Positions 1-64,000 of a stretch of DNA of 64,000 nt are shown piece by piece. Below the pieces are notes generated by a model. That model saw nothing but the letters and a program-made list of their open reading frames with translations. It was not told where the DNA came from and did no database searches. The position numbers and the translations under genes were made by a program. This DNA comes from Escherichia coli (GTDB lineage: Bacteria; Pseudomonadota; Gammaproteobacteria; Enterobacterales; Enterobacteriaceae). The stretch lies in the NCBI RefSeq assembly GCF_011045215.1, contig NZ_CP049201.1; one strand, 5' to 3'. Numbering within the stretch: position 1 is the first letter of the stretch; each line of letters starts with the position of its first letter.

Positions 1-281
1 ATTGCGAGCGGGAAGAAATTCGGTAAGTCATCATCCCGTCATAGCCGCCAGAGATACTGGAAGACGGTAACTGGCCCGGCAGAGACTGGCCGACCTGCGC
101 CTGCGAGGTCATGCGCAGATATTTCTGATAGACCATCAAATCACTGGAACTGATTTTTACCGCTGGAGCACCACCAGCCAGGACTTCAAACGCCCCGGAA
201 GCCATGCTCTGTTGCACGATCATTTCCGGCAGCACCATTGACGGCGACACAATAGTAGTCGCAGGAGTAAATGCGCTCATT
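1..281 (-). CDS. phage structural protein, N-terminal part (possibly major capsid); truncated by window edge
   Basis: Minus-strand ORF starting at ATG (278-280 complement), translation begins MSAFTPATTIVSPSMVLPEMIVQQ and runs off the window; sits after the protease/scaffold and head protein genes in the late operon. Confidence 0.3.
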
Positions 282-294
282 AATTAATATCCCC

Positions 295-912
295 TTAAAT
301 TAAAAACAGGCCGCACGGTTTGCCGATTTCCCAGACAACGTTACCGCCATCCTCTTTTTTCACCGTCAGGTTTCCGTCAACTGAAACCATCAGCAGCTTA
401 ATATCCACTTTCGGATTAGCGCCGGGTGATCCCGAATAAACATCAACCATGTTTTTCGTCAGATCCCACACAAAACCACTGGCAGCAACGGTGTTATTGC
501 CATCAGCCAGCGCAACAACTTCTGCACTGACAGGGAGAGGAATGCGGGCACCTGAGCCAACGCGGTAATAGTGAACAAAGCCACCCGCAAGATATAACGG
601 CACCGGATTATCCGGCGTGGTAATGCCATGAAATGCCTGATTAAAGACCGTAAAGGCGTTACATGCGTTTTGTGTAGCCTGCTTAATTACCGCGCCGTTA
701 ACGCTGTCTTTCGCGGGAGCAATGCACTCCATAATGCCAACGCCACCCCATACCGGTTCAGTGATTTTGCTGTCCAGTCGACCGGAGCAAAGTTGCAGAC
801 GAATTGCCGGATCATCCTGCGCATCCCCCTGCATCAGCCCACGGGATTCGACGTTAAAAAGGCCAACAAATGCTCCACGGTTTTTAAACGGATGAAAATT
901 AATATCAGCCAT
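295..912 (-). CDS. phage head protein (decoration- or capsid-associated), 205 aa
   Basis: ORF in head module between the scaffold/protease gene and the next structural gene; function assigned by position only. Confidence 0.4.
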   Translation of the reverse strand: MADINFHPFKNRGAFVGLFNVESRGLMQGDAQDDPAIRLQLCSGRLDSKITEPVWGGVGIMECIAPAKDSVNGAVIKQATQNACNAFTVFNQAFHGITTPDNPVPLYLAGGFVHYYRVGSGARIPLPVSAEVVALADGNNTVAASGFVWDLTKNMVDVYSGSPGANPKVDIKLLMVSVDGNLTVKKEDGGNVVWEIGKPCGLFLI

Positions 913-2227
913 TGTTCAGGCTCCCTTGAGTGTTAATTTTTGCCAGACGACGCCCCGGAATTTTGAAAGCACTCAGCCAGACGTTCGGATCGCCCTGATA
1001 TTCAGTAATGCGACGCCCGGCTTCATCGTTGCGGATACGTTTATGCAGTTGCCCCTGCCTACTCATCATTTCTTTTTCGATGGACTGACGGGCGGCACTG
1101 AAAATTGCGTCCTCAAGCACAGCCAGCGTTGCAGAATCCGCAATCGCGCGAATATTGACGTCCTTATGTGCCGGAGAGTGTTTCTGCATAGCGATTAGCG
1201 CACGCTTGCGGTAGTCCAGCGCATTTTCACCAGAAAACGGTGCTGGCGCGTTTTTACCGCAGGCACTGAATGCGGAGTCGGCTTTTGCCTGCGCTTCTGC
1301 CAGGGCAGAGTCATTGCGTTCTTTTTCTGCCTCCTCGTCAGCCTTACGCTGTTCTTCCGCTTCGGAATCAGCCTTTGCTTTCTCCTCAGCGTCTTTGGCT
1401 GCCGCCTCGTCAGCTTTGGCTTTTTCTTCCGCCTCCTTTGCCGCAGCTTCATCAGCTTTACGCTGTTCCTCTGCTGCTTCATCGGCTTTGGCCTTTTCTT
1501 CGGCCTCTTTTTTCGCCAGCTCTTCAGCATCCGCCCGCGCTTTGTCCCGCTGTTCCAGTGAGTCCATGCGCGTGACGACTCCATCGATTTTCTGATTAAT
1601 GCCGCTCAGGGCATCATTCACCACCCCCTGTAACAGGGCCTGGAGTTCTTCTTTTTCCATCTCAATTTCACCTGTATTTGTCACTTCAACCCCTGCGGGG
1701 ATCCGGTCTTTATCCCACACGCCCAACGAGCCGTGGTCTTTCGTCACCAGGGCGATGTGATCAACAAGGAAAGGAACGCCTTCGATTAAAAAATTGGTGT
1801 CACCTTCCTGTACTTCCACATTTCCTGATGTGCTGTTGAACACCACCGACGGGCTTGTCGAAACATCCCCCTCAGTGATTTCTTCAACAATGCTCTGGAG
1901 GTAAACGCGGCACACCGCCCATACCTCATCACCCCGGATATACGGCAGCATGACGCTACCAACGATCCGCGATTTAAAATCCTCCTCCGTCAGAACTGCG
2001 TCGTCAGGATGGTTTGCGATAACCGGAAGGCCATTGCATCGCCTTAAAAACTCCTCGTTCAGATAGAGCTTTGGATCACGCCAGACGTGCTCTTTCAGCC
2101 CGGCGCGATAGGCAAGCCCGGTTCCGGTTATGCGCAAATTCACCAGCCACATGTTGGAGAATTTCACCGGAGACGGTACGGTTCCGTCCCTGATGCGTTC
2201 TGCCACTTCAAGCTCGGTTAAACTCAC
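905..2227 (-). CDS. prohead protease / scaffold-like protein with internal Ala/Glu/Lys-rich coiled-coil repeats, 440 aa
   Basis: Position directly after portal and head-morphogenesis genes; central low-complexity region of EEKAKADEAA-type repeats typical of scaffold domains. Confidence 0.4.
   Translation of the reverse strand: MSLTELEVAERIRDGTVPSPVKFSNMWLVNLRITGTGLAYRAGLKEHVWRDPKLYLNEEFLRRCNGLPVIANHPDDAVLTEEDFKSRIVGSVMLPYIRGDEVWAVCRVYLQSIVEEITEGDVSTSPSVVFNSTSGNVEVQEGDTNFLIEGVPFLVDHIALVTKDHGSLGVWDKDRIPAGVEVTNTGEIEMEKEELQALLQGVVNDALSGINQKIDGVVTRMDSLEQRDKARADAEELAKKEAEEKAKADEAAEEQRKADEAAAKEAEEKAKADEAAAKDAEEKAKADSEAEEQRKADEEAEKERNDSALAEAQAKADSAFSACGKNAPAPFSGENALDYRKRALIAMQKHSPAHKDVNIRAIADSATLAVLEDAIFSAARQSIEKEMMSRQGQLHKRIRNDEAGRRITEYQGDPNVWLSAFKIPGRRLAKINTQGSLNNG
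1314..1560. repeat. in-frame tandem degenerate repeat (about 27-30 nt units) encoding (A/E/K)-rich heptad-like repeats
   Basis: Direct reading: repeated gctttggc/ttcttccgcctc motifs; translated as AEEKAKADEAA repeats inside the 905-2227 ORF. Confidence 0.7.
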
Positions 2228-3041
2228 GTTTGCCCTTCTCCGTTAAAAATTCGTCGGGTAGTTTCTGAGGGGCGTAGATCGGCAGTGCATCGCAACTGCA
2301 ATAAACCTCCTCCCCGGCAGCAGTGATTTCGTCATAAAAACCATATACGGGCTTAATCAGCCCCTGCTCCAGCGCCCACGAATCGCGGAGGAGATAAATT
2401 TTCTCGTCGCGCTCTTTGTGGTCCTGTCGGTATTTGTAGCCCGGACGCCGCCAATTCGAATGCCAGCGCAGAGCAATCGCTCCACTCTGAACAGCCAGCA
2501 GATACTTAACGTTGCTTGCCAGCTTATGCCCCTGGTCAATTGCCACCCGACGACTGATAAAATCCATATCCTTCACGGATTTCTGAAACCCGGCCTTCAC
2601 TTCCCGGCGATCAATTTCGCTCACCCCGTCAGGCGGAATGGACGTAACCCAACCCTGAAAACGCTGTATGGTTTTCTCGATGGCCTGTTCTCGGTTGAGT
2701 TTTATCAGGTTGGCACTGGCGAAAATTCGCCTGTCGAGTTCCTTGCGAAACTCAGGTTTCAGTTTTTCAACAGTGATTTTTTTAGGGCCGTCAGGAGGCT
2801 GATCCCGTAATGCCCCGCCGTCGATGACAAGACGGCTGTAGATAGCGGTGAGGTGTTTTCTGGCTACGGTATCATCAGGGGTTTCTCGCTGAGCGGCTAC
2901 ACGGAGTTTCCGGCACCATTCGAGCAATGATTTTTCGCTATCCCACCCGTGATTTACGTAGTAGTTAACGGCATCCGTCAGAACCTCATACAGCGTCCTG
3001 ATCCGTTTCTTCTTCCTCACCGCCCGGCTGGAAATTGCCAT
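2208..3041 (-). CDS. phage head morphogenesis protein (Mu F / SPP1 gp7-like minor head protein); start uncertain
   Basis: ORF immediately downstream of portal in late operon; track ORF (2208-3179) overlaps portal so an internal start is assumed. Confidence 0.35.
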   Translation of the reverse strand: MAISSRAVRKKKRIRTLYEVLTDAVNYYVNHGWDSEKSLLEWCRKLRVAAQRETPDDTVARKHLTAIYSRLVIDGGALRDQPPDGPKKITVEKLKPEFRKELDRRIFASANLIKLNREQAIEKTIQRFQGWVTSIPPDGVSEIDRREVKAGFQKSVKDMDFISRRVAIDQGHKLASNVKYLLAVQSGAIALRWHSNWRRPGYKYRQDHKERDEKIYLLRDSWALEQGLIKPVYGFYDEITAAGEEVYCSCDALPIYAPQKLPDEFLTEKGKREFNRA

Positions 3042-4425
3042 CAGGCGTCTCCTGCTTCGGTGGTTCATAATTCGCCAGCGCGTCCACATCAATGATGAGT
3101 GGAGCTTCGCCATAGGTTTGCGTGGCATTAACAAGGCTTGCCAGCCATTCAGTGACGGCGGCACGGTTTTCAGGATCAACCTGTGGCGACACGGCAGAGA
3201 AAAGTGCTATCGCCTGTTGAATCACTTTACTGTCGCTTTCCCGGCGTTTGTCCGGCGACTCCTCCACCAGCTCCTGCCATGTCGCGGTAAATTCACGTCG
3301 CCACTGGTAAAACGTGGTTTTATAGTCATCAGTTATGATGTCCGGGTAATCATTTTTCAGCGACTGATAAAATTCCTCGTTCCAGGCGATGTACTGCACC
3401 AGGCGTTCGAAATAATCCATCACGGGTTCAATCTGCTGGCGTACACCATCGATATACTGGCTGATGGCTTTCGAATCTTCGGTCCCCTCACCGAAACCAT
3501 TCGAAAAGGCTTCCTCTTTGATGAGGATCGCCGGAACGTCACTCCCTGACGCAATATCGGAAATAATATTGTCGCGTGCAGCGTTTAGCGCACCATCGAT
3601 GTTTTGTAGATTTAGCGAGGTAACGTCCTCATCCTTCCCGATACTAAGCACACCTTTATTTTTTGCCTCTTTGACGTTTTCCCTTTTTCGTCCCGTGGCG
3701 GCAGCCATGATCCCGTCAAGTTTCGAACCGTACTGCACAACTTTAGCTACCAGTACGCCCGCCTTCTGGCTGACGAGATCATTCGCCTCCATCGTGTTGA
3801 TATAGGATTTCAGGGAATAAAGAACGCGCTGAAACACACTTCGTCCGGTGAATCCGAACGATGAACTCTGAAACTCCAGATAAATCGGTGTGCCGTTGAA
3901 GATTTTCAGTGTGCGTGACGGATGCCAGTCTTTCCCACCAATCTTCAGTTTTTTATTGGCTTCCTGGAAAAACGGGCTGTTGGGGTTCTGGTCAGTCACC
4001 ATCGAACCGGAAGCGTTCAACGGGTCCCACGCGTTGATATACACGTCATCTTCTGTCAGTCCGAACGTCGGAAGCGGTTCACGACATGGAACGCTGTCGG
4101 TGCCCACGCCGATCGCTGCAGCACCGTAGCAACGAGACAGAAAAAACAGATTTTTAATCTTCTCGTTGACCTTCATGCGTTCCCATACCTCCTGAAAACG
4201 CCTCACAACCCTCTCGTCAGGGTCTGTCTCCACGTTATACTGGCGCGGCTTACACATCGCCATCAGTATGGGTTTTTCGACAAGTTTTCCGCCCAGAGGA
4301 TGGAATTGCCACAGCTGCTTACACAATTCATAGCCAATGTCGGTTCCCGGCTGAATTTCTTCAGCCTCAAGAATACGCATCAGTGCCGAACCGAGGCCGC
4401 CAGTAATCTCGATCTCTGCCATCAA
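2986..4425 (-). CDS. phage portal protein, 479 aa
   Basis: Large ORF directly downstream of terminase large subunit with acidic C-terminus; canonical position of portal. Confidence 0.55.
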   Translation of the reverse strand: MMAEIEITGGLGSALMRILEAEEIQPGTDIGYELCKQLWQFHPLGGKLVEKPILMAMCKPRQYNVETDPDERVVRRFQEVWERMKVNEKIKNLFFLSRCYGAAAIGVGTDSVPCREPLPTFGLTEDDVYINAWDPLNASGSMVTDQNPNSPFFQEANKKLKIGGKDWHPSRTLKIFNGTPIYLEFQSSSFGFTGRSVFQRVLYSLKSYINTMEANDLVSQKAGVLVAKVVQYGSKLDGIMAAATGRKRENVKEAKNKGVLSIGKDEDVTSLNLQNIDGALNAARDNIISDIASGSDVPAILIKEEAFSNGFGEGTEDSKAISQYIDGVRQQIEPVMDYFERLVQYIAWNEEFYQSLKNDYPDIITDDYKTTFYQWRREFTATWQELVEESPDKRRESDSKVIQQAIALFSAVSPQVDPENRAAVTEWLASLVNATQTYGEAPLIIDVDALANYEPPKQETPDGNFQPGGEEEETDQDAV

Positions 4426-4439
4426 AAATATCCTGATTT

Positions 4440-5768
4440 TTACAACTCCGCGTAATTACCGTGCGCGATGATCAATCCATAGGTGTAACAATCGAAAAGG
4501 TCATCAGCACGTTTATGCGCGTCTTTGTCTGCCAGGTGGAACCCGGCGATTTGTTTGATGAGGTGGTTTGCGGTTGTGCGCTTGAATGAAACGGTTTTGT
4601 CGTAAGCCTCGCGGGTAATTTTGCATTTACCCTGGTAATGGTGGCTGGAAGCCAGCACCGCGCGCTCGTCTTTCCCTTTGCTGGTTAACGCTGATTTAAT
4701 CGGCGTCATATCCCAGCCTTCGGTTTCCGCTTTCTGGTTGAGGATTGCGCCCATTGCGGCATCCTCCATGAATACCCCCTGACTCCCCAGGCGCGGGCGG
4801 CAGAGTTGCGCCAGCCGCTCGAGGTTGTCATAAACACCGGGGATATACTCAGGAAGCAGCGACGCTTTAATTTGCGTCACATCCCAGTCGATAACGGTCA
4901 GTTTCGGCTCATCGGAATACGTGGACTCATACGCGAAGTAAACCACGCCTGTCCCGTCGTTCTCCGTCCCGCCTTTCAGCGCCGTATCCATTACCGCAAA
5001 AATCATGTCGCAGTGTCGCGGCATCTCAACCGGCTGGCCATCCACCAGCAGCTTATCGACATCGAGTAACGCGTCTTTGGACCAGTCTACGAACTCTGCA
5101 AGATATTCCTGCTGCCAGACGCGCGGATCGGATTTCTTCTCCGTTTCCTCCAGTTCTTCTTTCGGAATATACGGATTCGATGAAGTTGGCGCATGGTGCA
5201 TAACAAATCCCAGGGATTCATCGTGGCATATCGCGTAGAAAAAATTGCTCTCGTCGATACCGTTTGGTGTGGAAAATACCCACGCACAGCCGCGGTAATC
5301 GACAAGCGTCGGGCGTATCGCTCGGGGCCAGATTTCCTCGAGCATTTCCGGCGATTTAGTGAATGCGGCCTCATCAATCAGCACAGCGTGATATTTACGC
5401 CCACGCCCGGCCAGTTTGTTATTGTCCGTTACCCAAAAGTCGATGCGCCCCCCATTACGGAGAATGATGCGCTTTTCATTTTTTGACTGACTGAGGATCA
5501 GCGGTTGCAGAACGGCGCTAATTTCATCCCAGATTTCCTGGTACTGGCGGTATTGCGCGGTAAAAATCCCCACCCTACCCGCGATAAGTTGCCCGGTGGT
5601 AGGAACGGCAAATTTCCGCGTAGCGAAACTGGTAGCGATGTTCACCAGCATCACCGTTTTACCCCAGCGACGACCACAGCATACCGCGTGGAAGCGTTCC
5701 TCTATTGCCGCCGTCCATGCAGCTATTTGCCCCTCATGAGGTTTTGGGAGGTAGATTTCAATCGACAT
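4440..5768 (-). CDS. terminase large subunit, 442 aa
   Basis: Walker A-like motif CGRRWGKT near N-terminus, acidic nuclease-like C-terminal half; follows the small-subunit gene with a 4-codon overlap. Confidence 0.75.
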   Translation of the reverse strand: MSIEIYLPKPHEGQIAAWTAAIEERFHAVCCGRRWGKTVMLVNIATSFATRKFAVPTTGQLIAGRVGIFTAQYRQYQEIWDEISAVLQPLILSQSKNEKRIILRNGGRIDFWVTDNNKLAGRGRKYHAVLIDEAAFTKSPEMLEEIWPRAIRPTLVDYRGCAWVFSTPNGIDESNFFYAICHDESLGFVMHHAPTSSNPYIPKEELEETEKKSDPRVWQQEYLAEFVDWSKDALLDVDKLLVDGQPVEMPRHCDMIFAVMDTALKGGTENDGTGVVYFAYESTYSDEPKLTVIDWDVTQIKASLLPEYIPGVYDNLERLAQLCRPRLGSQGVFMEDAAMGAILNQKAETEGWDMTPIKSALTSKGKDERAVLASSHHYQGKCKITREAYDKTVSFKRTTANHLIKQIAGFHLADKDAHKRADDLFDCYTYGLIIAHGNYAEL

Positions 5769-6849
5769 TATCCACTCCCGGCATCGGCAGAGAGTTGTGG
5801 ATAATTATTTCGTTATTCTCACCACCCACGCCTTTTTTGAGGTTTTCAATCTCAGTGCGCAGCTTTTCGTTGCGAAGCCTCAGTCCTTCAAGCTCCAGAT
5901 CATTGCGACTGTCAGTTGCACCACCAGCAGAACTTCCTTTCGTCGCCATTATCAGCTTGATAAGTTCGCGCCGGGCGGCAGCCTTATCCTCCAGCAGGAT
6001 CTCAACACCAAATTTCCCGAGCTTTGCCCCTGCATATAATTGTCGCGCATCCCCATCAAGCAGAGTGGTATCAGCCATATAAAGCTGTCCCGTTCCCTCA
6101 CCGCAGCACTTCGGACAATCCGGATTGGGTATGGCGTTATCAACAAAGCCGAGGCCTCCATATTCCGGCTCGGGTTTGCCATCTCTGGAGGCCTGTGCCG
6201 CTGCCTTATCGAATTCTGCAATATCACGCCACTGGTAGAGGTGATTCTCGCCCCAGCAATAACGGCAGTTAACACGGCGAAATTGTGCCAACTGATTGGG
6301 GTCGGCCTGGACAATGGCCATCAACTGACTCACCAGTAAATCCAGGTCTGCGGTATAGCGTTTCTGATACTGATTGCGGAAGTAGCTGATAGCACGATAA
6401 ACCCTGGCATTTCTAAGCATACGGCTGGCGTTGCTGTTAGCTGTCGCACCTTGCCCCTCATAACCAGCCAGTCGGTATGCCTCTGTCGGCTTTTTCCCCT
6501 GAGCAACAAGCATCGCAAACTTAGCCTGCTGGTCAGAAATGCCGAATTCATCGGGGCAGAACGAAAATTCCTCCGCGTCGCCCTCATTCAGGCACGCATC
6601 GGATACTGGCTTTTTTTTCTGAGATTTTCCGTTCCGCTTTTGCGCAGTCTGCGCAGATTTTTTCTGCGCACTTTGTTGCGCAGTTTTGCGCATTTCTGTC
6701 TGCGCATTTTTCGGAGGTTTTTTGATGTAACGACGGGCTGTTGCGTAATTCAGTCCCCTTGCCTCACACCATGCCACCGGGGATACACCGGAGCGGGTGT
6801 ATTCAGCAATATATTCCTGCTGCAACGCCCCCCAGTCCGGTCTGCTCAT
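5758..6849 (-). CDS. terminase small subunit-like protein, 363 aa
   Basis: N-terminal HTH-like region, basic Lys/Gln-rich linker, position immediately upstream of terminase large subunit. Confidence 0.5.
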   Translation of the reverse strand: MSRPDWGALQQEYIAEYTRSGVSPVAWCEARGLNYATARRYIKKPPKNAQTEMRKTAQQSAQKKSAQTAQKRNGKSQKKKPVSDACLNEGDAEEFSFCPDEFGISDQQAKFAMLVAQGKKPTEAYRLAGYEGQGATANSNASRMLRNARVYRAISYFRNQYQKRYTADLDLLVSQLMAIVQADPNQLAQFRRVNCRYCWGENHLYQWRDIAEFDKAAAQASRDGKPEPEYGGLGFVDNAIPNPDCPKCCGEGTGQLYMADTTLLDGDARQLYAGAKLGKFGVEILLEDKAAARRELIKLIMATKGSSAGGATDSRNDLELEGLRLRNEKLRTEIENLKKGVGGENNEIIIHNSLPMPGVDNVD

Positions 6850-6852
6850 TAG

Positions 6853-7062
6853 TTAGTCCTGATTTTTATCCACCCTGAGTAGTTCACGCAGGGCAAAGGC
6901 ATCCCCTTTTCTGGCAAGCTTAAACAATGCCGCCCGTAGTTCGGCTTCACCTTTCGCTCTGCCCTTACGGATGGATGCGTAAAAATCTGTCATTGCTTCC
7001 CGATTTTCTTTCAGTCGGTTCAGATCAACATCCAGAACGTCAGCGATTTGTTGTGCAGTCAT
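6853..7062 (-). CDS. small HTH-like phage protein (about 69 aa from internal Met)
   Basis: Short ORF between GT-A-like gene and terS; alpha-helical basic sequence; start chosen to avoid overlap with upstream gene. Confidence 0.3.
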   Translation of the reverse strand: MTAQQIADVLDVDLNRLKENREAMTDFYASIRKGRAKGEAELRAALFKLARKGDAFALRELLRVDKNQD

Positions 7063-7990
7063 CCGGCACGCTGCCAGAGACTCGACTTTCGAATACGGAA
7101 TCATTTGTCACCCCCATTGATATGCAGGGTGTCTTCTTCCTGTATTTTTCGTGAAGGATTTTTACTGCAGCGTTGTTCCAGGTGACCTGATGGTGAATGC
7201 GTTTATGGCTGGCCCCCATCAGTGAGATTTTTACGCACGAGGGCGCATACATGACGGAGTAAAAACTTTTAACGTAGGTTCCGGAATCCAGATACAGCTC
7301 GGTCATTCCGCCGCTGTTTTTCTGCGTCTGTTTCTGCCCTAACTGGACAGCACCGATCGTCATAAACAATTCACCACAGCGACCGAGATTCGTGTACGTA
7401 TTCACATCCTCGTTAATGCGCCCCATGAATGAGAACGGTCGATCAACCGAACAGATAAAGCTGTTCATTGCCTTGCGTTTCACCCACGAAGCATGGCCGC
7501 CATTGTCACCAAGAAAATCCCCGCCCTGCGACATAGCGATGGAAAGCGCAGGTATTGATTCGTAGTACGCCAGCATTTCAGAAAGGATCGCATCCAGTTT
7601 TCTTATCGGGAAATAGGCCTGGTCATAGTTGCGATCCACCCGAAACTGAAACTCGTGATAATCATCATCGAGCTGAATGAAGTATTTACACCCGACCAGT
7701 TTTGCCAGGTCGAAACAGGCATTACGGGCGTAAAAAATTGAGCGGCGATCACCGAAATTATCGGCTTCGTCAAAACGACTGGCTATATCGGCTTTGGAAA
7801 ACACCAGCACCTGTTCACCAAATTCAGCTATGTACTGATGCCGTGTCTTATCTTCATCATCAACAACGATAAAAATTTTCCCGGTATAGCCAGCACGACG
7901 CAACGTCCGGTAAGTCAGAACTTTGTCCGGTCGCCCGTGAGTCAGAATAAAGGCGCAAAAATCATCACGCATATTCCTCCTCCCCGCCAT
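7040..7990 (-). CDS. hypothetical protein with GT-A-like (nucleotide-diphospho-sugar transferase-like) motifs, about 310 aa
   Basis: N-terminal FILTHGRPD...IFIVVDDED and a later LDDDY (DXD-like) motif resemble GT2-type glycosyltransferases; translationally coupled to the upstream ParB-like gene. Confidence 0.35.
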   Translation of the reverse strand: MAGRRNMRDDFCAFILTHGRPDKVLTYRTLRRAGYTGKIFIVVDDEDKTRHQYIAEFGEQVLVFSKADIASRFDEADNFGDRRSIFYARNACFDLAKLVGCKYFIQLDDDYHEFQFRVDRNYDQAYFPIRKLDAILSEMLAYYESIPALSIAMSQGGDFLGDNGGHASWVKRKAMNSFICSVDRPFSFMGRINEDVNTYTNLGRCGELFMTIGAVQLGQKQTQKNSGGMTELYLDSGTYVKSFYSVMYAPSCVKISLMGASHKRIHHQVTWNNAAVKILHEKYRKKTPCISMGVTNDSVFESRVSGSVPDDCTTNR

Positions 7991-8753
7991 GCATGATCTC
8001 CACCATACGCTGCGTCATCCGGACAAAACCATTTTCGATGGCTTGCTGATAATCAATGATCACCAGTGCCGACTCCTCAAAAAGGCCCTGAATTTCAGCG
8101 GGGGCGTGAGCGTAATAGTCTGCAATTCTGCTGAAATTAAACACCGTGTGGCGTTCTGCCGCGCACAGGAGGAATTTTTCGATATCAGGCTCAAGGGACG
8201 CCGTACGTATCCGGCTGACCAGCTCCTGAGTTTTCGTATCGTCGTACAGTTCACTGATATCCGGTTCATCCCCTGACGGCTCATAAACAGGCGTATCAAT
8301 TTTCGTCGTGTACGGCTCATCCTCATTCGCTGTACCTGGCAAAACATCCGTTAATAGTTCGTCAATTTCTGTCGGGCAGAATCCTGTCAGGGAGATATCA
8401 AAATCAGCATTGATTAGGTCCGACAGCTCCATCCGTAACAGATCTTCATCCCAGCCAGCACTCATCGGCAGGCGATTATCAGCCAGGCGGTACGCCTTTT
8501 TCTGATCATCCGTCAGACCAGACAGAACAATGACCGGAACCGAATCCATTTTGAGCGCCTCAGCCGCCATAACACGCCCGTGCCCCGCAATAATTTCACC
8601 CTTTTCATCAATCAGCACCGGATTTGTCCAGCCGAATTGCTTAATGCTTTCAACCAGCTGTGTCACCTGTTCAGGAGAGTGTGTCCTTGCATTGTGCACA
8701 TACGGAGACAACTCTTGTAACAGTCGATAGACAATATTCAATTTTTCGCTCAT
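7965..8753 (-). CDS. ParB-like nuclease domain protein, 262 aa
   Basis: ParB/Srx-type N-terminal domain (…VHNARTHS…IIAGHGR motif); start at the ATG preceded by a GAGG Shine-Dalgarno. Confidence 0.6.
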   Translation of the reverse strand: MSEKLNIVYRLLQELSPYVHNARTHSPEQVTQLVESIKQFGWTNPVLIDEKGEIIAGHGRVMAAEALKMDSVPVIVLSGLTDDQKKAYRLADNRLPMSAGWDEDLLRMELSDLINADFDISLTGFCPTEIDELLTDVLPGTANEDEPYTTKIDTPVYEPSGDEPDISELYDDTKTQELVSRIRTASLEPDIEKFLLCAAERHTVFNFSRIADYYAHAPAEIQGLFEESALVIIDYQQAIENGFVRMTQRMVEIMHGGEEEYA

Positions 8754-9226
8754 ACAACCTCGCTTTATGAATAAAAAACTAACAGCAGCCAGTGGAGAGC
8801 ATTTATCATTAACATTTACAGATAAGATGACGTACATCATTGAAACGCCATTAAGCTATATACCTGCAGCATTTGTAGTTGCACTCCGCAACTCTGCGAC
8901 TACGGTTATAAAAGCATTGGCAACTTTTGCCACCGGCAAATCTTCCATGGATTTCCTCTGCCGGTTTTTTATTTTCGTCGATGCATAACATTGCATTTAC
9001 ATCAATACCGTCTATTGTCATAAGTATGTTGTACCGATGCTCGGGTGATATTGGCGGTCTTCGCCAGCCGGTTCTGTGTAGTTGCTCCCTGTGACCGGTT
9101 TTTTATTTCTCACATTACAGCAGCCCCTCACCAAAGGGCTGCTGTAATGCCTGCTGTTACTCACAAATCAGACCATCATGATCACCGCTCATCCCTGGAC
9201 TGTTCCCGCAGTCGGAGTTTTGTTTT

Positions 9227-9508
9227 TCATTTACTGGTATGAGTTCTGCATCGGGCTATTTCATTCCGGGCCTTACTGTCACCGCGACAGATACAACGCA
9301 CCGTGTCTCCGGTCAGCGTGGTAATGTAAGCCTCATCCTCTTTTTCTACCGAAATACATGGAATATCCCAGCCCCGGCAATACTCAATTTTTGCTGCCAA
9401 GTGAGTGTCACGCGGATAGAACTCCAGACGATACATATCCCCCAGGACATGCACTTCCTCAACCTGACGGCCATCTTTAGTTACCGTTATTTTTTTCAGT
9501 GCGTACAT
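9227..9508 (-). CDS. Cys-rich hypothetical protein, 93 aa
   Basis: ORF with GGAGG Shine-Dalgarno 7 nt upstream of the internal ATG (MYALKK...), located just after a terminator-like hairpin downstream of the endolysin. Confidence 0.4.
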   Translation of the reverse strand: MYALKKITVTKDGRQVEEVHVLGDMYRLEFYPRDTHLAAKIEYCRGWDIPCISVEKEDEAYITTLTGDTVRCICRGDSKARNEIARCRTHTSK

Positions 9509-9575
9509 ACGTACCTCCGTTCTTTCGTTTTTTGAGTAATAAAAAAGGCCGCCACAGCGACCTTTGCCAGTACGT

Positions 9576-10121
9576 TTACAAACCAACGCGCGCTTTCATC
9601 CAGCCATAGACAAACGACTCATTGGCCTCGCGTTTCTCTGCCAGCTCCAGATAACGCTCGCCCTGCGTACAGTTCAGGGCTTTCACCAGTACCAGTTCAC
9701 CATCCCTGCTGCGATTTTTCAGATATGCCCGTAACGCATTAAGAGTACGCGGCCCGATGCGTCCATCTGCATCCATATCCGGATAGAGTTTCCCGCGCAG
9801 GTTGAAAACGTTCAGCCAGCGTTGAAGCATTCTGGACGCCACAGTTGGCCCCATGTTCACGCCCGTATCGCACAACTCTGAGGCAATATCCGGAGACAGG
9901 TTCGCAACCAGGTCGAATCGTGGTCCGTACCAGTAGTCCGCCTCGAGTATTTCCAGCGCCTGCTCACGCGTCAGGTCACGCATATCGCCATGATAACCGT
10001 GTGCGCGGGCAACTTTTTCAGTAATGCCCCATCTGGTCGGTCCACCTTTATCATCCGGATGATTGATGTAACCGCCCTCTTTTCCCAGAATTTCGTCAAA
10101 AATTTCATCTTTCGACTTCAT
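9576..10121 (-). CDS. endolysin, GH108-like lysozyme with peptidoglycan-binding domain
   Basis: Motifs EGGYINHPDDKGGPTRWGIT (GH108-like) and a C-terminal PG-binding-like region; downstream of two membrane-protein genes. Confidence 0.65.
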   Translation of the reverse strand: MKSKDEIFDEILGKEGGYINHPDDKGGPTRWGITEKVARAHGYHGDMRDLTREQALEILEADYWYGPRFDLVANLSPDIASELCDTGVNMGPTVASRMLQRWLNVFNLRGKLYPDMDADGRIGPRTLNALRAYLKNRSRDGELVLVKALNCTQGERYLELAEKREANESFVYGWMKARVGL

Positions 10122-10122
10122 A

Positions 10123-10413
10123 TCAGCGCCTTCGTAATACAAGGATTTTTGATACGTTCCCGCGTGCTCGTATCACCAGCACGCAGAACACCAGGTTAAT
10201 CAGGACGACCAGCCAGTTACCGGGTGGAAAGCGACCACACAGATAACAAAGCGGCGCAAAGGCATAAAGCAGCATCAGCAGCCAGGCCAGCCACGACATC
10301 AGCGGTTTATGTCTCGACTCACCACGACGATAAAAAAAGAGCGTCAGCACGATAACCGTGCTTAACACCACATTCAGTAATCCGGGAAGGTTACTTAACA
10401 TTACCGCCTCCAC
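10123..10413 (-). CDS. holin-like small membrane protein, 96 aa
   Basis: Two to three predicted hydrophobic helices and a basic C-terminus; immediately upstream of the endolysin. Confidence 0.45.
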   Translation of the reverse strand: MEAVMLSNLPGLLNVVLSTVIVLTLFFYRRGESRHKPLMSWLAWLLMLLYAFAPLCYLCGRFPPGNWLVVLINLVFCVLVIRARGNVSKILVLRRR

Positions 10414-10780
10414 CCCGCAGACGGGAGAACAGCCCGGATACCAGCGATGCGATATCCTGCTGGTGGATGAATGAGAGAATCTTCACTGACACCACCGATA
10501 CCAGTACCGCACAAAGCGCGTCGAGAGATGTGCTGTGGAGATTCAGTTTTTCAACCAGGTAAGACGCCATCACATCCGCCCCCAGCACGCCAACAATGAA
10601 CGACACCAGAAAATGCGCTGCCACACGCCAGACAGAAATCTTCTGTGGTATCGTGGCCACAAACAGCGCCCCTGCGAATGCACCAAACACAATCCCGAAA
10701 TCCGTTCCGGTAAACAGCCCGAATACCGTCGCCCCGCCGAGCGCCGCAGCCGTGCCGGAACCGGATAAGGGTTCAGACAT
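10391..10780 (-). CDS. holin (three predicted TM helices), 129 aa from MSEPLSG
   Basis: Internal ATG preceded by a GGAG Shine-Dalgarno; three hydrophobic segments; first gene of the lysis cassette. Confidence 0.5.
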   Translation of the reverse strand: MSEPLSGSGTAAALGGATVFGLFTGTDFGIVFGAFAGALFVATIPQKISVWRVAAHFLVSFIVGVLGADVMASYLVEKLNLHSTSLDALCAVLVSVVSVKILSFIHQQDIASLVSGLFSRLRGGGGNVK

Positions 10781-10796
10781 ACTTTTTCTCCTGTCA

Positions 10797-10822
10797 ATAA
10801 AAAAGGGCCTCTGTCGGCCCGT
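10797..10822 (-). terminator. terminator-like hairpin immediately upstream of the holin RBS
   Basis: gggcc-tctgtc-ggccc stem-loop followed on the minus strand by a T-run. Confidence 0.4.
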
Positions 10823-10856
10823 AAAAAAACACCCCGTCAAAGGCACCCGCAGATAC

Positions 10857-10900
10857 CTTTTGTGTGGTGTTATCTGGTGTTTTCTGGTGTGGTGTGTGCA
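10857..10900. repeat. GT-rich (TGGTGT)n-like degenerate repeat, CA-rich and G-poor on the transcribed minus strand
   Basis: Direct reading: ttttgtgtggtgttatctggtgttttctggtgtggtgtgtg. Confidence 0.6.
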
Positions 10901-10946
10901 GGACACAGATGTGAAAAAGGTCCGCTGGTACGAACCCTGTATATGG

Positions 10947-10975
10947 ATAAAAAAATGCCCGTCAGGAGACGGGCC
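10947..10975 (-). terminator. rho-independent terminator-like hairpin
   Basis: gcccgtc-agga-gacgggc stem-loop followed on the minus strand by a run of 7 T. Confidence 0.5.
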
Positions 10976-11277
10976 AGAGCATTCATCGTGTAGTAATAGA
11001 ATTATATTTATATATGGTCGCCACCAGAATGAGTCGTCAACCTACAAAGCCATCCTGGCTTACTGTACGTGTGCGCATGGAACAGGTAACGACTCATTCT
11101 GCTAACGACGTTTACAAGTAATAATCACATACCATTATGTAATACAAAAAAAAGCAGCACTGAAACTGTAACCGTTCAGATATTACAGCATGAAGAAAAA
11201 CAATAGTACCTACAAAGCTGTTCTCCGCGAAAATTCGCCAGTGCTGATAAAGCTATGCCTCGTTTGTTTTACAGGAG

Positions 11278-11349
<72 letters not shown>

Positions 11350-11352
11350 ATA

Positions 11353-11428
<76 letters not shown>

Positions 11429-12036
11429 GTTGGTTCCTCGGGAGTGAGATGAGATGCCCCGATACATAATGTATCATTCCCTCGGAACCACAAAAATAAT
11501 ACTAATAAATAATCAGGATGCAATATTTACCAACTATGTAATTGTAAATTTGTTTGAATAAAAAAATTACTAAACACGCCATACCCCCCTAAAAAGGGGG
11601 TCGTAATAATATAAGTGATACTAAACATCACATTACTAAATACATTGTATTAAGCTGGCGACCCGATGCGTAATCCCTTGATATTAAAAACTCCAAACAA
11701 AATCAGAATGCCATCTAAATACACAAAAAGCTGGCTTCACACCACCCTGTATGTGAACGCAGAACTCATCACCCCACGCGCTTTCGCAGCCAGTACACAA
11801 CCTGTGTCAAACGCTGGCAGATGAACAATGAAACTGCCAGCACGGTCACCTATCTTAGTTCGCGTCTCGCATTCTGCTTGATAATAAGTTTCCCGTTCTT
11901 CTCTTATTGTGCATTTCTCAGTTTATCTGTCAGTAGCATTTTGACATACCAATAATTCCTGTCGAGAAAATCAGTGAGCTAAAAAACCGTATTCACAGCC
12001 TCGGGCACGTTTAACGTACCGCACCACTTTTCGGGC

Positions 12037-12062
12037 GTAAAAAAACCCGCATTAAGCGGGTT
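12037..12062 (-). terminator. rho-independent terminator just downstream of the Q-like gene (tR'-like)
   Basis: acccgc-ttaat-gcgggt stem-loop followed on the minus strand by 7 T; lies about 80 bp after the Q-like stop. Confidence 0.55.
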
Positions 12063-12144
12063 TTCAGGTGTCCATGTCTGCTATACGCCTCGTGATACAG
12101 CTTTACGAAGCGTACCAAAATTGAAGCAGTTTGTACGTAAAAAA

Positions 12145-12687
12145 TCAAGCCATTTTTTGAGCAAATGATTCTCGCATGGGAATGTATAGCGCATACTCAG
12201 CAACAGCCAACCAATTAGCAATTCGCTTTTCGCATGTGCTAAAACACCACTCTGGGTGTGCATCATTTAGCAATTCAGCCATTTTTCGCTTAGTCATCCC
12301 CCGCCCCTCATAGCGTTGCCGGAGAATACAAATCAATCCCGGATGATCCGCCATAACTTCGCCAATAACTCTGTCGATTATTAATGCCTCTGAATCGGCA
12401 CAATGTGCCAGCCAGCTCTTTTGCTTGCCGTTAATCATATCCCGCAAAAAAGCCTCAAGTTCAGGCTTGTCCAGACCTGCTTTTTTCATCCTCCGGAGCG
12501 CCTCGTTAATTGCCGTTTTTGTCAGCTTTTTAGAGGTCAACATCTGGTTAAACATATTCCCTGTCTTACCGCCACCAATATACGACCAGCGCCCCCACAT
12601 ACGCAGTTTTCCCTGAATCCAGACACTTTCCAGCGTAGTGAGACGAAGGTGTTCTCCGCTTTTTCCTGTATTCGTTGGGTAAATCAC
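12145..12687 (-). CDS. putative late-gene antiterminator (Q-like), about 180 aa, GTG start
   Basis: Last gene before a promoter-terminator region, the tRNAs and the lysis cassette; GTG start with AAGGAGG Shine-Dalgarno 7 nt upstream; assignment is positional. Confidence 0.4.
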   Translation of the reverse strand: MIYPTNTGKSGEHLRLTTLESVWIQGKLRMWGRWSYIGGGKTGNMFNQMLTSKKLTKTAINEALRRMKKAGLDKPELEAFLRDMINGKQKSWLAHCADSEALIIDRVIGEVMADHPGLICILRQRYEGRGMTKRKMAELLNDAHPEWCFSTCEKRIANWLAVAEYALYIPMRESFAQKMA

Positions 12688-12974
12688 AAATATCCCTCCT
12701 TTCTCCAGATTTCTTGTGTGCGAAAAACACCTTCTGCATGCATCAGGCGCAATTCTTCTTTGGTGTAATCGATGGTTTTTACTCTCCCGTCGATTAAATC
12801 GTGGCACGAGCTACAGGCAATCGCCGCCTGCATATCGTGTGGTTTTGTCGCTGTTCCACACGTCCCCGCCAGCCTGTAATGTGCCAGCACAGACGTTCCG
12901 GGATTGTGATTGCAGTAGCCAGGAATTCTGACCTGGCACATCTGGCCCCGCGCCGCTTTACGCAAATTCACCAT
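12684..12974 (-). CDS. DUF1364-family protein (YbcO-like putative nuclease), 96 aa
   Basis: Cys-rich motifs CQVRIPGYCN...HYRLAGTCGT...IACSSCHD as in lambdoid YbcO/NinG-region proteins. Confidence 0.55.
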   Translation of the reverse strand: MVNLRKAARGQMCQVRIPGYCNHNPGTSVLAHYRLAGTCGTATKPHDMQAAIACSSCHDLIDGRVKTIDYTKEELRLMHAEGVFRTQEIWRKEGYL

Positions 12975-13585
12975 TACGCAAACTCCAGCAGCTGCGCGGC
13001 CACATTTTCGACTTGTTCCGGAGAGGAAAATTTACGGAACAGGATCCAGTTCCACAGCACATTCAGTACAGATTTATAAACCTGCTGAAACTCGGTTTCG
13101 TCCATATTCGCAAACGCGATTGATTTCGCCCTGCGCCCACGGCTACCATCCGGATAAAAATGCTCGGTGTAAAATCCGGCCTGAATGATTACCCACTCGC
13201 GGAAAGCGTCAAATGACTTAAGCAATGCCGTATCCCGGGTTCTGCGTGTCGCAACTGTATTCAGATATTGCTCTGCGGCTTCGCTCAGAGCTGGCGTATG
13301 TTCCCGGCCTACTGATTCACACAGGTAATCAACGAATCCTGATACCATTTCTCGTTCTCGAGGTGTGATCGCCCCACCGATCGGAGTCCAGTAATCGAAT
13401 CCCAGTTGCAGGAGTTTGAAAAAACGCTTGTGGAATGCGTAGTTACGCACACGCTTAAAGTCTGCGTGTATCCACTCACCTATTTTGATTTGATACAGAA
13501 AATCGCAACTCTCCGGCGTCGCCGGGAGAAGTAATCCGGAAGAGGTTTGTTTGACCAGTTGTATATGCGCCATTGCTTTCTCCAA
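12974..13585 (-). CDS. nin-region hypothetical protein (DUF1367-like), 203 aa
   Basis: ORF in the nin-like block upstream of the Q-like gene; family assignment is a recollection, not verified. Confidence 0.35.
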   Translation of the reverse strand: MEKAMAHIQLVKQTSSGLLLPATPESCDFLYQIKIGEWIHADFKRVRNYAFHKRFFKLLQLGFDYWTPIGGAITPREREMVSGFVDYLCESVGREHTPALSEAAEQYLNTVATRRTRDTALLKSFDAFREWVIIQAGFYTEHFYPDGSRGRRAKSIAFANMDETEFQQVYKSVLNVLWNWILFRKFSSPEQVENVAAQLLEFA

Positions 13586-13632
13586 TAGCGCTGTAGGTTG
13601 CCAGGTGTTCAGGCTGGCTTACGAATTATAAC

Positions 13633-13806
13633 TCATTCCCAAACTACCTTGAAACCGAGCCTTTCCAGGTATTCAATGAATGCCTCGATAGATAAAATTA
13701 CATGATCATCAGGAATTAACGTTGCGTAGATAACTTCCCCATTCTCAACGCGCACAGCATAGAGGCCATTTTCACTAAAAATTTCACGCAATTCTTCGAT
13801 TTTCAT
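13633..13806 (-). CDS. small hypothetical protein, 57 aa
   Basis: Internal ATG (MKIEELREIF...) preceded by an AGGA Shine-Dalgarno. Confidence 0.3.
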   Translation of the reverse strand: MKIEELREIFSENGLYAVRVENGEVIYATLIPDDHVILSIEAFIEYLERLGFKVVWE

Positions 13807-13970
13807 CAGCAGAATCCTTCTGGATAAATAACTTTCCCCTGTTTGGGGGCCATCCCTCTTCTCCCTGCGCGCCAATCAAGTAATGAGATTCTATTTCCCC
13901 CGTAATTAGCCTCAAGAACAACAAATCACAAAAACACAAAAAGCCTGTTTGATTAAAAATAATCGTAACA

Positions 13971-13992
13971 AAAAACCCGTCGAAGCGGGTTA
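13971..13992 (-). terminator. rho-independent terminator downstream of the hok-like gene
   Basis: aacccgc-ttcg-acgggtt hairpin followed on the minus strand by a T-run. Confidence 0.5.
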
Positions 13993-14059
13993 AGTACGGG
14001 GGCGTTGAAGATGCCTGACACATCAGAGGTGGCGGGAGATTTCTCTCCCGCCAGGTCTC

Positions 14060-14197
14060 TTACTCCTCAGGTTCGTAAGCTGTAAAGACAGCGACCTCCG
14101 TCTGACCGATTCGGATTTGTACCTCACAGAGGTCTTTCCTCGTTACCAGTGTCGTCACTATGACGGTTAAACAGATGACGATCAGGACGATTAACAT
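14060..14197 (-). CDS. hok: Hok/Gef-family type I toxin (RelF/HokD-like), 45 aa; not in the supplied ORF track
   Basis: Translation MLIVLIVICLTVIVTTLVTRKDLCEVQIRIGQTEVAVFTAYEPEE has the Hok signature: hydrophobic helix, then LCE...EVAVF...YE. Confidence 0.8.
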   Translation of the reverse strand: MLIVLIVICLTVIVTTLVTRKDLCEVQIRIGQTEVAVFTAYEPEE

Positions 14198-14654
14198 CAC
14201 CTTTTGCTACTTTATAGCCTGCTATGCCTTTCATGCATTCTTGGCTATACTAACCTTATACCTACAACACGAGAGACGCAGAAATGACCGTTCATGGCAT
14301 ATCAACAGGCAGTATCGTTCACTTACGTGAAAAAGATGGAGAATGGCTCGTAGTGCACATTCTTAATGACGACATTGTATATGTCCTCAAAAATGCAGAT
14401 TCAGGTGAAGAAATAAAAGTCACTCTTCAAGACATCAATACACCCAATAAATAATCCCTCCACAATCCCACGGGGGGTATTGTTCTTCTTATCATCACAA
14501 CCGCATCACACCACCAATTGCTCATTGCAGACAACACCCCAGCCATGCTACTCCTAAACGGTTTTATAGTGCTATAGCCCCGGATGTCTGTTGTCGTCAA
14601 CAGACATAACAAGCTAAAATAACAACACTCCCCAACAACGAAGGACTTAATACC

Positions 14655-14942
14655 ATGGCTCAGGTCTATTTTGATACTCTGAAATTCGTTGAAACCCTAG
14701 AAGCCGCCGGAATGCCTGCAGCACAAGCTCGCGCCATATCTGCTGCAGTAAAGGATTCTCACGAAGCGGCAGAAGTCGCTACAAAGCGCGACCTGAACGA
14801 TGTTAAAACTGAACTAAAAAATGACATTGCTGCCATTGATGCAAAAATTGATAAACTCACCCTGCAACTGACTGTCAGATTTGGCGGGATGCTCGTCGTT
14901 GCTGTTGGCGCACTGGCAGCCATCATGAAGCTACCTCTTTAA
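14655..14942 (+). CDS. DUF1640-like coiled-coil protein with C-terminal hydrophobic segment, 95 aa
   Basis: Plus-strand gene inside a minus-strand operon; AAGGA Shine-Dalgarno; followed by its own terminator. Confidence 0.5.
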   Translation: MAQVYFDTLKFVETLEAAGMPAAQARAISAAVKDSHEAAEVATKRDLNDVKTELKNDIAAIDAKIDKLTLQLTVRFGGMLVVAVGALAAIMKLPL

Positions 14943-14973
14943 AAAACCAGCCCTAATGGGCTGGCTTTTGTTA
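14941..14973. terminator. bidirectional rho-independent terminator
   Basis: ccagccc-taat-gggctgg hairpin flanked by an A-run upstream and a T-run downstream on the plus strand. Confidence 0.55.
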
Positions 14974-15050
14974 TCCCCAGCAGAAAATCGAATACACCAC
15001 CAGCGCCACCGCCATCGCAATTCCTGCCGTTGTGAATGCTTCAGGCCAGG

Positions 15051-15413
15051 TCATCGTAAAACATCCTCCACGCTTGTCAGTCCGTTTCGCTCCAGGTAGT
15101 CCATCGCCTTATCCGGCAATTTGCAGTCCGGCTTCGCTTTCCTCAGTTGCCAGGCTAACTGCTTTACCTGCATAGTTAACTCGTCGACCAGACGCTGATA
15201 CCCCACTGGTTTGTATTCATAAAATTTACCAACTGGCGCTGCTGCCAGCGATTGCAGTGCAATTTCCAGAACAGCAATATCCATCTTATATGCGCGAATG
15301 AGGTCATGGTCGATTGTGCCTGGTATGCACAGTCTCTGTGATTCAATAGCCTCCTCTGCGTGGGCTATTAACTGCTCTTTGGTAAACCGTTCTTCTTTGG
15401 TCAAAGTCGCCAT
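15051..15413 (-). CDS. hypothetical phage protein, 120 aa
   Basis: ORF in the nin-like block; no recognisable motif. Confidence 0.4.
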
Positions 15414-15587
15414 TTACTCTTCCACTTCGTCTTTTATTTCGTAAATTGAGTAATTGCAGTGATTAAAGAAAACATCAATTGCCTCGTTTTCTATTTCCTC
15501 AGGAGTCGCATCATCATCCACTTCAAATACATCTTCACGCACGTTACCAACAATCCTCGTTTCGATAACTATTTTGAATTTTCGCAT
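15414..15587 (-). CDS. small acidic hypothetical protein, about 57 aa
   Basis: Internal ATG (MRKFKIVIETR...); start uncertain. Confidence 0.3.
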   Translation of the reverse strand: MRKFKIVIETRIVGNVREDVFEVDDDATPEEIENEAIDVFFNHCNYSIYEIKDEVEE

Positions 15588-15713
15588 TGTCTTACCGCCC
15601 TTTCGGGCGGCCTCCTGATGTTTTGAGGGTGCAGAAATCCCTCCGGTTAAGGATTTAATAAAAATCACTTCTGATTTAAATTTCAGTGTCTTATTGTCAG
15701 TTTGTTTATCGCT

Positions 15714-16025
15714 TTATGCCTGAACCTTATTTCTCATCCATACACAAACCGGGCCGTCTTCCGTGTCATGAATGGAGCCAATAAACCACCCATCACCCTC
15801 TGGTCGTTCCGGCTCCCATGCGGAAATATCAGGACCATCCGCATCCGGATTAAAATCATCTTCATCCATTGCGCGAATGGTCCACTGAAGATTATTCGCC
15901 TTCATCCAGGCATTAAATTCTTCCGTCGAAATATACTCCCGGCCATCACAAAATTTTTCATATTCAGGATGTATCCAGCAGCCATATGCATCACGTTCTA
16001 CCGGCATTTCTTTGATTTCGTTCAT
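15714..16025 (-). CDS. hypothetical acidic phage protein, about 103 aa
   Basis: ORF in the nin-like block; internal start MNEIKEMPVERD assumed. Confidence 0.35.
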   Translation of the reverse strand: MNEIKEMPVERDAYGCWIHPEYEKFCDGREYISTEEFNAWMKANNLQWTIRAMDEDDFNPDADGPDISAWEPERPEGDGWFIGSIHDTEDGPVCVWMRNKVQA

Positions 16026-16038
16026 AACATTAACTCCA

Positions 16039-16221
16039 TTAAAATAATGCAAAACAAATTAACCACACCACTACAACCGATGCTATTAACACCCTGATTG
16101 CAAACAGTGGACTGATATGTCGAAAAGGATTTTCCCAGATAATAAAAGCCGCTGCCAGAAATGCACTGATCAGGAAAACAATAACAAACAGCTCAATTTT
16201 GATTATCCAGAACATATTCAC
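16039..16221 (-). CDS. small membrane protein, 60 aa
   Basis: Two hydrophobic helices; stop codon overlaps the upstream gene. Confidence 0.3.
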   Translation of the reverse strand: MNMFWIIKIELFVIVFLISAFLAAAFIIWENPFRHISPLFAIRVLIASVVVVWLICFALF

Positions 16222-16508
16222 TGCATCGCCTTCTGTAAAATAACCGCATGCCCCAGCTTCTCCGCCAGTGCCAGTTCTGCCCTAGCACCTGCCGACCGCT
16301 GCCAGTCTTTCAGCATGTAAATCGCATCCACGCAGCGAATCATTGCCATGCAAATATCCATGTAGTGCGGCTGCGTCAGTCCGTCCGGAAGTACTGCCGG
16401 ATTTAAGACTGTGTGCCCATCCCGTTTCAGTTCCTCTTCCGCCTTGTGGAACGCCTCACGGTTGAAATTTTCATAGCCCGTCATTGGACCGGCGATATAA
16501 ACCCTCAC
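16218..16508 (-). CDS. DUF4406-like protein (nucleoside 2-deoxyribosyltransferase-like fold), 96 aa
   Basis: MRVYIAGPMTG...N...AF motif typical of the DUF4406 / deoxyribosyltransferase-like family. Confidence 0.5.
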   Translation of the reverse strand: MRVYIAGPMTGYENFNREAFHKAEEELKRDGHTVLNPAVLPDGLTQPHYMDICMAMIRCVDAIYMLKDWQRSAGARAELALAEKLGHAVILQKAMQ

Positions 16509-16786
16509 TCCAGAACCCTCCTGTTGAAATAAACGTAGTTATTCACTGTGCGCAACGGCATTCCGAATTTTCTGGCAATTTCTCTCCTGGACACGCCACG
16601 CTGATGCAACTGTCGCACCAGCTCAATATCGCTCTGCGGATATTTTGTTGACTGGTGATAATCACCACGCAACATCATGCCGATACCCAGTTCCCGTGCT
16701 TTCGCCCTGACCGCCGGCTCACTACGACCAATCAGACTGCCGATGCTGTCGACTGTCATCGTTCCCGCACACTGCCGGAGCACCAT
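16505..16786 (-). CDS. HTH DNA-binding phage protein, about 93 aa; start uncertain
   Basis: Two HTH-like segments (SIGSLIGRSEPAVRAKARELGIG and VSRREIARKFGMPLRTV). Confidence 0.35.
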   Translation of the reverse strand: MVLRQCAGTMTVDSIGSLIGRSEPAVRAKARELGIGMMLRGDYHQSTKYPQSDIELVRQLHQRGVSRREIARKFGMPLRTVNNYVYFNRRVLE

Positions 16787-16824
16787 GATTTCAGCCCTGC
16801 ACCACTTCTTCCAGCCACTCACCG

Positions 16825-17604
16825 CTACCGTTCTCCGGTGGCGATAATCTGTCTGACAATATCCTTGTGCCTGTACAGTTCCCGCAGCGCCGCGCAGACT
16901 CGCTCCCACTTCCGGACATGATTTTTCGCCCGACGCAGTTCGCGGTTTGCCATATGCAGTGATGGTAAAACCAGGTCATCAGCTCGCGTTTCAGTAAACG
17001 ATGGCAGCGAATGCACAATGTCCGCCACAGTTTCTGTTTTAATATCTTCCTGTGTTGCAGCCTCCTGTACTGGTAACGCAACACATGCAGGTTGAGGAAA
17101 GGCTTTACCATCAGTTTCCGCTACCGATGCAGCTTTCGGCTCTGCTGGTAAATTATCGCCCGGCATGCAGTAACGAAATTTACCGTTCTGATTAACGCGA
17201 ATCAGACGACCTTTACTGATTGCCATTGCCAGCGTTGAAGCCACTTTGCGTGATGTGGTGCCGAAAAACGTAGCCAGTTCATCCGCCGTTTGTGGGCCAC
17301 GTTGTTCAATCGTCGCAGTTAAATCGCACTCCGAAATTTTCGCGACTGTTGCCGTGGCGGTTTCTTCCGGCAGTTCTGCCTGCTCTGGCTGTTCCTGCTG
17401 AACGTTGTTATCAGCCACACGCCAGGTGTATACGCTTTTATCAACGAAACCAGCCTTTTTCAGTTCCCACAGCTCGTTCAGTACCTCTTCACGACTGATA
17501 TCAAGTCGCGCAGCCAGTTCTACCGACGTGGCTTTTCCCATTGCTTTCAGTGCGTCAAAAACAGTCTCCATTAAAATTTCCTCCCGGTAAAAATCACTTC
17601 GCAA
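16825..17604 (-). CDS. hypothetical phage protein (YdaW / DUF1627-like position), 259 aa
   Basis: N-terminal winged-helix-like region; directly downstream of the DnaC-like gene as ydaW is in Rac. Confidence 0.4.
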
Positions 17605-18340
17605 TTCCTAGCTGGACGACATTCGGACGCCAGCTCTCCCAGTTAAAATTCACCCATCGCCCGCCGTTCATGGTCATGCGATCCATAATCCTCTCGCCGA
17701 GCAATGTTTTCATGGCCTCATAGTTCAGGTTTGTCAGCATCCCCACGCTGCGCATCGACGCTGTCCGGCGATCAACAATCTGGTGCAGCACCACCAGCTC
17801 GTTTTTTGTCTCGCGCTGAATGCCAATTTCATCAAGAACCAGCAGATCCACTTCGCACAGTTCCCGCAAAAATTTTTCGCCTGATTTCCCGTCGTCATAG
17901 CTGGCGTGTAGAGCACTCATGACATCAGCCACGGTAACCACAATCACTGTCTGGCCATCTTTCAGCAGGCGATTCCCGATTGCCGCCGCCAGATGGTTTT
18001 TTCCGGTACCAGGTTTTCCGCTGAACGCAAAATTTGTACACCCGGTCATCAGTTCATCAGCGATAGATTTCGCCTGGCTCAACGCGTATCGCTGGCCGTC
18101 GTTCTGCACCAGGTAATTCGCAAACGAGCATTTGCGGTGCAACAGCTGGATGCCGGAGCGATTCAGGATTTTTTCCACCCGCAACTGACGATTCTGACGG
18201 TTGATCTCCTCACAACGTTTCTGGCCTTCTACAAGTTGCCACTCGCGCCACTCCGCCACCGTCCTGAATGGCGCGGTTACATGTGACGGGGCCAGTCTGC
18301 GGATACGTTCCAGAACGCCGCCTGTCGCAATATTTTTCAT
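17594..18340 (-). CDS. ydaV: DnaC-like replication helicase loader (IstB-type AAA ATPase), 248 aa
   Basis: Walker [16 protein letters not shown] and Walker B LLVLDEIG; downstream of the O-like gene; length matches Rac YdaV. Confidence 0.7.
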
Positions 18341-18346
18341 GGTCAG

Positions 18347-19153
18347 TTACCCCCTGAAGCCTGGCGGGATCGCACTGTCCGGCAACGAGACGGTGTTAAC
18401 CTGTCGAGGCAGCATCTCCGGTCGAACGCCTTTCGGTGCGAACAAACCCTGGTATTCATTGGCGATGCTGTGTCGAATCACCTGCTCAGGGGTAAAACCC
18501 TGCTGGCGGAATTTTTCCAGTTCCCGTATCGCCCCGTTAGCGCCCTGCTCTGTTCGAATCGGTTTTCGCAATGCCTGGCGAAATTCAACCCACTCACGCC
18601 AAAGCGAGACAGAAATCCAGTTCGGCAAAGCAATATCCAGAGGGTCAAACTTTTTGACACCTCGATTCCCCCGGGGGGGATTTAGGGGGGGATCTGTTTT
18701 TAGATCTTTATCTGTATCTTTATTAGTTGCCTTTGTGTTGGCATCATGTTCAAACACTGCTCCAACTTCTGTTTGAACACCTGTTAAATTTCTCTCTTGT
18801 TTTGTTTGAACATCTGCTTCCTTTCTGCTTCTTCTGGCCTGAACAGATGCTTTTCCGGCGGCTGATTTTTTGGTTAATTTTTCCCTGACTGAAGCCAGAT
18901 CTTCCTCAATCCGAAGATGCACCCATTCGTCGCCGTTATCGCAAAAAAACTCCCGCAAGGATGGTTCAACATCAGCCCATCGCTCGTTAGTCAGACGAGC
19001 AATTTTTGCCAGCCTGTTTTTGGGTATTGGCTTTCCTGTTTGCCAGTAATTGAACATCAGCAACAAATACGCACCGTGCTCCTCTGCTGACAAATGCATG
19101 GTGTCAGCCAAGTAATCAGCTATGTACAGTTGCATATATGGTAATGCGGCCAT
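18347..19153 (-). CDS. ydaU: replication initiation (O-like / DUF1376) protein
   Basis: N-terminal YMQLYIADYLADTMHLSAEEHGAYLLLM motif; position upstream of the DnaC-like loader; start taken at internal MAALPYMQ. Confidence 0.55.
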   Translation of the reverse strand: MAALPYMQLYIADYLADTMHLSAEEHGAYLLLMFNYWQTGKPIPKNRLAKIARLTNERWADVEPSLREFFCDNGDEWVHLRIEEDLASVREKLTKKSAAGKASVQARRSRKEADVQTKQERNLTGVQTEVGAVFEHDANTKATNKDTDKDLKTDPPLNPPRGNRGVKKFDPLDIALPNWISVSLWREWVEFRQALRKPIRTEQGANGAIRELEKFRQQGFTPEQVIRHSIANEYQGLFAPKGVRPEMLPRQVNTVSLPDSAIPPGFRG

Positions 19154-19232
19154 AACTGCCTCATCTGGTGCCGAACCTTCCTCCGGATATAATCTGTGAT
19201 TCCCCAATCAACAGAACCAAAGGAGGTTCGAC

Positions 19233-19484
19233 ATGTCTTTTACATTTGATAAGTCTGCTCCATTCCCCCAAAAATTTTGGGTGGACAGTATTACTGGAAC
19301 CGAGTCAAAAATTTTTAGCACCTCAGGAATGCTCAATCGCGGAGGAGTAAAAATACTTGCCCAGGAATTCCATACACAGGAACTAAATTACGGGGCTTAT
19401 CACAAACTGGAGTTGATAATGGATGCAACCCAAATTGATGAACTGATCGTTGCCCTACAAAAGCTAAAAGAAAAGATGTCATAA
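19233..19484 (+). CDS. hypothetical protein, 83 aa, opposite strand to the surrounding operon
   Basis: Strong Shine-Dalgarno AAAGGAGG 6 nt upstream of ATG; stop abuts the stop of the convergent minus-strand gene. Confidence 0.45.
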   Translation: MSFTFDKSAPFPQKFWVDSITGTESKIFSTSGMLNRGGVKILAQEFHTQELNYGAYHKLELIMDATQIDELIVALQKLKEKMS

Positions 19485-19787
19485 TCACCCCCTAAAAATT
19501 ACGTGGCGCAGCGGTTGAGCTTTGCTGTAGTCGATCTCATCGCCATACTCAATATCAAGAGCTTGTCCCTGCGCCAGTTCCATCCACCGAATGTGATCTG
19601 CGGCTTTTTCTTTATCTTTGATATTGATGAACAACAGCGTTGACGAGGGATACCCGTTAACAAGATGGCGATGCAGAGAGAGTCGTATCGCATACCAGGC
19701 AACATTTCGGGCTATACGCTGAAGCAATGTTTCGGCTTCCAGTGTTTTAAGTCGGTATTTTTTCAGTTCATATTTTTCCATCACCAC
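19485..19787 (-). CDS. hypothetical protein, 100 aa
   Basis: ORF with AAGGTGA Shine-Dalgarno; lies between the ydaT-like and O-like genes where Rac has none. Confidence 0.4.
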   Translation of the reverse strand: MVMEKYELKKYRLKTLEAETLLQRIARNVAWYAIRLSLHRHLVNGYPSSTLLFINIKDKEKAADHIRWMELAQGQALDIEYGDEIDYSKAQPLRHVIFRG

Positions 19788-19793
19788 ATCACC

Positions 19794-20216
19794 TTAATGA
19801 ACAACAACAGAATCGCCGGACGAACCGCCGCCGCTGAAATGCGCTTTACGGTAAACGGCCTGGACTGCGTCATCATGCGCATCAATTGCCGTACTCAGTG
19901 CGTCCTGTGCCGCAAGTAATGCCCGTCGTTCCAGGGTATCGAAGATGCTGAGTCGGTGGCGCAGCTCGCGCGGAAGGATTGCCAGAATTGCTGGGATCAG
20001 CTTCTGAATTTTTTCTCTTTGCGTTTTCGTTTCACCTTTCAACCAACGGTGATAGATATTCTGCTGATTGTTCCAGTCCTTGCCTGGTACCAGGGGCAAT
20101 TCGCCGCCCCCCTGGCGCAGATATTCTTCAGTAATTGCATTGGCTACCCATGCCTGCCCTTTTTCGGCTGCCAGGGCTAACAGCACTGATTCGATGTGCT
20201 CATGCCTGATTTTCAT
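19794..20216 (-). CDS. ydaT: YdaT-like protein, 140 aa
   Basis: Second gene of the cro-side operon divergent from the repressor; length and position match Rac YdaT. Confidence 0.55.
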   Translation of the reverse strand: MKIRHEHIESVLLALAAEKGQAWVANAITEEYLRQGGGELPLVPGKDWNNQQNIYHRWLKGETKTQREKIQKLIPAILAILPRELRHRLSIFDTLERRALLAAQDALSTAIDAHDDAVQAVYRKAHFSGGGSSGDSVVVH

Positions 20217-20502
20217 GAATCAACTCCTGTGCATTTTGTGTGTTAGTCTTACATCCAACAGGTAAACCATCGGTCGGATTCGGGTAGATATCAGGCCGAA
20301 GTTCATGAGGTGTAACCTCGAAATTCGTAGCCTCAGCGATACGCAATACCTTTTCGGGGCTTAACTGACTACGGCCAGTAGCTACGAGGCTAATCATTGA
20401 TTGCGAACAACCAGCGAGCGCGGCCAAACAAGACTGTCGTACACGATTTTTTTTCAAATATTCATCTAATGTCATAAGGGTCACCTTAGTAATGCCTGTC
20501 AA
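20200..20502 (-). CDS. ydaS: Cro-like HTH regulator (YdaS-like), about 100 aa
   Basis: HTH motif SCLAALAGCSQSMISLVATGRSQLS; divergent from the repressor gene across a 77-bp AT-rich region. Confidence 0.55.
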   Translation of the reverse strand: MTGITKVTLMTLDEYLKKNRVRQSCLAALAGCSQSMISLVATGRSQLSPEKVLRIAEATNFEVTPHELRPDIYPNPTDGLPVGCKTNTQNAQELIHENQA

Positions 20503-20579
20503 AATATTAACTATATTAATTTATATGATCAATACCCATATCAGTTTGAGATTATGAGTTGTGTTCATAAAATGGTGGT
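20503..20579. promoter_or_regulatory. divergent promoter/operator region between the repressor and cro-like genes
   Basis: 77-bp AT-rich intergenic with repeated ttaactatattaa-like half-sites between divergent HTH regulators. Confidence 0.4.
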
Positions 20580-21044
20580 ATGAGAAGAAAACGCGAAGAA
20601 ATCGCATCGCCAGAAGCTACGCAGCGTCTGCGCGCAGTCTGGGATGCAAAAAAAAGAGAGCTCAAACTGACTCAGGAGCTTGCTGCTGAGCTGATGGGCT
20701 TTGAGACTCAATCCACAGTTAGCCACTATCTCAACGGAAAGGCTCCACTAAACACTGATGCAGCATTAAAATTCGCTGTATTACTAAGAGTTAAGCCTGA
20801 AGAGTTGAGGCCTGATTTAGCTGATCTGATGAATTACGTCCGTTCTTCAGGAACTTATGACGAAAGTTTCGAAGGCGAAGGTTGGCGGATGGTTAACAAG
20901 CAACAAGCTGATTTACTGGATCTTTTTGAAATCCTACCCGAATCAGAAAAAGCAAAACTAATCGAAAGGCTTAAAGGTCAGAATGAACTCTACAAAGAAG
21001 CGTTTGAAAAGATGCTGGCAGCTCAGAAACGCATGAAGAAATAG
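20580..21044 (+). CDS. racR: prophage repressor with cI-like N-terminal HTH and no LexA-type peptidase domain (RacR-like), 154 aa
   Basis: HTH segment LKLTQELAAELMGFETQSTVSHYLNG resembles lambda cI N-domain; C-terminus is a short helical domain; followed by a terminator. Confidence 0.6.
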   Translation: MRRKREEIASPEATQRLRAVWDAKKRELKLTQELAAELMGFETQSTVSHYLNGKAPLNTDAALKFAVLLRVKPEELRPDLADLMNYVRSSGTYDESFEGEGWRMVNKQQADLLDLFEILPESEKAKLIERLKGQNELYKEAFEKMLAAQKRMKK

Positions 21045-21063
21045 CTCCCGCAACCTCGTAACT

Positions 21064-21090
21064 AAACCGCCATTTTTGGCGGTTTTTTTG
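21064..21090 (+). terminator. rho-independent terminator after the repressor gene
   Basis: aaaccgcc-atttt-tggcggttt hairpin followed by a run of 7 T. Confidence 0.6.
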
Positions 21091-21162
21091 TCCCCTCTGC
21101 CCCCTCACCTTACTTTTTTATCAAAAAAAACACTAAAAATTTCATTACGATAGTGCATTTTT

Positions 21163-21189
21163 ATCAACAAAATGCATATTTATGTTGAT
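21163..21189. promoter_or_regulatory. operator-like palindrome in the putative early-left promoter region
   Basis: ATCAACA-n13-TGTTGAT inverted repeat in AT-rich DNA upstream of the first early-left gene. Confidence 0.3.
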
Positions 21190-21279
21190 CACTCATATGA
21201 ATATAACTAATATTATTGCAGAAGTAGCACGGCGCTGTAGGTTTTAGTTCCGCCACCCGGCGTTAAGGGGAGAGATAAG

Positions 21280-21585
21280 ATGACATTTACTCAGGGTATT
21301 GACCCGCTAGAAACGAATAATGCTGTATTTTGTCTGGCGTATGAATTGTCTGTACAGGCATCAACAATGGCAAAGGAAAGAGAGCTAACTCCAGGGCAGG
21401 CACGTCTCGCACTGGAACTCGCCAGCCGGGTATCAGTAGCAAAAAAAATCGCACCAGCCGTAATGGCACGAAACCTGGCTGATGCAATTACAGATCTCAG
21501 GTCACTACAACCATACAATTATCATGTCGAAGAGGTATTAGAAAAATTAATCGCTGCTGCCGACGCCATCATTGATGAACTGTAA
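21280..21585 (+). CDS. hypothetical protein, 101 aa, first gene of the early-left operon
   Basis: AAGGGGAGAG Shine-Dalgarno; occupies the position of N in lambda but is not Arg-rich. Confidence 0.4.
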   Translation: MTFTQGIDPLETNNAVFCLAYELSVQASTMAKERELTPGQARLALELASRVSVAKKIAPAVMARNLADAITDLRSLQPYNYHVEEVLEKLIAAADAIIDEL

Positions 21586-22195
21586 TAATTGATATGCGGG
21601 AATTTCTATTCCTGAGAGATGCATTTTTCACGCCCGGACAACGCCCGGCAATTGCCAGATTCAGTTTTTCACGCTGCTCTGGCGTAAGAAGTTTAACAAG
21701 TTCTTCAAGAACAAGCGCGGTAGCCTCTAATCTGGCGGAAAGATAATCAATATTTTTGTGTTGAGATTGAATAGGCATAAGCAATTCCTTACTGGTTGTG
21801 TGAGAGCGCCAGTATACCACCGAGCCTGAAGTGGTAAAAAAAGACAAGCACACAACACGAAAGCGTACGGAGGAGGTGTTTTTCCCTTAGAAGGCTTGTC
21901 GTTAAATTTCTTCGACCGTGCGCTTCCGGTTGTGAATAACAACATTGCTGTGTGTAGTCTTGGCGGCATCAGTTTTTTCTTGAAGTTCGGCTGATGTCCG
22001 CCCTTTTTAAAGTGAATTTTGTGATGCGGTGAATGCGGCTCAGCGCACGCGGAACAGTTAAAAGGCCAGTTGACCTCCGTATTGGTTCTTATGGGTGGGT
22101 TCTCTGTATCCGGCGTTAATTGTTAACTGGTTAACGTCACCTGGAGGCACCAGGCACCGCATCGACAAAATTCATTTGTGAAAATGGAGATAATT

Positions 22196-22417
22196 ATGAT
22201 TGCTCATCACTTCGGAACTGATGAAATACCACGTCAGTGTGTGACTCCTGGCGATTATGTTCTTCATGAAGGTCGGACATATATCGCCTCAGCAAACAAT
22301 ATTAAAAAGCGAAAACTTTATATTCGTAGCCTGACTACAAAAACATGCATTTCTGACTGCATGATTAAAGTCTTCCTCGGTCGTGATGGTTTACCTGTAA
22401 AGGCGGAGTCATGGTGA
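22196..22417 (+). CDS. kilR: KilR-like cell-division inhibitor, 73 aa
   Basis: [35 protein letters not shown]...; length and position match Rac KilR. Confidence 0.7.
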
Positions 22418-22587
22418 TGACTAAGAAAATAAAATGTGCTTACCACCTTTGCAATAAAGGAATTGAAGAAAGCAAAAGCATTAAAAGACCACTTCATTTC
22501 ATGCGTGGAGTTATCCCAACGACGGAAATGAAAAAATATTGTAGTGAAAATTGTGCCGAAAAAGACCAGATGGCACACGAACTCTAA
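22417..22587 (+). CDS. ydaE: YdaE-like small Cys-rich protein, 56 aa; not in the ORF track
   Basis: ATG overlaps the kilR stop (TGATG); translation [56 protein letters not shown]. Confidence 0.7.
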   Translation: MTKKIKCAYHLCNKGIEESKSIKRPLHFMRGVIPTTEMKKYCSENCAEKDQMAHEL

Positions 22588-22661
22588 TTAACTGACTATT
22601 CGAAACTGAATTTATGCCAGCAATGGCAGGGATTCTTTCAACCTTAAAAAAGGAAACAGCA

Positions 22662-22961
22662 ATGCACAAGCATATTAAATGTGAAATTGAACTTGATGTT
22701 ATTAACGATTCTCTCGCCGAATTTAAATGCGGGAATACATTACATGGTTTTATTCAGATTTCCCAAAAAGAAAACATTACGGTAATTATTGATGGTGGTT
22801 ACGTTCTGGGAACATTTGATTGTGATGCATGTGCCCTTAAAGAAGTCGCATTACTCGCAGCTCGTATTGAAGAGGCTGACAAGAAATACGGTATCAGTTA
22901 TCAACGACTGAAAGAACTCTCTTATATCGCATCATCAGTTCATTTCTTTTATGCAATCTGA
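22662..22961 (+). CDS. racC: RacC-like protein, about 99 aa
   Basis: Position between ydaE and the recE-like gene as in Rac; start taken at MHKHIKCEIE. Confidence 0.5.
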   Translation: MHKHIKCEIELDVINDSLAEFKCGNTLHGFIQISQKENITVIIDGGYVLGTFDCDACALKEVALLAARIEEADKKYGISYQRLKELSYIASSVHFFYAI

Positions 22962-22985
22962 ATCTGAGTTGAGGTTAAAAAAATA

Positions 22986-24887
22986 ATGAGCATAAAACAA
23001 CACTTCCTGTTACGGAAAGCGAAAAAATCATCCGGTGAACCTGACGCAGTTCTGTGGGCAAGCGACGATCTCGAATCGACCAGTGCCACTCTGGACTACC
23101 TGATTGTTAAGTCAGGTAAAAAACTGAGCAACTATTTTAAAGCTGTTGCTACGAATTTTCCTGTCGTTAACGACCTGCCCCCAGAAGGGGAGATCGATTT
23201 TACGTGGTGTGAACGCTATCAACTCGGCAAGGACTCCATCACCTGGGAACTAAAACCAGGTGCAGCACCAGACGACGTTCACCATCAGGAGAATATCCCG
23301 GAAACTGAAGAACTGGCTGGAGACCAGGAAGAAAACGCGCAGGCGGACGCTCACGGGGATTGCCAGGATTGCGAAGTTCCTGTAGCCACACTCAGTCTTA
23401 CTCATCGTTTCCTTCATCTCTTCTTTTTCGGTCAGATGGAAGGTGGAAAATACAGTAGTCACGCCACGCCGGAACAGCGCAATACCGTCATCCGGATGGA
23501 GCTGGATACGGAGGACAGCTACCTCCAGAGTCTGCTTACAGCAGTACGCTCTCATCCTGAACTGGATAAGCTGACAAACCACCATCTTGGCAGACTGGCG
23601 GAGTCTGTATCCAGAGTGTTTACCCACACAGAAACCCGTTGCATCAGCCCCGCTGAATTCGACAAATTCATTTCCACCTGGATGAAAACTGATTATCTGG
23701 ATCAGGGATTACTGACAAAAGAATGGGCGAAGGGAAACTGCGTATCTGAAATCAATCGCACCCCGTCGGGCGCTAATGCCGGTGGCGGTATCCTTACCGA
23801 CCGTGGAGAAGGTTTTGTCCATGATGATGCATCAGTAGCGCGTGACGTAGCCGCTGGCGTACTGGCACGTTCAATGGATATCGATATTTACAATCCACAT
23901 CCAGCACACGCTAAACGTATTGGGGAAATTGTCGCTGAAAATAAACCGCCATTTTCTGTTTTTTTCAGCAAATTCATCACCATGCCTGGCCACAAGGATT
24001 TCTCCCGCGCCATCGTGGTTGCGTCCGTGAAAGAAGCGCCAGTCGGTATAGAGGCTACCCCACACCATGTCACTGAATATCTGAACAGGGTGCTGACTGA
24101 AACCGATCATGCCAACCCTGATCCGGAAATCGTGGATATTGCCTGCGGTCGCTCCTCTGCCCCGATGCCACAGCGTGTAACAGAAGAAGAAAAACCGCAA
24201 CCATCTTGCGCAATGGCAGATGAACAGGCAACGGCTGAAACAGTGGAACCGGATACAAGTGAACATCATCAGGACACGCAGCCGCTGGATGCCAAGTCAC
24301 AGGCCGATGCGAAATATCAGAAACTGCGGGAAGAACTCCATGAAGCCCGGAAAAACATTCCGCCCAAAAATCCTGTCGATACAGACAAAATGCTGGCAGT
24401 CCATCGCGGTGAGTTCGTTGAAGGAATTAGCGACCCGAATGATCCGAAATGGGTGAAGGGAATTGAAACCCGCGATTCTGTGAACCAGAACCTGCCAGAA
24501 ACGGAAAAAACCAGTCAGGATGTGAAACAACCTGAGCCAGTAGTGCAACGGGAACCGGAAATAGTCTGCACCGCCTGCGGTCAGAGCGGTGGCGGCAACT
24601 GCCCTGATTGTGGCGCGGTGATGGGCGACGCAACATATCAGGAAACATTCGATGAAGAGAATCAGGCTGAAACTCAGGAAAATGATCCGGAGGAAATGGA
24701 AGGCACTGAACCATCATTAGAAAAACTCGACTGGAAAAGACAAGTGGTGATTGCGGCTGTTTATGGTTTGTGTGCGAATCCTGCAGGTATAGCCTCAGCG
24801 CCATTAATTCCGGGTATTGCAATGATGATTGCCAACAAGCTTGAAAATTTTGGGGTGACGGATGATGAGCACATACCCGATTTTTGA
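22986..24887 (+). CDS. recE: RecE N-terminal region homolog lacking the C-terminal exonuclease domain, 633 aa
   Basis: N-terminus [26 protein letters not shown] and internal blocks ([50 protein letters not shown]) match my recollection of Rac RecE residues 1 to about 600; ORF ends where the gam-like gene begins. Confidence 0.55.
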
Positions 24888-25161
24888 TCGCATTGAAGAG
24901 CTGGCATGGTCACGCCACTACCAGCAGATCGTTCGCGAAGAAAAAGAAACGGAGCTGGCAGACGACCTGGAAAAAGGTCTACCCCAGCACCTGTTTGAAT
25001 CGCTCTGCATCGACCATTTGCAACGCCACGGTGCCAGCAAACAGGCAATCAGTCGCGCATTTGATGACGATGTTGAATTTCAGGAACGCGTGGCGGAACA
25101 CATCCGGTACATGGTTGAAACCATTGCTCGTCACCAGGTTGATATTGATTTGAAGGTATAA
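24862..25161 (+). CDS. gam: Gam-like RecBCD inhibitor (short form), 99 aa
   Basis: [45 protein letters not shown]...HQVDID closely matches lambda Gam. Confidence 0.8.
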
Positions 25162-25166
25162 AACAA

Positions 25167-25952
25167 ATGAGTACAGCACTTGCAACACTGGCCGGGAAGC
25201 TGGCTGAACGTGTCGGCATGGATTCTGTCGACCCACAGGAACTGATCACCACTCTTCGCCAGACAGCATTTAAAGGCGATGCCAGCGATGCGCAGTTCAT
25301 CGCATTGCTGATCGTCGCCAACCAATACGGCCTTAATCCGTGGACGAAAGAAATTTACGCCTTCCCTGATAAGCAGAACGGCATCGTTCCGGTGGTGGGC
25401 GTTGATGGCTGGTCCCGCATCATCAATGAAAACCAGCAGTTTGATGGCATGGACTTTGAGCAGGACAATGAATCCTGTACATGCCGGATTTACCGCAAGG
25501 ACCGTAATCATCCGATCTGCGTTACCGAATGGATGGATGAATGCCGCCGCGAACCATTCAAAACCCGCGAAGGCAGAGAAATCACCGGACCGTGGCAGTC
25601 GCATCCCAAACGAATGTTGCGGCATAAAGCCATGATTCAGTGTGCCCGTCTGGCCTTCGGATTTGCTGGTATCTATGACAAGGATGAAGCCGAGCGCATT
25701 GTCGAAAATACCGCATACACTGCAGAACGTCAGCCAGAACGCGACATCACTCCGGTTAACGATGAAACCATGCAGGAGATTAACACTCTGCTGATCGCCC
25801 TGGATAAAACATGGGATGACGACTTATTGCCGCTCTGTTCCCAGATATTTCGCCGCGACATTCGCGCATCGTCAGAACTGACACAGGCCGAAGCAGTGAA
25901 AGCTCTTGGATTCCTGAAACAGAAAGCCACTGAGCAGAAGGTGGCAGCATGA
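25167..25952 (+). CDS. bet: Bet (Red-beta) single-strand annealing protein, 261 aa
   Basis: Near-identical to lambda Bet over its length ([37 protein letters not shown]...). Confidence 0.9.
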
Positions 25953-26629
25953 CACCGGACATTATCCTGCAGCGTACAGGGATCGACGTGAGAGCTGTCG
26001 AACAGGGGGATGATGCATGGCACAAATTACGGCTCGGCGTCATCACCGCTTCAGAAGTTCACAACGTGATAGCAAAGCCCCGCTCAGGAAAGAAGTGGCC
26101 TGACATGAAAATGTCCTACTTCCACACCCTGCTGGCTGAGGTTTGCACCGGTGTGGCTCCGGAAGTTAATGCTAAGGCGCTGGCCTGGGGAAAACAGTAC
26201 GAGAACGACGCCAGAACCCTGTTTGAATTCACTTCCGGCGTGAATGTTACTGAATCCCCGATCATCTATCGCGACGAAAGTATGCGCACCGCCTGCTCTC
26301 CCGATGGTTTATGCAGTGACGGCAACGGCCTTGAACTGAAATGCCCGTTTACCTCCCGGGATTTCATGAAATTCCGGCTCGGTGGTTTCGAGGCAATAAA
26401 ATCGGCTTACATGGCCCAGGTGCAGTACAGCATGTGGGTGACGCGAAAAGATGCCTGGTACTTTGCCAACTATGACCCGCGTATGAAGCGTGAAGGCCTG
26501 CATTATGTCGTGGTTGAGCGGGATGAAAAGTACATGGCGAGTTTTGACGAGATGGTGCCGGAGTTCATCGAAAAAATGGACGAGGCACTGGCTGAAATTG
26601 GTTTTGTATTTGGGGAGCAATGGAAATGA
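25949..26629 (+). CDS. exo: lambda-type Exo (Red-alpha) 5'-3' exonuclease, 226 aa
   Basis: Near-identical to lambda Exo ([40 protein letters not shown]...). Confidence 0.9.
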
Positions 26630-26856
26630 GCGCAGCCACAAAGCTCACAGGAGAAAAACCAGTGCGATACACAAAAATTAAACCATGTCCATTTTGTGGT
26701 TGTCCATCAGTAACGGTGAAAGCCATTTCAGGATATTACCGAGCGAAGTGTAACGGATGCGAATCCCGAACCGGTTATGGTGGAAGTGAAAAGGAAGCAC
26801 TCGAAAGATGGAATAAACGAACCACTGGAAATAATAATGGAGGTGTTCATGTATAA
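26620..26856 (+). CDS. ralR: RalR-like restriction-alleviation protein / type I toxin
   Basis: [48 protein letters not shown] matches Rac RalR. Confidence 0.7.
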
Positions 26857-27037
26857 AATTACCGCCACTATTGAAAAGGAAGGTGGCACTCCTACTAACT
26901 GGACAAGATATTCAAAATCTAAACTAACGAAATCAGAATGCGAAAAAATGCTCTCAGGTAAAAAAGAAGCGGGCGTTTCCAGAGAGCAGAAAGTAAAACT
27001 GATAAATTTTAATTGCGAGAAACTTCAGTCCTGGTGA
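26837..27037 (+). CDS. ydaC: YdaC-like small protein; start uncertain
   Basis: [23 protein letters not shown]...; position between ralR and xis as in Rac. Confidence 0.5.
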   Translation: MEVFMYKITATIEKEGGTPTNWTRYSKSKLTKSECEKMLSGKKEAGVSREQKVKLINFNCEKLQSW

Positions 27038-27136
27038 ATTGCATTGTATTCAAATTAAAACTTCATAGCTGATTATTAATAATCAACATCGGGCGTCAAT
27101 TTCAGTCTAACATTGGCGCCTGCCAGAGGTGATGCG

Positions 27137-27352
27137 ATGGCACAAGTAATCTTTAATGAAGAGTGGATGGTTGAATACGGCCTGATGCTTCGCACTGGTC
27201 TGGGGGCCAGACAAATTGAAGCATACCGCCAGAACTGTTGGGTGGAAGGCTTCCACTTCAAACGAGTATCTCCTTTAGGGAAGCCAGACAGTAAGCGAGG
27301 GATTATCTGGTACAACTATCCAAAGATAAATCAGTTTATCAAAGACTCATGA
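27137..27352 (+). CDS. ydaQ: excisionase-like protein (YdaQ/XisR-like), 71 aa
   Basis: [32 protein letters not shown]...; immediately upstream of integrase. Confidence 0.65.
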
Positions 27353-27353
27353 T

Positions 27354-28589
27354 ATGTCTAAATTACCAACAGGTGTCGAGATTCGAGGTAAATACATTCG
27401 CATCTGGTTCATGTTTCGAGGAAAACGATGCCGGGAAACATTGAAAGGCTGGGAGGTTACTAACAGTAACATTAAAAAAGCCGGGAATTTAAGAGCGTTG
27501 ATAGTTCATGAAATCAATTCCGGTGAATTTGAGTATTTAAGACGTTTCCCCCAGTCCGGCACTGGGGCAAAAATGGTGACAACTAGGGTCATAAAAACGT
27601 TCGGGGAGCTTTGTGATATCTGGACAAAAATTAAAGAGACAGAGTTAACAACAAACACAATGAAGAAAACGAAATCACAATTAAAAACACTCAAGATAAT
27701 AATTTGTGAGAGTACCCCGATATCGCATATTCGTTATAGCGATATCTTAAACTACCGGAATGAACTGCTGCATGGAGAAACGCTTTACCTGGATAATCCA
27801 AGATCCAACAAAAAAGGAAGAACCGTGCGCACAGTTGATAACTATATCGCCCTACTCTGTTCGCTGTTACGTTTTGCGTATCAGTCGGGATTTATATCAA
27901 CCAAACCATTTGAAGGAGTAAAAAAATTACAGCGAAACAGAATAAAGCCTGACCCGTTATCTAAAACAGAATTCAATGCATTAATGGAAAGTGAAAAAGG
28001 ACAGAGCCAGAACTTATGGAAATTTGCCGTTTACTCAGGACTTCGTCACGGGGAACTGGCAGCTCTGGCGTGGGAGGATGTGGATCTCGAGAAGGGAATT
28101 GTGAATGTCAGAAGAAACCTGACGATACTTGATATGTTCGGTCCCCCAAAAACAAATGCCGGGATCCGGACAGTAACACTACTGCAGCCTGCTCTTGAAG
28201 CACTGAAGGAGCAATACAAACTGACCGGACATCATCGCAAAAGCGAAATCACCTTTTATCATAGGGAGTACGGCAGAACCGAAAAGCAAAAACTGCATTT
28301 TGTTTTCATGCCCAGGATGTGTAACGGAAAACAGAAACCTTATTACTCGGTAAGCAGTTTGGGTGCGAGATGGAATGCAGCAGTAAAACGTGCTGGTATT
28401 CGCCGCCGTAATCCGTACCATACGCGGCATACTTTTGCCTGCTGGCTGTTGACGGCAGGAGCGAACCCGGCGTTTATAGCCAGCCAGATGGGGCATGAAA
28501 CTGCGCAGATGGTGTATGAAATTTACGGTATGTGGATTGATGACATGAACGACGAACAGGTAGCCATGTTGAATGCGCGGTTATCGTAA
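27354..28589 (+). CDS. intR: tyrosine-type site-specific integrase (IntR-like), 411 aa
   Basis: C-terminal catalytic region with R...HTRHT...Y residues; last phage gene before ttcA. Confidence 0.85.
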   Translation: MSKLPTGVEIRGKYIRIWFMFRGKRCRETLKGWEVTNSNIKKAGNLRALIVHEINSGEFEYLRRFPQSGTGAKMVTTRVIKTFGELCDIWTKIKETELTTNTMKKTKSQLKTLKIIICESTPISHIRYSDILNYRNELLHGETLYLDNPRSNKKGRTVRTVDNYIALLCSLLRFAYQSGFISTKPFEGVKKLQRNRIKPDPLSKTEFNALMESEKGQSQNLWKFAVYSGLRHGELAALAWEDVDLEKGIVNVRRNLTILDMFGPPKTNAGIRTVTLLQPALEALKEQYKLTGHHRKSEITFYHREYGRTEKQKLHFVFMPRMCNGKQKPYYSVSSLGARWNAAVKRAGIRRRNPYHTRHTFACWLLTAGANPAFIASQMGHETAQMVYEIYGMWIDDMNDEQVAMLNARLS

Positions 28590-28640
28590 TTGCAAAGTTT
28601 GCCCCCAATTTGCCCCATTTAGTACCAGAGAACTGAAATA

Positions 28641-29576
28641 ATGCAAGAAAATCAAAAGAATACGAAGAAAGAGATATACAATCTGAACAAATTACAAAAA
28701 CGCCTGCGTCGTAACGTGGGCGAAGCCATTGCTGACTTCAATATGATTGAAGAAGGCGATCGCATCATGGTTTGCCTCTCCGGGGGTAAAGACAGCTATA
28801 CCATGCTGGAGATTCTGCGCAATTTGCAGCAAAGCGCGCCAATCAATTTTTCGCTGGTGGCTGTTAACCTCGATCAAAAGCAACCGGGCTTCCCGGAACA
28901 CGTTCTGCCCGAGTATCTTGAAAAGCTGGGCGTTGAGTACAAGATTGTTGAAGAGAACACTTACGGTATCGTGAAAGAGAAGATTCCAGAGGGCAAAACC
29001 ACTTGCTCACTGTGTTCTCGGCTACGTCGCGGTATCCTTTATCGCACCGCAACGGAACTGGGGGCGACGAAGATCGCGTTGGGCCACCATCGTGACGATA
29101 TCCTGCAAACGTTGTTCTTAAATATGTTCTACGGCGGTAAGATGAAAGGTATGCCTCCGAAACTGATGAGCGATGATGGCAAACATATCGTTATTCGTCC
29201 GCTGGCCTACTGCCGCGAGAAAGATATTCAGCGATTTGCCGATGCAAAAGCGTTCCCGATTATTCCGTGCAACCTGTGCGGTTCACAGCCTAACCTGCAA
29301 CGTCAGGTGATTGCTGACATGTTGCGTGACTGGGATAAACGTTATCCAGGGCGTATCGAGACGATGTTCAGCGCGATGCAGAATGTGGTGCCGTCGCATC
29401 TGTGCGATACCAACCTGTTCGATTTCAAAGGCATCACCCACGGTTCTGAAGTGGTTAACGGGGGTGATCTTGCGTTTGATCGCGAAGAGATCCCACTACA
29501 ACCGGCGGGCTGGCAGCCAGAAGAAGATGAAAATCAGTTGGATGAGTTACGGCTGAATGTGGTTGAAGTGAAATAA
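28641..29576 (+). CDS. ttcA: tRNA 2-thiocytidine(32) synthetase TtcA
   Basis: PP-loop SGGKDS and CxxC motifs; 311 aa. Confidence 0.9.
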
Positions 29577-29584
29577 CCCGGATA

Positions 29585-29695
29585 GCGCCCGATGCGCAAG
29601 CGTATCGGGCTACTCTAATGGAGGCCGGATAAGACGCGGCCAGCGTCGCATCCGGCAATCCCGAATAAGATGTTTACTCTTGCACCCGGCAATTC
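29585..29695. repeat. REP-like palindromic units in the ttcA-dbpA intergenic
   Basis: gccggataagacgcg...cgcatccggc imperfect palindromes. Confidence 0.5.
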
Positions 29696-29704
29696 AACAT
29701 TTCA

Positions 29705-31078
29705 TTATTTTAATAACCGCACCCGGCACGTTTTTCCTTTAATCTTCCCGCCCTGTAACTGTTTCCATGCTTTATGAGCAACAGCCTGACGGACCGCGAC
29801 ATAGACATGCGCCGGATGCACGGCGATTTTGCCAATATCTGCGCCATCAAGCCCGATATCTCCTGTCAGTGCACCTAATACATCACCCGGGCGCATTTTG
29901 GCTTTTTTCCCGCCATCGATACACAACGTTGCCATTTCTGCTTCCAGCGTCGCAATGGAACTATTAGCTGGCGGCGTTTGCCAGTTAAGTTTTATCTGCA
30001 ACATGTCAGAAATGATATTGGCCCGCTGTGCTTCTTCCGGAGCACAGAAACTGATCGCCAGACCGCTATTTCCTGCACGAGCTGTACGACCGATGCGATG
30101 TACATGAACTTCAGGGTCCCACGCCAGCTCAAAGTTCACCACCAGCTCAAGCGATTTAATATCCAGACCACGCGCAGCAACATCAGTCGCGACCAGTACA
30201 CGGGCGCTACCGTTAGCAAAACGTACCAGGGTCTGATCGCGATCGCGTTGCTCCAAATCGCCGTGTAATGACAATGCACTTTGCCCTACTTCATTCAGCG
30301 CGTCGCAGACAGCCTGGCAATCTTTTTTGGTATTGCAAAACACCACGCAAGAGGATGGCTGATGCAAGCTTAATAACCGTTGCAACAGAGGAATTTTGCC
30401 TTTGCTGGATGTCTCATAAAATTGTTGTTCAATGGGTGGCAAAGCATCTGTTGAGTCAATTTCAATCGCCAAAGGATCGCGTTGCACTCGTCCGCTGATT
30501 GCAGCGATGGCTTCCGGCCAGGTTGCCGAAAACAGAAGCGTCTGTCGAGATGCTGGCGCAAAACGGATGACATCATCAATGGCATCGCTAAATCCCATAT
30601 CCAGCATGCGGTCGGCCTCATCCATCACCAGCGTATTCAACGCATCCAGTGATACCGTGCCTTTTTGCAGGTGATCCAGCAAACGCCCCGGCGTTGCCAC
30701 GATAATATGCGGCGCATGTTGCAACGAATCACGCTGCATACCGAACGGTTGACCACCGCACAACGTCAAAATTTTGGTATTTGGCAGAAAACGCGCCAGC
30801 CGACGCAATTCACCTGCCACCTGATCCGCCAGTTCACGCGTAGGACACAGCACTAAAGCCTGGGTTTGAAATAGCGACGCATCAATTTGCTGTAACAAGC
30901 CGAGGCCAAAAGCCGCCGTTTTGCCGCTGCCGGTTTTCGCCTGCACGCGAACATCTTTTCCGGCAAGGATCGCCGGAAGCGCGGCGGCCTGCACCGGCGT
31001 CATGGTTAAATAACCCAACTCATTAAGGTTCGTGAGTTGGGCGGGAGGCAAAACATTCAGGGTAGAAAAAGCGGTCAC
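29705..31078 (-). CDS. dbpA: ATP-dependent RNA helicase DbpA
   Basis: DEAD-box motifs (AKTGSGKT, DEAD, SAT). Confidence 0.9.
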   Translation of the reverse strand: MTAFSTLNVLPPAQLTNLNELGYLTMTPVQAAALPAILAGKDVRVQAKTGSGKTAAFGLGLLQQIDASLFQTQALVLCPTRELADQVAGELRRLARFLPNTKILTLCGGQPFGMQRDSLQHAPHIIVATPGRLLDHLQKGTVSLDALNTLVMDEADRMLDMGFSDAIDDVIRFAPASRQTLLFSATWPEAIAAISGRVQRDPLAIEIDSTDALPPIEQQFYETSSKGKIPLLQRLLSLHQPSSCVVFCNTKKDCQAVCDALNEVGQSALSLHGDLEQRDRDQTLVRFANGSARVLVATDVAARGLDIKSLELVVNFELAWDPEVHVHRIGRTARAGNSGLAISFCAPEEAQRANIISDMLQIKLNWQTPPANSSIATLEAEMATLCIDGGKKAKMRPGDVLGALTGDIGLDGADIGKIAVHPAHVYVAVRQAVAHKAWKQLQGGKIKGKTCRVRLLK

Positions 31079-31338
31079 AATCTATTCTCGTGGTCATCGA
31101 CGCAAAGTTAGCAGGCGCGTATCCTCGCAGATCTACGCTCACGATGCGACAATTTAATCGGTTCTTCATCGGGTGGTGGGTCAGGCATGGGTTGCGGGCG
31201 AGGGATCGGATCGGGCACTGGAACAGGATCGCCAGGAATCGGTTCAGGGACAGGAATTTGCAAATAAATAAGTGTCGTCATATTTCCCTCTGGTCATTGG
31301 GTGGACTCTTAAAGGGTAGACGCTGATAAATAACAGGC

Positions 31339-31459
31339 AAAAAAAAGCCGACTCATCAAAGTCGGCGTCGTACGAATCAATTGTGCTATGCAGTAATTCA
31401 AAAAAGGAAGTAAGACAATATGGAGCGCAACGCCCATCGCTTGACGTTGCATTCACCTG
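31339..31459 (-). ncRNA. fnrS: FnrS small RNA
   Basis: Reverse complement reads GCAGGTGAATGCAACGTCAAGCGATGGGCGTTGCGCTCC...GACGCCGACTTTGATGAGTCGGCTTTTTTTT with terminal hairpin; lies between zntB and dbpA as expected. Confidence 0.75.
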
Positions 31460-31555
31460 CAAGAGAGATATTGCCCTGAATGGGTAGAGAGTTTATTGAC
31501 TTCGCTCAAACTTTGCGGCGTTTTTGTATACAGACAGCCGGAAAAATTGCTTTTG

Positions 31556-32560
<1,005 letters not shown>

Positions 32561-32793
32561 TTATTTTGTAGTCTAGCCTTCTGGCCCTGTTACGCAACAT
32601 CTCATCACCCCATTACCCTGAAATGATTAATAAAATTCTGTCTAAATTGAATACAAAAAGCAAAATGCTTTTCCGTATACAAACCGTGTGAAGTGTTAAA
32701 TAGCGTCTATCATTATCAGAATTATCTGATCATATGACGTGGCTTTTTTGCGATCGGATAGCAACAAAAATTGATAAAAATAATGGGATCTCA

Positions 32794-34026
32794 ATGATTA
32801 CGCACAACTTCAATACCCTGGACTTACTCACCAGTCCTGTCTGGATCGTTTCGCCCTTTGAGGAACAGTTAATTTATGCCAATAGCGCGGCGCGACTGTT
32901 GATGCAAGACCTCACGTTTAGTCAGCTACGAACCGGTCCCTATTCCGTCTCCTCACAAAAAGAACTGCCGAAATACCTCTCCGATCTGCAAAACCAACAC
33001 GATATTATCGAAATCCTCACTGTTCAGCGTAAAGAAGAGGAAACAGCATTAAGCTGTCGGCTTGTTTTGCGAGAGCTGACAGAAACAGAACCGGTGATTA
33101 TTTTCGAAGGTATCGAAGCGCCGGCAACGCTGGGGTTAAAAGCCAGTCGCTCGGCAAATTATCAGCGCAAAAAACAAGGTTTTTATGCGCGCTTTTTTCT
33201 GACTAACTCTGCACCAATGTTGTTGATTGACCCGTCACGAGATGGACAAATCGTCGATGCTAACCTCGCCGCGCTCAATTTCTATGGTTATAACCATGAA
33301 ACGATGTGCCAGAAACATACCTGGGAAATAAATATGCTCGGGCGTCGCGTCATGCCTATCATGCATGAAATTTCGCATTTACCCGGCGGTCATAAACCTT
33401 TGAATTTTGTTCATAAACTGGCGGATGGATCTACTCGTCATGTGCAGACCTATGCCGGACCGATTGAAATTTATGGCGACAAGCTCATGTTATGTATTGT
33501 GCATGATATTACTGAGCAAAAACGGCTGGAGGAGCAGCTGGAACATGCTGCTCACCATGACGCGATGACCGGATTACTGAATCGGCGACAGTTTTATCAC
33601 ATTACGGAACCAGGCCAAATGCAGCATCTCGCCATCGCTCAGGATTACAGCTTGTTGCTCATCGACACCGATCGTTTTAAACACATTAACGATCTCTATG
33701 GGCATTCTAAAGGTGATGAGGTGTTATGTGCCCTCGCCCGCACCCTCGAAAGTTGCGCTCGCAAAGGCGATTTGGTGTTTCGTTGGGGAGGCGAAGAGTT
33801 TGTCTTATTGCTACCAAGAACCCCACTGGATACCGCGCTTTCGCTGGCTGAAACTATCCGCGTAAGCGTGGCAAAAGTGAGTATTTCGGGCTTACCACGC
33901 TTTACCGTCAGCATTGGTGTGGCGCATCACGAAGGAAATGAAAGCATCGATGAACTGTTTAAACGCGTTGATGATGCTTTGTATCGGGCGAAAAATGATG
34001 GACGCAACCGCGTGCTGGCGGCATAA
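32794..34026 (+). CDS. dgcM: diguanylate cyclase DgcM (PAS-GGDEF)
   Basis: GGEEF motif (RWGGEEFVLLL) and PAS domains; start at internal MITHNF. Confidence 0.85.
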   Translation: MITHNFNTLDLLTSPVWIVSPFEEQLIYANSAARLLMQDLTFSQLRTGPYSVSSQKELPKYLSDLQNQHDIIEILTVQRKEEETALSCRLVLRELTETEPVIIFEGIEAPATLGLKASRSANYQRKKQGFYARFFLTNSAPMLLIDPSRDGQIVDANLAALNFYGYNHETMCQKHTWEINMLGRRVMPIMHEISHLPGGHKPLNFVHKLADGSTRHVQTYAGPIEIYGDKLMLCIVHDITEQKRLEEQLEHAAHHDAMTGLLNRRQFYHITEPGQMQHLAIAQDYSLLLIDTDRFKHINDLYGHSKGDEVLCALARTLESCARKGDLVFRWGGEEFVLLLPRTPLDTALSLAETIRVSVAKVSISGLPRFTVSIGVAHHEGNESIDELFKRVDDALYRAKNDGRNRVLAA

Positions 34027-34046
34027 GCCGCGGATGCGTCTCGAGA

Positions 34047-34610
34047 TCAACGACTGCGCTTAGCGTGGCGCTCCCAGTTTTCTTGCTTCGCCTGCGCCGT
34101 TTTACGTAGTGCGACGTAACACGCCCCGCTGCCGCCATGATGCGGTAGCGCGGTGCAATATGCCTGAACATCATCAAATTCGGTCAACCAGCGCGCCACA
34201 TAGCTGCGGACAATATTGGCATGCGATTTATCTTCCCGCCCTTTACCATGAATAATCAGCACATTACGCAAACCATCCGCCAGGGCTTGTTGAATAAAAC
34301 TGAACACCATTTTGCGGCACTCTTCCACCGGCTGGCGCAAAAGATTCAGGCTCGCCTGTTGCGGATATTTACCACTGCGCAGCTTATCCAGCACCCCATG
34401 TTGCAACCCTTCCCGCCGAAACTCCAGCGGCTGACTTAGCGGGATGATGTCGAGAAATCCGGTGGTGAGGAAATTATCAAGCTGCAGCGTGTCGATACGC
34501 TGCGGCGCACGTTGGTTACGCGTTGGATGCCAGTGGACATCGGTAGCACGTTTCAGCGGCTGGACATCTTCCATGGCGTCAAGAAACAACGATTTGTCGT
34601 CAAGGTTCAT
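34047..34610 (-). CDS. smrA: Smr-domain DNA endonuclease SmrA (YdaL)
   Basis: 187 aa; C-terminal Smr domain (LIIHGKG). Confidence 0.8.
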   Translation of the reverse strand: MNLDDKSLFLDAMEDVQPLKRATDVHWHPTRNQRAPQRIDTLQLDNFLTTGFLDIIPLSQPLEFRREGLQHGVLDKLRSGKYPQQASLNLLRQPVEECRKMVFSFIQQALADGLRNVLIIHGKGREDKSHANIVRSYVARWLTEFDDVQAYCTALPHHGGSGACYVALRKTAQAKQENWERHAKRSR

Positions 34611-34837
34611 GTTACATCCTCCCGCAATTAAGAGCGCGATATGATAACCAGACCGGGTCGGTCCAACAACGTATTACCCAAAATTCCAGTAATAAGTTCC
34701 AAATATTGCCGATATTTTAAGCAAAATGCTTATGCATGATTATTCATTCACGATATTAATAATGTAACTTATATTTTCGTGAAATCTGTCACTGAAGAAA
34801 ATTGGCAACTAAAGGTTAAAACCGTTATAACACAGTC

Positions 34838-34933
34838 ACCGGCGCAGAGGAGACAATGCCGGATTTAAGACGCGGATGCACTGCTGTGTGTACTGTAGAG
34901 TCTGGCGGATGTCGACAGACTCTATTTTTTTAT
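34838..34933 (+). ncRNA. mcaS: McaS (IsrA) small RNA
   Basis: ACCGGCGCAGAGGAGACAATGCCGGATTTAAGACGCGGATGCACTGCTGTGTGTACTGTAGAGTCTGGCGGATGTCGACAGACTCTATTTTTTTAT between smrA and abgR. Confidence 0.7.
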
Positions 34934-34939
34934 GCAGTT

Positions 34940-35848
34940 TTAACTTTGCAGATAGCCGCATTCTCGCCGGAATTGCGTGATTAATGACGCGGTCAGTGGT
35001 GTCTGGCGACTATCACGCCGCTGAATCAAATAATAGGCCGCTTTCGGTAAAATTTCGCTAACCGGCAACATCACCAGCCCCTGTCCGTGCAAGGGATCGC
35101 AGCCCATTTCTTCAGGCAGTATGCTGAGAAAATCGCTTTTTGCCACCAGACTGATACAGGCTGAGAACGTCTCGCAGACTACACCGACCTGTGGCGTTTG
35201 CGCCTGATCGTCAAGCAATTCACTCAACTGTTTGTAGTAGCTGCCGTGTGGCGTCGGCATTGTCCAGCTGTAATCCAGTAACTGTTTGATCGAACGGGCA
35301 CCAATGGCGGGGTGTCCCGGGCGGCAAAAGATCGCGAATTGCTTTTCCAGTAATTTCTCAAAAGTAAATTCGTGGTCGTACGGTCCCTGATAATAGGTAT
35401 TGATGGTGAAATCCAATTCTCCCTGACGCAATTCATTAATCATCGACACCAGTTGCCCTTCCATAATGCGTACTTTTACCTGCGGATGCTGCTGATGAAA
35501 ACGAGATATGACAGCTGGCATCAGACTGCGGGAAATACTGGCCCCCATGCCGATATTAATCTGCCCTGCCAGTTGCCCTTGTCGTTGGCGAATATCCTCT
35601 TGGGCTGCGCGCAGCTCTTCAAGAATAAGACTGGCGTGCTGATAAAAACTTTCACCGGCATCAGTTAACGTCACGCCTTTACTACGGCGAAAAAAGAGTT
35701 GCGCCGCTAACCCTTCTTCCAGCTCCTGAATAGATTTACTCAGTGCCGGTTGCGACATATTCAACATTCGGCTCGCTCCGCGAATGCTGCCCTGACGAGC
35801 CACTTCAACAAAAGCCCGAATTTGATGAATTTTTACCTGAAAAGCCAT
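34940..35848 (-). CDS. abgR: LysR-type regulator AbgR
   Basis: LysR HTH N-terminus; divergent from abgABT. Confidence 0.85.
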   Translation of the reverse strand: MAFQVKIHQIRAFVEVARQGSIRGASRMLNMSQPALSKSIQELEEGLAAQLFFRRSKGVTLTDAGESFYQHASLILEELRAAQEDIRQRQGQLAGQINIGMGASISRSLMPAVISRFHQQHPQVKVRIMEGQLVSMINELRQGELDFTINTYYQGPYDHEFTFEKLLEKQFAIFCRPGHPAIGARSIKQLLDYSWTMPTPHGSYYKQLSELLDDQAQTPQVGVVCETFSACISLVAKSDFLSILPEEMGCDPLHGQGLVMLPVSEILPKAAYYLIQRRDSRQTPLTASLITQFRRECGYLQS

Positions 35849-36023
35849 GACGCCACCGATAACCGTTATTTATCAGACCAAAGAAACTGGCATCTACTTT
35901 AATGCAGATGATTGTGTCAGGGTGATTTATGAACGGTTAAAACTGTGAAAAATCAGTTAGTGATAAGTAAAAACTATCGCTACGTGAACCGGGTCACACT
36001 TTTCACTGATGACGGGAAAGGTT

Positions 36024-37334
36024 ATGGAGTCTTTGAATCAATTTGTTAATTCGCTTGCCCCAAAATTATCGCACTGGCGACGTGATTTTCATCACTATGC
36101 AGAGTCTGGCTGGGTGGAATTCCGCACTGCCACCCTTGTTGCGGAAGAATTGCACCAGCTCGGCTATTCACTGGCGCTGGGTCGCGAAGTAGTTAATGAA
36201 AGTAGCCGGATGGGATTACCTGATGAATTCACTCTACAACGCGAATTCGAGCGCGCTCGTCAACAGGGTGCGCTAGCACAATGGATTGCGGCTTTTGAAG
36301 GTGGTTTCACTGGTATCGTCGCCACCCTGGATACCGGTCGCCCCGGTCCGGTGATGGCTTTCCGTGTCGATATGGACGCGCTGGATCTCAGTGAAGAGCA
36401 GGATGTCAGCCATCGCCCCTACCGCGACGGTTTTGCGTCATGTAACGCCGGAATGATGCATGCCTGTGGTCATGATGGACATACCGCCATTGGGCTTGGG
36501 CTGGCGCATACCCTTAAACAGTTCGAGTCCGGGCTACATGGCGTCATCAAACTGATTTTTCAGCCTGCAGAGGAAGGTACGCGTGGCGCGCGGGCGATGG
36601 TCGATGCAGGTGTAGTGGATGATGTTGATTATTTTACTGCCGTGCACATTGGCACTGGCGTACCTGCGGGCACCGTGGTGTGCGGCAGTGATAATTTTAT
36701 GGCAACCACCAAATTTGACGCGCACTTCACCGGGACCGCCGCTCACGCAGGCGCAAAACCAGAAGACGGTCACAATGCCTTGTTGGCGGCAGCACAAGCA
36801 ACTCTTGCACTACATGCAATCGCCCCGCACAGCGAAGGAGCTTCCAGAGTAAACGTGGGCGTTATGCAGGCAGGAAGCGGTCGTAATGTTGTTCCTGCCT
36901 CGGCGTTGCTGAAAGTGGAAACACGCGGGGCCAGCGAGGTCATTAATCAATATGTTTTTGACCGTGCACAACAAGCGATTCAGGGCGCAGCAACCATGTA
37001 TGGTGTCGGCGTTGAAATTCGTCTGATGGGTGCAGCTACCGCCAGTTCTCCTTCGCCGCAATGGGTCGCATGGTTGCAAAGTCAGGCGGCTCAGGTCGCG
37101 GGGGTCAATCAGGCCATTGAACGTGTCGAAGCGCCTGCGGGTTCCGAAGATGCCACATTAATGATGGCCCGCGTGCAGCAACATCAAGGGCAAGCCTCCT
37201 ACATGGTGTTTGGCACACAGCTGGCGGCAGGTCATCACAACGAAAAATTCGATTTTGACGAGCAGGTTCTCGCTATTGCCGTCGAAACGCTGGCGCGCAC
37301 CGCGCTCAATTTTCCCTGGACGCGAGGTATCTGA
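36024..37334 (+). CDS. abgA: p-aminobenzoyl-glutamate hydrolase subunit A (M20 peptidase)
   Basis: M20 family motifs (HACGHDGH); operon with abgB and abgT. Confidence 0.85.
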   Translation: MESLNQFVNSLAPKLSHWRRDFHHYAESGWVEFRTATLVAEELHQLGYSLALGREVVNESSRMGLPDEFTLQREFERARQQGALAQWIAAFEGGFTGIVATLDTGRPGPVMAFRVDMDALDLSEEQDVSHRPYRDGFASCNAGMMHACGHDGHTAIGLGLAHTLKQFESGLHGVIKLIFQPAEEGTRGARAMVDAGVVDDVDYFTAVHIGTGVPAGTVVCGSDNFMATTKFDAHFTGTAAHAGAKPEDGHNALLAAAQATLALHAIAPHSEGASRVNVGVMQAGSGRNVVPASALLKVETRGASEVINQYVFDRAQQAIQGAATMYGVGVEIRLMGAATASSPSPQWVAWLQSQAAQVAGVNQAIERVEAPAGSEDATLMMARVQQHQGQASYMVFGTQLAAGHHNEKFDFDEQVLAIAVETLARTALNFPWTRGI

Positions 37335-38779
37335 TGCAGGAAATCTATCGTTTTATCGACGATGCGATTGAAGCCGATCGCCAACGTTATACCGATATTG
37401 CCGATCAAATCTGGGATCATCCAGAAACACGTTTTGAAGAGTTCTGGTCAGCGGAACATCTGGCTTCGGCGCTGGAATCTGCAGGCTTCACCGTTACCCG
37501 CAACGTAGGCAATATCCCAAATGCCTTTATTGCTTCGTTTGGTCAAGGCAAACCGGTCATCGCCCTGCTGGGAGAATATGACGCCCTGGCAGGTTTAAGT
37601 CAGCAAGCTGGTTGCGCGCAACCTACATCCGCGACGCCCGGTGAAAATGGTCACGGTTGCGGACACAATTTGCTGGGAACCGCCGCCTTTGCCGCTGCAA
37701 TAGCCGTCAAGAAATGGCTGGAACAATATGGGCAAGGCGGCACGGTGCGCTTTTATGGTTGTCCTGGCGAAGAAGGCGGCTCGGGTAAAACGTTCATGGT
37801 TCGCGAGGGGGTATTTGATGATGTGGATGCGGCACTTACCTGGCACCCGGAAGCCTTTGCCGGTATGTTCAATACCCGCACGCTGGCAAACATTCAGGCA
37901 TCATGGCGCTTTAAAGGGATCGCAGCACATGCCGCGAATTCCCCTCATTTGGGACGCAGCGCCCTTGATGCCGTAACGTTGATGACCACTGGCACCAACT
38001 TCCTCAACGAACATATTATTGAAAAAGCGCGCGTACACTATGCCATCACAAATAGCGGCGGGATCTCGCCCAACGTGGTCCAGGCGCAGGCAGAAGTGCT
38101 TTATCTTATCCGCGCCCCCGAAATGACCGACGTGCAGCATATTTATGATCGGGTCGCCAAAATCGCCGAAGGTGCGGCATTGATGACCGAAACCACGGTT
38201 GAATGCCGCTTCGACAAAGCCTGTTCCAGTTATCTCCCGAATCGCACCTTAGAAAATGCCATGTACCAGGCCCTATCCCATTTTGGTACCCCGGAATGGA
38301 ACTCCGAAGAACTGGCTTTTGCGAAACAAATTCAGGCTACGCTCACCTCCAACGATCGGCAAAACAGTCTGAATAATATCGCCGCAACCGGTGGCGAAAA
38401 CGGCAAGGTTTTTGCACTACGTCATCGTGAAACGGTACTGGCGAATGAAGTCGCTCCATATGCCGCCACCGATAACGTGCTTGCGGCATCGACTGATGTC
38501 GGCGACGTCAGTTGGAAACTGCCTGTTGCCCAGTGTTTCAGCCCCTGTTTTGCCGTCGGTACACCGCTACATACGTGGCAACTGGTTAGCCAGGGGCGAA
38601 CATCTATTGCTCATAAAGGAATGCTGCTGGCGGCGAAAACTATGGCAGCAACCACAGTCAATCTCTTCCTTGATTCAGGGCTATTGCAAGAATGCCAACA
38701 AGAGCATCAGCAAGTAACGGACACGCAACCGTATCACTGCCCTATCCCGAAAAACGTGACACCGTCACCTTTAAAATAA
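37334..38779 (+). CDS. abgB: p-aminobenzoyl-glutamate hydrolase subunit B (M20 peptidase)
   Basis: M20 family motifs (GCGHNLLG); start overlaps abgA stop. Confidence 0.85.
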   Translation: MQEIYRFIDDAIEADRQRYTDIADQIWDHPETRFEEFWSAEHLASALESAGFTVTRNVGNIPNAFIASFGQGKPVIALLGEYDALAGLSQQAGCAQPTSATPGENGHGCGHNLLGTAAFAAAIAVKKWLEQYGQGGTVRFYGCPGEEGGSGKTFMVREGVFDDVDAALTWHPEAFAGMFNTRTLANIQASWRFKGIAAHAANSPHLGRSALDAVTLMTTGTNFLNEHIIEKARVHYAITNSGGISPNVVQAQAEVLYLIRAPEMTDVQHIYDRVAKIAEGAALMTETTVECRFDKACSSYLPNRTLENAMYQALSHFGTPEWNSEELAFAKQIQATLTSNDRQNSLNNIAATGGENGKVFALRHRETVLANEVAPYAATDNVLAASTDVGDVSWKLPVAQCFSPCFAVGTPLHTWQLVSQGRTSIAHKGMLLAAKTMAATTVNLFLDSGLLQECQQEHQQVTDTQPYHCPIPKNVTPSPLK

Positions 38780-38809
38780 CAACAACAACGCAAACACAAC
38801 AACCGAGGA

Positions 38810-40342
38810 ATGCCCATGAGTATGTCATCCATACCGTCGTCCTCCCAATCCGGGAAGCTCTATGGCTGGGTCGAAAGAATTGGTAACAAGGTTCCCCATC
38901 CTTTTCTGCTCTTTATCTATTTGATTATCGTACTCATGGTGACGACGGCAATTTTGTCGGCCTTTGGCGTCAGTGCGAAAAACCCGACCGATGGTACGCC
39001 GGTGGTGGTGAAAAACCTGCTCAGTGTGGAAGGATTACACTGGTTTTTACCCAATGTTATTAAAAACTTTAGCGGTTTTGCTCCACTTGGTGCGATCCTG
39101 GCGCTGGTTTTAGGTGCCGGTCTGGCGGAGCGCGTCGGCTTACTGCCAGCACTAATGGTTAAAATGGCATCGCATGTTAATGCCCGCTACGCCAGTTATA
39201 TGGTGCTGTTTATTGCTTTTTTCAGCCACATTTCTTCCGATGCGGCGTTAGTGATCATGCCACCGATGGGTGCGCTGATTTTTCTGGCGGTGGGCAGGCA
39301 TCCAGTTGCAGGTTTACTGGCTGCCATTGCAGGCGTAGGTTGCGGCTTTACGGCTAATTTACTGATTGTCACAACCGACGTGTTGCTGTCGGGGATCAGC
39401 ACGGAAGCGGCGGCTGCGTTCAATCCGCAAATGCACGTCAGTGTAATTGATAACTGGTATTTTATGGCCAGCTCCGTAGTCGTACTGACGATTGTTGGCG
39501 GCCTGATAACCGACAAAATCATCGAGCCACGGTTAGGTCAATGGCAGGGAAACAGCGATGAGAAACTGCAGACATTGACCGAAAGTCAGCGTTTTGGTTT
39601 ACGCATAGCAGGTGTCGTATCGCTACTTTTTATTGCTGCGATTGCGCTGATGGTGATCCCGGAAAACGGGATATTGCGCGATCCGATTAATCACACCGTG
39701 ATGCCATCACCCTTTATTAAAGGTATCGTGCCACTGATCATTCTTTTTTTCTTTGTTGTCTCGCTGGCTTATGGCATCGCTACCCGCACAATTCGACGTC
39801 AGGCGGATTTACCGCATTTAATGATTGAACCGATGAAAGAGATGGCGGGATTTATCGTGATGGTTTTTCCCCTCGCCCAGTTTGTCGCCATGTTTAACTT
39901 GAGCAACATGGGGAAATTCATCGCCGTGGGGCTGACCGATATACTGGAAAGTTCAGGGCTTAGCGGCATCCCGGCGTTTGTCGGTCTGGCGTTGCTTTCC
40001 TCTTTCTTATGCATGTTTATTGCCAGCGGTTCCGCAATCTGGTCGATTCTGGCCCCCATTTTCGTACCAATGTTTATGCTACTTGGCTTTCACCCGGCAT
40101 TTGCGCAAATCCTCTTTCGTATTGCCGACTCATCCGTATTGCCTTTAGCGCCGGTATCTCCTTTTGTTCCACTGTTTCTTGGATTCCTGCAACGCTACAA
40201 ACCAGACGCGAAACTGGGTACTTACTATTCGTTAGTCTTGCCCTATCCGCTTATCTTTTTGGTGGTATGGCTGCTAATGTTGCTGGCGTGGTATCTTGTT
40301 GGTCTGCCGATAGGTCCGGGGATTTACCCACGTTTGTCTTAA
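38810..40342 (+). CDS. abgT: p-aminobenzoyl-glutamate transporter AbgT
   Basis: Polytopic membrane protein, about 510 aa. Confidence 0.85.
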
Positions 40343-40352
40343 GAGAGAACGG

Positions 40353-40868
40353 ATGCTGAGATTACTTGAAGAAAAAATTGCCACGCCACTGGGTCCACTG
40401 TGGGTGATTTGCGATGAGCAATTTCGTCTGCGGGCGGTTGAATGGGAAGAGTACAGCGAACGCATGGTGCAGCTGCTGGACATCCATTATCGCAAAGAAG
40501 GCTATGAGCGCATTTCTGCCACCAACCCAGGCGGTTTAAGCGACAAGCTTCGTGATTATTTTGCCGGTAATCTTAGCATTATTGATACGCTTCCCACTGC
40601 CACAGGGGGGACGCCATTTCAGCGCGAAGTCTGGAAAACACTACGCACTATCCCCTGCGGGCAGGTAATGCATTACGGCCAACTGGCTGAACAATTGGGC
40701 CGCCCTGGCGCGGCGCGTGCCGTTGGTGCGGCAAACGGATCGAATCCCATCAGCATCGTCGTACCTTGCCATCGGGTTATTGGCCGAAACGGCACCATGA
40801 CCGGATATGCAGGCGGAGTTCAGCGAAAAGAGTGGTTATTGCGCCATGAAGGTTATCTTTTGCTGTAA
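40353..40868 (+). CDS. ogt: methylated-DNA--protein-cysteine methyltransferase Ogt
   Basis: Active-site PCHRV motif. Confidence 0.9.
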
Positions 40869-41062
40869 ACATTAAACAATTTGTGCCAGCTTGTTCACAC
40901 TTTTATGTAAAGTTACCCTTAACAACTTAAGGGTTTTCAAATAGATAGACATATATTTACATCTAATATCGGAATTCTCTGCTGTTAAGGTTTGCTTAGA
41001 CTTACTTGCTCCCTAAAAAGATGTTAAAATTGACAAATATCAATTACGGCTTGAGCAGACCT

Positions 41063-41815
41063 ATGATCCCGGAAAAGCGAATTATACGGCGCATTCAGTC
41101 TGGCGGTTGTGCTATCCATTGCCAGGATTGCAGCATCAGCCAGCTTTGCATCCCGTTCACACTCAACGAACATGAGCTTGATCAGCTTGATAATATCATT
41201 GAGCGGAAGAAGCCTATTCAGAAAGGCCAGACGCTGTTTAAGGCTGGTGATGAACTTAAATCGCTTTATGCCATCCGCTCCGGTACGATTAAAAGTTATA
41301 CCATCACTGAGCAAGGCGACGAGCAAATCACTGGTTTCCATTTAGCAGGCGACCTGGTGGGATTTGACGCCATCGGCAGCGGCCATCACCCGAGCTTCGC
41401 GCAGGCGCTGGAAACCTCGATGGTATGTGAAATCCCGTTCGAAACGCTGGACGATTTGTCCGGTAAAATGCCGAATCTGCGTCAGCAGATGATGCGTCTG
41501 ATGAGCGGTGAAATCAAAGGCGATCAGGACATGATCCTGCTGTTGTCAAAGAAAAATGCCGAGGAACGTCTGGCTGCATTCATCTACAACCTGTCCCGTC
41601 GTTTTGCCCAACGCGGCTTCTCCCCTCGTGAATTCCGCCTGACGATGACTCGTGGCGATATCGGTAACTATCTGGGCCTGACGGTAGAAACCATCAGCCG
41701 TCTGCTGGGTCGCTTCCAGAAAAGCGGCATGCTGGCAGTCAAAGGTAAATACATCACCATCGAAAATAACGATGCGCTGGCCCAGCTTGCTGGTCATACG
41801 CGTAACGTTGCCTGA
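41063..41815 (+). CDS. fnr: fumarate/nitrate reduction regulator FNR
   Basis: N-terminal Cys cluster (CAIHCQDC), CRP-family HTH; start at internal MIPEKR rather than the track's upstream ATG. Confidence 0.95.
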
Positions 41816-41966
41816 TTTTTCCGCATAACTCACTATCCTTCTGTCATATCATTAAATTTTTCTGATTTATTGATCTGGCAGAAGGTTCATCACTGTTTCA
41901 TTCACCAGATATGGGTTAATCTTTTAATTACAAACTGCGTTGACAGTTGTTGTAAGGAGACCCTGT

Positions 41967-42917
41967 ATGGCTATGTATCAGAACATGCTCGTTGTTATCG
42001 ATCCTAACCAGGACGACCAACCAGCATTGCGGCGAGCTGTTTATTTACATCAACGGATTGGTGGCAAAATTAAAGCCTTTTTGCCGATCTATGACTTCTC
42101 ATACGAAATGACCACCCTGCTCTCCCCGGACGAACGTACCGCTATGCGTCAGGGCGTCATCAGCCAGCGTACAGCCTGGATCCACGAGCAGGCAAAATAT
42201 TATCTCAATGCTGGCGTTCCCATTGAAATTAAAGTGGTCTGGCATAACCGTCCTTTCGAAGCCATCATTCAGGAAGTGATCAGCGGCGGGCACGATTTGG
42301 TGCTAAAAATGGCGCACCAACATGACCGTCTGGAAGCGGTGATTTTTACGCCAACGGACTGGCATCTGTTACGCAAATGCCCAAGCCCGGTGTGGATGGT
42401 GAAAGACCAGCCGTGGCCGGAAGGAGGTAAGGCGCTGGTGGCGGTGAATCTCGCCAGTGAAGAGCCGTATCATAATGCGCTCAATGAAAAACTGGTCAAA
42501 GAGACGATCGAACTGGCAGAACAAGTCAACCATACCGAAGTTCATCTGGTTGGCGCTTACCCAGTAACGCCAATTAATATCGCGATTGAACTGCCGGAAT
42601 TTGATCCGAGCGTTTATAACGATGCCATTCGTGGGCAACATTTGCTGGCAATGAAAGCCCTGCGGCAGAAATTCGGCATTAATGAAAACATGACGCACGT
42701 AGAAAAAGGTCTGCCAGAAGAGGTGATTCCTGATTTGGCGGAGCACTTACAGGCGGGGATTGTGGTTCTGGGCACGGTAGGACGCACCGGTATTTCAGCA
42801 GCATTCCTCGGCAACACGGCGGAACAGGTGATTGATCATCTTCGCTGCGATCTGTTAGTCATTAAACCTGACCAGTATCAGACACCCGTTGAACTGGATG
42901 ACGAAGAAGACGATTAA
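41967..42917 (+). CDS. uspE: universal stress protein E
   Basis: Tandem Usp domains; start at [10 protein letters not shown]. Confidence 0.9.
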
Positions 42918-42966
42918 CGACTCTTCAATAACTGACAAGGCCCGAGTTATCGGGCCTATTTTTTAC

Positions 42967-43224
42967 TTACTGCTGTTCGCCGCCAAGGAAATAAATTCCC
43001 AACGGGATTGCCAGCAACACAGTAAAGACCAGGCTATAAACAAAAATCATCGATGACTGAATCACATACATTGATGTCGTCCACTCAGACAGCGGAATAT
43101 TGTACTGTTCTATAACGCCGCCGATAGTCGCGCGAGTCACAACCGACGCCGCAATAATGAAAACCGCCAACAAACCAAAGAGAAATTTCTTCCCTTTCGC
43201 TGACTTCAGTTTCGCCATAATCAT
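42967..43224 (-). CDS. ynaJ: small inner membrane protein YnaJ
   Basis: 85 aa, two TM helices. Confidence 0.7.
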   Translation of the reverse strand: MIMAKLKSAKGKKFLFGLLAVFIIAASVVTRATIGGVIEQYNIPLSEWTTSMYVIQSSMIFVYSLVFTVLLAIPLGIYFLGGEQQ

Positions 43225-43467
43225 GATGTAATCCTTGTGCAGACAAATTTCTTGTTACCTAAACGTAACAATACCATGACATTTCACCGTTGTCTGCTCT
43301 GAAAACCTCACCTCTTAGCTGGATTTACAATCAACGCATTGATTAGTTAGCTAATGTTGCTACTTCCTTCCCTGACTATTGATGATCTGAATGAATTGTC
43401 GCGGTAAAATAGCCCCGCCAGGGGTTTCCGGCATGACGACAATTATCTGGAGGAGCCTGATAAAACA

Positions 43468-44499
43468 ATGATCGCTGAACTGTTTACAAATAATGCGCTT
43501 AATCTGGTCATTATTTTCGGTAGCTGCGCAGCATTGATTCTGATGAGCTTTTGGTTTCGCCGCGGAAATCGTAAAAGAAAAGGTTTTTTATTCCATGCGG
43601 TGCAATTTTTAATCTACACCATAATTATCAGTGCTGTTGGTAGCATTATTAATTATGTTATAGAAAACTATAAACTCAAATTTATCACCCCAGGCGTTAT
43701 CGATTTTATCTGTACGTCCCTGATTGCGGTTATTCTGACGATTAAGCTATTTTTGCTGATTAATCAGTTTGAAAAACAGCAGATTAAAAAAGGTCGCGAT
43801 ATCACCAGTGCGCGGATTATGTCGCGCATTATCAAAATCACCATTATTGTGGTGCTTGTTCTGCTTTATGGCGAACATTTCGGCATGAGCCTTTCTGGCT
43901 TGCTGACCTTTGGTGGTATTGGTGGTCTGGCTGTCGGTATGGCCGGCAAAGATATTCTGAGTAATTTCTTTTCCGGGATCATGCTCTATTTCGACCGTCC
44001 TTTCAGTATTGGCGACTGGATCCGTTCACCGGACAGAAATATCGAAGGTACAGTAGCGGAAATTGGCTGGCGAATTACCAAAATTACGACCTTTGATAAT
44101 CGTCCATTGTACGTACCGAACTCGCTGTTTTCGTCGATCAGCGTAGAAAACCCAGGACGAATGACCAACCGCCGCATTACCACGACCATTGGTTTACGTT
44201 ATGAGGATGCGGCAAAAGTGGGCGTTATTGTCGAAGCCGTACGTGAGATGCTGAAAAATCACCCGGCCATCGACCAGCGACAAACCTTACTGGTTTATTT
44301 CAACCAGTTTGCTGACTCGTCATTGAATATTATGGTTTATTGCTTTACCAAAACCACGGTATGGGCTGAGTGGCTTGCTGCACAGCAAGACGTTTATTTG
44401 AAGATTATCGATATTGTGCAGTCACACGGCGCGGACTTTGCCTTCCCCAGCCAGACACTGTATATGGATAACATTACACCGCCGGAACAGGGTCGCTAA
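43468..44499 (+). CDS. ynaI: MscS-family mechanosensitive channel YnaI
   Basis: Multi-TM N-terminus and MscS beta-domain region. Confidence 0.85.
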
Positions 44500-44549
44500 A
44501 TCAGACATCACTGGCGTTATCCACAAGGGTAACGCCAGTTCCCATCACA

Positions 44550-46163
44550 TCAATGCTTCACAATATACATAGTCCGACTGTACGCCACATCTTCAGGGTT
44601 ATTAATGGGATAACCTTTCAGCCACGGTTTGATTAATCGTCCATTGGTATATTGATAAATTGGTGCAATCGGTGCTTGCTCCATGAGGATTTTTTCTGCC
44701 GCGTTGTAATCGGCATTACGCGCTTTAACGGTATTTTCCGTCGATGCCTGGGCCAGAACTTTGTCGTATGCCGGATTGTTAAAGCGTGAAATATTTCCTG
44801 AATGCGTTGACGTTAATAATGTCAGGAAAGTGGATGGTTCATTATAATCCCCCACCCATGAGGCGCGGATAACATCAAAATTGCCGGTGTTACGGCTATC
44901 GATATAGGTTTTCCATTCCTGATTTTGCAATTTAACATCTACGCCAAGGTTCTTTTTCCACATCGATGCTACAGCAATCGCAATTTTTTGATGGTTTTCT
45001 GAAGTGTTATACAAAAGCGTCAGCTTCAAGGGTTTTTGCGGACCATAACCAGCTGCGCTCAACAAAGTTTTTGCCTGCGCATTCAGTTCTTCCTGACTCA
45101 TTTGTTCAAACGGCGAAGGTTCCGGCGTAAATCCGGCGGTAACATCTGGTGTAAAATGCCACGCTGGCTTTTCGCCCGTCCCTAATACTTTTTCGGTCAT
45201 CAGGCGGCGATCTATCGTCATACTTAATGCCAGACGAACGCGCTGATCTGCCGTCGGCCCTTTTTGCGTGTTAAACGCATAATAATAGGTCCCGAGCTGC
45301 GGCGGCGTATAAACCTGCCCCGGAATATCCTTCAACAGCTTCTGATACATATTTTTCGGGAAGGATTCGGTGATATCAATATCCCCCGCGAGGTAACGCT
45401 TAGTGGCTGCGGATTCCTGATTAATTGGCAGGAAGGTCACTTTTTGCAGTACCGTTTTGGCGTTATCCCAATAATGGGTATTCGGTACCACGACCAGTTT
45501 TTCATTGACTACGCGCTCTTTAAGAACATAAGCGCCATTGCCGATCAGATTTCCGGGTTTCGTCCACTCTTTACCGCTTTCTACGTTGGCTTTTTGCACC
45601 GGGAAGAAGGCAAAGTTAGCGGTTAAATTCACAAACCACGGCAACGGTTTATCAAGCTGAATTTTCAAAGTATGGGCATCAACTGCGGTGACGCCAAGCT
45701 GGTCAGGCGTAGCTTTACCATCAATAATCGCCTGTGCGTTGTTGATTCCCGCCAGCGCGGCAAACCATGCAAATGGCGATAGAGTTTTCGGGTCCACCAG
45801 ACGCTGCCAGCTGTAGACAAAATCTTGCGCCGTTACCGGTGTGCCATCCGCCCATTTTGCGTTATCGCGCAGGGTAAAAGTCCAGATACGGTTGTCATTA
45901 CTTTTCCACTGAGTCGCAACGCCGGGGACAATTTCCCCTTTCTCGTTCTGATTCACCAGTCCTTCAAACAGATCGCGAATGACCTGAATCTCTGGCAGGC
46001 CCACGGCTTTAGCGGGATCCAGCGACGCAGGCTCATCTTTAATGTGGCGCACCAGCTCCTGCTTCTCTGCCAGTACTGTGCCGCTCGGAACTTCTGCAGC
46101 ATACGAAAGAGAAATGCTGCTGACCAACAGCGCACAACACGTGACTGAAACAGAGTGCTTCAT
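44550..46163 (-). CDS. mppA: periplasmic murein tripeptide-binding protein MppA
   Basis: Signal peptide and OppA-like SBP family; start at MKHSVSV. Confidence 0.9.
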   Translation of the reverse strand: MKHSVSVTCCALLVSSISLSYAAEVPSGTVLAEKQELVRHIKDEPASLDPAKAVGLPEIQVIRDLFEGLVNQNEKGEIVPGVATQWKSNDNRIWTFTLRDNAKWADGTPVTAQDFVYSWQRLVDPKTLSPFAWFAALAGINNAQAIIDGKATPDQLGVTAVDAHTLKIQLDKPLPWFVNLTANFAFFPVQKANVESGKEWTKPGNLIGNGAYVLKERVVNEKLVVVPNTHYWDNAKTVLQKVTFLPINQESAATKRYLAGDIDITESFPKNMYQKLLKDIPGQVYTPPQLGTYYYAFNTQKGPTADQRVRLALSMTIDRRLMTEKVLGTGEKPAWHFTPDVTAGFTPEPSPFEQMSQEELNAQAKTLLSAAGYGPQKPLKLTLLYNTSENHQKIAIAVASMWKKNLGVDVKLQNQEWKTYIDSRNTGNFDVIRASWVGDYNEPSTFLTLLTSTHSGNISRFNNPAYDKVLAQASTENTVKARNADYNAAEKILMEQAPIAPIYQYTNGRLIKPWLKGYPINNPEDVAYSRTMYIVKH

Positions 46164-46498
46164 AAGTTTCCCTCTAACCGACATTAAAATTGATGCGTAA
46201 TTATTTGTTTCGCCTTAAAGAAATGCAAACAACTTCCATCAAAAAAGTGACACAGGAAGCATAAAATGTTTTATGTATCAATATATTAAATCAGATTTAG
46301 TGTAAATAATAGACGCCAAAATGCGGCAAAGCACATAGAACACCGAACACTACGTTCGGGCTTCGCACGTTCAAACCAGTTTTCGGTATCATAATCAGCA
46401 TCTGTCGCCATTGTACGAAGAATAAAAATAACCAAAACGTTGAAAGGAACTGAGAATACGTTAAGAGAAGAATTAAATTAATGTATCAGCAAGTAGTG

Positions 46499-47398
46499 CT
46501 AAACAGCACCTTTATACTTCAGCCTATCTATAAATAATGAGAATGCCGAGCCAGCATGTCGACGGTGTGGATAGTACAGGTGATAACCGGGTAAATCTGG
46601 TGTGAATTTATCCAAAACACGTATCAGTTTTTTTTCTTTAATAGCCCGCTCAACCTGATCATAAGGTAGATACGCCAATCCATGCCCATCAATTGCAGCA
46701 TCAATGATCAGGTCTATCGTATTCAGTAAAAGCTGACCTTCCATGCGAACACGAACTTCACGTCCACCGCGTATTAATCTCCAGCGATTTGCTGTACCCG
46801 ATGTGGGAAGATACAAATTAATTGCCTGATGATCTATTAATTGTGACACTGACGTTGGAACACTTCGGCGAGAAAAATAATCCGGTGAGCCAACAATAGC
46901 CATTGGTATATCTGGCCCGATTCGAATGGCGATCATATCTTTATCCATCTCCCCACCCAGACGGACGCCTGCATCAAAACGTTCAGAAACGACATCGGTC
47001 AAACCATAATCAATGGTGAGCTGAATATCAATTTCGGGATGCGATTTCAGGAATGTGCGCATTGCTGGTAACAATATCGTTTTTGCTGCATGTTCTACAG
47101 TAGTAATACGTATTGTCCCGGATGGGCGGTTCTGCAGATCGCTCAGGGATGCCAGGGCTGAATCTATGTCATGCAACATAGGGCCAAGAACAGACAAAAG
47201 ATGCTCGCCCGCTTCAGTTGGTGCAACGCTGCGCGTGGTTCGGGTCAGAAGCCGCAATCCCAATCGTTCTTCTATACGGCGCACTATCTGGCTTAAAGCT
47301 GACTGCGCCATGCTCAGGCGGGCTGCTGCGCGAGTGAAGCTACGCTCCTCTGCAACGACGACAAACGCCATCAGATCAGCGATTTCTTCACGCTTCAT
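46499..47398 (-). CDS. pgrR: LysR-type regulator PgrR (YcjZ)
   Basis: LysR HTH N-terminus; position between mppA and ycjY. Confidence 0.75.
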   Translation of the reverse strand: MKREEIADLMAFVVVAEERSFTRAAARLSMAQSALSQIVRRIEERLGLRLLTRTTRSVAPTEAGEHLLSVLGPMLHDIDSALASLSDLQNRPSGTIRITTVEHAAKTILLPAMRTFLKSHPEIDIQLTIDYGLTDVVSERFDAGVRLGGEMDKDMIAIRIGPDIPMAIVGSPDYFSRRSVPTSVSQLIDHQAINLYLPTSGTANRWRLIRGGREVRVRMEGQLLLNTIDLIIDAAIDGHGLAYLPYDQVERAIKEKKLIRVLDKFTPDLPGYHLYYPHRRHAGSAFSLFIDRLKYKGAV

Positions 47399-47535
47399 TC
47401 AGTATCTCCATACAATCTATTAATCATTTAAATGATAGGTCTAATCATGATTTTGGGTCTAATCAACTTAATGATCAATATCTATAGTGATATCACCAAC
47501 CGTTAAAACGAACCGACAACTCCATGAGGAACGGA

Positions 47536-48456
47536 ATGATGAATAATAAAGTCAGCTTCACTAACAGCAATAATCCAACCATCTCTTTGTCTGCAGTGAT
47601 CTATTTCCCTCCAAAATTTGATGAAACCCGTCAGCATCCGGCAATTGTGGTATCTCACCCAGGTGGGGGCATTAAAGAACAAACGGCCGGAACTTATGCC
47701 GAAAAACTGGCGGAAAAGGGATTTGTCACTATTGCTTATGACGCATCTTATCAAGGTGAAAGTGGCGGCGAGCCGCGTCAGTTAGAAAACCCATACATTC
47801 GTACTGAAGACATCAGTGCCGTGATTGATTACCTGACAACGCTTTCTTATGTCGACAATACCCGAATTGGTGCGATGGGAATTTGTGCCGGTGCAGGATA
47901 TACAGCCAATGCTGCAATTCAGGATCGCCGCATCAAGGCCATCGGTACCGTTAGTGCGGTCAATATTGGTTCGATGTTCCGTAATGGTTGGGAAAACAAT
48001 GTGAAATCTATTGATGCCCTGCCATACGTTGAAGCTGGTTCAAACGCCAGAACCAGCGATATTAGCAGCGGAGAATACGCCATTATGCCACTGGCACCAA
48101 TGAAGGAGTCCGATGCGCCGAACGAAGAACTGCGTCAGGCCTGGGAGTATTACCACACCCCTCGCGCGCAGTATCCAACAGCACCGGGTTACGCTACTTT
48201 GCGCAGCCTTAACCAGATTATTACCTTTGATGCTTACCATATGGCGGAAGTGTACCTGACTCAGCCGATGCAGATTGTGGCGGGCAGCCAGGCAGGGAGC
48301 AAATGGATGAGTGACGACCTGTACGATCGAGCATCAAGCCAGGATAAACGCTATCACATTGTTGAAGGCGCAAACCATATGGATCTTTATGACGGCAAAG
48401 CCTATGTGGCTGAAGCAATTTCAGTATTAGCTCCGTTCTTTGAGGAAACTCTGTAA
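47536..48456 (+). CDS. ycjY: alpha/beta hydrolase YcjY
   Basis: Dienelactone hydrolase-like fold motifs; start at MMNNKV. Confidence 0.8.
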   Translation: MMNNKVSFTNSNNPTISLSAVIYFPPKFDETRQHPAIVVSHPGGGIKEQTAGTYAEKLAEKGFVTIAYDASYQGESGGEPRQLENPYIRTEDISAVIDYLTTLSYVDNTRIGAMGICAGAGYTANAAIQDRRIKAIGTVSAVNIGSMFRNGWENNVKSIDALPYVEAGSNARTSDISSGEYAIMPLAPMKESDAPNEELRQAWEYYHTPRAQYPTAPGYATLRSLNQIITFDAYHMAEVYLTQPMQIVAGSQAGSKWMSDDLYDRASSQDKRYHIVEGANHMDLYDGKAYVAEAISVLAPFFEETL

Positions 48457-48526
48457 TGAAACATATTCAAATCCGCAATAGTGATATGGCCTGGCATATT
48501 GCTGCCAATAATCTGGGATAAGTTTC

Positions 48527-48709
48527 ATGAAAAATGTACTGATTCTTGGTGCTGGCGGTCAGATAGCCCGCCATGTGATTAATCAACTGGCAGATAAGCA
48601 AACCATTAAACAAACTTTATTTGCCCGTCAGCCAGCAAAAATCCACAAACCCTATCCAACTAATAAAATACAAACAACTTCCGGCAAAAAGGTGATACAA
48701 GATCGATGA
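48527..48709 (+). pseudogene. ymjC: truncated NAD(P)-binding (NmrA/epimerase-like) gene remnant, ymjC-like
   Basis: Only the Rossmann N-terminus (MKNVLILGAGGQIARHV) is encoded before a stop. Confidence 0.4.
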
Positions 48710-48790
48710 CATAGCGTTGAAGAAAAGGATTTGATAATCCGCAAAATTTGCACAACACTGCCTGTAATACTTCCTGAACCAGAGACGATC

Positions 48791-49519
48791 ATGACCGTAA
48801 CCCGCCCACGCGCCGAACGCGGCGCATTTCCGCCCGGAACAGAACATTACGGACGTTCATTATTGGGCGCGCCGTTAATCTGGTTTCCGGCCCCTGCAGC
48901 CAGTCGCGAAAGTGGTTTGATTCTGGCTGGCACTCACGGTGATGAAAACTCTTCGGTCGTCACGCTCTCCTGTGCTCTGCGGACTTTGACACCTTCTTTG
49001 CGCCGCCATCATGTGGTGCTGTGTGTGAATCCTGACGGCTGCCAGCTGGGGTTACGGGCCAATGCTAATGGTGTGGATTTAAACAGAAACTTTCCGGCGG
49101 CGAACTGGAAGGAAGGTGAAACGGTTTATCGCTGGAACAGCGCCGCTGAAGAACGTGATGTCGTATTACTGACTGGTGACAAACCTGGCTCCGAACCTGA
49201 AACCCAGGCGCTGTGCCAGCTTATACACCGCATTCAACCTGCCTGGGTGGTCTCATTCCACGATCCACTGGCCTGTATTGAAGATCCCAGACACAGCGAA
49301 TTAGGCGAATGGCTGGCTCAGGCGTTTGAATTGCCTCTGGTAACCAGCGTCGGTTATGAAACGCCTGGCTCTTTCGGCAGTTGGTGTGCAGATCTCAACT
49401 TGCATTGCATCACCGCAGAGTTTCCGCCCATCTCCTCCGACGAAGCCAGCGAAAAATATCTCTTTGCGATGGCAAACTTGCTGCGCTGGCATCCTAAAGA
49501 TGCAATTCGCCCGTCGTGA
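48791..49519 (+). CDS. mpaA: murein peptide amidase A (gamma-D-Glu-Dap amidase)
   Basis: M14-like HxxE zinc motif (GTHGDENSS); start at MTVTRP. Confidence 0.85.
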   Translation: MTVTRPRAERGAFPPGTEHYGRSLLGAPLIWFPAPAASRESGLILAGTHGDENSSVVTLSCALRTLTPSLRRHHVVLCVNPDGCQLGLRANANGVDLNRNFPAANWKEGETVYRWNSAAEERDVVLLTGDKPGSEPETQALCQLIHRIQPAWVVSFHDPLACIEDPRHSELGEWLAQAFELPLVTSVGYETPGSFGSWCADLNLHCITAEFPPISSDEASEKYLFAMANLLRWHPKDAIRPS

Positions 49520-50459
49520 ACTGAAGCGCCGGTTCCACATCTACCGCCAGCCAGGTCGGTCCGTCAAGATCGGCGAAACTGACCTGCGGCACCAGCGGTA
49601 AAGCGGCGCTAATGGCACGAGAGGTACACAACATGCAGCCCAGCATCAGACTGAAACCTTGTGCACGCGCTTCAGTCGCCAGCGCCAGCGCTTCCGTCAG
49701 ACCCCCGGTTTTATCGAGCTTAATATTAACCATCTCATAGCGCCCTTTCAGCGCCTTCAAATTGCTACGAGTATGACAACTTTCATCAGCACAAATCGGC
49801 AACGGATGAATAAAATTCTCCAGCGCCGCATCGTCCTGCGCAGGAAGCGGTTGTTCAAGCATCGCAACGCCTAAATCCGCCAATAGCTGGCAACGTGCCG
49901 CCAACCCTTCTGCACGCCAGGATTCATTTGCATCAACGATCAGCGTGGTATCGGGCACAGCTGTGCGAATTGCCACCATCCGCTCACTGATAAGATGGTT
50001 ATCCAGCTTCACTTTCAGTAATTTCGCGCCGGCCTGCCAGAGTGTTGATGCACTATTGGCCATCTGATCAGGCGTACCGATGACTACCGTCTGTGCAGTG
50101 ATAACTGTCTCGGGAAGCGTTATGCCGATCAAATCAGCCAGCGATTGCTGCTGTTTTCGCGCGGCCAGATCCCACAATGCACAATCCAGCGCATTACGTG
50201 CTGCGCCGGCAGGGAGAATTTTTTGCAACTCCTCCCGTGTCAGCCCTTTCTCTAATTGCGGCACGACGCTCATAATTTGCGCCATTACCGAGGCATCACT
50301 TTCTCCATAACGCGGATACGGCGTGCATTCGCCGGTGCCTTTAATACCCTCTTCTTCCAGTTCAACCACCACCACGCGCGCTTCACTGCGACTTCCCCGG
50401 GCAATCACAAACGGGGTATGTAAGGGCCAGGCTTCCTCAAATACCTTAACGGTTCTCAT
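49494..50459 (-). CDS. ycjG: L-Ala-D/L-Glu epimerase YcjG (enolase superfamily)
   Basis: Enolase-superfamily KxK and metal ligands; start at MRTVKV. Confidence 0.85.
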   Translation of the reverse strand: MRTVKVFEEAWPLHTPFVIARGSRSEARVVVVELEEEGIKGTGECTPYPRYGESDASVMAQIMSVVPQLEKGLTREELQKILPAGAARNALDCALWDLAARKQQQSLADLIGITLPETVITAQTVVIGTPDQMANSASTLWQAGAKLLKVKLDNHLISERMVAIRTAVPDTTLIVDANESWRAEGLAARCQLLADLGVAMLEQPLPAQDDAALENFIHPLPICADESCHTRSNLKALKGRYEMVNIKLDKTGGLTEALALATEARAQGFSLMLGCMLCTSRAISAALPLVPQVSFADLDGPTWLAVDVEPALQFTTGELHL

Positions 50460-50577
50460 CTTTACTCCTTGGTGTCGCGGTGGTCTGCGGATTAAGCGCA
50501 AATAGCGTTTGCTGTGTTATTGACAGTTAGCATAAACTAGGTGTGACGTTAACTATATGTAAACAGGAAAGATAATC

Positions 50578-51084
50578 ATGTCACAAACCGTTCATTTCCA
50601 GGGCAACCCGGTTACAGTCGCCAATTCCATCCCGCAGGCGGGTAGCAAAGCGCAGACTTTTACTCTCGTGGCAAAAGATCTGTCTGACGTCACCCTCGGT
50701 CAGTTTGCGGGTAAACGCAAAGTGCTGAACATTTTCCCGAGTATTGATACCGGTGTTTGCGCCGCATCAGTACGTAAGTTTAACCAACTGGCAACCGAGA
50801 TCGACAACACCGTTGTGCTGTGTATCTCTGCCGATCTGCCGTTCGCCCAGTCTCGTTTCTGCGGCGCAGAAGGTCTGAACAACGTTATCACCCTCTCCAC
50901 TTTCCGTAACGCTGAATTTCTGCAAGCCTACGGTGTGGCAATTGCTGATGGCCCACTGAAAGGTCTGGCAGCGCGTGCCGTTGTGGTTATTGACGAAAAT
51001 GACAATGTGATTTTCAGCCAGCTGGTGGATGAAATCACCACCGAGCCGGATTACGAAGCAGCTCTGGCTGTACTGAAAGCATAA
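50578..51084 (+). CDS. tpx: thiol peroxidase Tpx
   Basis: 168 aa with peroxidatic Cys motif (TGVCAASV). Confidence 0.95.
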
Positions 51085-51088
51085 GTTA

Positions 51089-51122
51089 ATATGCCTGATG
51101 GTGTTGCACCATCAGGCATATT
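51089..51122. terminator. palindromic hairpin between convergent tpx and tyrR
   Basis: atatgcctgatggtg-ttgc-accatcaggcatat perfect stem-loop. Confidence 0.4.
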
Positions 51123-51127
51123 CGCGC

Positions 51128-52669
51128 TTACTCTTCGTTCTTCTTCTGGCTTAAGCCATATTCCCGCAACTTATTGGCAATCGCGGTATGTGAAACGCCG
51201 AGACGTTTTGCCAGTTTGCGCGTGCTGGGATAATTGCGATAAAGCTGGGTTAATACCGAGCGTTCAAAACGGCTGGTGATTTCGTCCAGCGAACCTTCCA
51301 TCGCATCTTCGCCCACGGCTACCGTTGCAGCGTCATAATCCGGCAACAAAATATCCTGTGGACGCAGCTCATAACCGTCCAGTTGTGTCAGTGCGCGATA
51401 GATAGCGTTCTTTAACTGCCGCACATTTCCCGGCCACGCATAACGCGTAAGTACAGTATTCAGGTCAGCGGCCAGTTTCGGACGCGGCACGCCCTGCTCG
51501 TCGGCAAAGCGGGCGACGAACAGCTCAGTTAACGGCATGATGTCCTGCGGACAGTCACGTAGCGGCGGCAGATTGAGCGTCAACACGTTCAGACGATAAT
51601 AGAGATCTTCACGGAACATGCCTTTTTGCACCAGTTCGACCAGATTCTTCTGCGTAGCGCAAATCACCCGCACATCGACATGCACCTCATGGTCTTCGCC
51701 AACCCGACGGAAAGTGCCATCATTAAGAAAACGCAGTAATTTCGCCTGCATCCGTGGTGACATCTCACCTATTTCATCCAACAGCACCGAACCACCGTTC
51801 GCCTGCTCAAAGAATCCTTTCTTCCCTTCCGGAGCATGACCAAACAGCTCACTCTCGACCGCATCTTCCGGTATAGACGCACAGTTCAGCGCCAGGTAAG
51901 GTTTGCTCGCTCTTGGGCTTGCCTGATGGCAGGCGTAGGCAAAAAGATCTTTACCTGTACCTGTGTCACCCGTAATCAGCAGCGGCGCGCTTAGCATCGC
52001 CAGTTTCTGCGCCTGTTCGACAACATGCTTCATTTTCGGGCTGACAGCGACAATTTGACTGAAGGCGCTGACGTCCTGGGCGGCGACATTTTGCAACTGA
52101 CGGCCCATACGAATCGTTGATCGCAACATCACCACCGCACCTGTCAGGACGTGTTGATCATTTTCATCCTGAAGATAAACAGGCGTAATCTCCATCAGGA
52201 AGTTCTGTCCATTAATAACAACATGCTCGTTATGGGAATCTTGCGGTTCGCTTTCCAGCCAACGTAAAAAATTAAAGCCGTTAATCAATTGTGCGGCGGT
52301 ATGGTTGCGCAGGCGATCCAATTTTTGCCCAAAAAGCTGACAGCTCGCCGGGTTCGCCATATCCACTTTGCTTTTCATATCGACAGAGAGCACAGGTTCA
52401 GGCAACGCCTCCAGTAACGCGCTCAACGCCAGATGCTCACGTTCGGAAGGCATCCACGGGACAGTACGCACATCGGTAACACCTGCAATACGGCGTATTT
52501 CGGCCATCAGACTGCTGAAACTCTCAAACTCCAGTTCAGCAAAATTGAGGTAGATTCGCCCAATGGGGTCAATTTCAATACCGCGTAAATCAATGCCTCT
52601 TAGCACGAGTAGATCGAGTAATTCGCGGGTCAGACCGAGTCGGTCTTCACAAAAGACTTCCAGACGCAT
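51128..52669 (-). CDS. tyrR: transcriptional regulator TyrR
   Basis: ACT-PAS N-terminus, sigma-54-type AAA+ central domain (GDTGTGKD), C-terminal HTH; start at MRLEVF. Confidence 0.95.
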   Translation of the reverse strand: MRLEVFCEDRLGLTRELLDLLVLRGIDLRGIEIDPIGRIYLNFAELEFESFSSLMAEIRRIAGVTDVRTVPWMPSEREHLALSALLEALPEPVLSVDMKSKVDMANPASCQLFGQKLDRLRNHTAAQLINGFNFLRWLESEPQDSHNEHVVINGQNFLMEITPVYLQDENDQHVLTGAVVMLRSTIRMGRQLQNVAAQDVSAFSQIVAVSPKMKHVVEQAQKLAMLSAPLLITGDTGTGKDLFAYACHQASPRASKPYLALNCASIPEDAVESELFGHAPEGKKGFFEQANGGSVLLDEIGEMSPRMQAKLLRFLNDGTFRRVGEDHEVHVDVRVICATQKNLVELVQKGMFREDLYYRLNVLTLNLPPLRDCPQDIMPLTELFVARFADEQGVPRPKLAADLNTVLTRYAWPGNVRQLKNAIYRALTQLDGYELRPQDILLPDYDAATVAVGEDAMEGSLDEITSRFERSVLTQLYRNYPSTRKLAKRLGVSHTAIANKLREYGLSQKKNEE

Positions 52670-52816
52670 GGGAACCTTCACCTGAAAAAAGAACAATTAA
52701 TATGATGATATGACACTATTTGAATAGCAGGAAGGTTTCTGTCAACAATCATTGACACAAAGACGGAAAAACGGGCACTTCGGCGTAAAGATATCCGGTC
52801 AGCACCCGATATTGCA

Positions 52817-53878
52817 TTATTTTTCGCTGGGCGTTTTGCCTTTTTGCAGCGTTTCTTTCACCTGACCGATAAGCTGACGACGGAAATCCCCGAGGCGAGG
52901 TTTGTCATCGTCAATCCACGGCAGCGGGCGGCAAAGCTCCATAGCTTTAATCCCCAGTCGTGCCGTCAGAAGTCCTGCACCAATCCCCTGAGCTGCGCGG
53001 GTAGACAAACGAGCAGCGAGATCTTGCGACATCCAGTCCATTCCCACTTCGCGCACCAATTCGCTGGCTCCGGCGAAAGCGATATTCAGCAATACCAGCT
53101 TGAACAGGCGCAAACGGCTGTAATATCCCAGTTCAATGCCATACAGCGTGGCGATGCGATTAATCAAACGCAGATTGCGCCAGGCGATAAATGCCATATC
53201 CACCAGCGCCAGCGGGCTGACCGCAATCATCAACGTTGATTCAGCTGCTGAGCGGCTGATTTCGCGCCGCGCCTGGGCATCTAAAACCGGCTGGACCAGA
53301 TGAGCATACAGGCTGACCACTTCACGATCGTTCTGCGTTTCATGGATTGAGGCATACCAGCGTTGCAGCGCTGGATGAGACTGATCAATACCCGCCTGCT
53401 GCGCCAGTTTTTCGCAAAATGCGCGGCCTTTGCCCGTGCCGTGGCTGTGCAACAAATCGCGCGCTTCGTCGCGTTCATGGGCGCGCTGTCGCAAGCGCCA
53501 TAAGCGCCGCCACTCTGTTACCACAGAACCTACGCCAGCGCCGATAATCAATGCCCCAGCGGCACATCCACCCAGCGCCACCCAGTCCTGAGTTTGCCAG
53601 GCATTCATTGTCCACTGTACACCCTGCCCGACAACGCTTGCGCCAAACAGAGCCAGCCCGCCCATCACCATTTTGCGCCACAGGCTGCGTTTCGGACGTA
53701 ACGCTGCGTCCATTACCGCTTCGACTTGCCCCTCTTCTTCCTGCGCTTCGTCGAGCGTGGCCGGGGCAAAATTTTGCGCCTGATTTTCGTCAAAGGTCTG
53801 CTGCGCCCTGAATTTTGGATTCTGTTCGACCTCCAGCGGACCGTCGAAATCAATACGTGGTTTTAACGGTTCGGTCAT
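52817..53878 (-). CDS. ycjF: UPF0283 membrane protein YcjF
   Basis: 353 aa; stop/start overlap with ycjX. Confidence 0.8.
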
Positions 53879-55269
53879 CGCAATTTATCTCCTATTAAAA
53901 ATTCCAGCGCGGCATCAAGACGAATATGCGGCAGCGGTTTGTCGACATCCATCACCTGCGGGCGAAACGCTTCAAACTGGAACCCTTGCTTGTCCCAGAA
54001 CGCCTGACCGGGCAAACGCGCAGGAACTTCACCGGGGTAAACGGTGAGAGGCGCACCATCGCTGAGCCGGTTACCGCGCAATGCCGGAATTTTCTCGCCG
54101 TTGACGTCAATAATGCCGCTGGTGGTCGCCTGCACCGAGGCCAGCCCCAGGCAATCCATACTAATCCCTTCAAACGCCGCATTTTGCCAGGCATCCTGAA
54201 TCAGTTGTTGCAGTAATGAAACCATATTGGCGTGCTGATCGACCGTTACATGGTCCGCTTTCGTCGCGGCAAACAGCAGTTTGTCGATAACCGGCGAGAA
54301 TAAGCGGCGAAACAGCGTGCGCTGCCCGTAGTGGAAACTTTGCATTAGCTGCGTCAGTGCCAGACGCATATCATTAAATGCCTGTGGCCCACTGTTGAGA
54401 GGTTGCAGGCAATCCACCAGCACAATCTGGCGGTCAAAGCGCAGAAAATGATTCTTATAGAACCCCTTCACCACTTTCTCGCAGTAATAATTAAACCGCT
54501 CGCGCAGCATTCCGGCATTGGTATGCTTATCGGCCTGCGCCAGTTTGGACTCACCCCAGGCATCGACATCCGGCCACGGGAAGAATTGCAGCGCGGGCGC
54601 ACCTGCCATATCTCCCGGCAAGACAAAGCGCCCAGGCTGAATAAAGTGCAGCCCCTGCTGTTTACAGTGGTGGAGATAATCGGTCCACGCGGCGGCAATG
54701 TCTGCCAGCCGGTTTTCGTCGGCAGGCGCTAGCGGGTCAAGTCCTTCGCACATCATTCGCCATTTCGCCGACCATTCGCCGCGCTGACCATTGAGTAAGC
54801 CCGTCATCTGGCGCGACCAGCTTAAGTAATCCTGCGCCAGCATCGGCAGGTCGAGCAACCATTCGCCGGGATAATCCACAATTTCCAGATACAGCGTGGA
54901 GGTATCCTTAAAGTGGCGCAGCAGCGAATCGTTCGATTTAAAACGTAACGCCAGGCGAATTTCACTGACGCCGCGCGTAGGCGTCGGCCAGGCGGGAGGA
55001 TCACCATATAACTGCGCCAGTCCTTCATCATAGGTGAAGCGCGGAATGCCAAAGTCACGCTGGGGAATGCGTTTTACGCCCAGCAGGCGCTCTTCACGCA
55101 CCGCACTTAACAGCGGCAAGCGTGCTCCGGCATGAATATTAAGCATCTGATTAACCATCGCGGTGATAAATGCTGTTTTGCCGCTGCGGCTAAGTCCGGT
55201 TACAGCGAGGCGCAGATGTCTGTCGACACCCCGATTCACCAGCGCATTAAGTTCATTTTTAAGTCGCTT
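53875..55269 (-). CDS. ycjX: P-loop NTPase YcjX
   Basis: Walker A GLSRSGKT; start at MKRLKN. Confidence 0.8.
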
Positions 55270-55426
55270 CATTGCTGTCCTGTGCTGCTCTGAAGACCAG
55301 AAAAAAATCATTCATAAGGATATGAATGTGGGGGCCAGGCCATTGATTATCAACTACCCGTGTTGTCATCGACGGGCGAACTCCATAAGATGTGCAGCAT
55401 TCACGTTCGGACGGAGTTCCTGACCT

Positions 55427-56425
55427 ATGTCCCCTACTATTTATGATATTGCCAGGGTTGCAGGCGTATCAAAATCCACCGTATCACGCGTGCTGAATAA
55501 GCAAACCAATATCTCCCCGGAAGCGCGCGAAAAAGTGTTACGGGCCATTGAAGAATTACAGTATCAACCAAACAAGCTGGCCCGCGCGCTGACCTCTTCG
55601 GGTTTTGATGCCATTATGGTGATTTCTACCCGTTCGACCAAAACTACGGCGGGTAATCCGTTTTTCTCTGAAGTTTTGCATGCCATCACCGCCAAAGCTG
55701 AAGAAGAAGGTTTCGACGTGATATTGCAGACGTCGCACACCCCGGCAGAAGACTTACAAAAATGTGAAAGCAAAATTAAGCAGAAAATGATTAAAGGCAT
55801 TATTATGCTAAGTTCGCCAGCGGATGAGTCATTTTTTGCCCAACTTGATAAATACGATATTCCTGTGGTGGTGATTGGCAAAGTTGAAGGTCAATATGCC
55901 CATGTTTATTCTGTCGATACCGATAATTTTGGTGACAGCATTGCGTTGACCGATGCGTTAATTGAAAGTGGACATCAAAATATTGCCTGTCTGCATGCAC
56001 CGCTTGATGTCCATGTTTCAGTGGATCGGGTAAATGGTTATAAGCAGAGTCTGGAAGATCATAATATTGCAGTGCGTGATGAATGGATTGTTGATGGCGG
56101 TTATACCCATGAAACAGCACTGCAAGCAGCACGGCAATTATTAAGTCAGTCACCGTTGCCTGAGGCAGTGTTTGCCACTGACAGCCTGAAATTAATGAGC
56201 ATTTATCGTGCGGCGGCAGAGAAAAACATTGCTATTCCGCAGCAGTTAGCGGTGGTGGGTTATAGCAATGAAACGCTGTCATTTATTTTAACGCCTGCAC
56301 CGGGCGGCATCGATGTTCCGACGCAGGAGTTAGGTCAACAAAGCTGTGAGTTATTATTCCGCTTAATTGCCGGAAAACCGTCACCACAAAATATTACCGT
56401 TGCCACGCATATGACGCTGAAATAA
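55427..56425 (+). CDS. ycjW: LacI-family transcriptional regulator YcjW
   Basis: N-terminal HTH ([18 protein letters not shown]) and periplasmic-binding-like fold. Confidence 0.8.
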
Positions 56426-56439
56426 ATACCAGCGACCTT

Positions 56440-56525
56440 GCCTGAATGCCGGATGCGATGCTGGCGCATCTTATCCGGCCTACATTTATAGATCGGATAA
56501 AGTACTCGCGCCGCATCCGGCAATT
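56440..56525. repeat. REP-like palindromic units
   Basis: gccggatgcg...cgcatccggc motifs between ycjW and ompG. Confidence 0.45.
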
Positions 56526-56535
56526 TAGCCCATTA

Positions 56536-57441
56536 TCAGAACGAGTAATTTACGCCGACACCTGCATAATGGAATTTATCGCTGCCGCCTTCGTCGTGAT
56601 CCTGCCACTCAAACGCGTATTCCAGCGAAATGGAAAGACCATTCTGGAAATCATAACCGTAAAATAAACCAACACGGTTAAAATCATGGCCTTCACGTTC
56701 AATATCATCCTGCCAGTCCCAGTTACTCCAGCGATCCAGCCCAATGCGCGTATACGGCGTCACCGAGTGGTTGCCGAGCGTCAGCGGCAAATAGGCGCGA
56801 ATTTCTTGCGTGGAAAACTCACCGTTATTGCGGCTGTCGTCCATATTGAAGCCGCGCTCGAGATAATAGTTCACTCGCAAAGCAACCGTTTCGTTGAAGG
56901 TATATTGCAGACCTGTTTCCGTTTCGACACGGGTATCAGCGTAACCGGTCGTGTTCAAATCGTTGGCAAATTTATACATCGACAACCAACCGTTGAAACG
57001 TAGATCGTCAGTCAGTTTCACATCCCAGTCTGGCGCGATTTTCCAGCGCTGCATATTCGCCGTGTCTTTACCCGGTTCATCAACGTAGTGATAACCATAA
57101 TTACGGAAACCGCCGGTCAGACCGAAACTGAAATCATCGCTTTCGAGGAACTGATAATGCACCTCCAGCTCCGGGCGATCAAACCACGTTCCACGTTTAC
57201 CCGCGCTATAATCTACCGGCCCTTCCTGATAATAGGCCAGAGAAATTCTCCACGGCCCGTTGGCGGCATTAAAATAGACAGAAGGCTCCGCCAGCCCATC
57301 CATATCTTCGCCATAACCCTCGACGTTTTCTATTTCGTACATCGCGCCGATATTAAAGTGCCAGTCGTTCTTTTCCTCGGCCTGTGCGCAGGCCATTCCC
57401 GCACACATCACCAGTGCGGTACAGGGTAATAACTTTTTCAT
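56536..57441 (-). CDS. ompG: outer membrane porin OmpG
   Basis: Signal peptide, beta-barrel pattern, C-terminal F; 301 aa. Confidence 0.9.
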   Translation of the reverse strand: MKKLLPCTALVMCAGMACAQAEEKNDWHFNIGAMYEIENVEGYGEDMDGLAEPSVYFNAANGPWRISLAYYQEGPVDYSAGKRGTWFDRPELEVHYQFLESDDFSFGLTGGFRNYGYHYVDEPGKDTANMQRWKIAPDWDVKLTDDLRFNGWLSMYKFANDLNTTGYADTRVETETGLQYTFNETVALRVNYYLERGFNMDDSRNNGEFSTQEIRAYLPLTLGNHSVTPYTRIGLDRWSNWDWQDDIEREGHDFNRVGLFYGYDFQNGLSISLEYAFEWQDHDEGGSDKFHYAGVGVNYSF

Positions 57442-57485
57442 TATTGTTCCTTGTATTATCCTGAGGGAATGCCTTCCCCCTGTAT

Positions 57486-58568
57486 TTAGCGAATTGCTAT
57501 TTCCGTTTCTGCATCAAAGAAATGACATTTCGTCATATCAAAATGAATAGTGATATTTTCTCCTGCATGATAATCATTTAACGCACCAGCACGGACCACT
57601 AACTCGTGCCCCCCAACCGTGGTGTAGAGCATAAATTCCGCACCGGTTAATTCTGCCACGCTAATTTTGGCGGAAATGTTATTTTCCTCTTGCGCGTCCG
57701 GATGAATATCTTCCGGGCGTATTCCCATCACGATGGGCTTATGCAAACTTTCCTGTGTTTTCAGAACCGCTAATTTCTCTTCGGGAATGGTTAATTTAAG
57801 CGTTTCCGTAACGAATTTATCGCCATCGATCGTGCCGCGAATAAAATTCATCGCTGGTGATCCAATAAATCCGGCAACAAACATATTCGCGGGTTGGTTA
57901 TAAACGGTTTTCGGCGCACCTACTTGCTGAACAATCCCGTCTTTCATAATCACAATCCGCGTCGCCATGGTCATCGCTTCGGTCTGATCGTGGGTCACGT
58001 AGATCATGGTGGTGTTCAGTTTCTGATGCAGCTTGCTGATCTCTGCGCGCATTTGTACGCGCAGCTTGGCATCAAGGTTAGAGAGCGGTTCATCCATTAA
58101 AAACACGCCCGCATCGCGCACAATCGCCCGCCCGAGCGCCACACGCTGGCGTTGCCCGCCGGAAAGCGCGCCCGGCTTGCGTTTCAGGTACTCACGCAGG
58201 CCGAGAATTTGCGCCGCCCAGTTCACCCGCTCATCAATCACCTCTTTGGCGATTTTTTGCATCTTCAGGCCAAACGCCATGTTGTCGTAAACCGTCATAT
58301 GCGGATACAACGCGTAGTTCTGGAACACCATTGCGATATTGCGTGCTTTGGCTGGAACGTCATTCATTCGTTTGCCGTCGATCAACAGATCGCCGCCGCT
58401 GATCTCCTCAAGCCCGGCAATCATGCGCAGGGTGGTCGATTTACCGCAGCCCGACGGGCCGACAAATACGATGAACTCTTTATCGGCAATTTCCAGGTTG
58501 AAGTCCTTCACCACATGCACCTGGTTATCGTAGATTTTTTGAATATGTTGTAACGAAAGCTGAGCCAT
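57486..58568 (-). CDS. ycjV: ABC transporter ATP-binding protein YcjV (intact 360 aa reading frame)
   Basis: Walker [10 protein letters not shown], signature LSGGQRQR, Walker B LMDEPLS, MalK-like C-terminal domain. Confidence 0.8.
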
Positions 58569-58581
58569 GTTGATTCCTTTG

Positions 58582-59241
58582 CTATACGTTTTGCCAGAAG
58601 GCCGATAACCGCGACCAGGTCAGGGAGTCCGTTGAAGGCAACAGTAATTGCGCCCCGGTTAAGCCCGCGCCGATCCCCACCGAGCGCATACCGCTGGCGT
58701 TAATGGCGTCAATGCCCGCCTGCGCATCTTCAATGCCGATACATGCCTGCGGCGGCACGCCCAGCCCGGCACAGGCAGCGAGAAAGATTTCCGGATCCGG
58801 TTTCGAGTTTTTAAGTTGGGAAGCATCCGCGCAGAAGGTGAAAAACTCGCGTAGCTCCAGCGCCGCTAAAATCGTCGGCGCATTCAGGGAGACAGAAGCC
58901 AGCCCTACCGGGATCTGCTGTGCGCGGAGATCTGCCAGCAAAGGCCGGATCCCCGGCAGAACGGCATTAACCGTCAGTTCGCGCAGTGAGTGGACGTAGA
59001 GCAGATTTTTGCGATACGCCAGTTGCGCCCGCTCCTGCGAGTTAAAGTCGCCCTCTTTGCCCCCGTATTGCAGAATGCGCCGCAGAGACTCATCGCGGCT
59101 AATCCCTTTTAGGGATTCGTTAAACTGCGCATCAATGCTGATGCCAATTTCAGCGGCAATCTGCTGCCACGCCTGGAAATGCAGATGCGCGGTATCGGTG
59201 ATTACACCATCCAGATCGAAAATTACCCCTTGCAGTTTCAT
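58582..59241 (-). CDS. ycjU: beta-phosphoglucomutase YcjU
   Basis: HAD motif DLDGVITDT near N-terminus. Confidence 0.85.
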
Positions 59242-61505
59242 TCATCCTCCTGATGTGTGGTAGCGGTCCCATTGAAGGGCAAAATAAAATCACCCAAACA
59301 GAAAACAGATTCTTCAGCCACGGATATAAGCTGCCCGTTCAAACGCAGTGAAACGGGCGCAGAAGTTCGAATCGCAATACGCTGCGCGTCGAGCGTGACC
59401 TGTAATTCGCAGCCCTGCCAGAACAGAGGGAAAGACAACTGTTGCCACTGCTCAGGTAACGCCGGATTGAGATGCAATTCACCGTCACGCACGCTCACCC
59501 CGGCAAAACCCTGAATCGCCCCCAGCCAGATAGCGCCAGTTGCGGCAGCATGGATACCATCATCACAACTATGCGGATCAGCACCAAGATCGATTTCAGT
59601 CCCCTCGCGCCAGAACTGATAACTTTGGGTCAGCAGGCCACAGCGTGCGGCAACAATGCCGTGGATTGCTTTACTCAGTGAAGAGTCGTGAATGGTGCGC
59701 GGTTCATAAAATTGCAGATTGGCAAGACACGATGCCGCTGAGAACTGCTCCGGCAGCATGTAATTGAGCATCACCACATCAGCTTGTTTGAGGATTTGCA
59801 TCTCGTTCACTTCTGCGCGTGAATAATCCAGCAGAATGGTTTGCTTCCCCGCCGCCGCTTTGTATTTCGCCAGATTAATCGCCGGCTTAGCCATAAGCGA
59901 ATCATCCTGCGGCAAAACGCCGTCGGGCTGAATTTCTGGCAGCCGCAGTTCTTTAAGGAACATTTCGGCGCGATGGATAAACGCATCGTCGCTACAGCCA
60001 AACTGGCGGGCAATACTCAGCGCCTGCTGGACGTTGTAATACGCCATATAGCTGGTGAAGGCGTTATTATTGACATGTTCGGTATATTCGTCAGGCCCAA
60101 TAACATCATGAATTTCCAGACGGTCGTTAACCCTCACCGCGCGGCTAATCCAGAACTTTGCAGTTTCCAGAAGTAGCGCCATGCCTTCATGCGCAATGAA
60201 ACTTTCATCCCCCGTGGTCTGCCAGTATTGAATAACCGCCCAGGCGATATCGGCCACCAGATGATGTTCCGCCTGCGCCGAGGCCACTTTTTGCCGCAGC
60301 CCGGTGCGAATGTTAATGGCGGCAAATTCCGGCGTCTCTTCTTCGCCGCTGCGCGCGCTTTCCCACGGAAATAGCGCGCCCTGCCAGCCGTTGCGTCGCG
60401 CTTTCTCCTGCGCGCCTGGCAAGTTGTGCCAGCGATAACGCAGTAAACTTCGGGCAACCGTCGGATCGCTAAACAGATGAAACGGTAACAAAAATACTTC
60501 TGTATCCCAGAAAACGTGGCCTTTGTAGCCTTCGCCGGTTAAGCCTTTTGCCGCAATGCTGCTGCGCTCGTCGTGGGCAGGCGTCATGATGCGCAGATGA
60601 TAAAGCGCATAATCTAACGCTTGCTGATCGTGCGCTTCGCCGCCATTTACCGTGATACGACGTTTCTGCCACCATTGACGCCAGTTTTCTGTTGATACTG
60701 CAAGAAGTTGGTCGTAACTCTGCTGCGCGCACATTTCAAGCTGGCGAAGCGACGCGCTGCCCCACTCGTCTAAAACGGCTTGCCTGTCATCCCGCCAGTC
60801 GATCCACACCAGTTTTTGCAACGTCACTGTCTCGCCTGCATGAAGCTGCGCACTGGTATGTTGCTGCAAACGGCGCTCTTTGGCGGTATAGCATTGCTGC
60901 ACATCACCGCTCACCATACAGCAACAGCTGATGGCCACATCACTGCGTCCATCCTGGGTGGTGTAGATCCCCTGCATCAGATGCTGACCAAACACCCGCA
61001 CCTGGGTTTCGTCGAGATGTTGGCGACCGTGGTTGGTTTGCGTGGCGTCGATACCTGTTGAAATCAGCACTGACGCGTCGGCGTCCAGTGGCGTAATAGT
61101 GATTTCCAGCGCAATGAGCGGCAGTTGGTCTGCCGACACAAAGCGACGGCTGGCGATGGTGTAACCTGCGCCGTTGCTGGTACGCCAGACAACGTTGCGG
61201 CGTAATTCGCCACTGGCAAAGTCAAGCTCACGCTGCCAGGCTTCGTGGGATAACGAGAAAACCTCACCATTTATGGCAATCTCCATCCCCAAGATATCAG
61301 GCAGGTTCACCAGTTCGTTGATTTCACCTTTTCCCGCCCGATGATACAGCCCCGCCAGATACATCCCTCGCGTCTGGCGCGTGTAATCTTCTTCATGGCT
61401 GGCGCGAAGCCCAAGATAGCCGTTCCCCTGCGCCATCAGCGATGCATACTTGTTCAGGGTATGCTGGCTGAAATGGGGTTCTGATAACGTTACTGGCCTG
61501 GTCAT
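59238..61505 (-). CDS. ycjT: GH65 disaccharide (kojibiose) phosphorylase YcjT
   Basis: 755 aa; GH65 family size and operon context. Confidence 0.8.
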
Positions 61506-62557
61506 AATTCCACACGCGTCCCTGTTTCTGCGGATTGATAAAACGCCGCCACCAGTTGCTGGATGATGTACCCCTGCTCGGCGTCGGCTATCATCACGGG
61601 CTTGCCCTGTACGTGATTGATAAAGGCTTCCATGCTGCGCAAATGGCGGTTGTCGTCTGCCATTTCCCGTTGCATCAGCGTCATTAATTCACCGTTGTTA
61701 TCGGTGTAGATATGTGCTGGAAACAGCGTCGCACCGGCTTTATCACCACAAAAGCTGACGTTCATAATCGACTGTTCGCGGATGTTGAGCGCAAATGACG
61801 TTTCCAGCCACAGAATGCCGCCGTTATGAAATTCAATGGTGCCAAACAGCGAATCTTCGACGCTGTAAGTTGCCGGATCCCACTCGCCAAACTGACCGCA
61901 GCTCTTTTGCGGGCCGATCTTTTGAAAGCTATGCGCATTCACGCTTTTCACCGCCGGAAAGCCCAGCACATACATCGCCGCATCCAGCATATGAATACCG
62001 ATGTCGATCAGCGGGCCACCGCCCTGCAGTTCTTTATTGGTAAAGACACCCCAGCCGGGAACGCCGCAGCGACGCAGGGCGCGGGCGGTGGTAACGTAAA
62101 TCTCTCCCAAAACGCCGTTGGTCACCTGTTCACGCAGCTGTTGCGTATCGAGCGCAAAACGATGGTGAAAGTCGTAGGCCAGCACCTTGCCCTGTTTGCG
62201 CGCGGTATCGCACATTTCCCGCGCCTGTTCTGGCGTCATGGCGGGCGGTTTTTCGCACATCACATGGCAGCCCGCTTCCAGCGCCATCAGGGTATGTTCG
62301 TAATGAAAACGGTTAGGTGAGCAGACGCTAACCACATCAGGTTTCACCGCCAGCAGCATGGCCTGCGGATCGTCCCACACGGATGCATTCCCGTATTTTT
62401 CTGCCAGCGCCTGCGCCTGGGAAAGGCGGCTGTCACAGACAGCCACCAGTTCCAGATCGTTGCGGGTGCAGTAGTACGAAGCATGAACCTTATCCGCCAC
62501 CTGGCCTGCGCCTATTATCGCGACCCGCAGTGGAGAGCTTGTCATTGCACTTTTCAC
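61502..62557 (-). CDS. ycjS: Gfo/Idh/MocA-family oxidoreductase YcjS
   Basis: N-terminal Rossmann (VAIIGAGQVA). Confidence 0.8.
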   Translation of the reverse strand: MKSAMTSSPLRVAIIGAGQVADKVHASYYCTRNDLELVAVCDSRLSQAQALAEKYGNASVWDDPQAMLLAVKPDVVSVCSPNRFHYEHTLMALEAGCHVMCEKPPAMTPEQAREMCDTARKQGKVLAYDFHHRFALDTQQLREQVTNGVLGEIYVTTARALRRCGVPGWGVFTNKELQGGGPLIDIGIHMLDAAMYVLGFPAVKSVNAHSFQKIGPQKSCGQFGEWDPATYSVEDSLFGTIEFHNGGILWLETSFALNIREQSIMNVSFCGDKAGATLFPAHIYTDNNGELMTLMQREMADDNRHLRSMEAFINHVQGKPVMIADAEQGYIIQQLVAAFYQSAETGTRVEL

Positions 62558-62566
62558 AAAGACCTC

Positions 62567-63355
62567 TTAGCAGGTACGCAACCAGGTCAACGAATCACGG
62601 TACGCCTGGGCAGGATCTTCTGCCCGGATACGCCCTTCATACACCACATAACCCTGATAGTTATCGGCGCGCAGCTGTTCAAACAGCGCGTGGAAATCGA
62701 GGGTGCCGCTGCCCGGCTGGTAACGATGGTTATCGGCAATATGCACATGACCGAGCAAGTCGCGGTTGTCATGCAGCGCCTGCGCCAGGTTATCTTCTTC
62801 GATGTTCATGTGATAGAAATCGCCGATAATCTGCACATGTTTAAGATTGTTTTCGACGATGTAACGACGAGCATCGGCGAGGGTGTTGATCATATGATCC
62901 TGATAGCGGTTTAACGGTTCGAGATACACCACGGTTCCGGTACGCGCGGCGACCTGTTCCAGTACGCGCAGGGAATCACTCACCATTTTGCGGTCGCCGT
63001 CCAGGCTACGCGGCGAGGTCATCGGCGGTAAGCGGAAGGTAAACATGCCCCATGCTGCCGGAACGACGATACCTTTACCCCCCACTTCTGCCAGCGCTTC
63101 GAGAATGCGTTCGATCTGCTTTAAGCCATTAAGACGACGCTCTTCGATAAAGTCACCAATCCAGCCGTCATAGCCGCCGCAGGCGGTGGTCACCGGTAAA
63201 CCGGTTTCTTTGATCGCCGCTTTGACTTCTTCGATGTTGTTGACCAGCAGTTTGCCGTCAATCTCAAAACCATCGAAGCCCATCTCTTTGATATAACGAA
63301 ATTTCTCCAGAATATTTTCCGGAAAGAATGCCTGATTCTGTGTGCCTATTTTCAT
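62567..63355 (-). CDS. ycjR: sugar phosphate isomerase/epimerase (TIM barrel) YcjR
   Basis: 262 aa from MKIGTQNQAF; track ORF is N-terminally over-extended. Confidence 0.8.
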   Translation of the reverse strand: MKIGTQNQAFFPENILEKFRYIKEMGFDGFEIDGKLLVNNIEEVKAAIKETGLPVTTACGGYDGWIGDFIEERRLNGLKQIERILEALAEVGGKGIVVPAAWGMFTFRLPPMTSPRSLDGDRKMVSDSLRVLEQVAARTGTVVYLEPLNRYQDHMINTLADARRYIVENNLKHVQIIGDFYHMNIEEDNLAQALHDNRDLLGHVHIADNHRYQPGSGTLDFHALFEQLRADNYQGYVVYEGRIRAEDPAQAYRDSLTWLRTC

Positions 63356-63372
63356 TTTTTCATTCCTTTGAA

Positions 63373-64000
63373 TTAAAACGTAACGCCCATTTTGATGCTC
63401 TGTTCCGGATGCTGATCGACATACTGCATGTAGCTTTCCGGGCTGTTGGCAAAGGTCACTACCGGGTCGATTAAATCTTCGCAATTGAGATAACCGTTCA
63501 TCAGCAGTTTCCAGCAGGTTTCTTCAATACGCTTACGGCTCCAGCGCGGATAATCCGGGTTCGGTTCGCTGCACGCGCGGGAGAAAACAATTTTGGCGTT
63601 ATTGAAATGCGCTTCGCGTCCGAGGTTAAAACCTTCAGCAAATGGTTTGGCAAACGCGACATAGGAGATGGTGCCGCCGTAGGCCAGACCGCGCAGTGCC
63701 GACTGCAGCGCGTCGGCGTAACCGCTGGTTTCGATAATCACATCGGCACCCTGCTTGCCGGTCAGCGTTTTGATCTCTTTGCCTACGTCAGTGCCAATGG
63801 GATTAAGGCAGAAATCCGCACCGTGACGACGAGCAATATCACAACGATGGGCAATAGGATCGACGCCAATTACCACCGACGCGCCAGCGCGTTTAGCCAG
63901 TTGGATGGCAATTTGACCGATCGCGCCAAGCCCTACCACCACTACAAAATCCCCTACGCGTACGTTGGCATCGCGAACGCCACTCATGGCGAACTGCGCC
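63373..64000 (-). CDS. ycjQ: zinc-type alcohol dehydrogenase-like YcjQ, C-terminal part (5' end beyond window)
   Basis: Rossmann GxGxxG (VVGLGAIG) of an MDR dehydrogenase; reading frame runs off the window end. Confidence 0.75.
   Translation of the reverse strand, partial: AQFAMSGVRDANVRVGDFVVVVGLGAIGQIAIQLAKRAGASVVIGVDPIAHRCDIARRHGADFCLNPIGTDVGKEIKTLTGKQGADVIIETSGYADALQSALRGLAYGGTISYVAFAKPFAEGFNLGREAHFNNAKIVFSRACSEPNPDYPRWSRKRIEETCWKLLMNGYLNCEDLIDPVVTFANSPESYMQYVDQHPEQSIKMGVTF

Follow-up and report, generated by a model that had tools for sequence, protein, structure and literature searches.

The small RNAs KilS and DicF, encoded by the Rac and Qin prophages of Escherichia coli K-12, are the closest described relatives of the element discussed here. 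In the K-12 annotation, kilS lies between sieB and kilR in Rac, and dicF is placed before dicB in Qin. K-12 KilS is dependent on Hfq and accumulates in the stationary phase; its transcription start was mapped to 1,418,502 and an RNase E site to 1,418,471 (PMC8175672). The RIL-seq partners of K-12 KilS are few (three unique), yncL is the only robust target, and KilS has so far been left without a clear target or role. In Qin, RNase III cleavage of the readthrough RNA, about 19 nt beyond the DicF terminator, yields a 72-nt DicF (PMC5069750). RNase III cleavage in a stem generates the 5′ end of a 190-nt DicF, from which RNase E then produces the 53-nt form. Pairing of DicF with ftsZ and pykA involves its 3′ region, and pairing with xylR involves its 5′ end. 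Silencing of kilR in K-12 is NusG-dependent and was ascribed to Rho/NusG (PMC5793797). Another sRNA, McaS, represses csgD via binding site 1, which is located far upstream in the csgD leader (PMC6061853).

In this study, we analyzed the DNA between a prophage repressor gene and kilR in a 64,000-nt stretch of an E. coli chromosome, hereafter called the window. Very probably, a Rac-like lambdoid prophage has its mosaic early-left leader here; every part of it is occupied, and it includes a KilS/DicF-type RNA module. The region was mostly explained by known elements, namely a leader module of the KilS/DicF type linked to a rare accessory module; an apparently empty prophage leader would be a known RNA module next to rare accessory genes. 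The anatomy, homology, structure conservation, and seed complementarity described below are from this analysis, and the expression and Hfq dependence of K-12 KilS, the RNase cuts in Qin, and the silencing of kilR by Rho/NusG are from the work of others. We infer that the K-12 and Qin findings hold for this prophage, and the targets named below are likewise inferred.

Prophage setting, operators, and pL-like promoter

A Rac-like lambdoid prophage contributes its immunity and early region to the window between 18.3 and 27 kb, and this region runs in the direction opposite to that in K-12. Encoded on the minus strand are a replication gene resembling ydaU, ydaT, whose product is 95.7% identical to its K-12 counterpart at the amino-acid level, and a YdaS/Cro-like gene. 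The plus strand carries the gene of a 154-aa HTH repressor (20580-21044), which showed an HTH_3 match and a DicA-like C-terminus, followed by an early-left operon with kilR, ydaE, a small ORF, and recE (Table 1). The small ORF occupies the place of racC, and its similarity to K-12 RacC was not detectable. RalA, FnrS, and McaS were found farther along the same window; therefore, the prophage is located at the usual Rac locus of the Escherichia chromosome.

Table 1. Features of the early-left leader and its surroundings (positions in the window).
Feature	Position	Strand	Basis and remarks
Intrinsic terminator after the repressor gene	21064..21085	+	Terminator scan; 9-bp stem, then T run
Three adjoining 17-bp operator-like sites, TATG-N9-CATA type	21162-21178, 21181-21197, 21196-21212		Palindrome and pattern search
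pL-like promoter, TTGATC-17-TAATAT	21185..21213	+	Read from sequence; predicted start near 21220
Conserved 5′ leader of the first early-left gene	21242..21279	+	25-nt core GTTCCGCCACCCGGCGTTAAGGGGA (21254-21278), includes the Shine-Dalgarno sequence
orf101 (101 aa)	21280..21585	+	Acidic, predicted all-helical, no known family
Terminator-like hairpin and T8 inside orf101	21449..21471	-	Terminator scan; candidate terminator of the minus-strand gene
Minus-strand small gene, convergent with orf101	21569..21778	-	Family and DNA alignments; ATG at 21778 (MPIQSQ...)
Conserved upstream cassette (73 bp)	21779..21851	-	Ahead of the minus-strand gene
Long stem-loop	21852..21933	+	5′ strand 21852-21870, 3′ strand 21916-21933; RNAfold -33.6 kcal/mol
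KilS ortholog (about 94-97 nt)	21912..22008	+	87/92 aligned bases identical to K-12 kilS b4833
Structured kilR 5′ leader (190 nt)	22009..22195	+	37 pairs (3 compensatory) in the consensus fold from 41 diverse copies
kilR (FtsZ inhibitor)	22196..22417	+	94.5% amino-acid identity to K-12 KilR; NCBIfam PRK11354, 160.9 bits
ydaE	22411-22587	+	Follows kilR
McaS (IsrA), core sRNA	34838-34933		RF00115; same window, about 13 kb from KilS

An operator-like palindrome had been reported for the leader in the initial annotation, and it was recovered here in a more resolved form. Two palindromes, TGCATTTT-N7-AAAATGCA (21154-21176) and ATCAACA-N13-TGTTGAT (21163-21189), were resolved into three TATG-N9-CATA sites that overlap the pL-like promoter. 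Exact copies of this pattern occurred only three times in the 64-kb window (20524, 20553, and 21181), all within the two regions flanking the repressor gene; the first two are located between this gene and the cro-like gene. Across the window as a whole, the pattern was not enriched (24 matches versus 22 expected); two matches with one mismatch were also found in the repressor-flanking regions. The predicted layout around the repressor gene is the classical lambdoid operator arrangement. The hexamers of the pL-like promoter were aligned with TTGACT-17-TAATAT in a relative of a different immunity type, which has a different repressor.

First early-left gene and the module at the position of sieB, ydaF, and ydaG

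Downstream of the pL-like promoter, 39 nt (21244-21282) were 100% identical to the K-12 Rac ydaG leader and its ATG in a blastn comparison. The leader core GTTCCGCCACCCGGCGTTAAGGGGA showed no variation among 57 loci, which between them have several promoter/operator types and at least eight different first genes. The YdaT-box was considered as the identity of this core and was rejected, as its motif differs.

The gene that follows the leader, orf101, had been described as neither Arg-rich nor N-like, and this was borne out: the 101 residues include five Arg and are net acidic, and no family, N included, was matched in Pfam, PHROG, and NCBIfam. Full-length homologs with 53-78% identity were found in E. 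coli and Salmonella. An exhaustive profile search among 1.84 billion proteins yielded seven cluster representatives only and no tie to a known family. The AF2 model was of low confidence (pLDDT 55) and too uncertain for a fold search.

The position of orf101 is that of lambda N: both systems have a first gene after pL and a tL1-like terminator downstream, and nothing else is common to them. Because orf101 occupies the N position, pL is separated from kilR/recET by a strong intrinsic terminator, and the 25-nt leader core is invariant across immunity types, orf101 could be regarded as an N-independent or novel antiterminator, with the core as a nut-like site that lets pL transcripts pass the KilS terminator. 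We consider this highly improbable. The core also precedes at least eight unrelated first genes (ydaG, DUF1391 genes, and others) and for that reason is not a specific partner of orf101, and orf101 is absent from 102 of the 117 loci that have the same terminator. Compared with lambda N and nutL, the protein is acidic and shows neither an N-family match nor an Arg-rich motif; a search of the leader for boxA- and boxB-like motifs turned up neither a boxA with up to one mismatch nor a stable hairpin resembling boxB. The only hairpin of the leader was thermodynamically unremarkable, and, compared with shuffled sequences, the leader had no better fold. An RNA-based function, either nut-like sites or an sRNA, had been suggested for this region. 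The lambda-type nut part of the suggestion fell with the missing boxA, and the sRNA part was upheld by the KilS ortholog, its processing stem, and the kilR leader described below.

The K-12 annotation does place sieB, ydaF, and ydaG at this position in Rac, as had been stated initially, together with the suggestion that the span holds degraded exclusion genes. Using K-12 SieB, YdaF, and YdaG and Qin YdfA, YdfB, and YdfC as tblastn queries (word size 2, E up to 10), SieB, YdaF, and YdaG were not detected in the window; the best E value was 0.07, and nothing was matched in 21-22.2 kb. In blastn, Rac homology ended at 21282 and resumed from 21918 onward (88%), and the DNA between these two breakpoints was a different module composed of orf101 and a convergent small gene on the minus strand. 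This module is rare: among 5,426 complete E. coli genomes, 17 had it, as did 2 of the roughly 113 viral contigs sampled that carry the same downstream RNA module, and in 102 of 117 loci with that RNA module a DUF1391 gene was present in its place. A codon-position test on close relatives was underpowered, with 37 variable sites and counts of 7/5/12 and 1/0/4. The gene orf101 is rare and stands in place of the usual ydaG/ydaF (DUF1391) genes.

That the span consists of decayed remnants of sieB, ydaF, and ydaG would agree with the position of these genes in K-12 Rac and with a frameshift in the minus-strand ORF of the window. However, the alignment with the Rac genes gave no clear homologs in the span, the K-12 and Qin protein queries matched nothing in or near it, and no residual similarity to SieB, YdaF, or YdaG was left. 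The DNA between the breakpoints is instead an intact module of another kind, whose protein families are its own and which is 96-98% identical in the inducible phage Rac-SA53 (genes rac11 and rac10) and in other genomes. Decay is thus extremely improbable, and by sequence comparison sieB, ydaF, and ydaG are absent, not degraded.

The span 21586-22177 had been described as about 600 bp without a convincing gene, and this description had to be revised. The minus-strand ORF belongs to a conserved family of 77-80 aa present in E. coli, Salmonella, and Pantoea, copies of which are annotated by NCBI PGAP in the relatives, and the remainder of the span is conserved RNA-coding sequence. Searches of Pfam, PHROGs, and NCBIfam with the protein returned nothing usable. 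DNA alignment with three relatives revealed a 2-bp deletion between 21599 and 21600, which causes a frameshift; the resulting product has 69 aa, and its last ~18 residues are replaced by about 10 aberrant, unrelated ones. In Salmonella and Pantoea, the homolog is likewise convergent with the orf101 homolog. The place and orientation of the gene are those of sieB in K-12 Rac.

The minus-strand gene is preceded by a conserved cassette. It contains a Shine-Dalgarno sequence (AAGGAA), an inverted repeat CTGG..CCAG at 21792-21812, a -10-like TATACT with an upstream TG at 21811-21816, and a -35-like TTTACC at 21833-21838, and it fits an extended -10 promoter of the form TTTACC-16-TGgTATACT. Two further inverted repeats are interleaved, namely ACCAC/GTGGT at 21816-21835 and GCCTG at 21824-21828 with CAAGC at 21845-21849. 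At the other end of the gene, the minus-strand hairpin and T8 at 21471-21449 would delimit the unit. The cassette 22-mer ATACCACCGAGCCTGAAGTGGT was found as an exact match in more than 120 viral contigs, where the cassette stands ahead of at least 23 unrelated small-protein families of 59-163 aa, including SfII gene 36 and a zinc-ribbon protein of Klebsiella phages. The cassette is a widespread portable unit before unrelated small genes and is new as far as checked; in the literature, no mapped sieB start site and no mention of the cassette sequence were found. It marks a variable accessory-gene slot beside the repressor in many enterobacterial prophages, a place to seek exclusion or defense genes.

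The cassette might be more than a promoter: as an RNA leader folded in a pseudoknot-like manner, it might control the variable small genes. From one lineage to another, the two interleaved repeats and the hairpin near the Shine-Dalgarno sequence differ in both arms; because MAFFT misaligned the short variants, the pseudoknot pairs were identified by eye. Upstream of K-12 sieB, the first of the interleaved repeats, GCCUG/CAGGC, is replaced by CCCGG/CCGGG, with two changes on both sides, three variants yield G-U wobbles on the minus strand only, and the hairpin adjoining the Shine-Dalgarno sequence covaries (CUGG/CCAG, CUUGG/CCAAG, and CCUUUUA/UAAAAGG). On the other hand, a sigma-70 extended -10 promoter, with invariant T1, A2, T3, and T6, can be read in the same DNA, no conserved promoter was found upstream of the cassette, and both arms of palindromic operators can change together too. 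Moreover, one Salmonella variant favors the opposite strand, and the cassette had no match in Rfam. An RNA leader is therefore somewhat unlikely.

KilS/DicF-type RNA module ahead of kilR

The last 350 bases before kilR would form one RNA module common to Rac and Qin, consisting of a stem, KilS, an intrinsic terminator, and a folded leader. About 120 further copies of the module were collected using the invariant junction CCCTTTTTAAAGTGAATTTTGTG, and the combination of sRNA, terminator, and leader was present in more than 120 viral contigs. Automatic annotation misses the module because its Rfam scores fall just under the threshold.

A stem-loop of about 80-90 nt was found upstream of the sRNA in 110 of 124 loci. 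The consensus fold of the stem has 18 pairs; in four of these, both bases differ between the Rac and Qin types, and hardly any pair is broken. The Salmonella copy shows one further change, from A-U to G-C. Its loop contains the conserved GTCGTTAAATTT (21898-21909). The stem is homologous to the one in Qin where RNase III cleavage gives the 190-nt DicF its 5′ end.

The identity of the KilS ortholog to its K-12 counterpart spans 21918-22008. Probe 1 of the published KilS Northern probes (Bar et al.) has an exact match in the window, and probe 2 has one with three mismatches. The seed CAUUGCUGUGUGUAGUC (21943-21959) is followed by the hairpin GGCGGCAUCAG...CUGAUGUCCGCC (21962-22002) and U5. The hairpin, with a 13-bp stem, one bulge, and a z value of -3.1, was predicted to be a terminator. 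Its formal covariation count was not better than that of the controls, with subtypes that align poorly; the lack of significant covariation is due to the hairpin being nearly invariant. The Rfam DicF model (RF00039) matched 21949-22003 with 41.1 bits (E 1e-6), below the gathering score of 48; for comparison, K-12 KilS scored 39.1 bits and Qin DicF 76.7 bits. This match and the STnc100 match given below, although under the threshold, were clearly not random. KilS is a diverged relative of DicF.

The position and strand upstream of kilR, the terminator hairpin, the U tract, and the downstream leader are the same as those of K-12 KilS, and the seed is identical, with one G-to-A change just upstream of it. 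In contrast, the first 6 nt and the start-site region differ, the stem-loop is of the Qin type, and the upstream neighbors are orf101 and the minus-strand gene, not sieB, ydaF, and ydaG. K-12 KilS starts seven bases after the TAAATT of the conserved loop motif. In the window, this -10-like TAAATT is kept (21903-21908), whereas the TG of the K-12 extended -10 is CG; an independent KilS promoter may therefore be weak or absent here.

The operon logic is also that of Qin dicBF, with a repressor, small genes, an RNase III stem, an sRNA with a terminator, a structured leader, and a division inhibitor, although the downstream gene here is kilR, not dicB. Homology to Qin DicF covers the stem, the base of the terminator, and the leader. 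About 90 nt that Qin has between the stem and the sRNA are missing here, and the 5′ seed and the loop/3′ region, which in DicF serve pairing with xylR, ftsZ, and pykA, are replaced in KilS.

The leader between the KilS terminator and kilR folds around a long-range closing helix of about 22 bp (22009-22031 with 22155-22177). It includes hairpins at 22112-22138, where the three compensatory pairs are located, and at 22140-22154, and also holds the hairpin CCUGGAGGCACCAGG; its center is variable. The gene after the leader was KilR in 48 loci, DicB in about 57, and others in about 10. Since the position of the Qin cut past the DicF terminator falls in the 5′ strand of the closing helix, this helix was read as a probable RNase III site. 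The Rfam model STnc100 (RF02076) matched 22005-22210 with 33.3 bits, below the gathering score of 47, and was aligned over its full length of 206 positions; the closing helix and the GGAGGCACC hairpin design are common to the kilR leader and STnc100/PasD. STnc100/PasD is a free-standing sRNA near late or stx genes, whereas the element described here is a 5′ UTR directly before kilR or dicB.

Taken together with the published work on K-12 and Qin, these features suggest the following course. The repressor-controlled pL-like promoter would give rise to a transcript that runs through the conserved leader and orf101, and the accessory gene opposite orf101, at the place and in the orientation of sieB and frameshifted in the window, would be expressed separately. 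In a lysogen, KilS would arise either from transcription initiating within the stem loop or as a processing product of pL transcripts; the long double-stranded stem and the second long helix, that of the leader, are RNase III substrates in Qin and may be so here. Trimming of KilS by RNase E would bring the seed to the 5′ end, and the RNA would act with Hfq on host mRNAs. The KilS terminator and Rho/NusG termination would keep kilR and recET silent unless readthrough occurs. The module illustrates how kilR/dicB toxicity may be layered behind a terminator, RNase III helices, and Rho.

KilS seed and its complementarity to csgD

The seed CAUUGCUGUGUGUAGUC, a single-stranded stretch, was conserved across several hairpin backgrounds; in the Salmonella copy, for example, the KilS seed is kept next to a hairpin with two compensatory pairs. 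An RNase E site at the K-12 position would place this stretch at the 5′ end of the processed RNA.

When the window was searched for the complement of the seed, one good match was obtained, within McaS and in sense orientation (McaS sequence at the match, CACUGCUGUGUGUAC). The KilS and McaS seeds match at 13 of 14 positions (CAUUGCUGUGUGUA versus CACUGCUGUGUGUA), and the local alignment of the two RNAs was equaled by 6 of 2000 shuffles. Beyond the seed and the complementarity of both RNAs to site 1 of csgD, KilS differs from McaS in its 5′ hairpin, its terminator, its promoter, and its genomic context. Counterparts of just two of the four McaS GGA triplets, which are candidate CsrA-binding motifs, were found in KilS, and the McaS covariance model gave no match to 19500-24000 at E up to 1. 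McaS may share ancestry with the KilS family.

Against csgD positions -98 to -83, which correspond to McaS site 1, the KilS seed forms 16 contiguous predicted pairs, one of them G-U. The KilS-csgD energies were -27.5 and -28.8 kcal/mol compared with -16.7 +/- 3.5 kcal/mol for shuffles; RNAduplex on the whole sRNA gives long, unrealistic duplexes, and only the shuffle comparison and the explicit 16-bp stretch were used. The 5′ end of DicF showed no pairing at these csgD positions. KilS paired with the ftsZ translation start region no better than shuffles did (fractions 0.69 and 0.85; DicF 0.067) in what was a crude test. The near equality of the KilS and McaS seeds and the predicted pairing with csgD site 1 are new as far as checked, and KilS was not mentioned together with csgD or McaS in the literature searched from 2021 onward.

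Based on these results, we tentatively propose, as a possibility slightly weaker than an even one, that the KilS sRNAs of Rac-like prophages, that of the window included, are McaS seed mimics whose RNase E-trimmed 5′ end bears 16 nt complementary to csgD site 1. If so, prophage transcription would feed into curli/biofilm control and other McaS targets, such as yncL. For an sRNA in search of a role, the csgD match provides a specific, testable idea that would tie Rac-type prophages to biofilm control. In a published feature table, the yncL 3′ UTR has a single interactor, for which 24 interactions and an SIC score of 0.867932 are given, both exactly the values of McaS; judging from these matching numbers, yncL appears to be a common RIL-seq partner of KilS and McaS.

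The KilS-like element could also be only a tL1-type terminator or attenuator for kilR, with the short RNA as a by-product that has no function in trans. Its location in the kilR 5′ UTR, the small number of RIL-seq partners of K-12 KilS, and the hairpin being the most conserved part are consistent with such a role. However, the Hfq dependence and stationary-phase accumulation of K-12 KilS, the conservation of the single-stranded 5′ stretch while hairpins are swapped and carry compensatory changes, the exposure of this stretch by the mapped RNase E site, and a match to the McaS seed and the csgD site far above chance argue against it. We regard a terminator-only role as quite unlikely.

Among 132 module copies, 65 had a KilS-type seed, and the remainder had DicF-type or other seeds; ACACTGCTGTGTGTAGT, the perfect 16-nt complement of the csgD site, was present in 14 copies. 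With half of the sampled modules carrying the KilS seed and half carrying others, the distribution suggests a swappable seed on a common terminator scaffold.

Seed and hairpin combinations in the sRNA slot

The sRNA slot was compared over the 70 nt upstream of the invariant junction CCCTTTTTAAAG in the related loci L008–L127. Six or more pairings of a 5′ seed with a hairpin were found. Besides the types of KilS and of the Qin prophage sRNA DicF, there were DicF-like hairpins bearing a KilS seed, CCAUGUUGAUUAC types, and further ones. The slot appears to have a common terminator base with 5′ seeds exchanged on top of it.

Conserved elements next to variable genes

The core of the 5′ leader of orf101, the first early-left gene, was invariant among prophages with differing operators and at least eight different first genes. 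Just upstream of the 154-aa repressor gene, a good sigma-70 match (TTGAGA-16-TAAAAT, 10/12) overlapped an operator-like site; this match is likely a pRM-type promoter. On the minus strand lies a conserved 73-bp cassette that more than 120 viral contigs carry, ahead of at least 23 unrelated small-gene families. The cassette contains a pair of interleaved inverted repeats with pseudoknot topology, and a promoter and an RNA element are both candidates for its nature. Compared with Rac-SA53 and strains 06-00048 and RM9088, the window lacks 2 bp at 21599/21600, a short way past the stop codon of orf101, and this deletion puts the minus-strand gene out of frame at its 3′ end.

Features located in the window
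Feature	Position	Strand	Remark
Two adjacent tRNA genes	11278–11428	−	
Sigma-70 match	20546–20573	+	
Operator-like site	20553–20569		
pL leader core, GTTCCGCCACCCGGCGTTAAGGGGA	21254–21278	+	25 nt
73-bp cassette	21779–21851	−	loci L128–L243
KilS seed	21943–21959	+	
RalA antitoxin sRNA	26855–27033	−	217 bits
FnrS	31343–31460	−	135 bits
McaS core sRNA	34838–34933	+	compared with KilS seed

Relatives with an altered module

In the closest relative, E. coli RM9088 (L002, 3630–4478), the KilS leader is separated from kilR by an inserted Rha-family gene, which comes with IsrK (63 bits) and a C4 antisense RNA (73 bits). This insert is a P1/P7-type antirepressor-control unit within a Rac-like early-left operon. 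In L247, the minus-strand slot was occupied by another gene of 104 aa. Pantoea sp. JZ2 (L248, 2753–3000) kept the orf pair and the cassette, had neither a KilS/DicF-like hairpin nor an STnc100-like leader in this interval, and its kilR was preceded instead by a different long stem of 14 bp, UUAGCUGGCUGUGG...CCACAGCCAGCUAA. In a Salmonella locus (L245, GCA_007607555.1, 1650–4560), replication genes and a gene for a Q-type antiterminator were followed immediately by orf101, the minus-strand gene, a KilS-like sRNA, and the leader, and no repressor intervened; this locus looks like a rearranged prophage remnant.

Other RNA genes in the window

RalA, FnrS, and the tRNAs were matched at Rfam gathering thresholds. 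McaS and the prophage sRNA KilS, both inside this one window, have the csgD-binding seed of McaS in common, and the likeness extends beside the seed, where flanking GUCUGGCGGAUGUC in McaS resembles GUCUUGGCGGCAUC of KilS. Given the shared seed and similar flanks, common ancestry of the two sRNAs is a possibility.

Follow-up and report, generated by a model that had tools for sequence, protein, structure and literature searches.

The 633-aa open reading frame that precedes gam, bet and exo in the left arm of a Rac-type prophage is complete and kept by selection, and its product belongs to a subfamily of RecE-N/YdfE-like proteins without a nuclease (PHROG 607/26058). Genes for the family as a whole lie in early-left operons of Enterobacterales lambdoid phages, and its members share an acidic, well-folded N-terminal portion (about 400 residues) but have interchangeable C-termini; in the tail form, to which the present protein belongs, that C-terminus is a helical tail of about 40 residues with a CANPA motif. 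The prophage lies in a 64,000-nucleotide stretch of Escherichia coli DNA that was analysed as a whole (hereafter the window). The best explanation that we can offer for the locus joins a maintained nuclease-less subfamily, acquisition of the block by exchange and an adaptor role for the protein, and we regard this reading, taken whole, as evenly poised between right and wrong.

The role of the large N-terminal part of RecE has been a standing question since the 1980s, and efficient linear-linear recombination (direct cloning) is achieved by full-length RecE but not by its nuclease domain alone. The locus and its relatives illustrate that the RecE N-terminal part is kept in nature as a separate selected gene, sometimes beside lambda Red and sometimes without any recombinase, thereby rendering its role directly testable.

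Architecture of the locus and origin of its junctions

Four open reading frames follow one another at positions 22986-26629, namely the RecE-like gene (633 aa), gam, bet and exo (ORF list), and the following features can be assigned in and around them:

22986-24887, plus strand: nuclease-less RecE-N-like ORF of the tail type, protein P0001 (633 aa; ORF list)
22995-23534, plus strand: Exonuc_VIII region PF06630, residues 4-183 (Pfam, E 9e-60)
23296-23699, plus strand: internal variable segment, approximately residues 104-238 (BLASTN gap versus Rac; protein alignments; segment-wise nearest relatives)
23757-24158, plus strand: best-conserved family core, residues 258-391 (includes TDRGEGF...PG..DYSRAI)
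24567-24614, plus strand: CxxC-x8-CxxC motif, residues 528-543 (read from the sequence)
24712-24906, plus strand: junction block, neither K-12 Rac nor lambda (BLASTN)
24732-24848, plus strand: C-terminal motif, residues 583-621 (alignment of 21 diverse tails)
24862/24865-25161, plus strand: gam, short form of 98-99 aa (PHROG 259 at 4e-53; PF06064)
25167-25952, plus strand: bet, 261 aa (TIGR01913, score 169.5 versus cut-off 76.95; PHROG 252)
25949-26629, plus strand: exo, 226 aa (PF09588 YqaJ; PHROG 149)
26641-26677, plus strand: right-hand junction (BLASTN: lambda stops at 26640, K-12 Rac is back from 26678)
26662-26856, plus strand: ralR, Lar-like restriction alleviation/toxin gene of Rac type (PF14354)
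26855-27033, minus strand: RalA antitoxin sRNA (Rfam RF02694, 217.5 bits versus gathering score 170)
26849-27037, plus strand: ydaC/rcbA, DUF1187 (100% identity to K-12 RcbA over 61 aa; PF06688)
27137-28589, plus strand: Rac-type xis (27137-27352) and int (27354-28589), adjoining ttcA (28641-29576)

Comparison at the DNA level (BLASTN) supports a mosaic left arm in which a lambda-type Red cassette is set between Rac-type flanks. Homology to K-12 Rac covers 22955-23295, 23700-24711 and then 26678-29700 at 97.9%, the left flank at 21918-22654 is 88% identical to K-12 Rac, and homology to lambda extends over 24907-26640 at 95.3%. The right junction falls just inside ralR; because homology to the F2_407-type prophage continues to 27086, any point in 26678-27086 could be the site of the right crossover. 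Gene calls, DNA identity and Rfam agree with the initial annotation that kilR, ydaE, ralR (with RalA), ydaC, xis and int are Rac-type flanks, as is the ttcA site, with the exception of racC, whose position is occupied by an ORF (22614-22961) unrelated to K-12 RacC. Both recT and the nuclease part of recE are absent from the locus in BLASTP and BLASTN comparisons with K-12, and no strong terminator-like site was found on the coding strand in 22650-27400. The proposed lambda origin of the cassette holds well for Bet and Exo (99.6% and 98.2% amino-acid identity) and less so for Gam, the short form of which is only 79.6% identical to lambda Gam residues 41-138 and whose first 15 or so codons lie outside the lambda-homologous DNA.

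It had also been claimed that the RecE-like frame ends exactly where gam begins, and this does not hold: the two overlap by 23-26 nt (stop/start overlap), and the last ~58 residues of the protein (DNA 24712-24887) match neither RecE/K-12 Rac nor lambda. These residues are encoded, together with the first ~15 gam codons, by the junction block, for which BLASTN gives a 90% match to Shigella phage 75/02 Stx and a 95% match to E. coli F2_407. Relative to the homologous protein P0002 and to strain F2_407, the window gene carries a 72-nt in-frame deletion at 24711/24712 (BLASTN; protein comparison). The orf-gam-bet-exo junction was not created in the present prophage: it recurs in the sequenced phages Shigella 75/02 Stx, POCJ13, PhiR5_2 and phiSTEC1589-Stx1c, and of 5,426 complete E. 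coli genomes 27 have it. At least 20 E. coli contigs carry the exact 633-aa protein in this context, and the tail-gam-bet-exo(-ralR-ydaC) block is also found in prophages with other integrases.

These observations bear directly on the initial proposal that the recombinase cassette was swapped once in the present prophage, with the RecE nuclease and recT replaced by gam-bet-exo and an open, truncated RecE left behind by chance. Such a scenario would account for the Rac-type flanks around a lambda-type cassette and for the fact that the N-terminal 575 residues are nearest to genuine full-length RecE alleles (87-95% identity), but we consider it very unlikely: the last 58 residues and the start of gam form a conserved block common to phages and other prophages, distant members of the family end in the same tail motif, comparison with P0002 and the F2_407 gene indicates that the junction is older than the 72-nt deletion of the present prophage, and a local origin is contradicted by the occurrence of the identical junction in phages whose integrases differ. 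The event is better described as one in which related early-left operons trade alternative C-terminal/downstream modules; the block probably reached the present Rac-type prophage by homologous exchange through shared sequence, recE-N at its left end and ralR-ydaC at its right.

A maintained nuclease-less protein with a conserved tail

The expectation that the 633-aa protein represents the N-terminal part of RecE with the nuclease gone is borne out in all but its extent. In BLASTP against K-12 RecE the protein is 63% identical (E=0) over RecE residues 1 to ~565, and not to ~600 as first proposed, and the RecE nuclease domain (RecE 564-866) has no counterpart; the alignments to K-12 RecE and to the lambda genes thus yielded neither a protein unrelated to RecE nor one that retains the nuclease. 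A Pfam search of the protein found PF06630 Exonuc_VIII alone, in line with the precomputed Pfam assignments, which list only PF06630 for P0001 and additionally PF12684 for full-length homologues, and the NCBIfam exodeoxyribonuclease VIII equivalog NF007259 is matched over profile positions 1-578 of 877 with a score of 806.8 versus a cut-off of 1269. The variable segment (~104-238), which lacks a DNA match to K-12 recE (BLASTN), is present as the same allele in phage 75/02 Stx and in some full-length RecE proteins. The CxxC-x8-CxxC motif, common to the window protein and K-12 RecE, is possibly a zinc ribbon, to judge from its sequence; zinc-ribbon Pfam matches there are weak (E 0.5) and the motif has low pLDDT.

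The members of the family differ in the C-terminus. Near-identical N-terminal alleles carry two PD-(D/E)XK types (the second in proteins of ~1040 aa), a DEDDh 3'-5' exonuclease (the PF16473 domain of P0122) or the tail, alleles that are 87-95% identical being joined to all three C-terminal types, and another uncharacterised domain is a further alternative in the family. An alignment of 88 sequences gives the core consensus RTxSG...TDR...PGxLDYSRA...ETDH, and the conserved core is still 44% identical over 134 aa to that of the distant homologue P0208. The genes of the family adjoin gam in two different arrangements, and distant tail-type homologues lie just upstream of xis/int without Red or RecET genes at all seven of seven loci. 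A shared partner gene downstream of these stand-alone homologues was considered and rejected, the small ORFs found there being mutually non-homologous.

The tail itself is recognised by a motif in the last ~50 residues, QQLTIAALQGLCANPA...DDLPxMAxxLA, and an alignment of 21 diverse tails reveals five invariant positions (A, A, G, N, P), all of which the window protein keeps. The motif ends 21 of the 83 long representatives at 50% identity, some of them with overall identities down to ~25-45%, and phmmer found the tail in 24 representatives. A tail-only profile search of a 5.8-billion-protein set returned just short fragments of the same family and zero new architectures, and tblastn of the window tail and the consensus tail against 50,697 phage records recovered the same four phages and nothing more. 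The AF2 model predicts a confident alpha/beta domain at residues 1-100 (pLDDT >94), pLDDT >92 over residues 1-100 and 130-400 with the conserved core 258-391 above 93, and three short helices in the tail (583-621, pLDDT 64-77); no structural relative of the core was found in the PDB. The protein is acidic throughout (pI 4.75) and has no basic domain.

The possibility that the frame is a decaying, non-functional remnant is hardly credible on this evidence. Such decay might be read into the PGAP annotation of the F2_407 homologue as a pseudogene ('incomplete; missing C-terminus'), the score under the NCBIfam equivalog cut-off and the 72-nt in-frame deletion versus relatives. Yet diverged homologues of 624-683 aa have stayed intact across lineages whose dS reaches 1.1, and dN/dS, at 0.23-0.28 over the gene as a whole, 0.11-0.18 for residues 236-400 and 0.06-0.23 for the tail (at dS 0.24-0.93), shows that the tail too is under purifying selection; moreover, isolated and sequenced phages carry the gene, and AF2 gives confident folded domains. 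This purifying selection, along with the wide conservation of the family, backs the earlier suggestion that the RecE-like frame may have a function of its own, and the labels 'exodeoxyribonuclease VIII' and pseudogene given by annotation pipelines are both misleading.

Possible role of the RecE-like protein

We infer, with moderate likelihood at most, that the 633-aa protein has no catalytic activity and serves DNA-end processing as an adaptor. The target of its acidic folded part would be a protein, of the host or of the phage, rather than DNA, and the C-terminal position would be occupied either by a nuclease in cis (RecE type) or by a docking tail for a partner in trans (tail type). At the present locus that partner could be lambda Exo or Bet, whereas for the stand-alone relatives it would necessarily be a host factor.

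A host-directed role apart from recombination must be weighed against this reading. The acidic protein may bind a host factor, such as one of replication, a nuclease or a defence system, and inhibit or hijack it; fusion to nucleases and proximity to Red would then be incidental products of early-left mosaicism. The pI of the family (4.6-4.8) and the lack of a basic domain, the 7/7 distant loci that stand alone without recombinase, and the wealth of host-takeover genes (kil, gam, ral) in early-left operons would all fit. We nevertheless regard this as somewhat unlikely, for the repeated independent fusion to three exonuclease classes and the gam adjacency in two arrangements both point to DNA-end metabolism, and no match was obtained with PADLOC, the library of which comprises host defence proteins and not phage counter-defence. 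The lack of gam in RecET-type modules prompted the idea that the N-terminal region of RecE might counter RecBCD. This idea was not adopted, since gam is present at the window locus and, according to a cited survey, many Chi sites tend to be found instead in phages that have no anti-RecBCD gene.

On the adaptor reading, the locus would amount to full-length RecE plus Red in split form and might lend Red the boost in linear-linear recombination that has been reported for full-length RecE. A bolder extension, which we regard as distinctly improbable, is that K-12 RecE is itself a fusion of an autonomous N-terminal phage protein of ~575 residues, with its own target, to an effector-socket C-terminus, that CANPA is a docking element recruiting a nuclease or annealase in trans (lambda Exo/Bet at this locus, a host enzyme for the stand-alone relatives), and that the locus is a natural 'split RecE', which could endow the Red system with efficient linear-linear recombination.

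Comparison with known systems

The locus resembles lambda Red in the gam-bet-exo order and its overlaps, the window Gam corresponding to the 98-aa short form, and differs from it in its surroundings: in lambda, kil and cIII lie upstream and orf60a downstream, whereas here a RecE-N-like gene lies upstream and ralR downstream. With K-12 RecE (866 aa, Rac) the window protein shares PF06630, the conserved core and CxxC...CxxC over residues 1-575, and both genes follow kilR-ydaE in Rac-type prophages located at ttcA. The K-12 protein, however, has a PD-(D/E)XK nuclease and recT downstream, neither of which is found at the window locus, and where RecE places its nuclease, at the C-terminus, the window protein has the conserved 40-aa tail.

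A further likeness is offered by the YdfE-like proteins (PF27430/PF27432, PHROG 26058), which share the core (44% over 134 aa) and the tail motif (43%) and whose genes likewise immediately precede xis/int in Rac-like prophages. Their N-terminal domain is YdfE_N instead of PF06630, an additional helical domain precedes the tail, CxxC is lacking and, at the level of the locus, so are adjoining gam/bet/exo. The ydfE gene of K-12 Qin is an IS2-truncated copy, and K-12 YdfE has no direct similarity to the window protein in BLASTP; the link runs only via intermediates such as P0208, which carries PF27430 and PF27432 in precomputed tables.

A close parallel is the 682-aa AXI88_gp06 of Shigella phage 75/02 Stx, a RecE-N-like, nuclease-less protein with the CANPA tail in the same orf-gam-bet-exo order, which is 59% identical in amino acids overall to the window protein, with 90% DNA identity across tail-gam-bet-exo; its N-terminal ~50 residues, the integrase and the attachment site of the phage differ from those of the window, and its acidic linker is longer. 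Nuclease-less 'RecE-2' proteins of lambdoid Rec modules, among which AXI88_gp06 may be counted, are mentioned in a 2025 paper (PMC12315714). Neither PMC12315714 nor PMC11611040 assigns a function to the nuclease-less family. The window gene belongs to a phage family that is widespread and conserved and whose nuclease-less kind has already been described in print.

A RecE-like gene ahead of a lambda-type cassette

The initial annotation had described an ORF resembling RecE without its nuclease, followed by lambda-type gam, bet and exo genes, and protein comparison, Pfam and NCBIfam all uphold this arrangement.

ORFs of the cassette (ORF list)
22986-24887, +, RecE-N-like ORF, 633 aa
24862-25161, +, gam, 99 aa (gene callers' start 24865)
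25167-25952, +, bet, 261 aa
25949-26629, +, exo, 226 aa

The pairwise alignments to RecE and lambda proposed there were run and show RecE homology to be present and the exonuclease domain to be absent: residues 1 to about 565 of RecE align with the 633-aa protein at 63% identity (E = 0, against K-12 Rac proteins), and no part of the nuclease domain was found in it by comparison with K-12 RecE. PF06630 is its sole Pfam match, and in the NCBIfam exodeoxyribonuclease VIII model it covers profile positions 1-578 of 877, scoring 806.8 against a cut-off of 1269. Identity to the lambda proteins is 99.6% for Bet, 98.2% for Exo and 79.6% for Gam; the window Gam is the counterpart of the 98-aa short form, and lambda's 40-residue N-terminal extension has no equivalent in it.

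A conserved C-terminal tail

In phage 75/02 Stx, the gene before gam-bet-exo is a 682-aa ORF sharing 59% identity with the window protein, and both end alike, DWKRQ(V/L)V(I/L)[11 protein letters not shown]...IAN(K/R)LENFG. In the protein database, an identical protein is present on at least 20 E. coli contigs in unchanged context, alongside intact nuclease-less relatives (624-683 aa, 69-88% identity), all of which end in the same tail; the homologue in E. coli F2_407 is likewise an intact 671-aa ORF (L003 6001-7830, NZ_CP074756.1). Whole-gene dN/dS (Nei-Gojobori) is 0.23 against 75/02 Stx (dS 1.1) and 0.28 against F2_407, the corresponding values for the tail alone being 0.23 and 0.06. These comparisons show that the window gene looks functional and belongs to a conserved subfamily lacking the nuclease, and the view that it is a pseudogene, a non-functional remnant, is poorly supported.

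A reading of the 633-aa ORF as a stump was also rejected, the tail being kept in 75/02 Stx and the intact database relatives. Intact tail-type genes are variously named pseudogene, 'exodeoxyribonuclease VIII' or 'exonuclease VII' (F2_407, NC_029120.1, NC_025434.1), and they lack a nuclease domain despite the exonuclease labels; the NCBI pipeline calls the F2_407 homologue a pseudogene ('RecE family exodeoxyribonuclease, missing C-terminus') despite its intact ORF.

When 1.84 billion cluster representatives were searched exhaustively, 242 clusters matched; of the best 150 hits, the 83 representatives that are 450 aa or longer were sorted by C-terminus.

C-terminal types (representatives of 83)
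21, tail motif
17, PD-(D/E)XK domain of the ~1040-aa RecE type
12, DEDDh 3'-5' exonuclease
7, '...GRLRRL...'
26, partial or other, with a few K-12-type nucleases (P0150, P0155)

The 21 aligned tails, with the consensus LTYxQQLTIAALQGLCANPAxxxxxDDLPxMAxxLA, keep A, A, G, N and P invariant in proteins merely 25-45% identical overall. The DEDDh class was confirmed as PF16473 in the homologue P0122; in P0122 (L019 4001-6418) and 11 others this Rv2179c-like 3'-5' exonuclease replaces the 5'-3' PD-(D/E)XK nuclease. By segment, the window protein is closest to the homologue P0002 and then to RecE proteins that bear a nuclease, both types included (87-95% identity), and such near-identical N-terminal alleles with different C-termini point to recent, repeated exchange at the linker.

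Breakpoints and a circulating module

DNA matches around the cassette (BLASTN; RalA, Rfam RF02694)
21918-22654, K-12 Rac, kilR and ydaE
22955-23295 and 23700-24711, K-12 Rac
24907-26640, lambda, 95.3%
26678-29700, K-12 Rac resumed, 97.9%, ralR, ydaC, xis, int, ttcA
26855-27033, -, full-length RalA antitoxin sRNA, 217.5 bits

Among the flanking genes initially called Rac-type, kilR, ydaE, ralR, ydaC, xis and int are borne out by BLASTN; racC is not, its position being filled by an unrelated ORF (22614-22961, +) that neither resembles K-12 RacC nor matches any Pfam family. This ORF (115 aa; 99-112 aa by gene callers) lies between ydaE and the RecE-N-like gene. RalA, antisense to ydaC/rcbA and adjoining the ralR 3' end, is full-length, so the Rac-type RalR/RalA toxin-antitoxin pair is intact directly downstream of the lambda-type exo. 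The prophage looks far fuller than K-12 Rac and passes beyond the left edge of the window: 295-8840 (-) and 12145-12807 (-) hold small and large terminase subunits, portal, head morphogenesis protein and a Q-like antiterminator.

Further genes of the left part
7965-8840, -, ParB-like nuclease/methyltransferase-like gene
7040-7990, -, glucosyltransferase-like gene

The 195 bases 24712-24906, which close the RecE-N-like ORF (its final ~58 residues) and open gam (~15 codons), match neither K-12 Rac nor lambda by BLASTN; they match Shigella phage 75/02 Stx at 90%, extending through gam-bet-exo, and the F2_407 prophage at 95%, extending through ralR and ydaC to 27086. Gam codons 1 to ~15 (24862-24906) are outside the lambda-homologous DNA and common to the 75/02 Stx-type module. 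Compared with P0002 and the gene in F2_407, the window copy lacks 72 nt, in frame, directly before the tail, and the abrupt identity change at 24711/24712 coincides with this deletion. Slippage at short repeats may have caused it, since '...GTE' and '...VTE' border the deleted stretch. The deletion removes 24 aa, with the flanking 'TE' repeat counted once, and falls exactly on the linker to which nuclease domains or tail are attached.

The initial annotation had taken the cassette swap to be local to this prophage, which is not borne out: of 5,426 complete E. coli genomes, 27 have the tail-gam junction, as do four distinct phages among 50,697 phage records (PhiR5_2, phiSTEC1589-Stx1c, 75/02 Stx and POCJ13), and the carriers differ in integrase and attachment site (in L003 and L014, for example, the site is yebY). 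A one-off swap leaving a truncated RecE in the window prophage is thus poorly supported, and the mosaic of RecE-N-like gene and lambda Red is shown to be a circulating module and no local accident. The window prophage would have gained it by homologous exchange, recE-N serving as the shared sequence at the left end and ralR-ydaC at the right.

Distant relatives and a possible role

At all seven distant tail-type loci with sufficient flanking DNA (L009, L011, L012, L013, L016, L017, L018), the gene lies in a Rac-like prophage, downstream of kil-like genes and directly before xis/int, and gam, bet, exo and recT are absent from the flanking DNA examined. The DEDDh-type P0122 also stands alone, with xis/int directly after and no annealase. 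In a variant ending '...YLGGRLRRL...' (P0126, 775 aa, L020 149-3260), gam is directly upstream and a Sipho_Gp157-family gene downstream.

Six of the seven distant representatives carry YdfE_N and/or YdfE_C, newer Pfam families, and the other, P0162, has PF06630 instead. P0208 and P0195, with both YdfE domains, match PHROG 26058 ('unknown function') end to end, P0162 over its C-terminal part. The K-12 Qin ydfE (L015 10079-10999), cut by IS2, lies just ahead of the integrase, as the window gene does; the pseudogene retains a truncated N-terminal portion of a YdfE-like, tail-type protein. Since ydfE belongs to the family, K-12 holds remnants of two members, recE in Rac and ydfE in Qin; no functional study of YdfE was found in the literature.

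An AlphaFold2 model of the window protein from an 88-sequence alignment (mean pLDDT 78.9) is very confident for residues 1-100 and 130-400, with disordered, acidic linkers and a tail predicted as three short helices (pLDDT 64-77). The protein has a pI of 4.75 and no basic domain, which makes it less likely that the folded part binds DNA directly; distant relatives are likewise acidic. This acidity and the stand-alone homologues favor the main rival reading, a host-directed role unrelated to recombination. Repeated fusion to three exonuclease classes, the Rec-module position, gam adjacency in two arrangements and the effect reported for full-length RecE lead us to infer, with moderate confidence, that the window protein acts in DNA-end processing as an acidic adaptor. 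What the N-terminal region of RecE is for is an old question, and this locus gives a natural way into it.

Follow-up and report, generated by a model that had tools for sequence, protein, structure and literature searches.

The 5′ end of the ttcA gene is phage-derived at a Rac-type prophage junction in Escherichia coli

Organization of the int-ttcA locus

As listed in Table 1, the int side of a prophage meets the ttcA gene of E. coli in the window, which is the whole 64,000-nt stretch of DNA analyzed in this study. The prophage spans position 1 to about 28690 and extends past the left edge of the window. Its packaging genes lie at 2986-6849, and lambda-type Exo and Bet, a Q-like antiterminator, replication genes, a terminase, and a portal are encoded 5′ of the int gene. 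On the 3′ side of ttcA lies ordinary E. coli chromosome (dbpA, ynaL, zntB, and others), which is 99.5-99.6% identical to that of many strains. A second copy of the attachment-site core was not found within the 64,000-nt window.

The stop codon (TAA) of the int ORF is at 28587-28589, while the ttcA ORF (28641..29576 on the plus strand, 311 aa) starts with the ATG at 28641-28643. Thus, the gap is exactly 51 bp (28590..28640), as had been stated in the initial annotation of this DNA. The integrase has an Arm-DNA-bind_2 domain (PF12167, residues 5-68, E = 1.5e-26) and a Phage_integrase domain (PF00589, residues 205-391), and is 98.5% identical to K-12 IntR over 411 aa. The TtcA protein was assigned by the NCBIfam equivalog NF007972 (513 bits vs. 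a cutoff of 272, residues 3-290), matches the PP-loop family PF01171, and has the SGGKDS motif at residues 47-52.

Two other regions of the prophage may be mentioned here. One is a mosaic recombination module at 22986-26629, which consists of a 633-aa RecE-family ORF (phrog_607, exonuclease) and, next to it, the ORFs for lambda-type Bet (261 aa) and Exo (226 aa). The other is a 316-aa ORF on the minus strand at 7040-7990, which resembles phrog_842 (annotated as beta-glucosyl-HMC-alpha-glucosyltransferase, E = 5e-103) and might encode a prophage-borne glycosyltransferase that modifies DNA or the cell surface.

Table 1. Features of the int-ttcA junction (window coordinates)
Feature	Position	Strand	Basis or remark
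XisR/YdaQ-like excisionase gene, 71 aa	27137..27352	+	Pfam DUF1233 putative excisionase, E = 6e-21; directly 5′ of int, like K-12 xisR
Rac-type tyrosine integrase (IntR homologue), 411 aa	27354..28589	+	Pfam domains; identity to K-12 IntR
int-ttcA spacer, all phage DNA, int-proximal P′-like arm; in the lysogen, it provides ttcA with its 5′ leader and ribosome-binding region	28590..28640	+	No homology to the upstream region of empty sites; almost the same sequence as at the K-12 Rac and Rac-SA53 junctions
Two direct TTTGCCCC repeats, probable arm-type integrase sites	28598..28616	+	Recurrence in the distal arm of relatives
Phage-derived ttcA 5′ end (start codon and codons 1-12)	28641..28675	+	12 nt and 6 aa differences from native
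IHF-like site AATCAAAAGAATA	28651..28663	+	Read from sequence; one mismatch to WATCAANNNNTTR
Attachment-site core block AAGAAAGAGATATACAATCTGAACAA, codons 9-17	28665..28690	+	Counterpart of the K-12 26-bp block identical at both ends
Host-derived rest of ttcA (codons 18-311 and stop)	28691..29576	+	Identity to empty-site TtcA

Comparison with unoccupied sites

The initial annotation had proposed that the N-terminus of TtcA may be phage-derived, with an alignment to an unoccupied site as the check. In the prophage-free strain 2452 and in O157:H7 C1-057, uspF is directly followed by ttcA and dbpA. For both empty sites, the alignment with the window starts at about 28648, and nothing upstream of the ATG could be aligned. 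There are scattered differences at 28641-28682, and the sequences are essentially identical from about 28690. TtcA residues 2, 3, 6, 7, 8, and 12 differ between the window and the two empty-site proteins, whose native N-terminus is MSQNQEISKKEQ (or MSQNQEISKKEQYN in a 14-residue form). In contrast, residues 13-311 are identical to those of O157:H7 C1-057 and differ from those of strain 2452 by one substitution (residue 290). Thus, neither the N-terminus of TtcA nor the upstream region is identical to that of an unoccupied site. The six substitutions fall outside the conserved fold; no TtcA structure was found in the PDB, and the similarity to the solved NcsA/TtuA structures starts at residues 16-28.

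A query of 901 nt across the junction matched 5403 of the 5426 complete E. coli genomes. A match spanning both int and ttcA was found in about 2905-2907 of the 5426 genomes (~54%). In the other genomes, among the matches listed, the match starts at query position 439-491, typically at 449, which corresponds to window position 28648. With respect to the arm type, about 347 of the 5426 genomes have a Rac-SA53-type arm (95-99% identity) and about 2605 have a K-12-type arm (90-95%). The exact junction sequence (28560-28730) was absent from the 5426 complete E. coli genomes, the best match being 98.2% identical, and an identical junction was not found among the GTDB species representatives either. 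A match in LT615378 (H40), which seemed to begin precisely where the core ends, was discarded as an assembly artefact with N runs; at this locus (L034, NZ_LT615378, 2450-3010), the 5′ end of ttcA is duplicated with N runs between the two copies.

Position of the core and the crossover

In the annotation of K-12 MG1655, the Rac boundary is placed 50 nt inside ttcA, and a 51-nt pseudogene, ttcC, lies at the far end of Rac beside uspF. A three-way alignment of both K-12 junctions and the empty site revealed a common 26-bp block, AAGAAAGAACAATACAACCTGAACAA. On the left of this block, the int-side junction is phage-specific, while on the right of it the uspF-side junction becomes phage DNA (GTAAGGGCAAAA...). 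The block is perfectly shared by the two K-12 junctions, whereas its counterpart in the window has 3-4 mismatches. The right edge of the core is the point where the distal junction diverges, immediately after CTGAACAA. It had been suggested in the initial annotation that the attachment core overlaps either the promoter or the 5′ coding region of ttcA. The core block lies in the 5′ coding region, so the latter half of this suggestion holds, while the overlap with the promoter does not.

At the far prophage ends of K-12 Rac, Rac-SA53, and E69, the native ATG and 17 codons down to CTGAACAA are followed by phage DNA. Thus, the crossover occurs inside the ttcA coding region. At all three distal junctions (n = 3), the native reading frame gives a truncated peptide, MSQNQEISKKEQYNLNK, and then ends in a stop codon. 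Together with the six substitutions relative to the empty sites, this displaced native 5′ fragment in the relatives bears out the proposal of a phage-derived N-terminus.

The Rac-SA53 record (KU052037), which has annotated 26-bp att sites, allows the crossover to be located more closely. On its int side, this record has the same GAT as the window does at 28673-28675, while the uspF-side junction keeps the native ACA at the corresponding position. Since the phage-derived 28673-28675 is shared by the window and the int side of Rac-SA53, I infer that the strand exchange took place within 28676-28690. This interval is deduced from the junctions of the relatives because the distal junction of the window prophage lies outside the window. 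The window has a T at 28682 instead of the native C, and the same synonymous change is seen in native sites of other species (L007, L027, and L032). This T may be either phage-derived or a host polymorphism; if it is phage-derived, the exchange region would narrow to CTGAACAA.

There is a break of homology at this junction, the 5′ end of ttcA is of phage origin, and the core is positioned within the coding region. With a probability of roughly 0.93, the region 28590-28700 is the int-proximal junction of a Rac-like lambdoid prophage that has supplied the 5′ end of ttcA. The junction is best explained as follows. The prophage was inserted by tyrosine-integrase site-specific recombination in codons 9-17 of the host ttcA gene. 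The phage attachment site bears a start codon and about 12 codons that imperfectly copy the beginning of ttcA. Upon integration, this copy and the phage DNA upstream of it take the place of the native start codon, the N-terminal codons, and the region upstream of them. The ttcA gene thereby remains an intact gene of 311 codons with a variant N-terminus in place of MSQNQEISKKEQ. The displaced native 5′ fragment (ATGTCGCAAAATCAAG...CTGAACAA) is expected at the other end of the prophage beside uspF, like ttcC of K-12, and the expected order at this distal junction is uspF, the native upstream region, ATGTCGCAAAATCAAGAAATTAG(T/C)AAGAAAGAACAATACAA(C/T)CTGAACAA, and then phage DNA (GTAAGGGCAAAA...).

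Two classes of ttcA 5′ ends

Is the variant N-terminus always associated with an integrase gene? A degenerate core pattern detected 28 loci among the one-genome-per-species GTDB representatives, which were pooled with the loci fetched earlier. In 17 junctions, the ttcA product begins with MQ(E/D/Q)NQ..., and in 16 of these an int homologue ends about 51-54 bp 5′ of the ATG. The int homologues at the MQ-type junctions are 53-99% identical, and some are reduced to remnants of 88-147 aa. The 17th MQ-type junction (Mangrovibacter, L017) has a visible int remnant. Another 17 junctions begin with MS(Q/E)NQ..., and 16 of the 17 have no integrase. The sole exception to this native-type/no-integrase rule is locus L031 (Lelliottia sp. 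V86_10), where a 26-aa integrase-like fragment (corresponding to Int residues 338-363) lies at about 210-287, just 5′ of a native-type MSQNQ start. The two-class pattern seen in these sequences agrees with Figure 5 of Liu et al. 2015 (PMC4632033) and extends it to more genera.

It might be argued that the N-terminal differences are mere host allelic variation, with the core lying upstream of the start codon and the whole coding sequence being host DNA, since the N-terminus of TtcA varies between genera and T/C at 28682 is a recurrent synonymous polymorphism found in native sites as well. However, an adjacent integrase accompanies the MQ type and is missing from the MS type almost without exception, the far ends of K-12 Rac, Rac-SA53, and E69 run from native ttcA codons into phage DNA, and excision in K-12 alters the N-terminus experimentally (PMC4632033 and PMC11014345). 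For K-12 and Rac-SA53, such an explanation is ruled out by the native 5′ fragment at the distal junction, and for the window it is extremely improbable.

Several loci in Citrobacter, Enterobacter, and E. coli (L014, L016, L028, L029, and L010) have a phage-type ttcA 5′ end beside only an 88-147-aa int remnant. In these genomes, the prophage apparently decayed and left its ttcA start behind as a permanent host allele. The junction in the window might likewise be a fixed scar, left by a defective prophage that can no longer excise, so that the ttcA 5′ end is now a permanent host allele. The remnants indicate that such fossilization happens, and K-12 Rac itself is cryptic. Nevertheless, the window prophage has an intact int gene (411 aa) and an intact excisionase gene, an intact core and arm repeats, and has kept its terminase, portal, Q, replication, and recombination genes. 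Even the defective K-12 Rac is able to excise (PMC4632033). A fixed scar is unlikely for the window.

Two unusual loci were also found. Mangrovibacter plantisponsor (L017) has an attP-like scar on the minus strand at about 3286-3311, both arms of which are of the phage type. The int remnant is followed by an ATG, 19 ttcA-like codons, and a stop codon, and then by non-ttcA DNA. In E. coli G1/2 (L035, NZ_CP060083, 1-3060), the ttcA site is taken up by an island of another kind. It has a gene for a Sll1717-family P-loop ATPase split by IS1 and an integrase pseudogene about 2.7 kb upstream, and it provides a further variant of the ttcA start, MPENQQVT..., with TTTGCCTC/ATGCCCC repeats upstream.

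Repeats in the spacer and the attachment-site architecture

The motif TTTGCCCC occurs twice in the spacer (28598-28605 and 28609-28616) as direct repeats 11 bp apart. In K-12 Rac, Rac-SA53, and E69, the motif is found three or four times in the same orientation in the distal arm, 105-153 bp from the core, and these copies again form 11-bp pairs. The Mangrovibacter scar (L017) has four copies of (T/A)TGCCCC at +107 to +170. Citrobacter, Enterobacter, and Shimwellia have diverged int-ttcA junctions, whose Int proteins are 53-75% identical. Most of these junctions retain a WTGCCCC pair with the 11-bp spacing, even where the rest of the spacer differs; L029 has one copy and L012 has none.

Since the repeats recur in the distal arm and the integrase has an arm-binding domain, they are best explained as putative arm-type sites, to which the integrase probably binds. 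The 51-bp spacer is the int-side arm of the attachment site and would hold two such sites. The repeats were also considered as promoter hexamers, a reading that was rejected because there is no acceptable -10 element 16-18 bp downstream; it is also opposed by the clustering of the motif in the distal arm of the phage, away from any gene start. A paper describing the TTTGCCCC arm-type sites was not found in the open-access literature.

The K-12 counterpart of the IHF-like site is AATCAACAAATTA, a perfect match to the IHF consensus, and IHF was mapped in vivo on this K-12 sequence at the int-side Rac junction (PMC8407004). In the direction from the core to int, the order is the IHF-like site, the start codon of ttcA, the arm repeats, and the end of int.

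Expression of ttcA in the lysogen

The DNA upstream of about 28676 is all phage DNA, and hence ttcA takes its ribosome-binding region, its start codon, and any promoter from the phage. Thus, the suggestion in the initial annotation that ttcA expression may depend on phage sequence is supported in terms of anatomy, while the promoter itself was not located. In scans of 28300-28760 and 26600-29700, no sigma-70-like promoter for ttcA scored above chance, and no terminator-like site was detected between int and ttcA. The empty site has a uspF terminator and then a promoter-like sequence, CTGACA-17-TACCAT, upstream of ttcA. In the lysogen, this native upstream region is left beside uspF, about one prophage-length away from ttcA. 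I infer that ttcA is transcribed from phage DNA in the lysogen. The transcription might be due to read-through from xis/int, which is possible because there is no terminator between int and ttcA, or to a weak non-consensus promoter.

An alternative would be that the integration silences ttcA, leaving an intact gene that is not expressed in lysogens. The lack of a sigma-70 consensus site in 28300-28760 and the loss of the CTGACA-17-TACCAT sequence from the ttcA upstream region are in line with this idea. Still, an in-frame start codon and a similar N-terminus are kept by the phage across diverged elements, which indicates selection for a working gene, and read-through from int meets no terminator. 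Moreover, a ttcA deletion in Rac-positive K-12 has a phenotype, and the two TtcA variants behave differently (PMC4632033). Silencing is thus very improbable.

The leader and start codon of ttcA lie between the putative arm repeats and the IHF-like site, with no terminator after int. For these reasons, it is possible, though rather improbable, that TtcA synthesis is wired to the xis/int transcription of the prophage and to the occupancy of the junction by the integrase and IHF. If so, the level of 2-thiocytidine-32 in tRNA would shift with the state of the prophage in about half of the E. coli strains.

Comparison with known systems

K-12 Rac and the window prophage have the same excisionase family, the same 51-bp spacer, and the same insertion site at ttcA codons 9-17, and only one base differs in the 60 nt upstream of the ATG. 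In both cases, the 5′ end of ttcA is replaced with a phage-borne one. K-12 Rac supplies MQENQQITKKEQ, with four changes from the native sequence, while the window prophage supplies six. The window prophage is larger and mosaic compared with K-12 Rac and carries packaging genes. It encodes lambda-type Bet/Exo, whereas K-12 Rac has RecT and a full-length 866-aa RecE at the same position. Rac-SA53 (KU052037) resembles the window more closely. It has the same junction type (GAGATATACAA...), an identical predicted N-terminus of TtcA, and a 98.8% identical integrase, and the far junction in the prophage record keeps the native sequence. It differs from the window in having a C at 28682 and in its annotated recT/recE.

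The window prophage shares a principle with e14 and phage 21 in icd and with the phages that integrate in tRNA genes. The attachment site nearly copies the displaced part of the target gene, which stays functional, and a pseudogene fragment remains at the far end, as summarized for e14 in icd in PMC6379469. However, e14, phage 21, and the tRNA integrators replace the 3′ end of a gene, while the window prophage replaces the 5′ end of ttcA. Thus, the phage must supply a start codon, a ribosome-binding region, and any promoter.

In lambda attP, the core, the IHF site H′, and the arm-type sites P′1-P′3 adjoin int. The window has the same arrangement, i.e., a core, an IHF-like site, tandem direct repeats about one helical turn apart, and the end of int. 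As in lambda, the repeat recurs in the other arm (the distal arms of the relatives), and the integrase has an N-terminal arm-binding domain. On the other hand, the putative arm-type repeat TTTGCCCC is unrelated in sequence to the lambda arm-type sites. Unlike in lambda attP, the start codon of a host gene lies between the arm repeats and the core.

Relation to previous studies and implications

Liu et al. 2015 (PMC4632033) reported the integration of Rac and Rac-like prophages in ttcA, the latter at the same site and with a similar effect on the N-terminus. As the two junctions match imperfectly, four N-terminal residues are altered upon excision, and precise excision in K-12 restores the native N-terminus and changes the behavior of TtcA. 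The strains form two groups by their TtcA N-termini, one with and one without Rac-like prophages. The two variants, which were compared by expression from a plasmid promoter, differ under carbenicillin stress, and the excisionase is YdaQ. As far as a text search of that paper shows, the chromosomal ttcA promoter is not treated in it. The sequence change on excision was confirmed in a 2023 NAR study (PMC11014345), and Rac in ttcA is listed alongside e14 in icd in a 2019 review (PMC6379469). The phage-derived N-terminus of TtcA at a Rac-type junction is thus already known, and the case in the window is a rediscovery. What is particular to the window is the Rac-SA53-type arm, six rather than four substitutions, the extra T at 28682, and the mosaic body with Bet/Exo.

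For annotation, the prophage boundary belongs inside ttcA, at about 28676-28690, and not in the intergenic spacer, and codons 1-12 of ttcA are of phage origin. The junction illustrates how a temperate phage can enter a working gene at its 5′ end and leave it functional, since the phage supplies a start codon and a leader of its own. About half of the sequenced E. coli strains would thus express a phage-flavoured TtcA.

Follow-up and report, generated by a model that had tools for sequence, protein, structure and literature searches.

The proline-rich ORF between FnrS and dbpA in Escherichia coli is ynaL, probably a free-standing small-protein gene whose 3' end overlaps a putative dbpA promoter

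We found that a 57-codon proline-rich ORF between FnrS and dbpA on the minus strand of the E. coli contig NZ_CP049201.1 (assembly GCF_011045215.1) is ynaL, and it is very likely, taking all parts of this explanation together, that this known gene is free-standing, that its proline-rich core is the selected part of its product and that its tail overlaps the promoter of dbpA. The window, meaning the whole stretch of DNA that was analysed, is 64,000 nt long. A preliminary description of it, made from the letters alone, had presented the ORF as unannotated and had offered two readings, a genuine small protein or a conserved leader peptide. Our finding is a rediscovery of an annotated and experimentally detected gene, and in that respect it was already known. 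The two C-terminal forms of the family, its linkage to FnrS and the promoter embedded in the E. coli gene are not in the one ynaL paper or in the annotations that we consulted.

Results

The ORF is ynaL, an annotated and experimentally detected gene

The genes and signals at this locus are as follows.

31343..31460, minus strand: FnrS sRNA gene (Rfam RF01796, 134.8 bits, full length)
31366-31347, minus strand: FnrS terminator stem, with a T-run to about 31339 (terminator scan)
31286..31290, minus strand: ynaL Shine-Dalgarno (SD) sequence GAGGG, five bases upstream of the ATG start
31108..31281, minus strand: ynaL coding sequence (from sequence, RefSeq annotation, Pfam PF23677 with E=2.1e-40 and published protein detection)
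29705..31078, minus strand: dbpA (DEAD-box helicase), beginning 29 nt after ynaL at a GTG that is preceded by a weak SD, ACGAGA

The ORF translates to MTTLIYLQIPVPEPIPGDPVPVPDPIPRPQPMPDPPPDEEPIKLSHRERRSARIRAC, 57 codons followed by TAA, exactly as first described, and the composition reported for it also holds, with 16 prolines in 57 residues, eight D and E, seven K and R, and a basic last third. Length alone is uninformative here, with 63 ORFs of at least 25 amino acids overlapping the 4.5 kb around ynaL. The start is better marked: a GGAGG-type SD before the ATG is conserved across genera at a fixed offset.

The stretch that carries ynaL was found in 5392 of 5426 complete E. coli genomes, and among the matches listed RefSeq names the gene ynaL and its product "proline-rich small protein YnaL" or "protein YnaL" (WP_001296046.1). 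Since Pfam likewise holds a YnaL family (PF23677), the ORF is unannotated only with respect to a track cut off at 60 amino acids. The translation scores 136.9 bits against the PF23677 model, where the cut-off is 27, and residues 1-57 align to profile positions 1-57, a full-length match above the gathering score. The slot between fnrS and dbpA is likewise occupied in RefSeq, in six other genera and in 40 FnrS-anchored loci of the forms called A and A' below.

The same 57-amino-acid sequence was reported between fnrS and dbpA by VanOrsdel et al. 2018 (PMC6001520), who gave the chromosomal gene a 3' SPA tag, saw the protein on immunoblots of LB cultures and suggested that ynaL and dbpA form an operon. 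The E. coli ORF and their YnaL (also PF23677) agree in sequence, position and strand, and we found no difference between them. The call of a genuine small protein was right, although the tagging experiment had already established it, and ribosome profiling, which had been named as a check, agrees as well: ynaL was a previously unidentified positive of a tetracycline ribosome-profiling screen, according to the same paper (PMC6001520). Our search of the literature on YnaL function returned nothing later, with ynaL in this sense mentioned only by VanOrsdel et al. 2018. We consider it practically certain that this ORF is ynaL, a small-protein gene of Enterobacteriaceae that is already known and is translated.

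Two observations concern the distribution of this stretch. In one E. coli genome (NZ_CP087578.1), the region is split into two places, with 58% coverage, and the ORF is annotated as a hypothetical protein, probably because something has inserted into ynaL or nearby. Of the 5394 places that match this chromosomal stretch, six are on records labelled as plasmids.

The conserved part of YnaL is its acidic proline-rich core

31162..31230, minus strand: conserved proline-rich core, codons D18-E40 (DPVPVPDPIPRPQPMPDPPPDEE); pS 0.67, pN/pS 0.14

A protein search recovered 162 relatives, all with PF23677, from Escherichia, Salmonella, Citrobacter, Enterobacter, Klebsiella, Raoultella, Kosakonia, Leclercia, Lelliottia and other genera, and the order zntB - ynaL - dbpA - convergent ttcA is identical in six genera besides Escherichia. 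Conservation of the frame across Enterobacteriaceae, the other check that had been proposed, is thus borne out. In the alignment, the N-terminus is variable, while DPVPxPDPIPRPQPMPDPPPDEEPIKLSH...RSARIRAC is nearly invariant. The hydrophobic start pointed out in the preliminary description varies among relatives and is missing from the B forms described below.

We found that the core, which includes a near-invariant PDPPP and is the part shared with the B-form homologues, has a pN/pS of 0.14 at a pS of 0.67, compared to 0.11 at 0.68 for dbpA (seven genera). Its variable columns fall at codon positions 1, 2 and 3 in 11, 9 and 27 of 39 cases. These values show that the core is under ordinary protein-level purifying selection, as strong as that on dbpA. 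The conserved part of YnaL is the acidic proline-rich core and not the basic tail, and this core is probably functional.

The length of YnaL varies in frame. E. coli E69 (locus L063) carries a 46-amino-acid form that lacks 11 codons between the direct repeats PVPEPIP and PVPDPIP, and forms of 62-85 amino acids occur among the relatives from the protein search. Within E. coli, such variants suggest repeat slippage, alternative start calls or both.

The family has two C-terminal forms and follows FnrS with or without dbpA

To sample the family with less bias, we scanned one genome per species for an exact 23-mer of FnrS, which gave 120 loci across Enterobacterales, and searched downstream of FnrS with a YnaL profile and with DbpA. 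Of the 113 loci of sufficient length, 84 have a proline-rich ORF with an SD and an ATG at a nearly fixed offset after FnrS. The slot of the YnaL homologue lies about 55-65 nt after the FnrS terminator and is found in Enterobacteriaceae and Erwiniaceae. Among the 120 loci, 32 carry form A, eight form A' and 44 form B, and 21 have none.

Form A, to which E. coli belongs, has the tail RSARIRAC and the dbpA start 14-30 nt downstream of the ynaL stop. Form A' ends 57-62 nt ahead of dbpA, with a TAG, TAA or TGA directly after ...PIK(L/M)S(H)R; its hosts include Enterobacter cloacae, E. quasihormaechei, a Lelliottia, Kosakonia cowanii and Pseudescherichia vulneris. Form B has the core SDPVPTDPVPxPDPIPRPQPxPDPP, ends in ...DPDPHPIIDPPPH (tail PIIDPPPH) and has no adjacent dbpA. 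It occurs in Pluralibacter, Cedecea, Siccibacter, Buttiauxella, Trabulsiella, Phytobacter, Erwinia, Pantoea, Mixta, Winslowiella and others. Among the FnrS-anchored loci, we found no proline-rich ORF after FnrS in Pectobacterium, Dickeya, Brenneria, Hafnia and Serratia, in most Lonsdalea loci or in one of the two Edwardsiella loci.

The gene that follows the B form is the convergent ttcA, and a strong GC-rich hairpin lies in the 31-53 nt that separate the stop codons of the two genes. The B core has a pN/pS of 0.28 and the B tail PIIDPPPH one of 0.14 at a pS of 0.66 (n=36-40). Other frames of the B form give ratios above 1 or contain stops, except for the antisense frame that shares the wobble positions, and this frame has stops in 9 of 40 sequences. 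The YnaL model PF23677 matches the B forms only over the proline-rich core (profile positions about 8-42), with scores of 19-44 bits that fall on either side of the cut-off of 27. Since the B forms are under selection where no co-oriented downstream gene is present to be led, the family neither arose as a dbpA leader peptide nor is one in general.

The invariant tail of E. coli ynaL is conserved as DNA and contains a putative dbpA promoter

31144..31161, minus strand: block E1 (CCGATTAAATTGTCGCAT), codons P41-H46, at about -47 to -30 of the putative promoter P2
31114..31134, minus strand: block E2 (AGATCTGCGAGGATACGCGCC), codons R50-A56, the putative dbpA core promoter P2
31129-31127, minus strand: putative extended -10 TGC of P2, by sequence
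31126-31121, minus strand: putative P2 hexamer GAGGAT, a 3/6 match to TATAAT
31120-31114, minus strand: conserved GC-rich discriminator ACGCGCC of P2, with a predicted transcription start site at about 31113 (MG1655 about 1409476)

The last third of the E. coli ORF is invariant in another way than the core. Its P-I-K and S codons and its S-A-R-I-R-A codons show no synonymous change (pS=0), and all five of the E2 codons whose amino acid is invariant keep their wobble base, compared to 10.4% in dbpA of the same genomes (chance about 1e-5). This wobble invariance means that something other than the peptide constrains E1 and E2. The basic tail to which the preliminary description drew attention is therefore present and conserved, but as DNA and not as a peptide.

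E1 is near-invariant across 40 unique sequences and is kept in Kluyvera, where the ORF is deleted. E2 persists untranslated in the eight A' species, where its spacing to the dbpA start is unchanged; it is likewise kept in Kluyvera and is found only where dbpA is adjacent, and its main variable base among the 40 unique sequences is the n of TGn. The Kluyvera case is a natural ynaL deletion: in two loci (L054 and L072), about 150 nt covering the proline-rich ORF are missing, roughly 100-270 nt after the FnrS anchor, and the -10-like element of the putative ynaL promoter P1, E1, E2 and dbpA remain.

We compared these sequences with those upstream of dbpA genes that are not linked to ynaL, anchoring them 39-45 nt before the dbpA start and aligning them on the hexamer. 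The E. coli group and Franconibacter read TGC-GAGGAT-ACGCGCC at the E2 position. Upstream of unlinked dbpA, the same position reads TGC-TAAACT-ACGCGCC in Winslowiella, TGC-TACACT in two Erwinia, TGC-TAGAAT in Dryocola, TGC-TAATAT-GCGCGCC in Buttiauxella and TGC-TAGCAT-ACGCG(T/C)C in Siccibacter and Cedecea. Canonical hexamers stand at the P2 position in five other genera, and the E. coli group has a TGn together with a hexamer that carries A at -11 and T at -7. From these comparisons, we infer that E2 is dbpA's own core promoter, through which the E. coli ynaL frame reads. Such a promoter overlap would explain why the wobble positions are invariant and why loss of the tail has been tolerated repeatedly. 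E1 is absent upstream of the unlinked dbpA genes, which have canonical -10 hexamers; it accompanies a poor hexamer, GAGGAT, and may act as an activator or UP-type site. A sigma-70 promoter scan of 30900-31700 returned no site at its thresholds, and we found no published promoter for ynaL or dbpA in the literature and annotation sources.

Coding sequences that hold the promoter of the next gene are a general and well-known bacterial arrangement. The 3' codons of ynaL would resemble it in overlapping the extended -10 and the discriminator of dbpA, with synonymous change suppressed. Unlike the general case, the ynaL ORF appears to have been extended into the promoter, as relatives that stop earlier have the same promoter untranslated.

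Our scans gave no RNA-level explanation of either block. RNAalifold gave no conserved structure (-14.6 kcal/mol with a covariation term of +1.06 for 7 sequences; -3.9 kcal/mol for 40 sequences), and the models contain only a 5-bp hairpin over the dbpA start. Rfam detected only FnrS at the gathering threshold and nothing in 30950-31350 at E<=10. By eye, E1 looked complementary to FnrS, and we considered pairing of FnrS with E1, E2 or the dbpA start; we rejected it because duplex energies were unremarkable against 3198 background windows, with the best leader site at the 10th percentile, E1 at 76% and E2 at 47%.

The dbpA start is a GTG with a weak SD in all Enterobacteriaceae examined, with a TTG in Kosakonia cowanii (L022). 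No nucleotide varies in codons 1-4 of dbpA (GTGACCGCTTTT), and codons 1-15 together have a pS of 0.28 compared to 0.68 gene-wide.

A putative ynaL promoter lies directly after the FnrS terminator

31335..31340, minus strand: putative P1 -35 TTGCCT, formed by the FnrS terminator tail (from comparison of genomes)
31310..31320, minus strand: putative P1 -10 region (TCTACCCTTTA), with the core hexamer TACCCT at 31318-31313 and a predicted transcription start site near 31306-31309 (MG1655 about 1409280-1409283)

In every ORF-bearing lineage, the spacer between FnrS and the ORF contains a CTA(C/T)(G/C)CTTAA-like sequence 16-18 nt downstream of TTGCC(T/A); in Enterobacteriaceae, the tail of the FnrS terminator itself supplies this upstream element. 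The spacer of 16 nt between the two elements is conserved in the seven genera aligned, and Erwinia and Pantoea have TTGCCA 16-17 nt before the -10. The E. coli -10 region matches 9 of 11 positions of KCTAYRCTTAA, including the C at -13; this is the sigma-S-type -10 consensus of Weber et al. 2005, as cited in PMC5650638. A match of at least 9/11 occurs, at a fixed position, in 74 of 87 ORF-bearing loci compared to 3.7% of shuffled spacers. The motif is mostly missing at loci that lack the ORF, with Kluyvera as a case where it is kept. Together, these patterns suggest that the -10 directly after the FnrS terminator probably drives ynaL. Whether it would do so under sigma-S control is, judged by the consensus match, an evenly balanced question.

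On the minus strand at 31310-31340, the FnrS terminator tail (TTTTTTTTGCCT) also serves as the -35-like element of the putative P1. The terminator of an sRNA would thus overlap with the promoter of the gene that follows.

YnaL is predicted to be an extended polyproline protein

AlphaFold2 run with the family alignment returned an extended chain that has no secondary structure (pTM 0.23), with a pLDDT of about 90 only in the proline-rich middle, and we found no solved structure in the PDB that is related to YnaL by sequence. As judged from this model, YnaL is probably an extended acidic segment of polyproline-II type with no globular fold. Ribosomes stall at polyproline stretches, and EF-P is needed to translate them. 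A PPP in a stall-enhancing context, DPPPD, is found in six of seven genera, and B forms carry one or two PPP motifs. From the near-invariant PDPPP motif, synthesis of YnaL is predicted to be EF-P-dependent.

We also considered a relation to TonB. YnaL resembles the proline-rich spacer of TonB in its alternating X-Pro composition and probable extended polyproline-II conformation, but unlike TonB it has no transmembrane anchor and no C-terminal domain. The resemblance is compositional only, as the scores lie far below the cut-offs (20.8 bits vs 315 for NCBIfam NF008084 and 11 vs 33 for Pfam TonB_N), and the relation was rejected.

Other observations in the neighbourhood

At about 32553-32600 on the minus strand, directly upstream of zntB, RefSeq annotates a 15-codon gene under the gene name "ydaN" with the product "protein YnaN". 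On the other side of dbpA, the Rac prophage integrase gene intR adjoins ttcA in K-12-type genomes (in the window, this is the region upstream of ttcA, at about 28.6 kb), and a phage integrase fragment follows ttcA in a Citrobacter locus (L006). Since integrase sequences lie next to ttcA in both, the ttcA flank appears to be an integration hotspot.

Discussion

Three other explanations of this ORF have to be weighed. The leader reading, in which ynaL acts in cis on dbpA by delivering ribosomes to the GTG start or unmasking it, or by stalling at DPPPD to tune dbpA, draws on real features: the two genes share a strand, the terminator scan found no terminator between them, the gap in A-form species is short, dbpA starts with GTG behind a weak SD, DPPPD is near-invariant, and an operon has been suggested (VanOrsdel et al., PMC6001520). 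These features stand against five others. At the 44 B-form loci, an ORF under purifying selection has no co-oriented gene downstream, only the convergent ttcA and the intervening hairpin; eight species end the ORF 57-62 nt before dbpA; Kluyvera has lost it and yet keeps the blocks upstream of dbpA; an extended -10-like element 39-45 nt before dbpA, inside the 3' end of E. coli ynaL, is present by sequence in all genera, so that dbpA appears to have a promoter of its own; and the alignments of 7 and 40 sequences gave no conserved alternative structure, attenuator or sequestration of the SD (-3.9 kcal/mol with 40 sequences; positive covariation term with 7). The proline-codon leader ORFs mgtP (of mgtCBR) and mgtL (of mgtA) in Salmonella tune expression downstream. 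Like them, ynaL is a short upstream ORF on the same strand with consecutive proline codons, and sensitivity to EF-P or Pro-tRNA would be expected of it. Unlike ynaL, where we found no conserved structure, mgtP and mgtL sit in long structured leaders with alternative stem-loops, and the gene after ynaL has its own putative promoter, while the ORF persists where that gene is absent. We judge a cis-acting leader improbable, and the preliminary description's suggestion of a conserved leader peptide is not supported for dbpA. Some translational coupling of ynaL and dbpA may occur in E. coli and other A-form species, given the GTG start, the weak SD, the gap of only 29 nt in E. coli and the lack of an intervening terminator; no observation needs it, and as a general role it is contradicted.

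The basic C-terminal tail (HRERRSARIRAC) might instead be a functional peptide module, for instance a tail that binds RNA or DbpA or an arrest motif like that of SecM, which is GIRAGP. The invariance of S51, R53, I54 and R55 in the alignment, the adjoining RNA helicase gene and a superficial IRA likeness between RIRAC and GIRAGP speak for such a module, and ynaL further resembles the SecM and TnaC arrest peptides in being a small ORF upstream of a gene with a conserved C-terminal peptide. However, the zero synonymous variation places the constraint on nucleotides, species that do not translate this DNA retain it all the same, stops of three kinds (TAG, TAA and TGA) mark independent losses of the tail, the residues after RIRA vary (stop, I or CRSSVL), and B forms carry an unrelated tail. 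Unlike in SecM and TnaC, then, the tail of YnaL is conserved at the DNA level, dispensable and variably terminated, and we therefore rejected SecM-like arrest at RIRAC-stop and consider a peptide module of any kind very improbable. The remaining explanation, that the ORF is a chance or non-functional frame or that the conserved feature is an RNA element or a gene on the antisense strand, has a negligible probability. The many ORFs of similar length nearby would allow a chance frame, and an antisense frame with the same wobble positions gives a similar ratio by construction, but the SD and ATG are conserved at a fixed offset, pN/pS is 0.14-0.28 at saturated pS, antisense frames have stops in 4-15 of 40 sequences, the permissive Rfam search gave no match, and the protein has been detected, so that the published tagging effectively refutes a chance frame.

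We therefore return to ynaL as a stand-alone gene whose tail overlaps a promoter, a reading that we hold with good confidence. In it, ynaL would be transcribed from its own promoter, with the sigma-S-like -10 element and a -35 supplied by the FnrS terminator tail, and the strong SD and ATG would give efficient initiation of a product that acts as a polypeptide. The acidic proline-rich core, with D-P-x-P repeats ending in PDPPP, would be the selected part. The last third of the E. coli ORF (PIKLSH...RSARIRAC) would cross the extended -10 promoter of dbpA, TGC-GAGGAT-ACGCGCC, together with block E1, and these elements would be constrained as DNA, with the peptide tail itself not conserved as a peptide. 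In E. coli, transcripts of dbpA could then have two sources, this internal promoter and read-through transcription that begins at the ynaL promoter.

It is unlikely that in the E. coli clade the extension of the ynaL frame across the dbpA promoter couples dbpA to stationary phase or to EF-P and proline status. If it did, coupling would take place through promoter occlusion or bicistronic ribosome supply, with transcription from the sigma-S-like ynaL promoter, and ribosomes on an EF-P-dependent polyproline ORF, crossing the promoter and 5' end of a gene for a ribosome-assembly helicase. In the same reading, though as a separate matter, the acidic polyproline protein that ancestrally lay next to FnrS may serve a dedicated role in the cell.

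The E. coli tail also carries a caution, namely that invariance of amino acids does not indicate peptide function unless synonymous sites have been checked. Our analysis gives precise putative promoter positions for ynaL and dbpA, and it shows that in Erwiniaceae and other Enterobacteriaceae the YnaL family is also present, there as a stand-alone, FnrS-linked gene whose product has a different C-terminus.

Follow-up and report, generated by a model that had tools for sequence, protein, structure and literature searches.

An intact ycjV gene in the ycj sugar-utilisation cluster of an Escherichia coli genome, and the one-base deletion that truncates it in K-12

We describe here the ycjV locus in a 64,000-nt stretch of Escherichia coli DNA (contig NZ_CP049201.1; hereafter the window), where the listing of open reading frames (ORFs) gives a single uninterrupted minus-strand frame that runs from an ATG start to a TAA stop and encodes 360 aa (Table 1). 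The window is collinear, in reverse orientation, with positions 1375388-1388000 of MG1655 (97.1% identity over 12.6 kb), and the ORF can be identified as ycjV because its neighbours are full length relative to K-12 and lie in collinear order; its placement between ycjU (pgmB) and ompG, as in the E. coli reference, marks it as the orthologue. Since the gene shares both 98.6% DNA identity and synteny with MG1655 ycjV, chance resemblance is not an issue. It follows the TAG stop of ycjU (58582-58584) with an AAGGA Shine-Dalgarno sequence 7 nt 5' of its ATG, and 44 nt separate its own TAA stop from the next ATG, that of ompG, from which ycjW is divergently transcribed. The window stops within ycjQ, placing ycjM, ycjN, ycjO and ycjP beyond its end. 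In the nearest complete genome, that of the baboon isolate E. coli PapM-32-1 from the Gambia (99.6% identity over 20 kb, and a different strain from that of the window), the whole ycjM-ompG cluster, including ycjN, ycjO and ycjP, is annotated as intact.

Table 1. Features of the window discussed in the text, in order of position.
Feature	Coordinates	Strand	Remarks
ORF matching 'anti-CBASS Acb1 family protein'	2986-4425		Rac-type prophage
Terminase	4440-5768 and 5758-6849		Rac-type prophage
ParB/Srx-like ORF	7965-8840		Rac-type prophage
Adjacent tRNA-Gly(TCC) and tRNA-Thr(TGT)	11277-11428	-	Prophage; downstream of lysis genes
recE-like ORF	22986-24887		Rac-type prophage; only 633 aa (1055 aa in closest relative)
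Integrase intR	27354-28589		Rac-type prophage
ycjW, LacI-family repressor of the ycj operon	55427-56425	+	332 aa, intact; 98.5% identity, 332/332 aa; repressor role from PMC6599011
ompG, monomeric outer-membrane porin	56536-57441	-	301 aa, last gene of the operon; 98.3% identity, 301/301 aa
ycjV, ABC transporter ATP-binding protein (CUT1 / MalK-UgpC-MsmX type)	57486-58568	-	Intact; from ORF, Pfam, NCBIfam and synteny
Codons 321-360 of ycjV (HELVV...EIAIR)	57489-57608	-	C-terminal half of TOBE_2; in frame here, out of frame as ymjB in K-12
G6 homopolymer (C6 on the + strand)	57609-57614	-	Codons G319-G320, gene nt 955-960; run from which K-12 has lost one base, complete in the window
ycjU-ycjV spacer	58569-58581	-	13 nt; contains Shine-Dalgarno AAGGA; upstream sequence ...GCAAAGGAATCAAC ATG
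ycjU (pgmB), beta-phosphoglucomutase	58582-59241	-	219 aa, intact; tblastn 97.7% identity, 219/219 aa of K-12 YcjU
ycjT, kojibiose phosphorylase	59238-61505	-	755 aa, intact; 97.7% identity, 755/755 aa of K-12 YcjT; product name from annotation
Candidate YcjW operator, 14-mer TGGGACCGCTACCA	59258-59271	-	Within the 3' end of ycjT; 17-30 nt ahead of the ycjU start codon
ycjS, ycjR and 3' part of ycjQ (guloside/glucoside dehydrogenases and epimerase)	61502-64000	-	YcjS 351/351 aa, YcjR 262/262 aa, YcjQ residues 143-350

Scans for sigma-70 promoters and terminators around ycjV returned no signal over shuffled expectation, an absence that is expected of an internal operon gene and adds no positive support. 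The ycjMNOPQRSTUV-ompG operon is repressed by YcjW, for which one reported ChIP peak precedes ycjM and another lies between ycjT and ycjU (PMC6599011). De novo motif analysis identified the 14-mer TGGGACCGCTACCA exactly twice within the MG1655 locus: one copy precedes the start codon of ycjM by 26 nt and the other that of ycjU by 30 nt, and both positions agree with these peaks. The motif, a near-palindrome around a central CG, has one exact match in the window and, judged by its position, is probably the YcjW operator, such that ycjU-ycjV-ompG would stand directly downstream of a second YcjW site, the one that precedes ycjU. The ycjV-ompG spacer also contains a perfect 5-bp-stem hairpin (57465-57478; GGGAAGGCATTCCC on the coding strand), with no T-run following it in the direction of transcription, which could be an element of mRNA processing or stability, or nothing.

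The translated product displays the full set of ABC-ATPase motifs in canonical order, as is characteristic of a PF00005 nucleotide-binding domain: Walker A (GPSGCGKS, G37-S44), the Q-loop (Q83), the signature (LSGGQ, L135-Q139), Walker B with its catalytic Glu (VFLMDE, V155-E160), the D-loop (SNLDA, S163-A167) and the H-loop (H193). An initial annotation of this DNA had reported an intact 360-aa frame with all ABC motifs, and our analysis recovers the same frame at identical coordinates. Pfam models assign ABC_tran (PF00005; E = 1.4e-31), followed by OB_MalK at residues 236-288 (E = 1.7e-14) and TOBE_2 at residues 282-351 (E = 5.1e-10, 39.8 bits), the latter two exceeding their gathering cut-offs. 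A C-terminal OB/TOBE regulatory domain after the nucleotide-binding domain is the architecture of CUT1-type importer ATPases, in which this extension measures about 125 aa. Among NCBIfam models, the protein scores 484.9 bits against the UgpC-type subfamily NF008653 (cut-off 432) and 430.2 bits against the MalK equivalog NF008233, under the latter's cut-off of 568. From these assignments, YcjV is predicted to work like MalK without being a MalK orthologue.

Structural relatives place YcjV in the same context. E. coli MalK (1Q12, 2R6G; MalFGK2), with which YcjV aligns at E = 1e-99 (1Q12), belongs to the same fold class, has the same domain order (ABC_tran-OB_MalK-TOBE) and serves as a mechanistic template; an end-to-end alignment was also obtained with the structure of AlgS. 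The closest solved structure is that of Bacillus subtilis MsmX (6YIR; E = 3e-149), which aligns from end to end and has the same nucleotide-binding and C-terminal regulatory domains, at a published identity of 64% (PMC7658222). As MsmX is an orphan, multitask ATPase of CUT1 sugar importers, its closeness could be taken to mean that YcjV is likewise shared among several sugar importers, as MsmX and MsmK are in Firmicutes, rather than being a dedicated partner of YcjNOP. We consider this very improbable: YcjV is encoded within its own transporter operon, K-12 lives without it, and in the study of PMC7658222 it failed to complement an msmX null mutant, replacing MsmX for neither AraNPQ nor GanSPQ, and lacked the charged residues proposed as a multitask signature. 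The same study found ATPase activity in recombinant full-length E. coli YcjV (WP_000057985.1), an allele that differs from that of the window.

Compared with other copies from non-K-12 E. coli, the gene shows no difference of substance. That of O157:H7 Sakai ('ycjV: sugar transporter subunit') is the same gene, with the same 1083-nt length and neighbours, and that of PapM-32-1 (WP_000057972.1, 'ABC transporter ATP-binding protein') is 99.7% identical in DNA sequence and differs by one amino acid, at residue 152. This residue, three positions ahead of Walker B, is Asp in the window (codon at 58113-58115) and Glu in both PapM-32-1 and K-12; the change is conservative, since MsmX also has Asp at the aligned position.

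The orthologous locus of K-12 differs in a more consequential manner. The initial annotation had given MG1655 ycjV as a pseudogene, and NC_000913.3 does annotate two abutting pseudogenes, ycjV (b1318, 1380821-1381789) and ymjB (b4524, 1381789-1381902), which together comprise 1082 nt as opposed to 1083 nt in the window. Global alignment of the two alleles yields 15 substitutions and one indel in 1083 nt, the sole gap falling in a homopolymer that is G5 in K-12 and G6 in the window, so that the K-12 gene, suspected by the same annotation of carrying a lesion missing here, is neither intact nor identical. The window copy is free of the K-12-type G5 frameshift. Because the alignment contains only one gap, of 1 nt, and the other 15 differences are substitutions, an IS insertion, a nonsense mutation and a larger deletion were each ruled out as the K-12 lesion. 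The K-12 frame reads ...TTVGGTS* and gives a product of 322 aa that ends at residue 320 followed by TS, without the last 40 native residues, the codons for which lie out of frame. Comparison of the substitutions revealed no secondary decay in K-12 ycjV beyond this lesion. In practice the K-12 gene is already treated as a pseudogene: metabolic engineering makes use of it as a neutral site for integration (PMC10380740, PMC11731478), and one set of mutation calls lists it as 'ycjV pseudogene (664/957 nt)' (PMC4786092).

It might be argued that the 322-aa product still works as a transporter ATPase, lacking only a distal part of the regulatory domain, which would make the difference between the alleles immaterial. 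Consistent with this, the K-12 product retains full-scoring matches to ABC_tran (110.9 bits) and OB_MalK (54.9 bits). Furthermore, maltose and ethidium phenotypes have been claimed for a delta-ycjN mutant by a group whose primers were designed on the MG1655 sequence (PMC13053599), and these phenotypes, if real, would call for an energising ATPase. The lost residues, however, correspond to positions 41-76 of the 76-position TOBE_2 model; the match accordingly shrinks from profile positions 2-76 (39.8 bits) in the window to positions 2-40 in K-12, where its 20.6 bits fall under the cut-off of 21. The missing segment is also conserved, aligning to the final residue of MsmX (6YIR) and including a shared FDM.K.HFFD.ETE block. 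In MalK structures the C-terminal strands form part of a beta-barrel that provides a constitutive dimer contact, and the strands lost from K-12 YcjV would belong to such a barrel. In addition, EcoCyc and RefSeq curators, as well as PGAP, call the K-12 gene a pseudogene, and a passage of PMC6599011, citing Mukherjee et al. 2018, states that kojibiose minimal medium fails to support growth of MG1655, with or without YcjW. Taken against the retained domains, these observations render a working truncation improbable, and the derived deletion has probably cost K-12 the function of the gene.

To place the two alleles within the species, 60-, 61- and 62-mers specific for G5, G6 and G7 and centred on the G run were compared with 5426 complete E. 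coli genomes, using an identity band of at least 99% that only exact matches reach. The G6 61-mer of the window was matched exactly in 4416 genomes, the G5 60-mer of K-12 in 370 and the G7 62-mer in one (13TMH22). Thus about nine in ten of the genomes that bear the locus (~88%) keep the exact intact 61-mer, and because the intact allele is the species norm, the initial suggestion that this strain retains the gene is better put as K-12 having lost it. NCBI E. coli records already include the exact 360-aa protein, in a cluster at 90% identity that comprises 3686 sequences. A sequencing or assembly artefact behind the intact frame was ruled out by the recurrence of the exact G6 61-mer in 4416 genomes and of the exact protein in NCBI. 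No megablast match to ycjV was obtained in 425 of the 5426 genomes (about 8%), a minority in which the cluster is absent or highly divergent. In the raw-milk-cheese isolate FAM21845, an IS1B insertion after gene nt 552 splits ycjV (locus 1001-2860), which is a second, independent route to inactivation of the gene.

The 60 G5 genomes listed, out of the 370, are overwhelmingly K-12 laboratory derivatives (MG1655, C600, DH5alpha, DH1, J53, NCM3722, HST04 and others). A lesion limited to K-12 was nevertheless ruled out by the occurrence of G5 (gene nt 955-959) on different allelic backgrounds in the non-K-12 genomes 95-3192, 2014C-3051 and 08-00022, which lie 15, 21 and 5 SNPs, respectively, from the K-12 allele and in each of which PGAP marks ycjV as 'frameshifted'. 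Repeated slippage at the run or, alternatively, homopolymer errors in assembly would account for these cases and for the single G7 genome. A recurrence of G5 on at least four backgrounds, K-12 included, together with the G7 genome, raises the further prospect that the run is a slippage-prone contingency site which switches the transporter on and off, the window having been captured in the ON phase. However, six G residues are short for phase variation, non-K-12 cases number only three (possibly four) among the 60 G5 genomes listed, and each is a single assembly open to homopolymer error, with no evidence of heterogeneity within a strain; such a switch therefore appears highly unlikely.

The pattern of substitution provides a complementary view. 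Across six ycjV alleles, with frameshifts repaired in silico, pairwise dN/dS ranged from 0.00 to 0.19 and substitutions were nearly all synonymous; between the window and K-12 there are 13 synonymous and 2 non-synonymous changes. Because dN/dS is this low and the changes are almost exclusively synonymous, YcjV is maintained by purifying selection in the species. This has a bearing on whether ycjV might be intact but silent, as part of an operon that is cryptic in nature and whose intactness carries no phenotype. Such a scenario would accord with the tight repression of the operon by YcjW in K-12, where strong induction is seen only in a delta-ycjW mutant (PMC6599011), and with the fact that the literature offers no proven natural inducer or substrate. 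Selection that keeps the protein and the prevalence of the intact 61-mer among locus-bearing genomes both speak against it, as does a secondary citation in PMC8009128 that names the intact ycjV of EHEC among the genes implicated in colonisation of the bovine gut, and we regard a silent operon as quite improbable.

Together, these lines of evidence make it very likely that the ycjV of the window is an ordinary wild-type allele encoding the ATPase subunit of a YcjNOP-V importer of the CUT1 type, and that K-12 carries a derived one-base deletion. The partnership with YcjNOP is suggested by gene clustering and the transport mechanism by homology to MalK and MsmX. If the MalK2 dimer of MalFGK2 is a guide, two copies of YcjV would dock on the permeases YcjO and YcjP, each binding and hydrolysing ATP through its Walker A and B motifs, Q-loop, LSGGQ signature and H-loop, while the OB/TOBE domain would keep the two copies joined as a dimer and may have a regulatory role. 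A sugar would cross the outer membrane through OmpG and be delivered to YcjO/YcjP by the lipoprotein YcjN, with ATP hydrolysis by YcjV driving its import; in K-12, the deletion in the G6 run truncates YcjV and removes half of its TOBE domain. An intact ycjV is already known: the reference annotation gives the K-12 ycjV/ymjB pair as pseudogenes, and databases contain the intact allele. The finding, being correct but ordinary, carries little weight as a discovery.

Which sugar such an importer would carry is a separate matter. The initial annotation had proposed that this strain may retain a functional transporter ATPase for the kojibiose pathway, of which the intact frame is confirmed and the connection to kojibiose reaches further than the evidence. 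YcjT is a phosphorylase of kojibiose, a sugar that also displaces YcjW from DNA in vitro (PMC6599011); the co-location of ycjT and this displacement are what the link between kojibiose and the transporter rests on. The link is not established: in thermal-shift assays YcjN responded neither to kojibiose nor to maltose or any other sugar tried (PMC11543891). It is conceivable that the G6-to-G5 frameshift explains why MG1655 cannot use kojibiose (or else glucosylglycerate or gulosides) for growth, in which case strains with an intact allele would import and use one such rare alpha-glucoside via OmpG and YcjNOP-V. We hold this to be unlikely, since the negative YcjN binding argues against kojibiose as the transported substrate. 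Were it true, it would reveal the physiological substrate of the ycj cluster, missed by studies based on K-12, and, as a minor corollary, would mark the G6 run as a recurrent inactivation hot spot.

In the literature on the ycj genes, ymjB and kojibiose, we found no discussion of the truncation of K-12 YcjV or of its relation to non-growth on kojibiose, and a search for ymjB itself returned nothing informative. Caution is warranted in reading the existing biochemistry and genetics of the cluster, given that the work on YcjT and YcjW, the YcjN structure and the kojibiose growth tests all used K-12 sequences or strains, in which the ATPase is truncated.

At its other end, the window contains a Rac-type lambdoid prophage (1-28589) adjoining ttcA (28641-29576). 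The prophage is a mosaic, with only one of the 5426 complete genomes, OkiPb01716, covering at least 80% of its first 25 kb (97.0% identity), and the adjacent tRNA-Gly(TCC)/tRNA-Thr(TGT) pair is also annotated in the related prophage of that genome.
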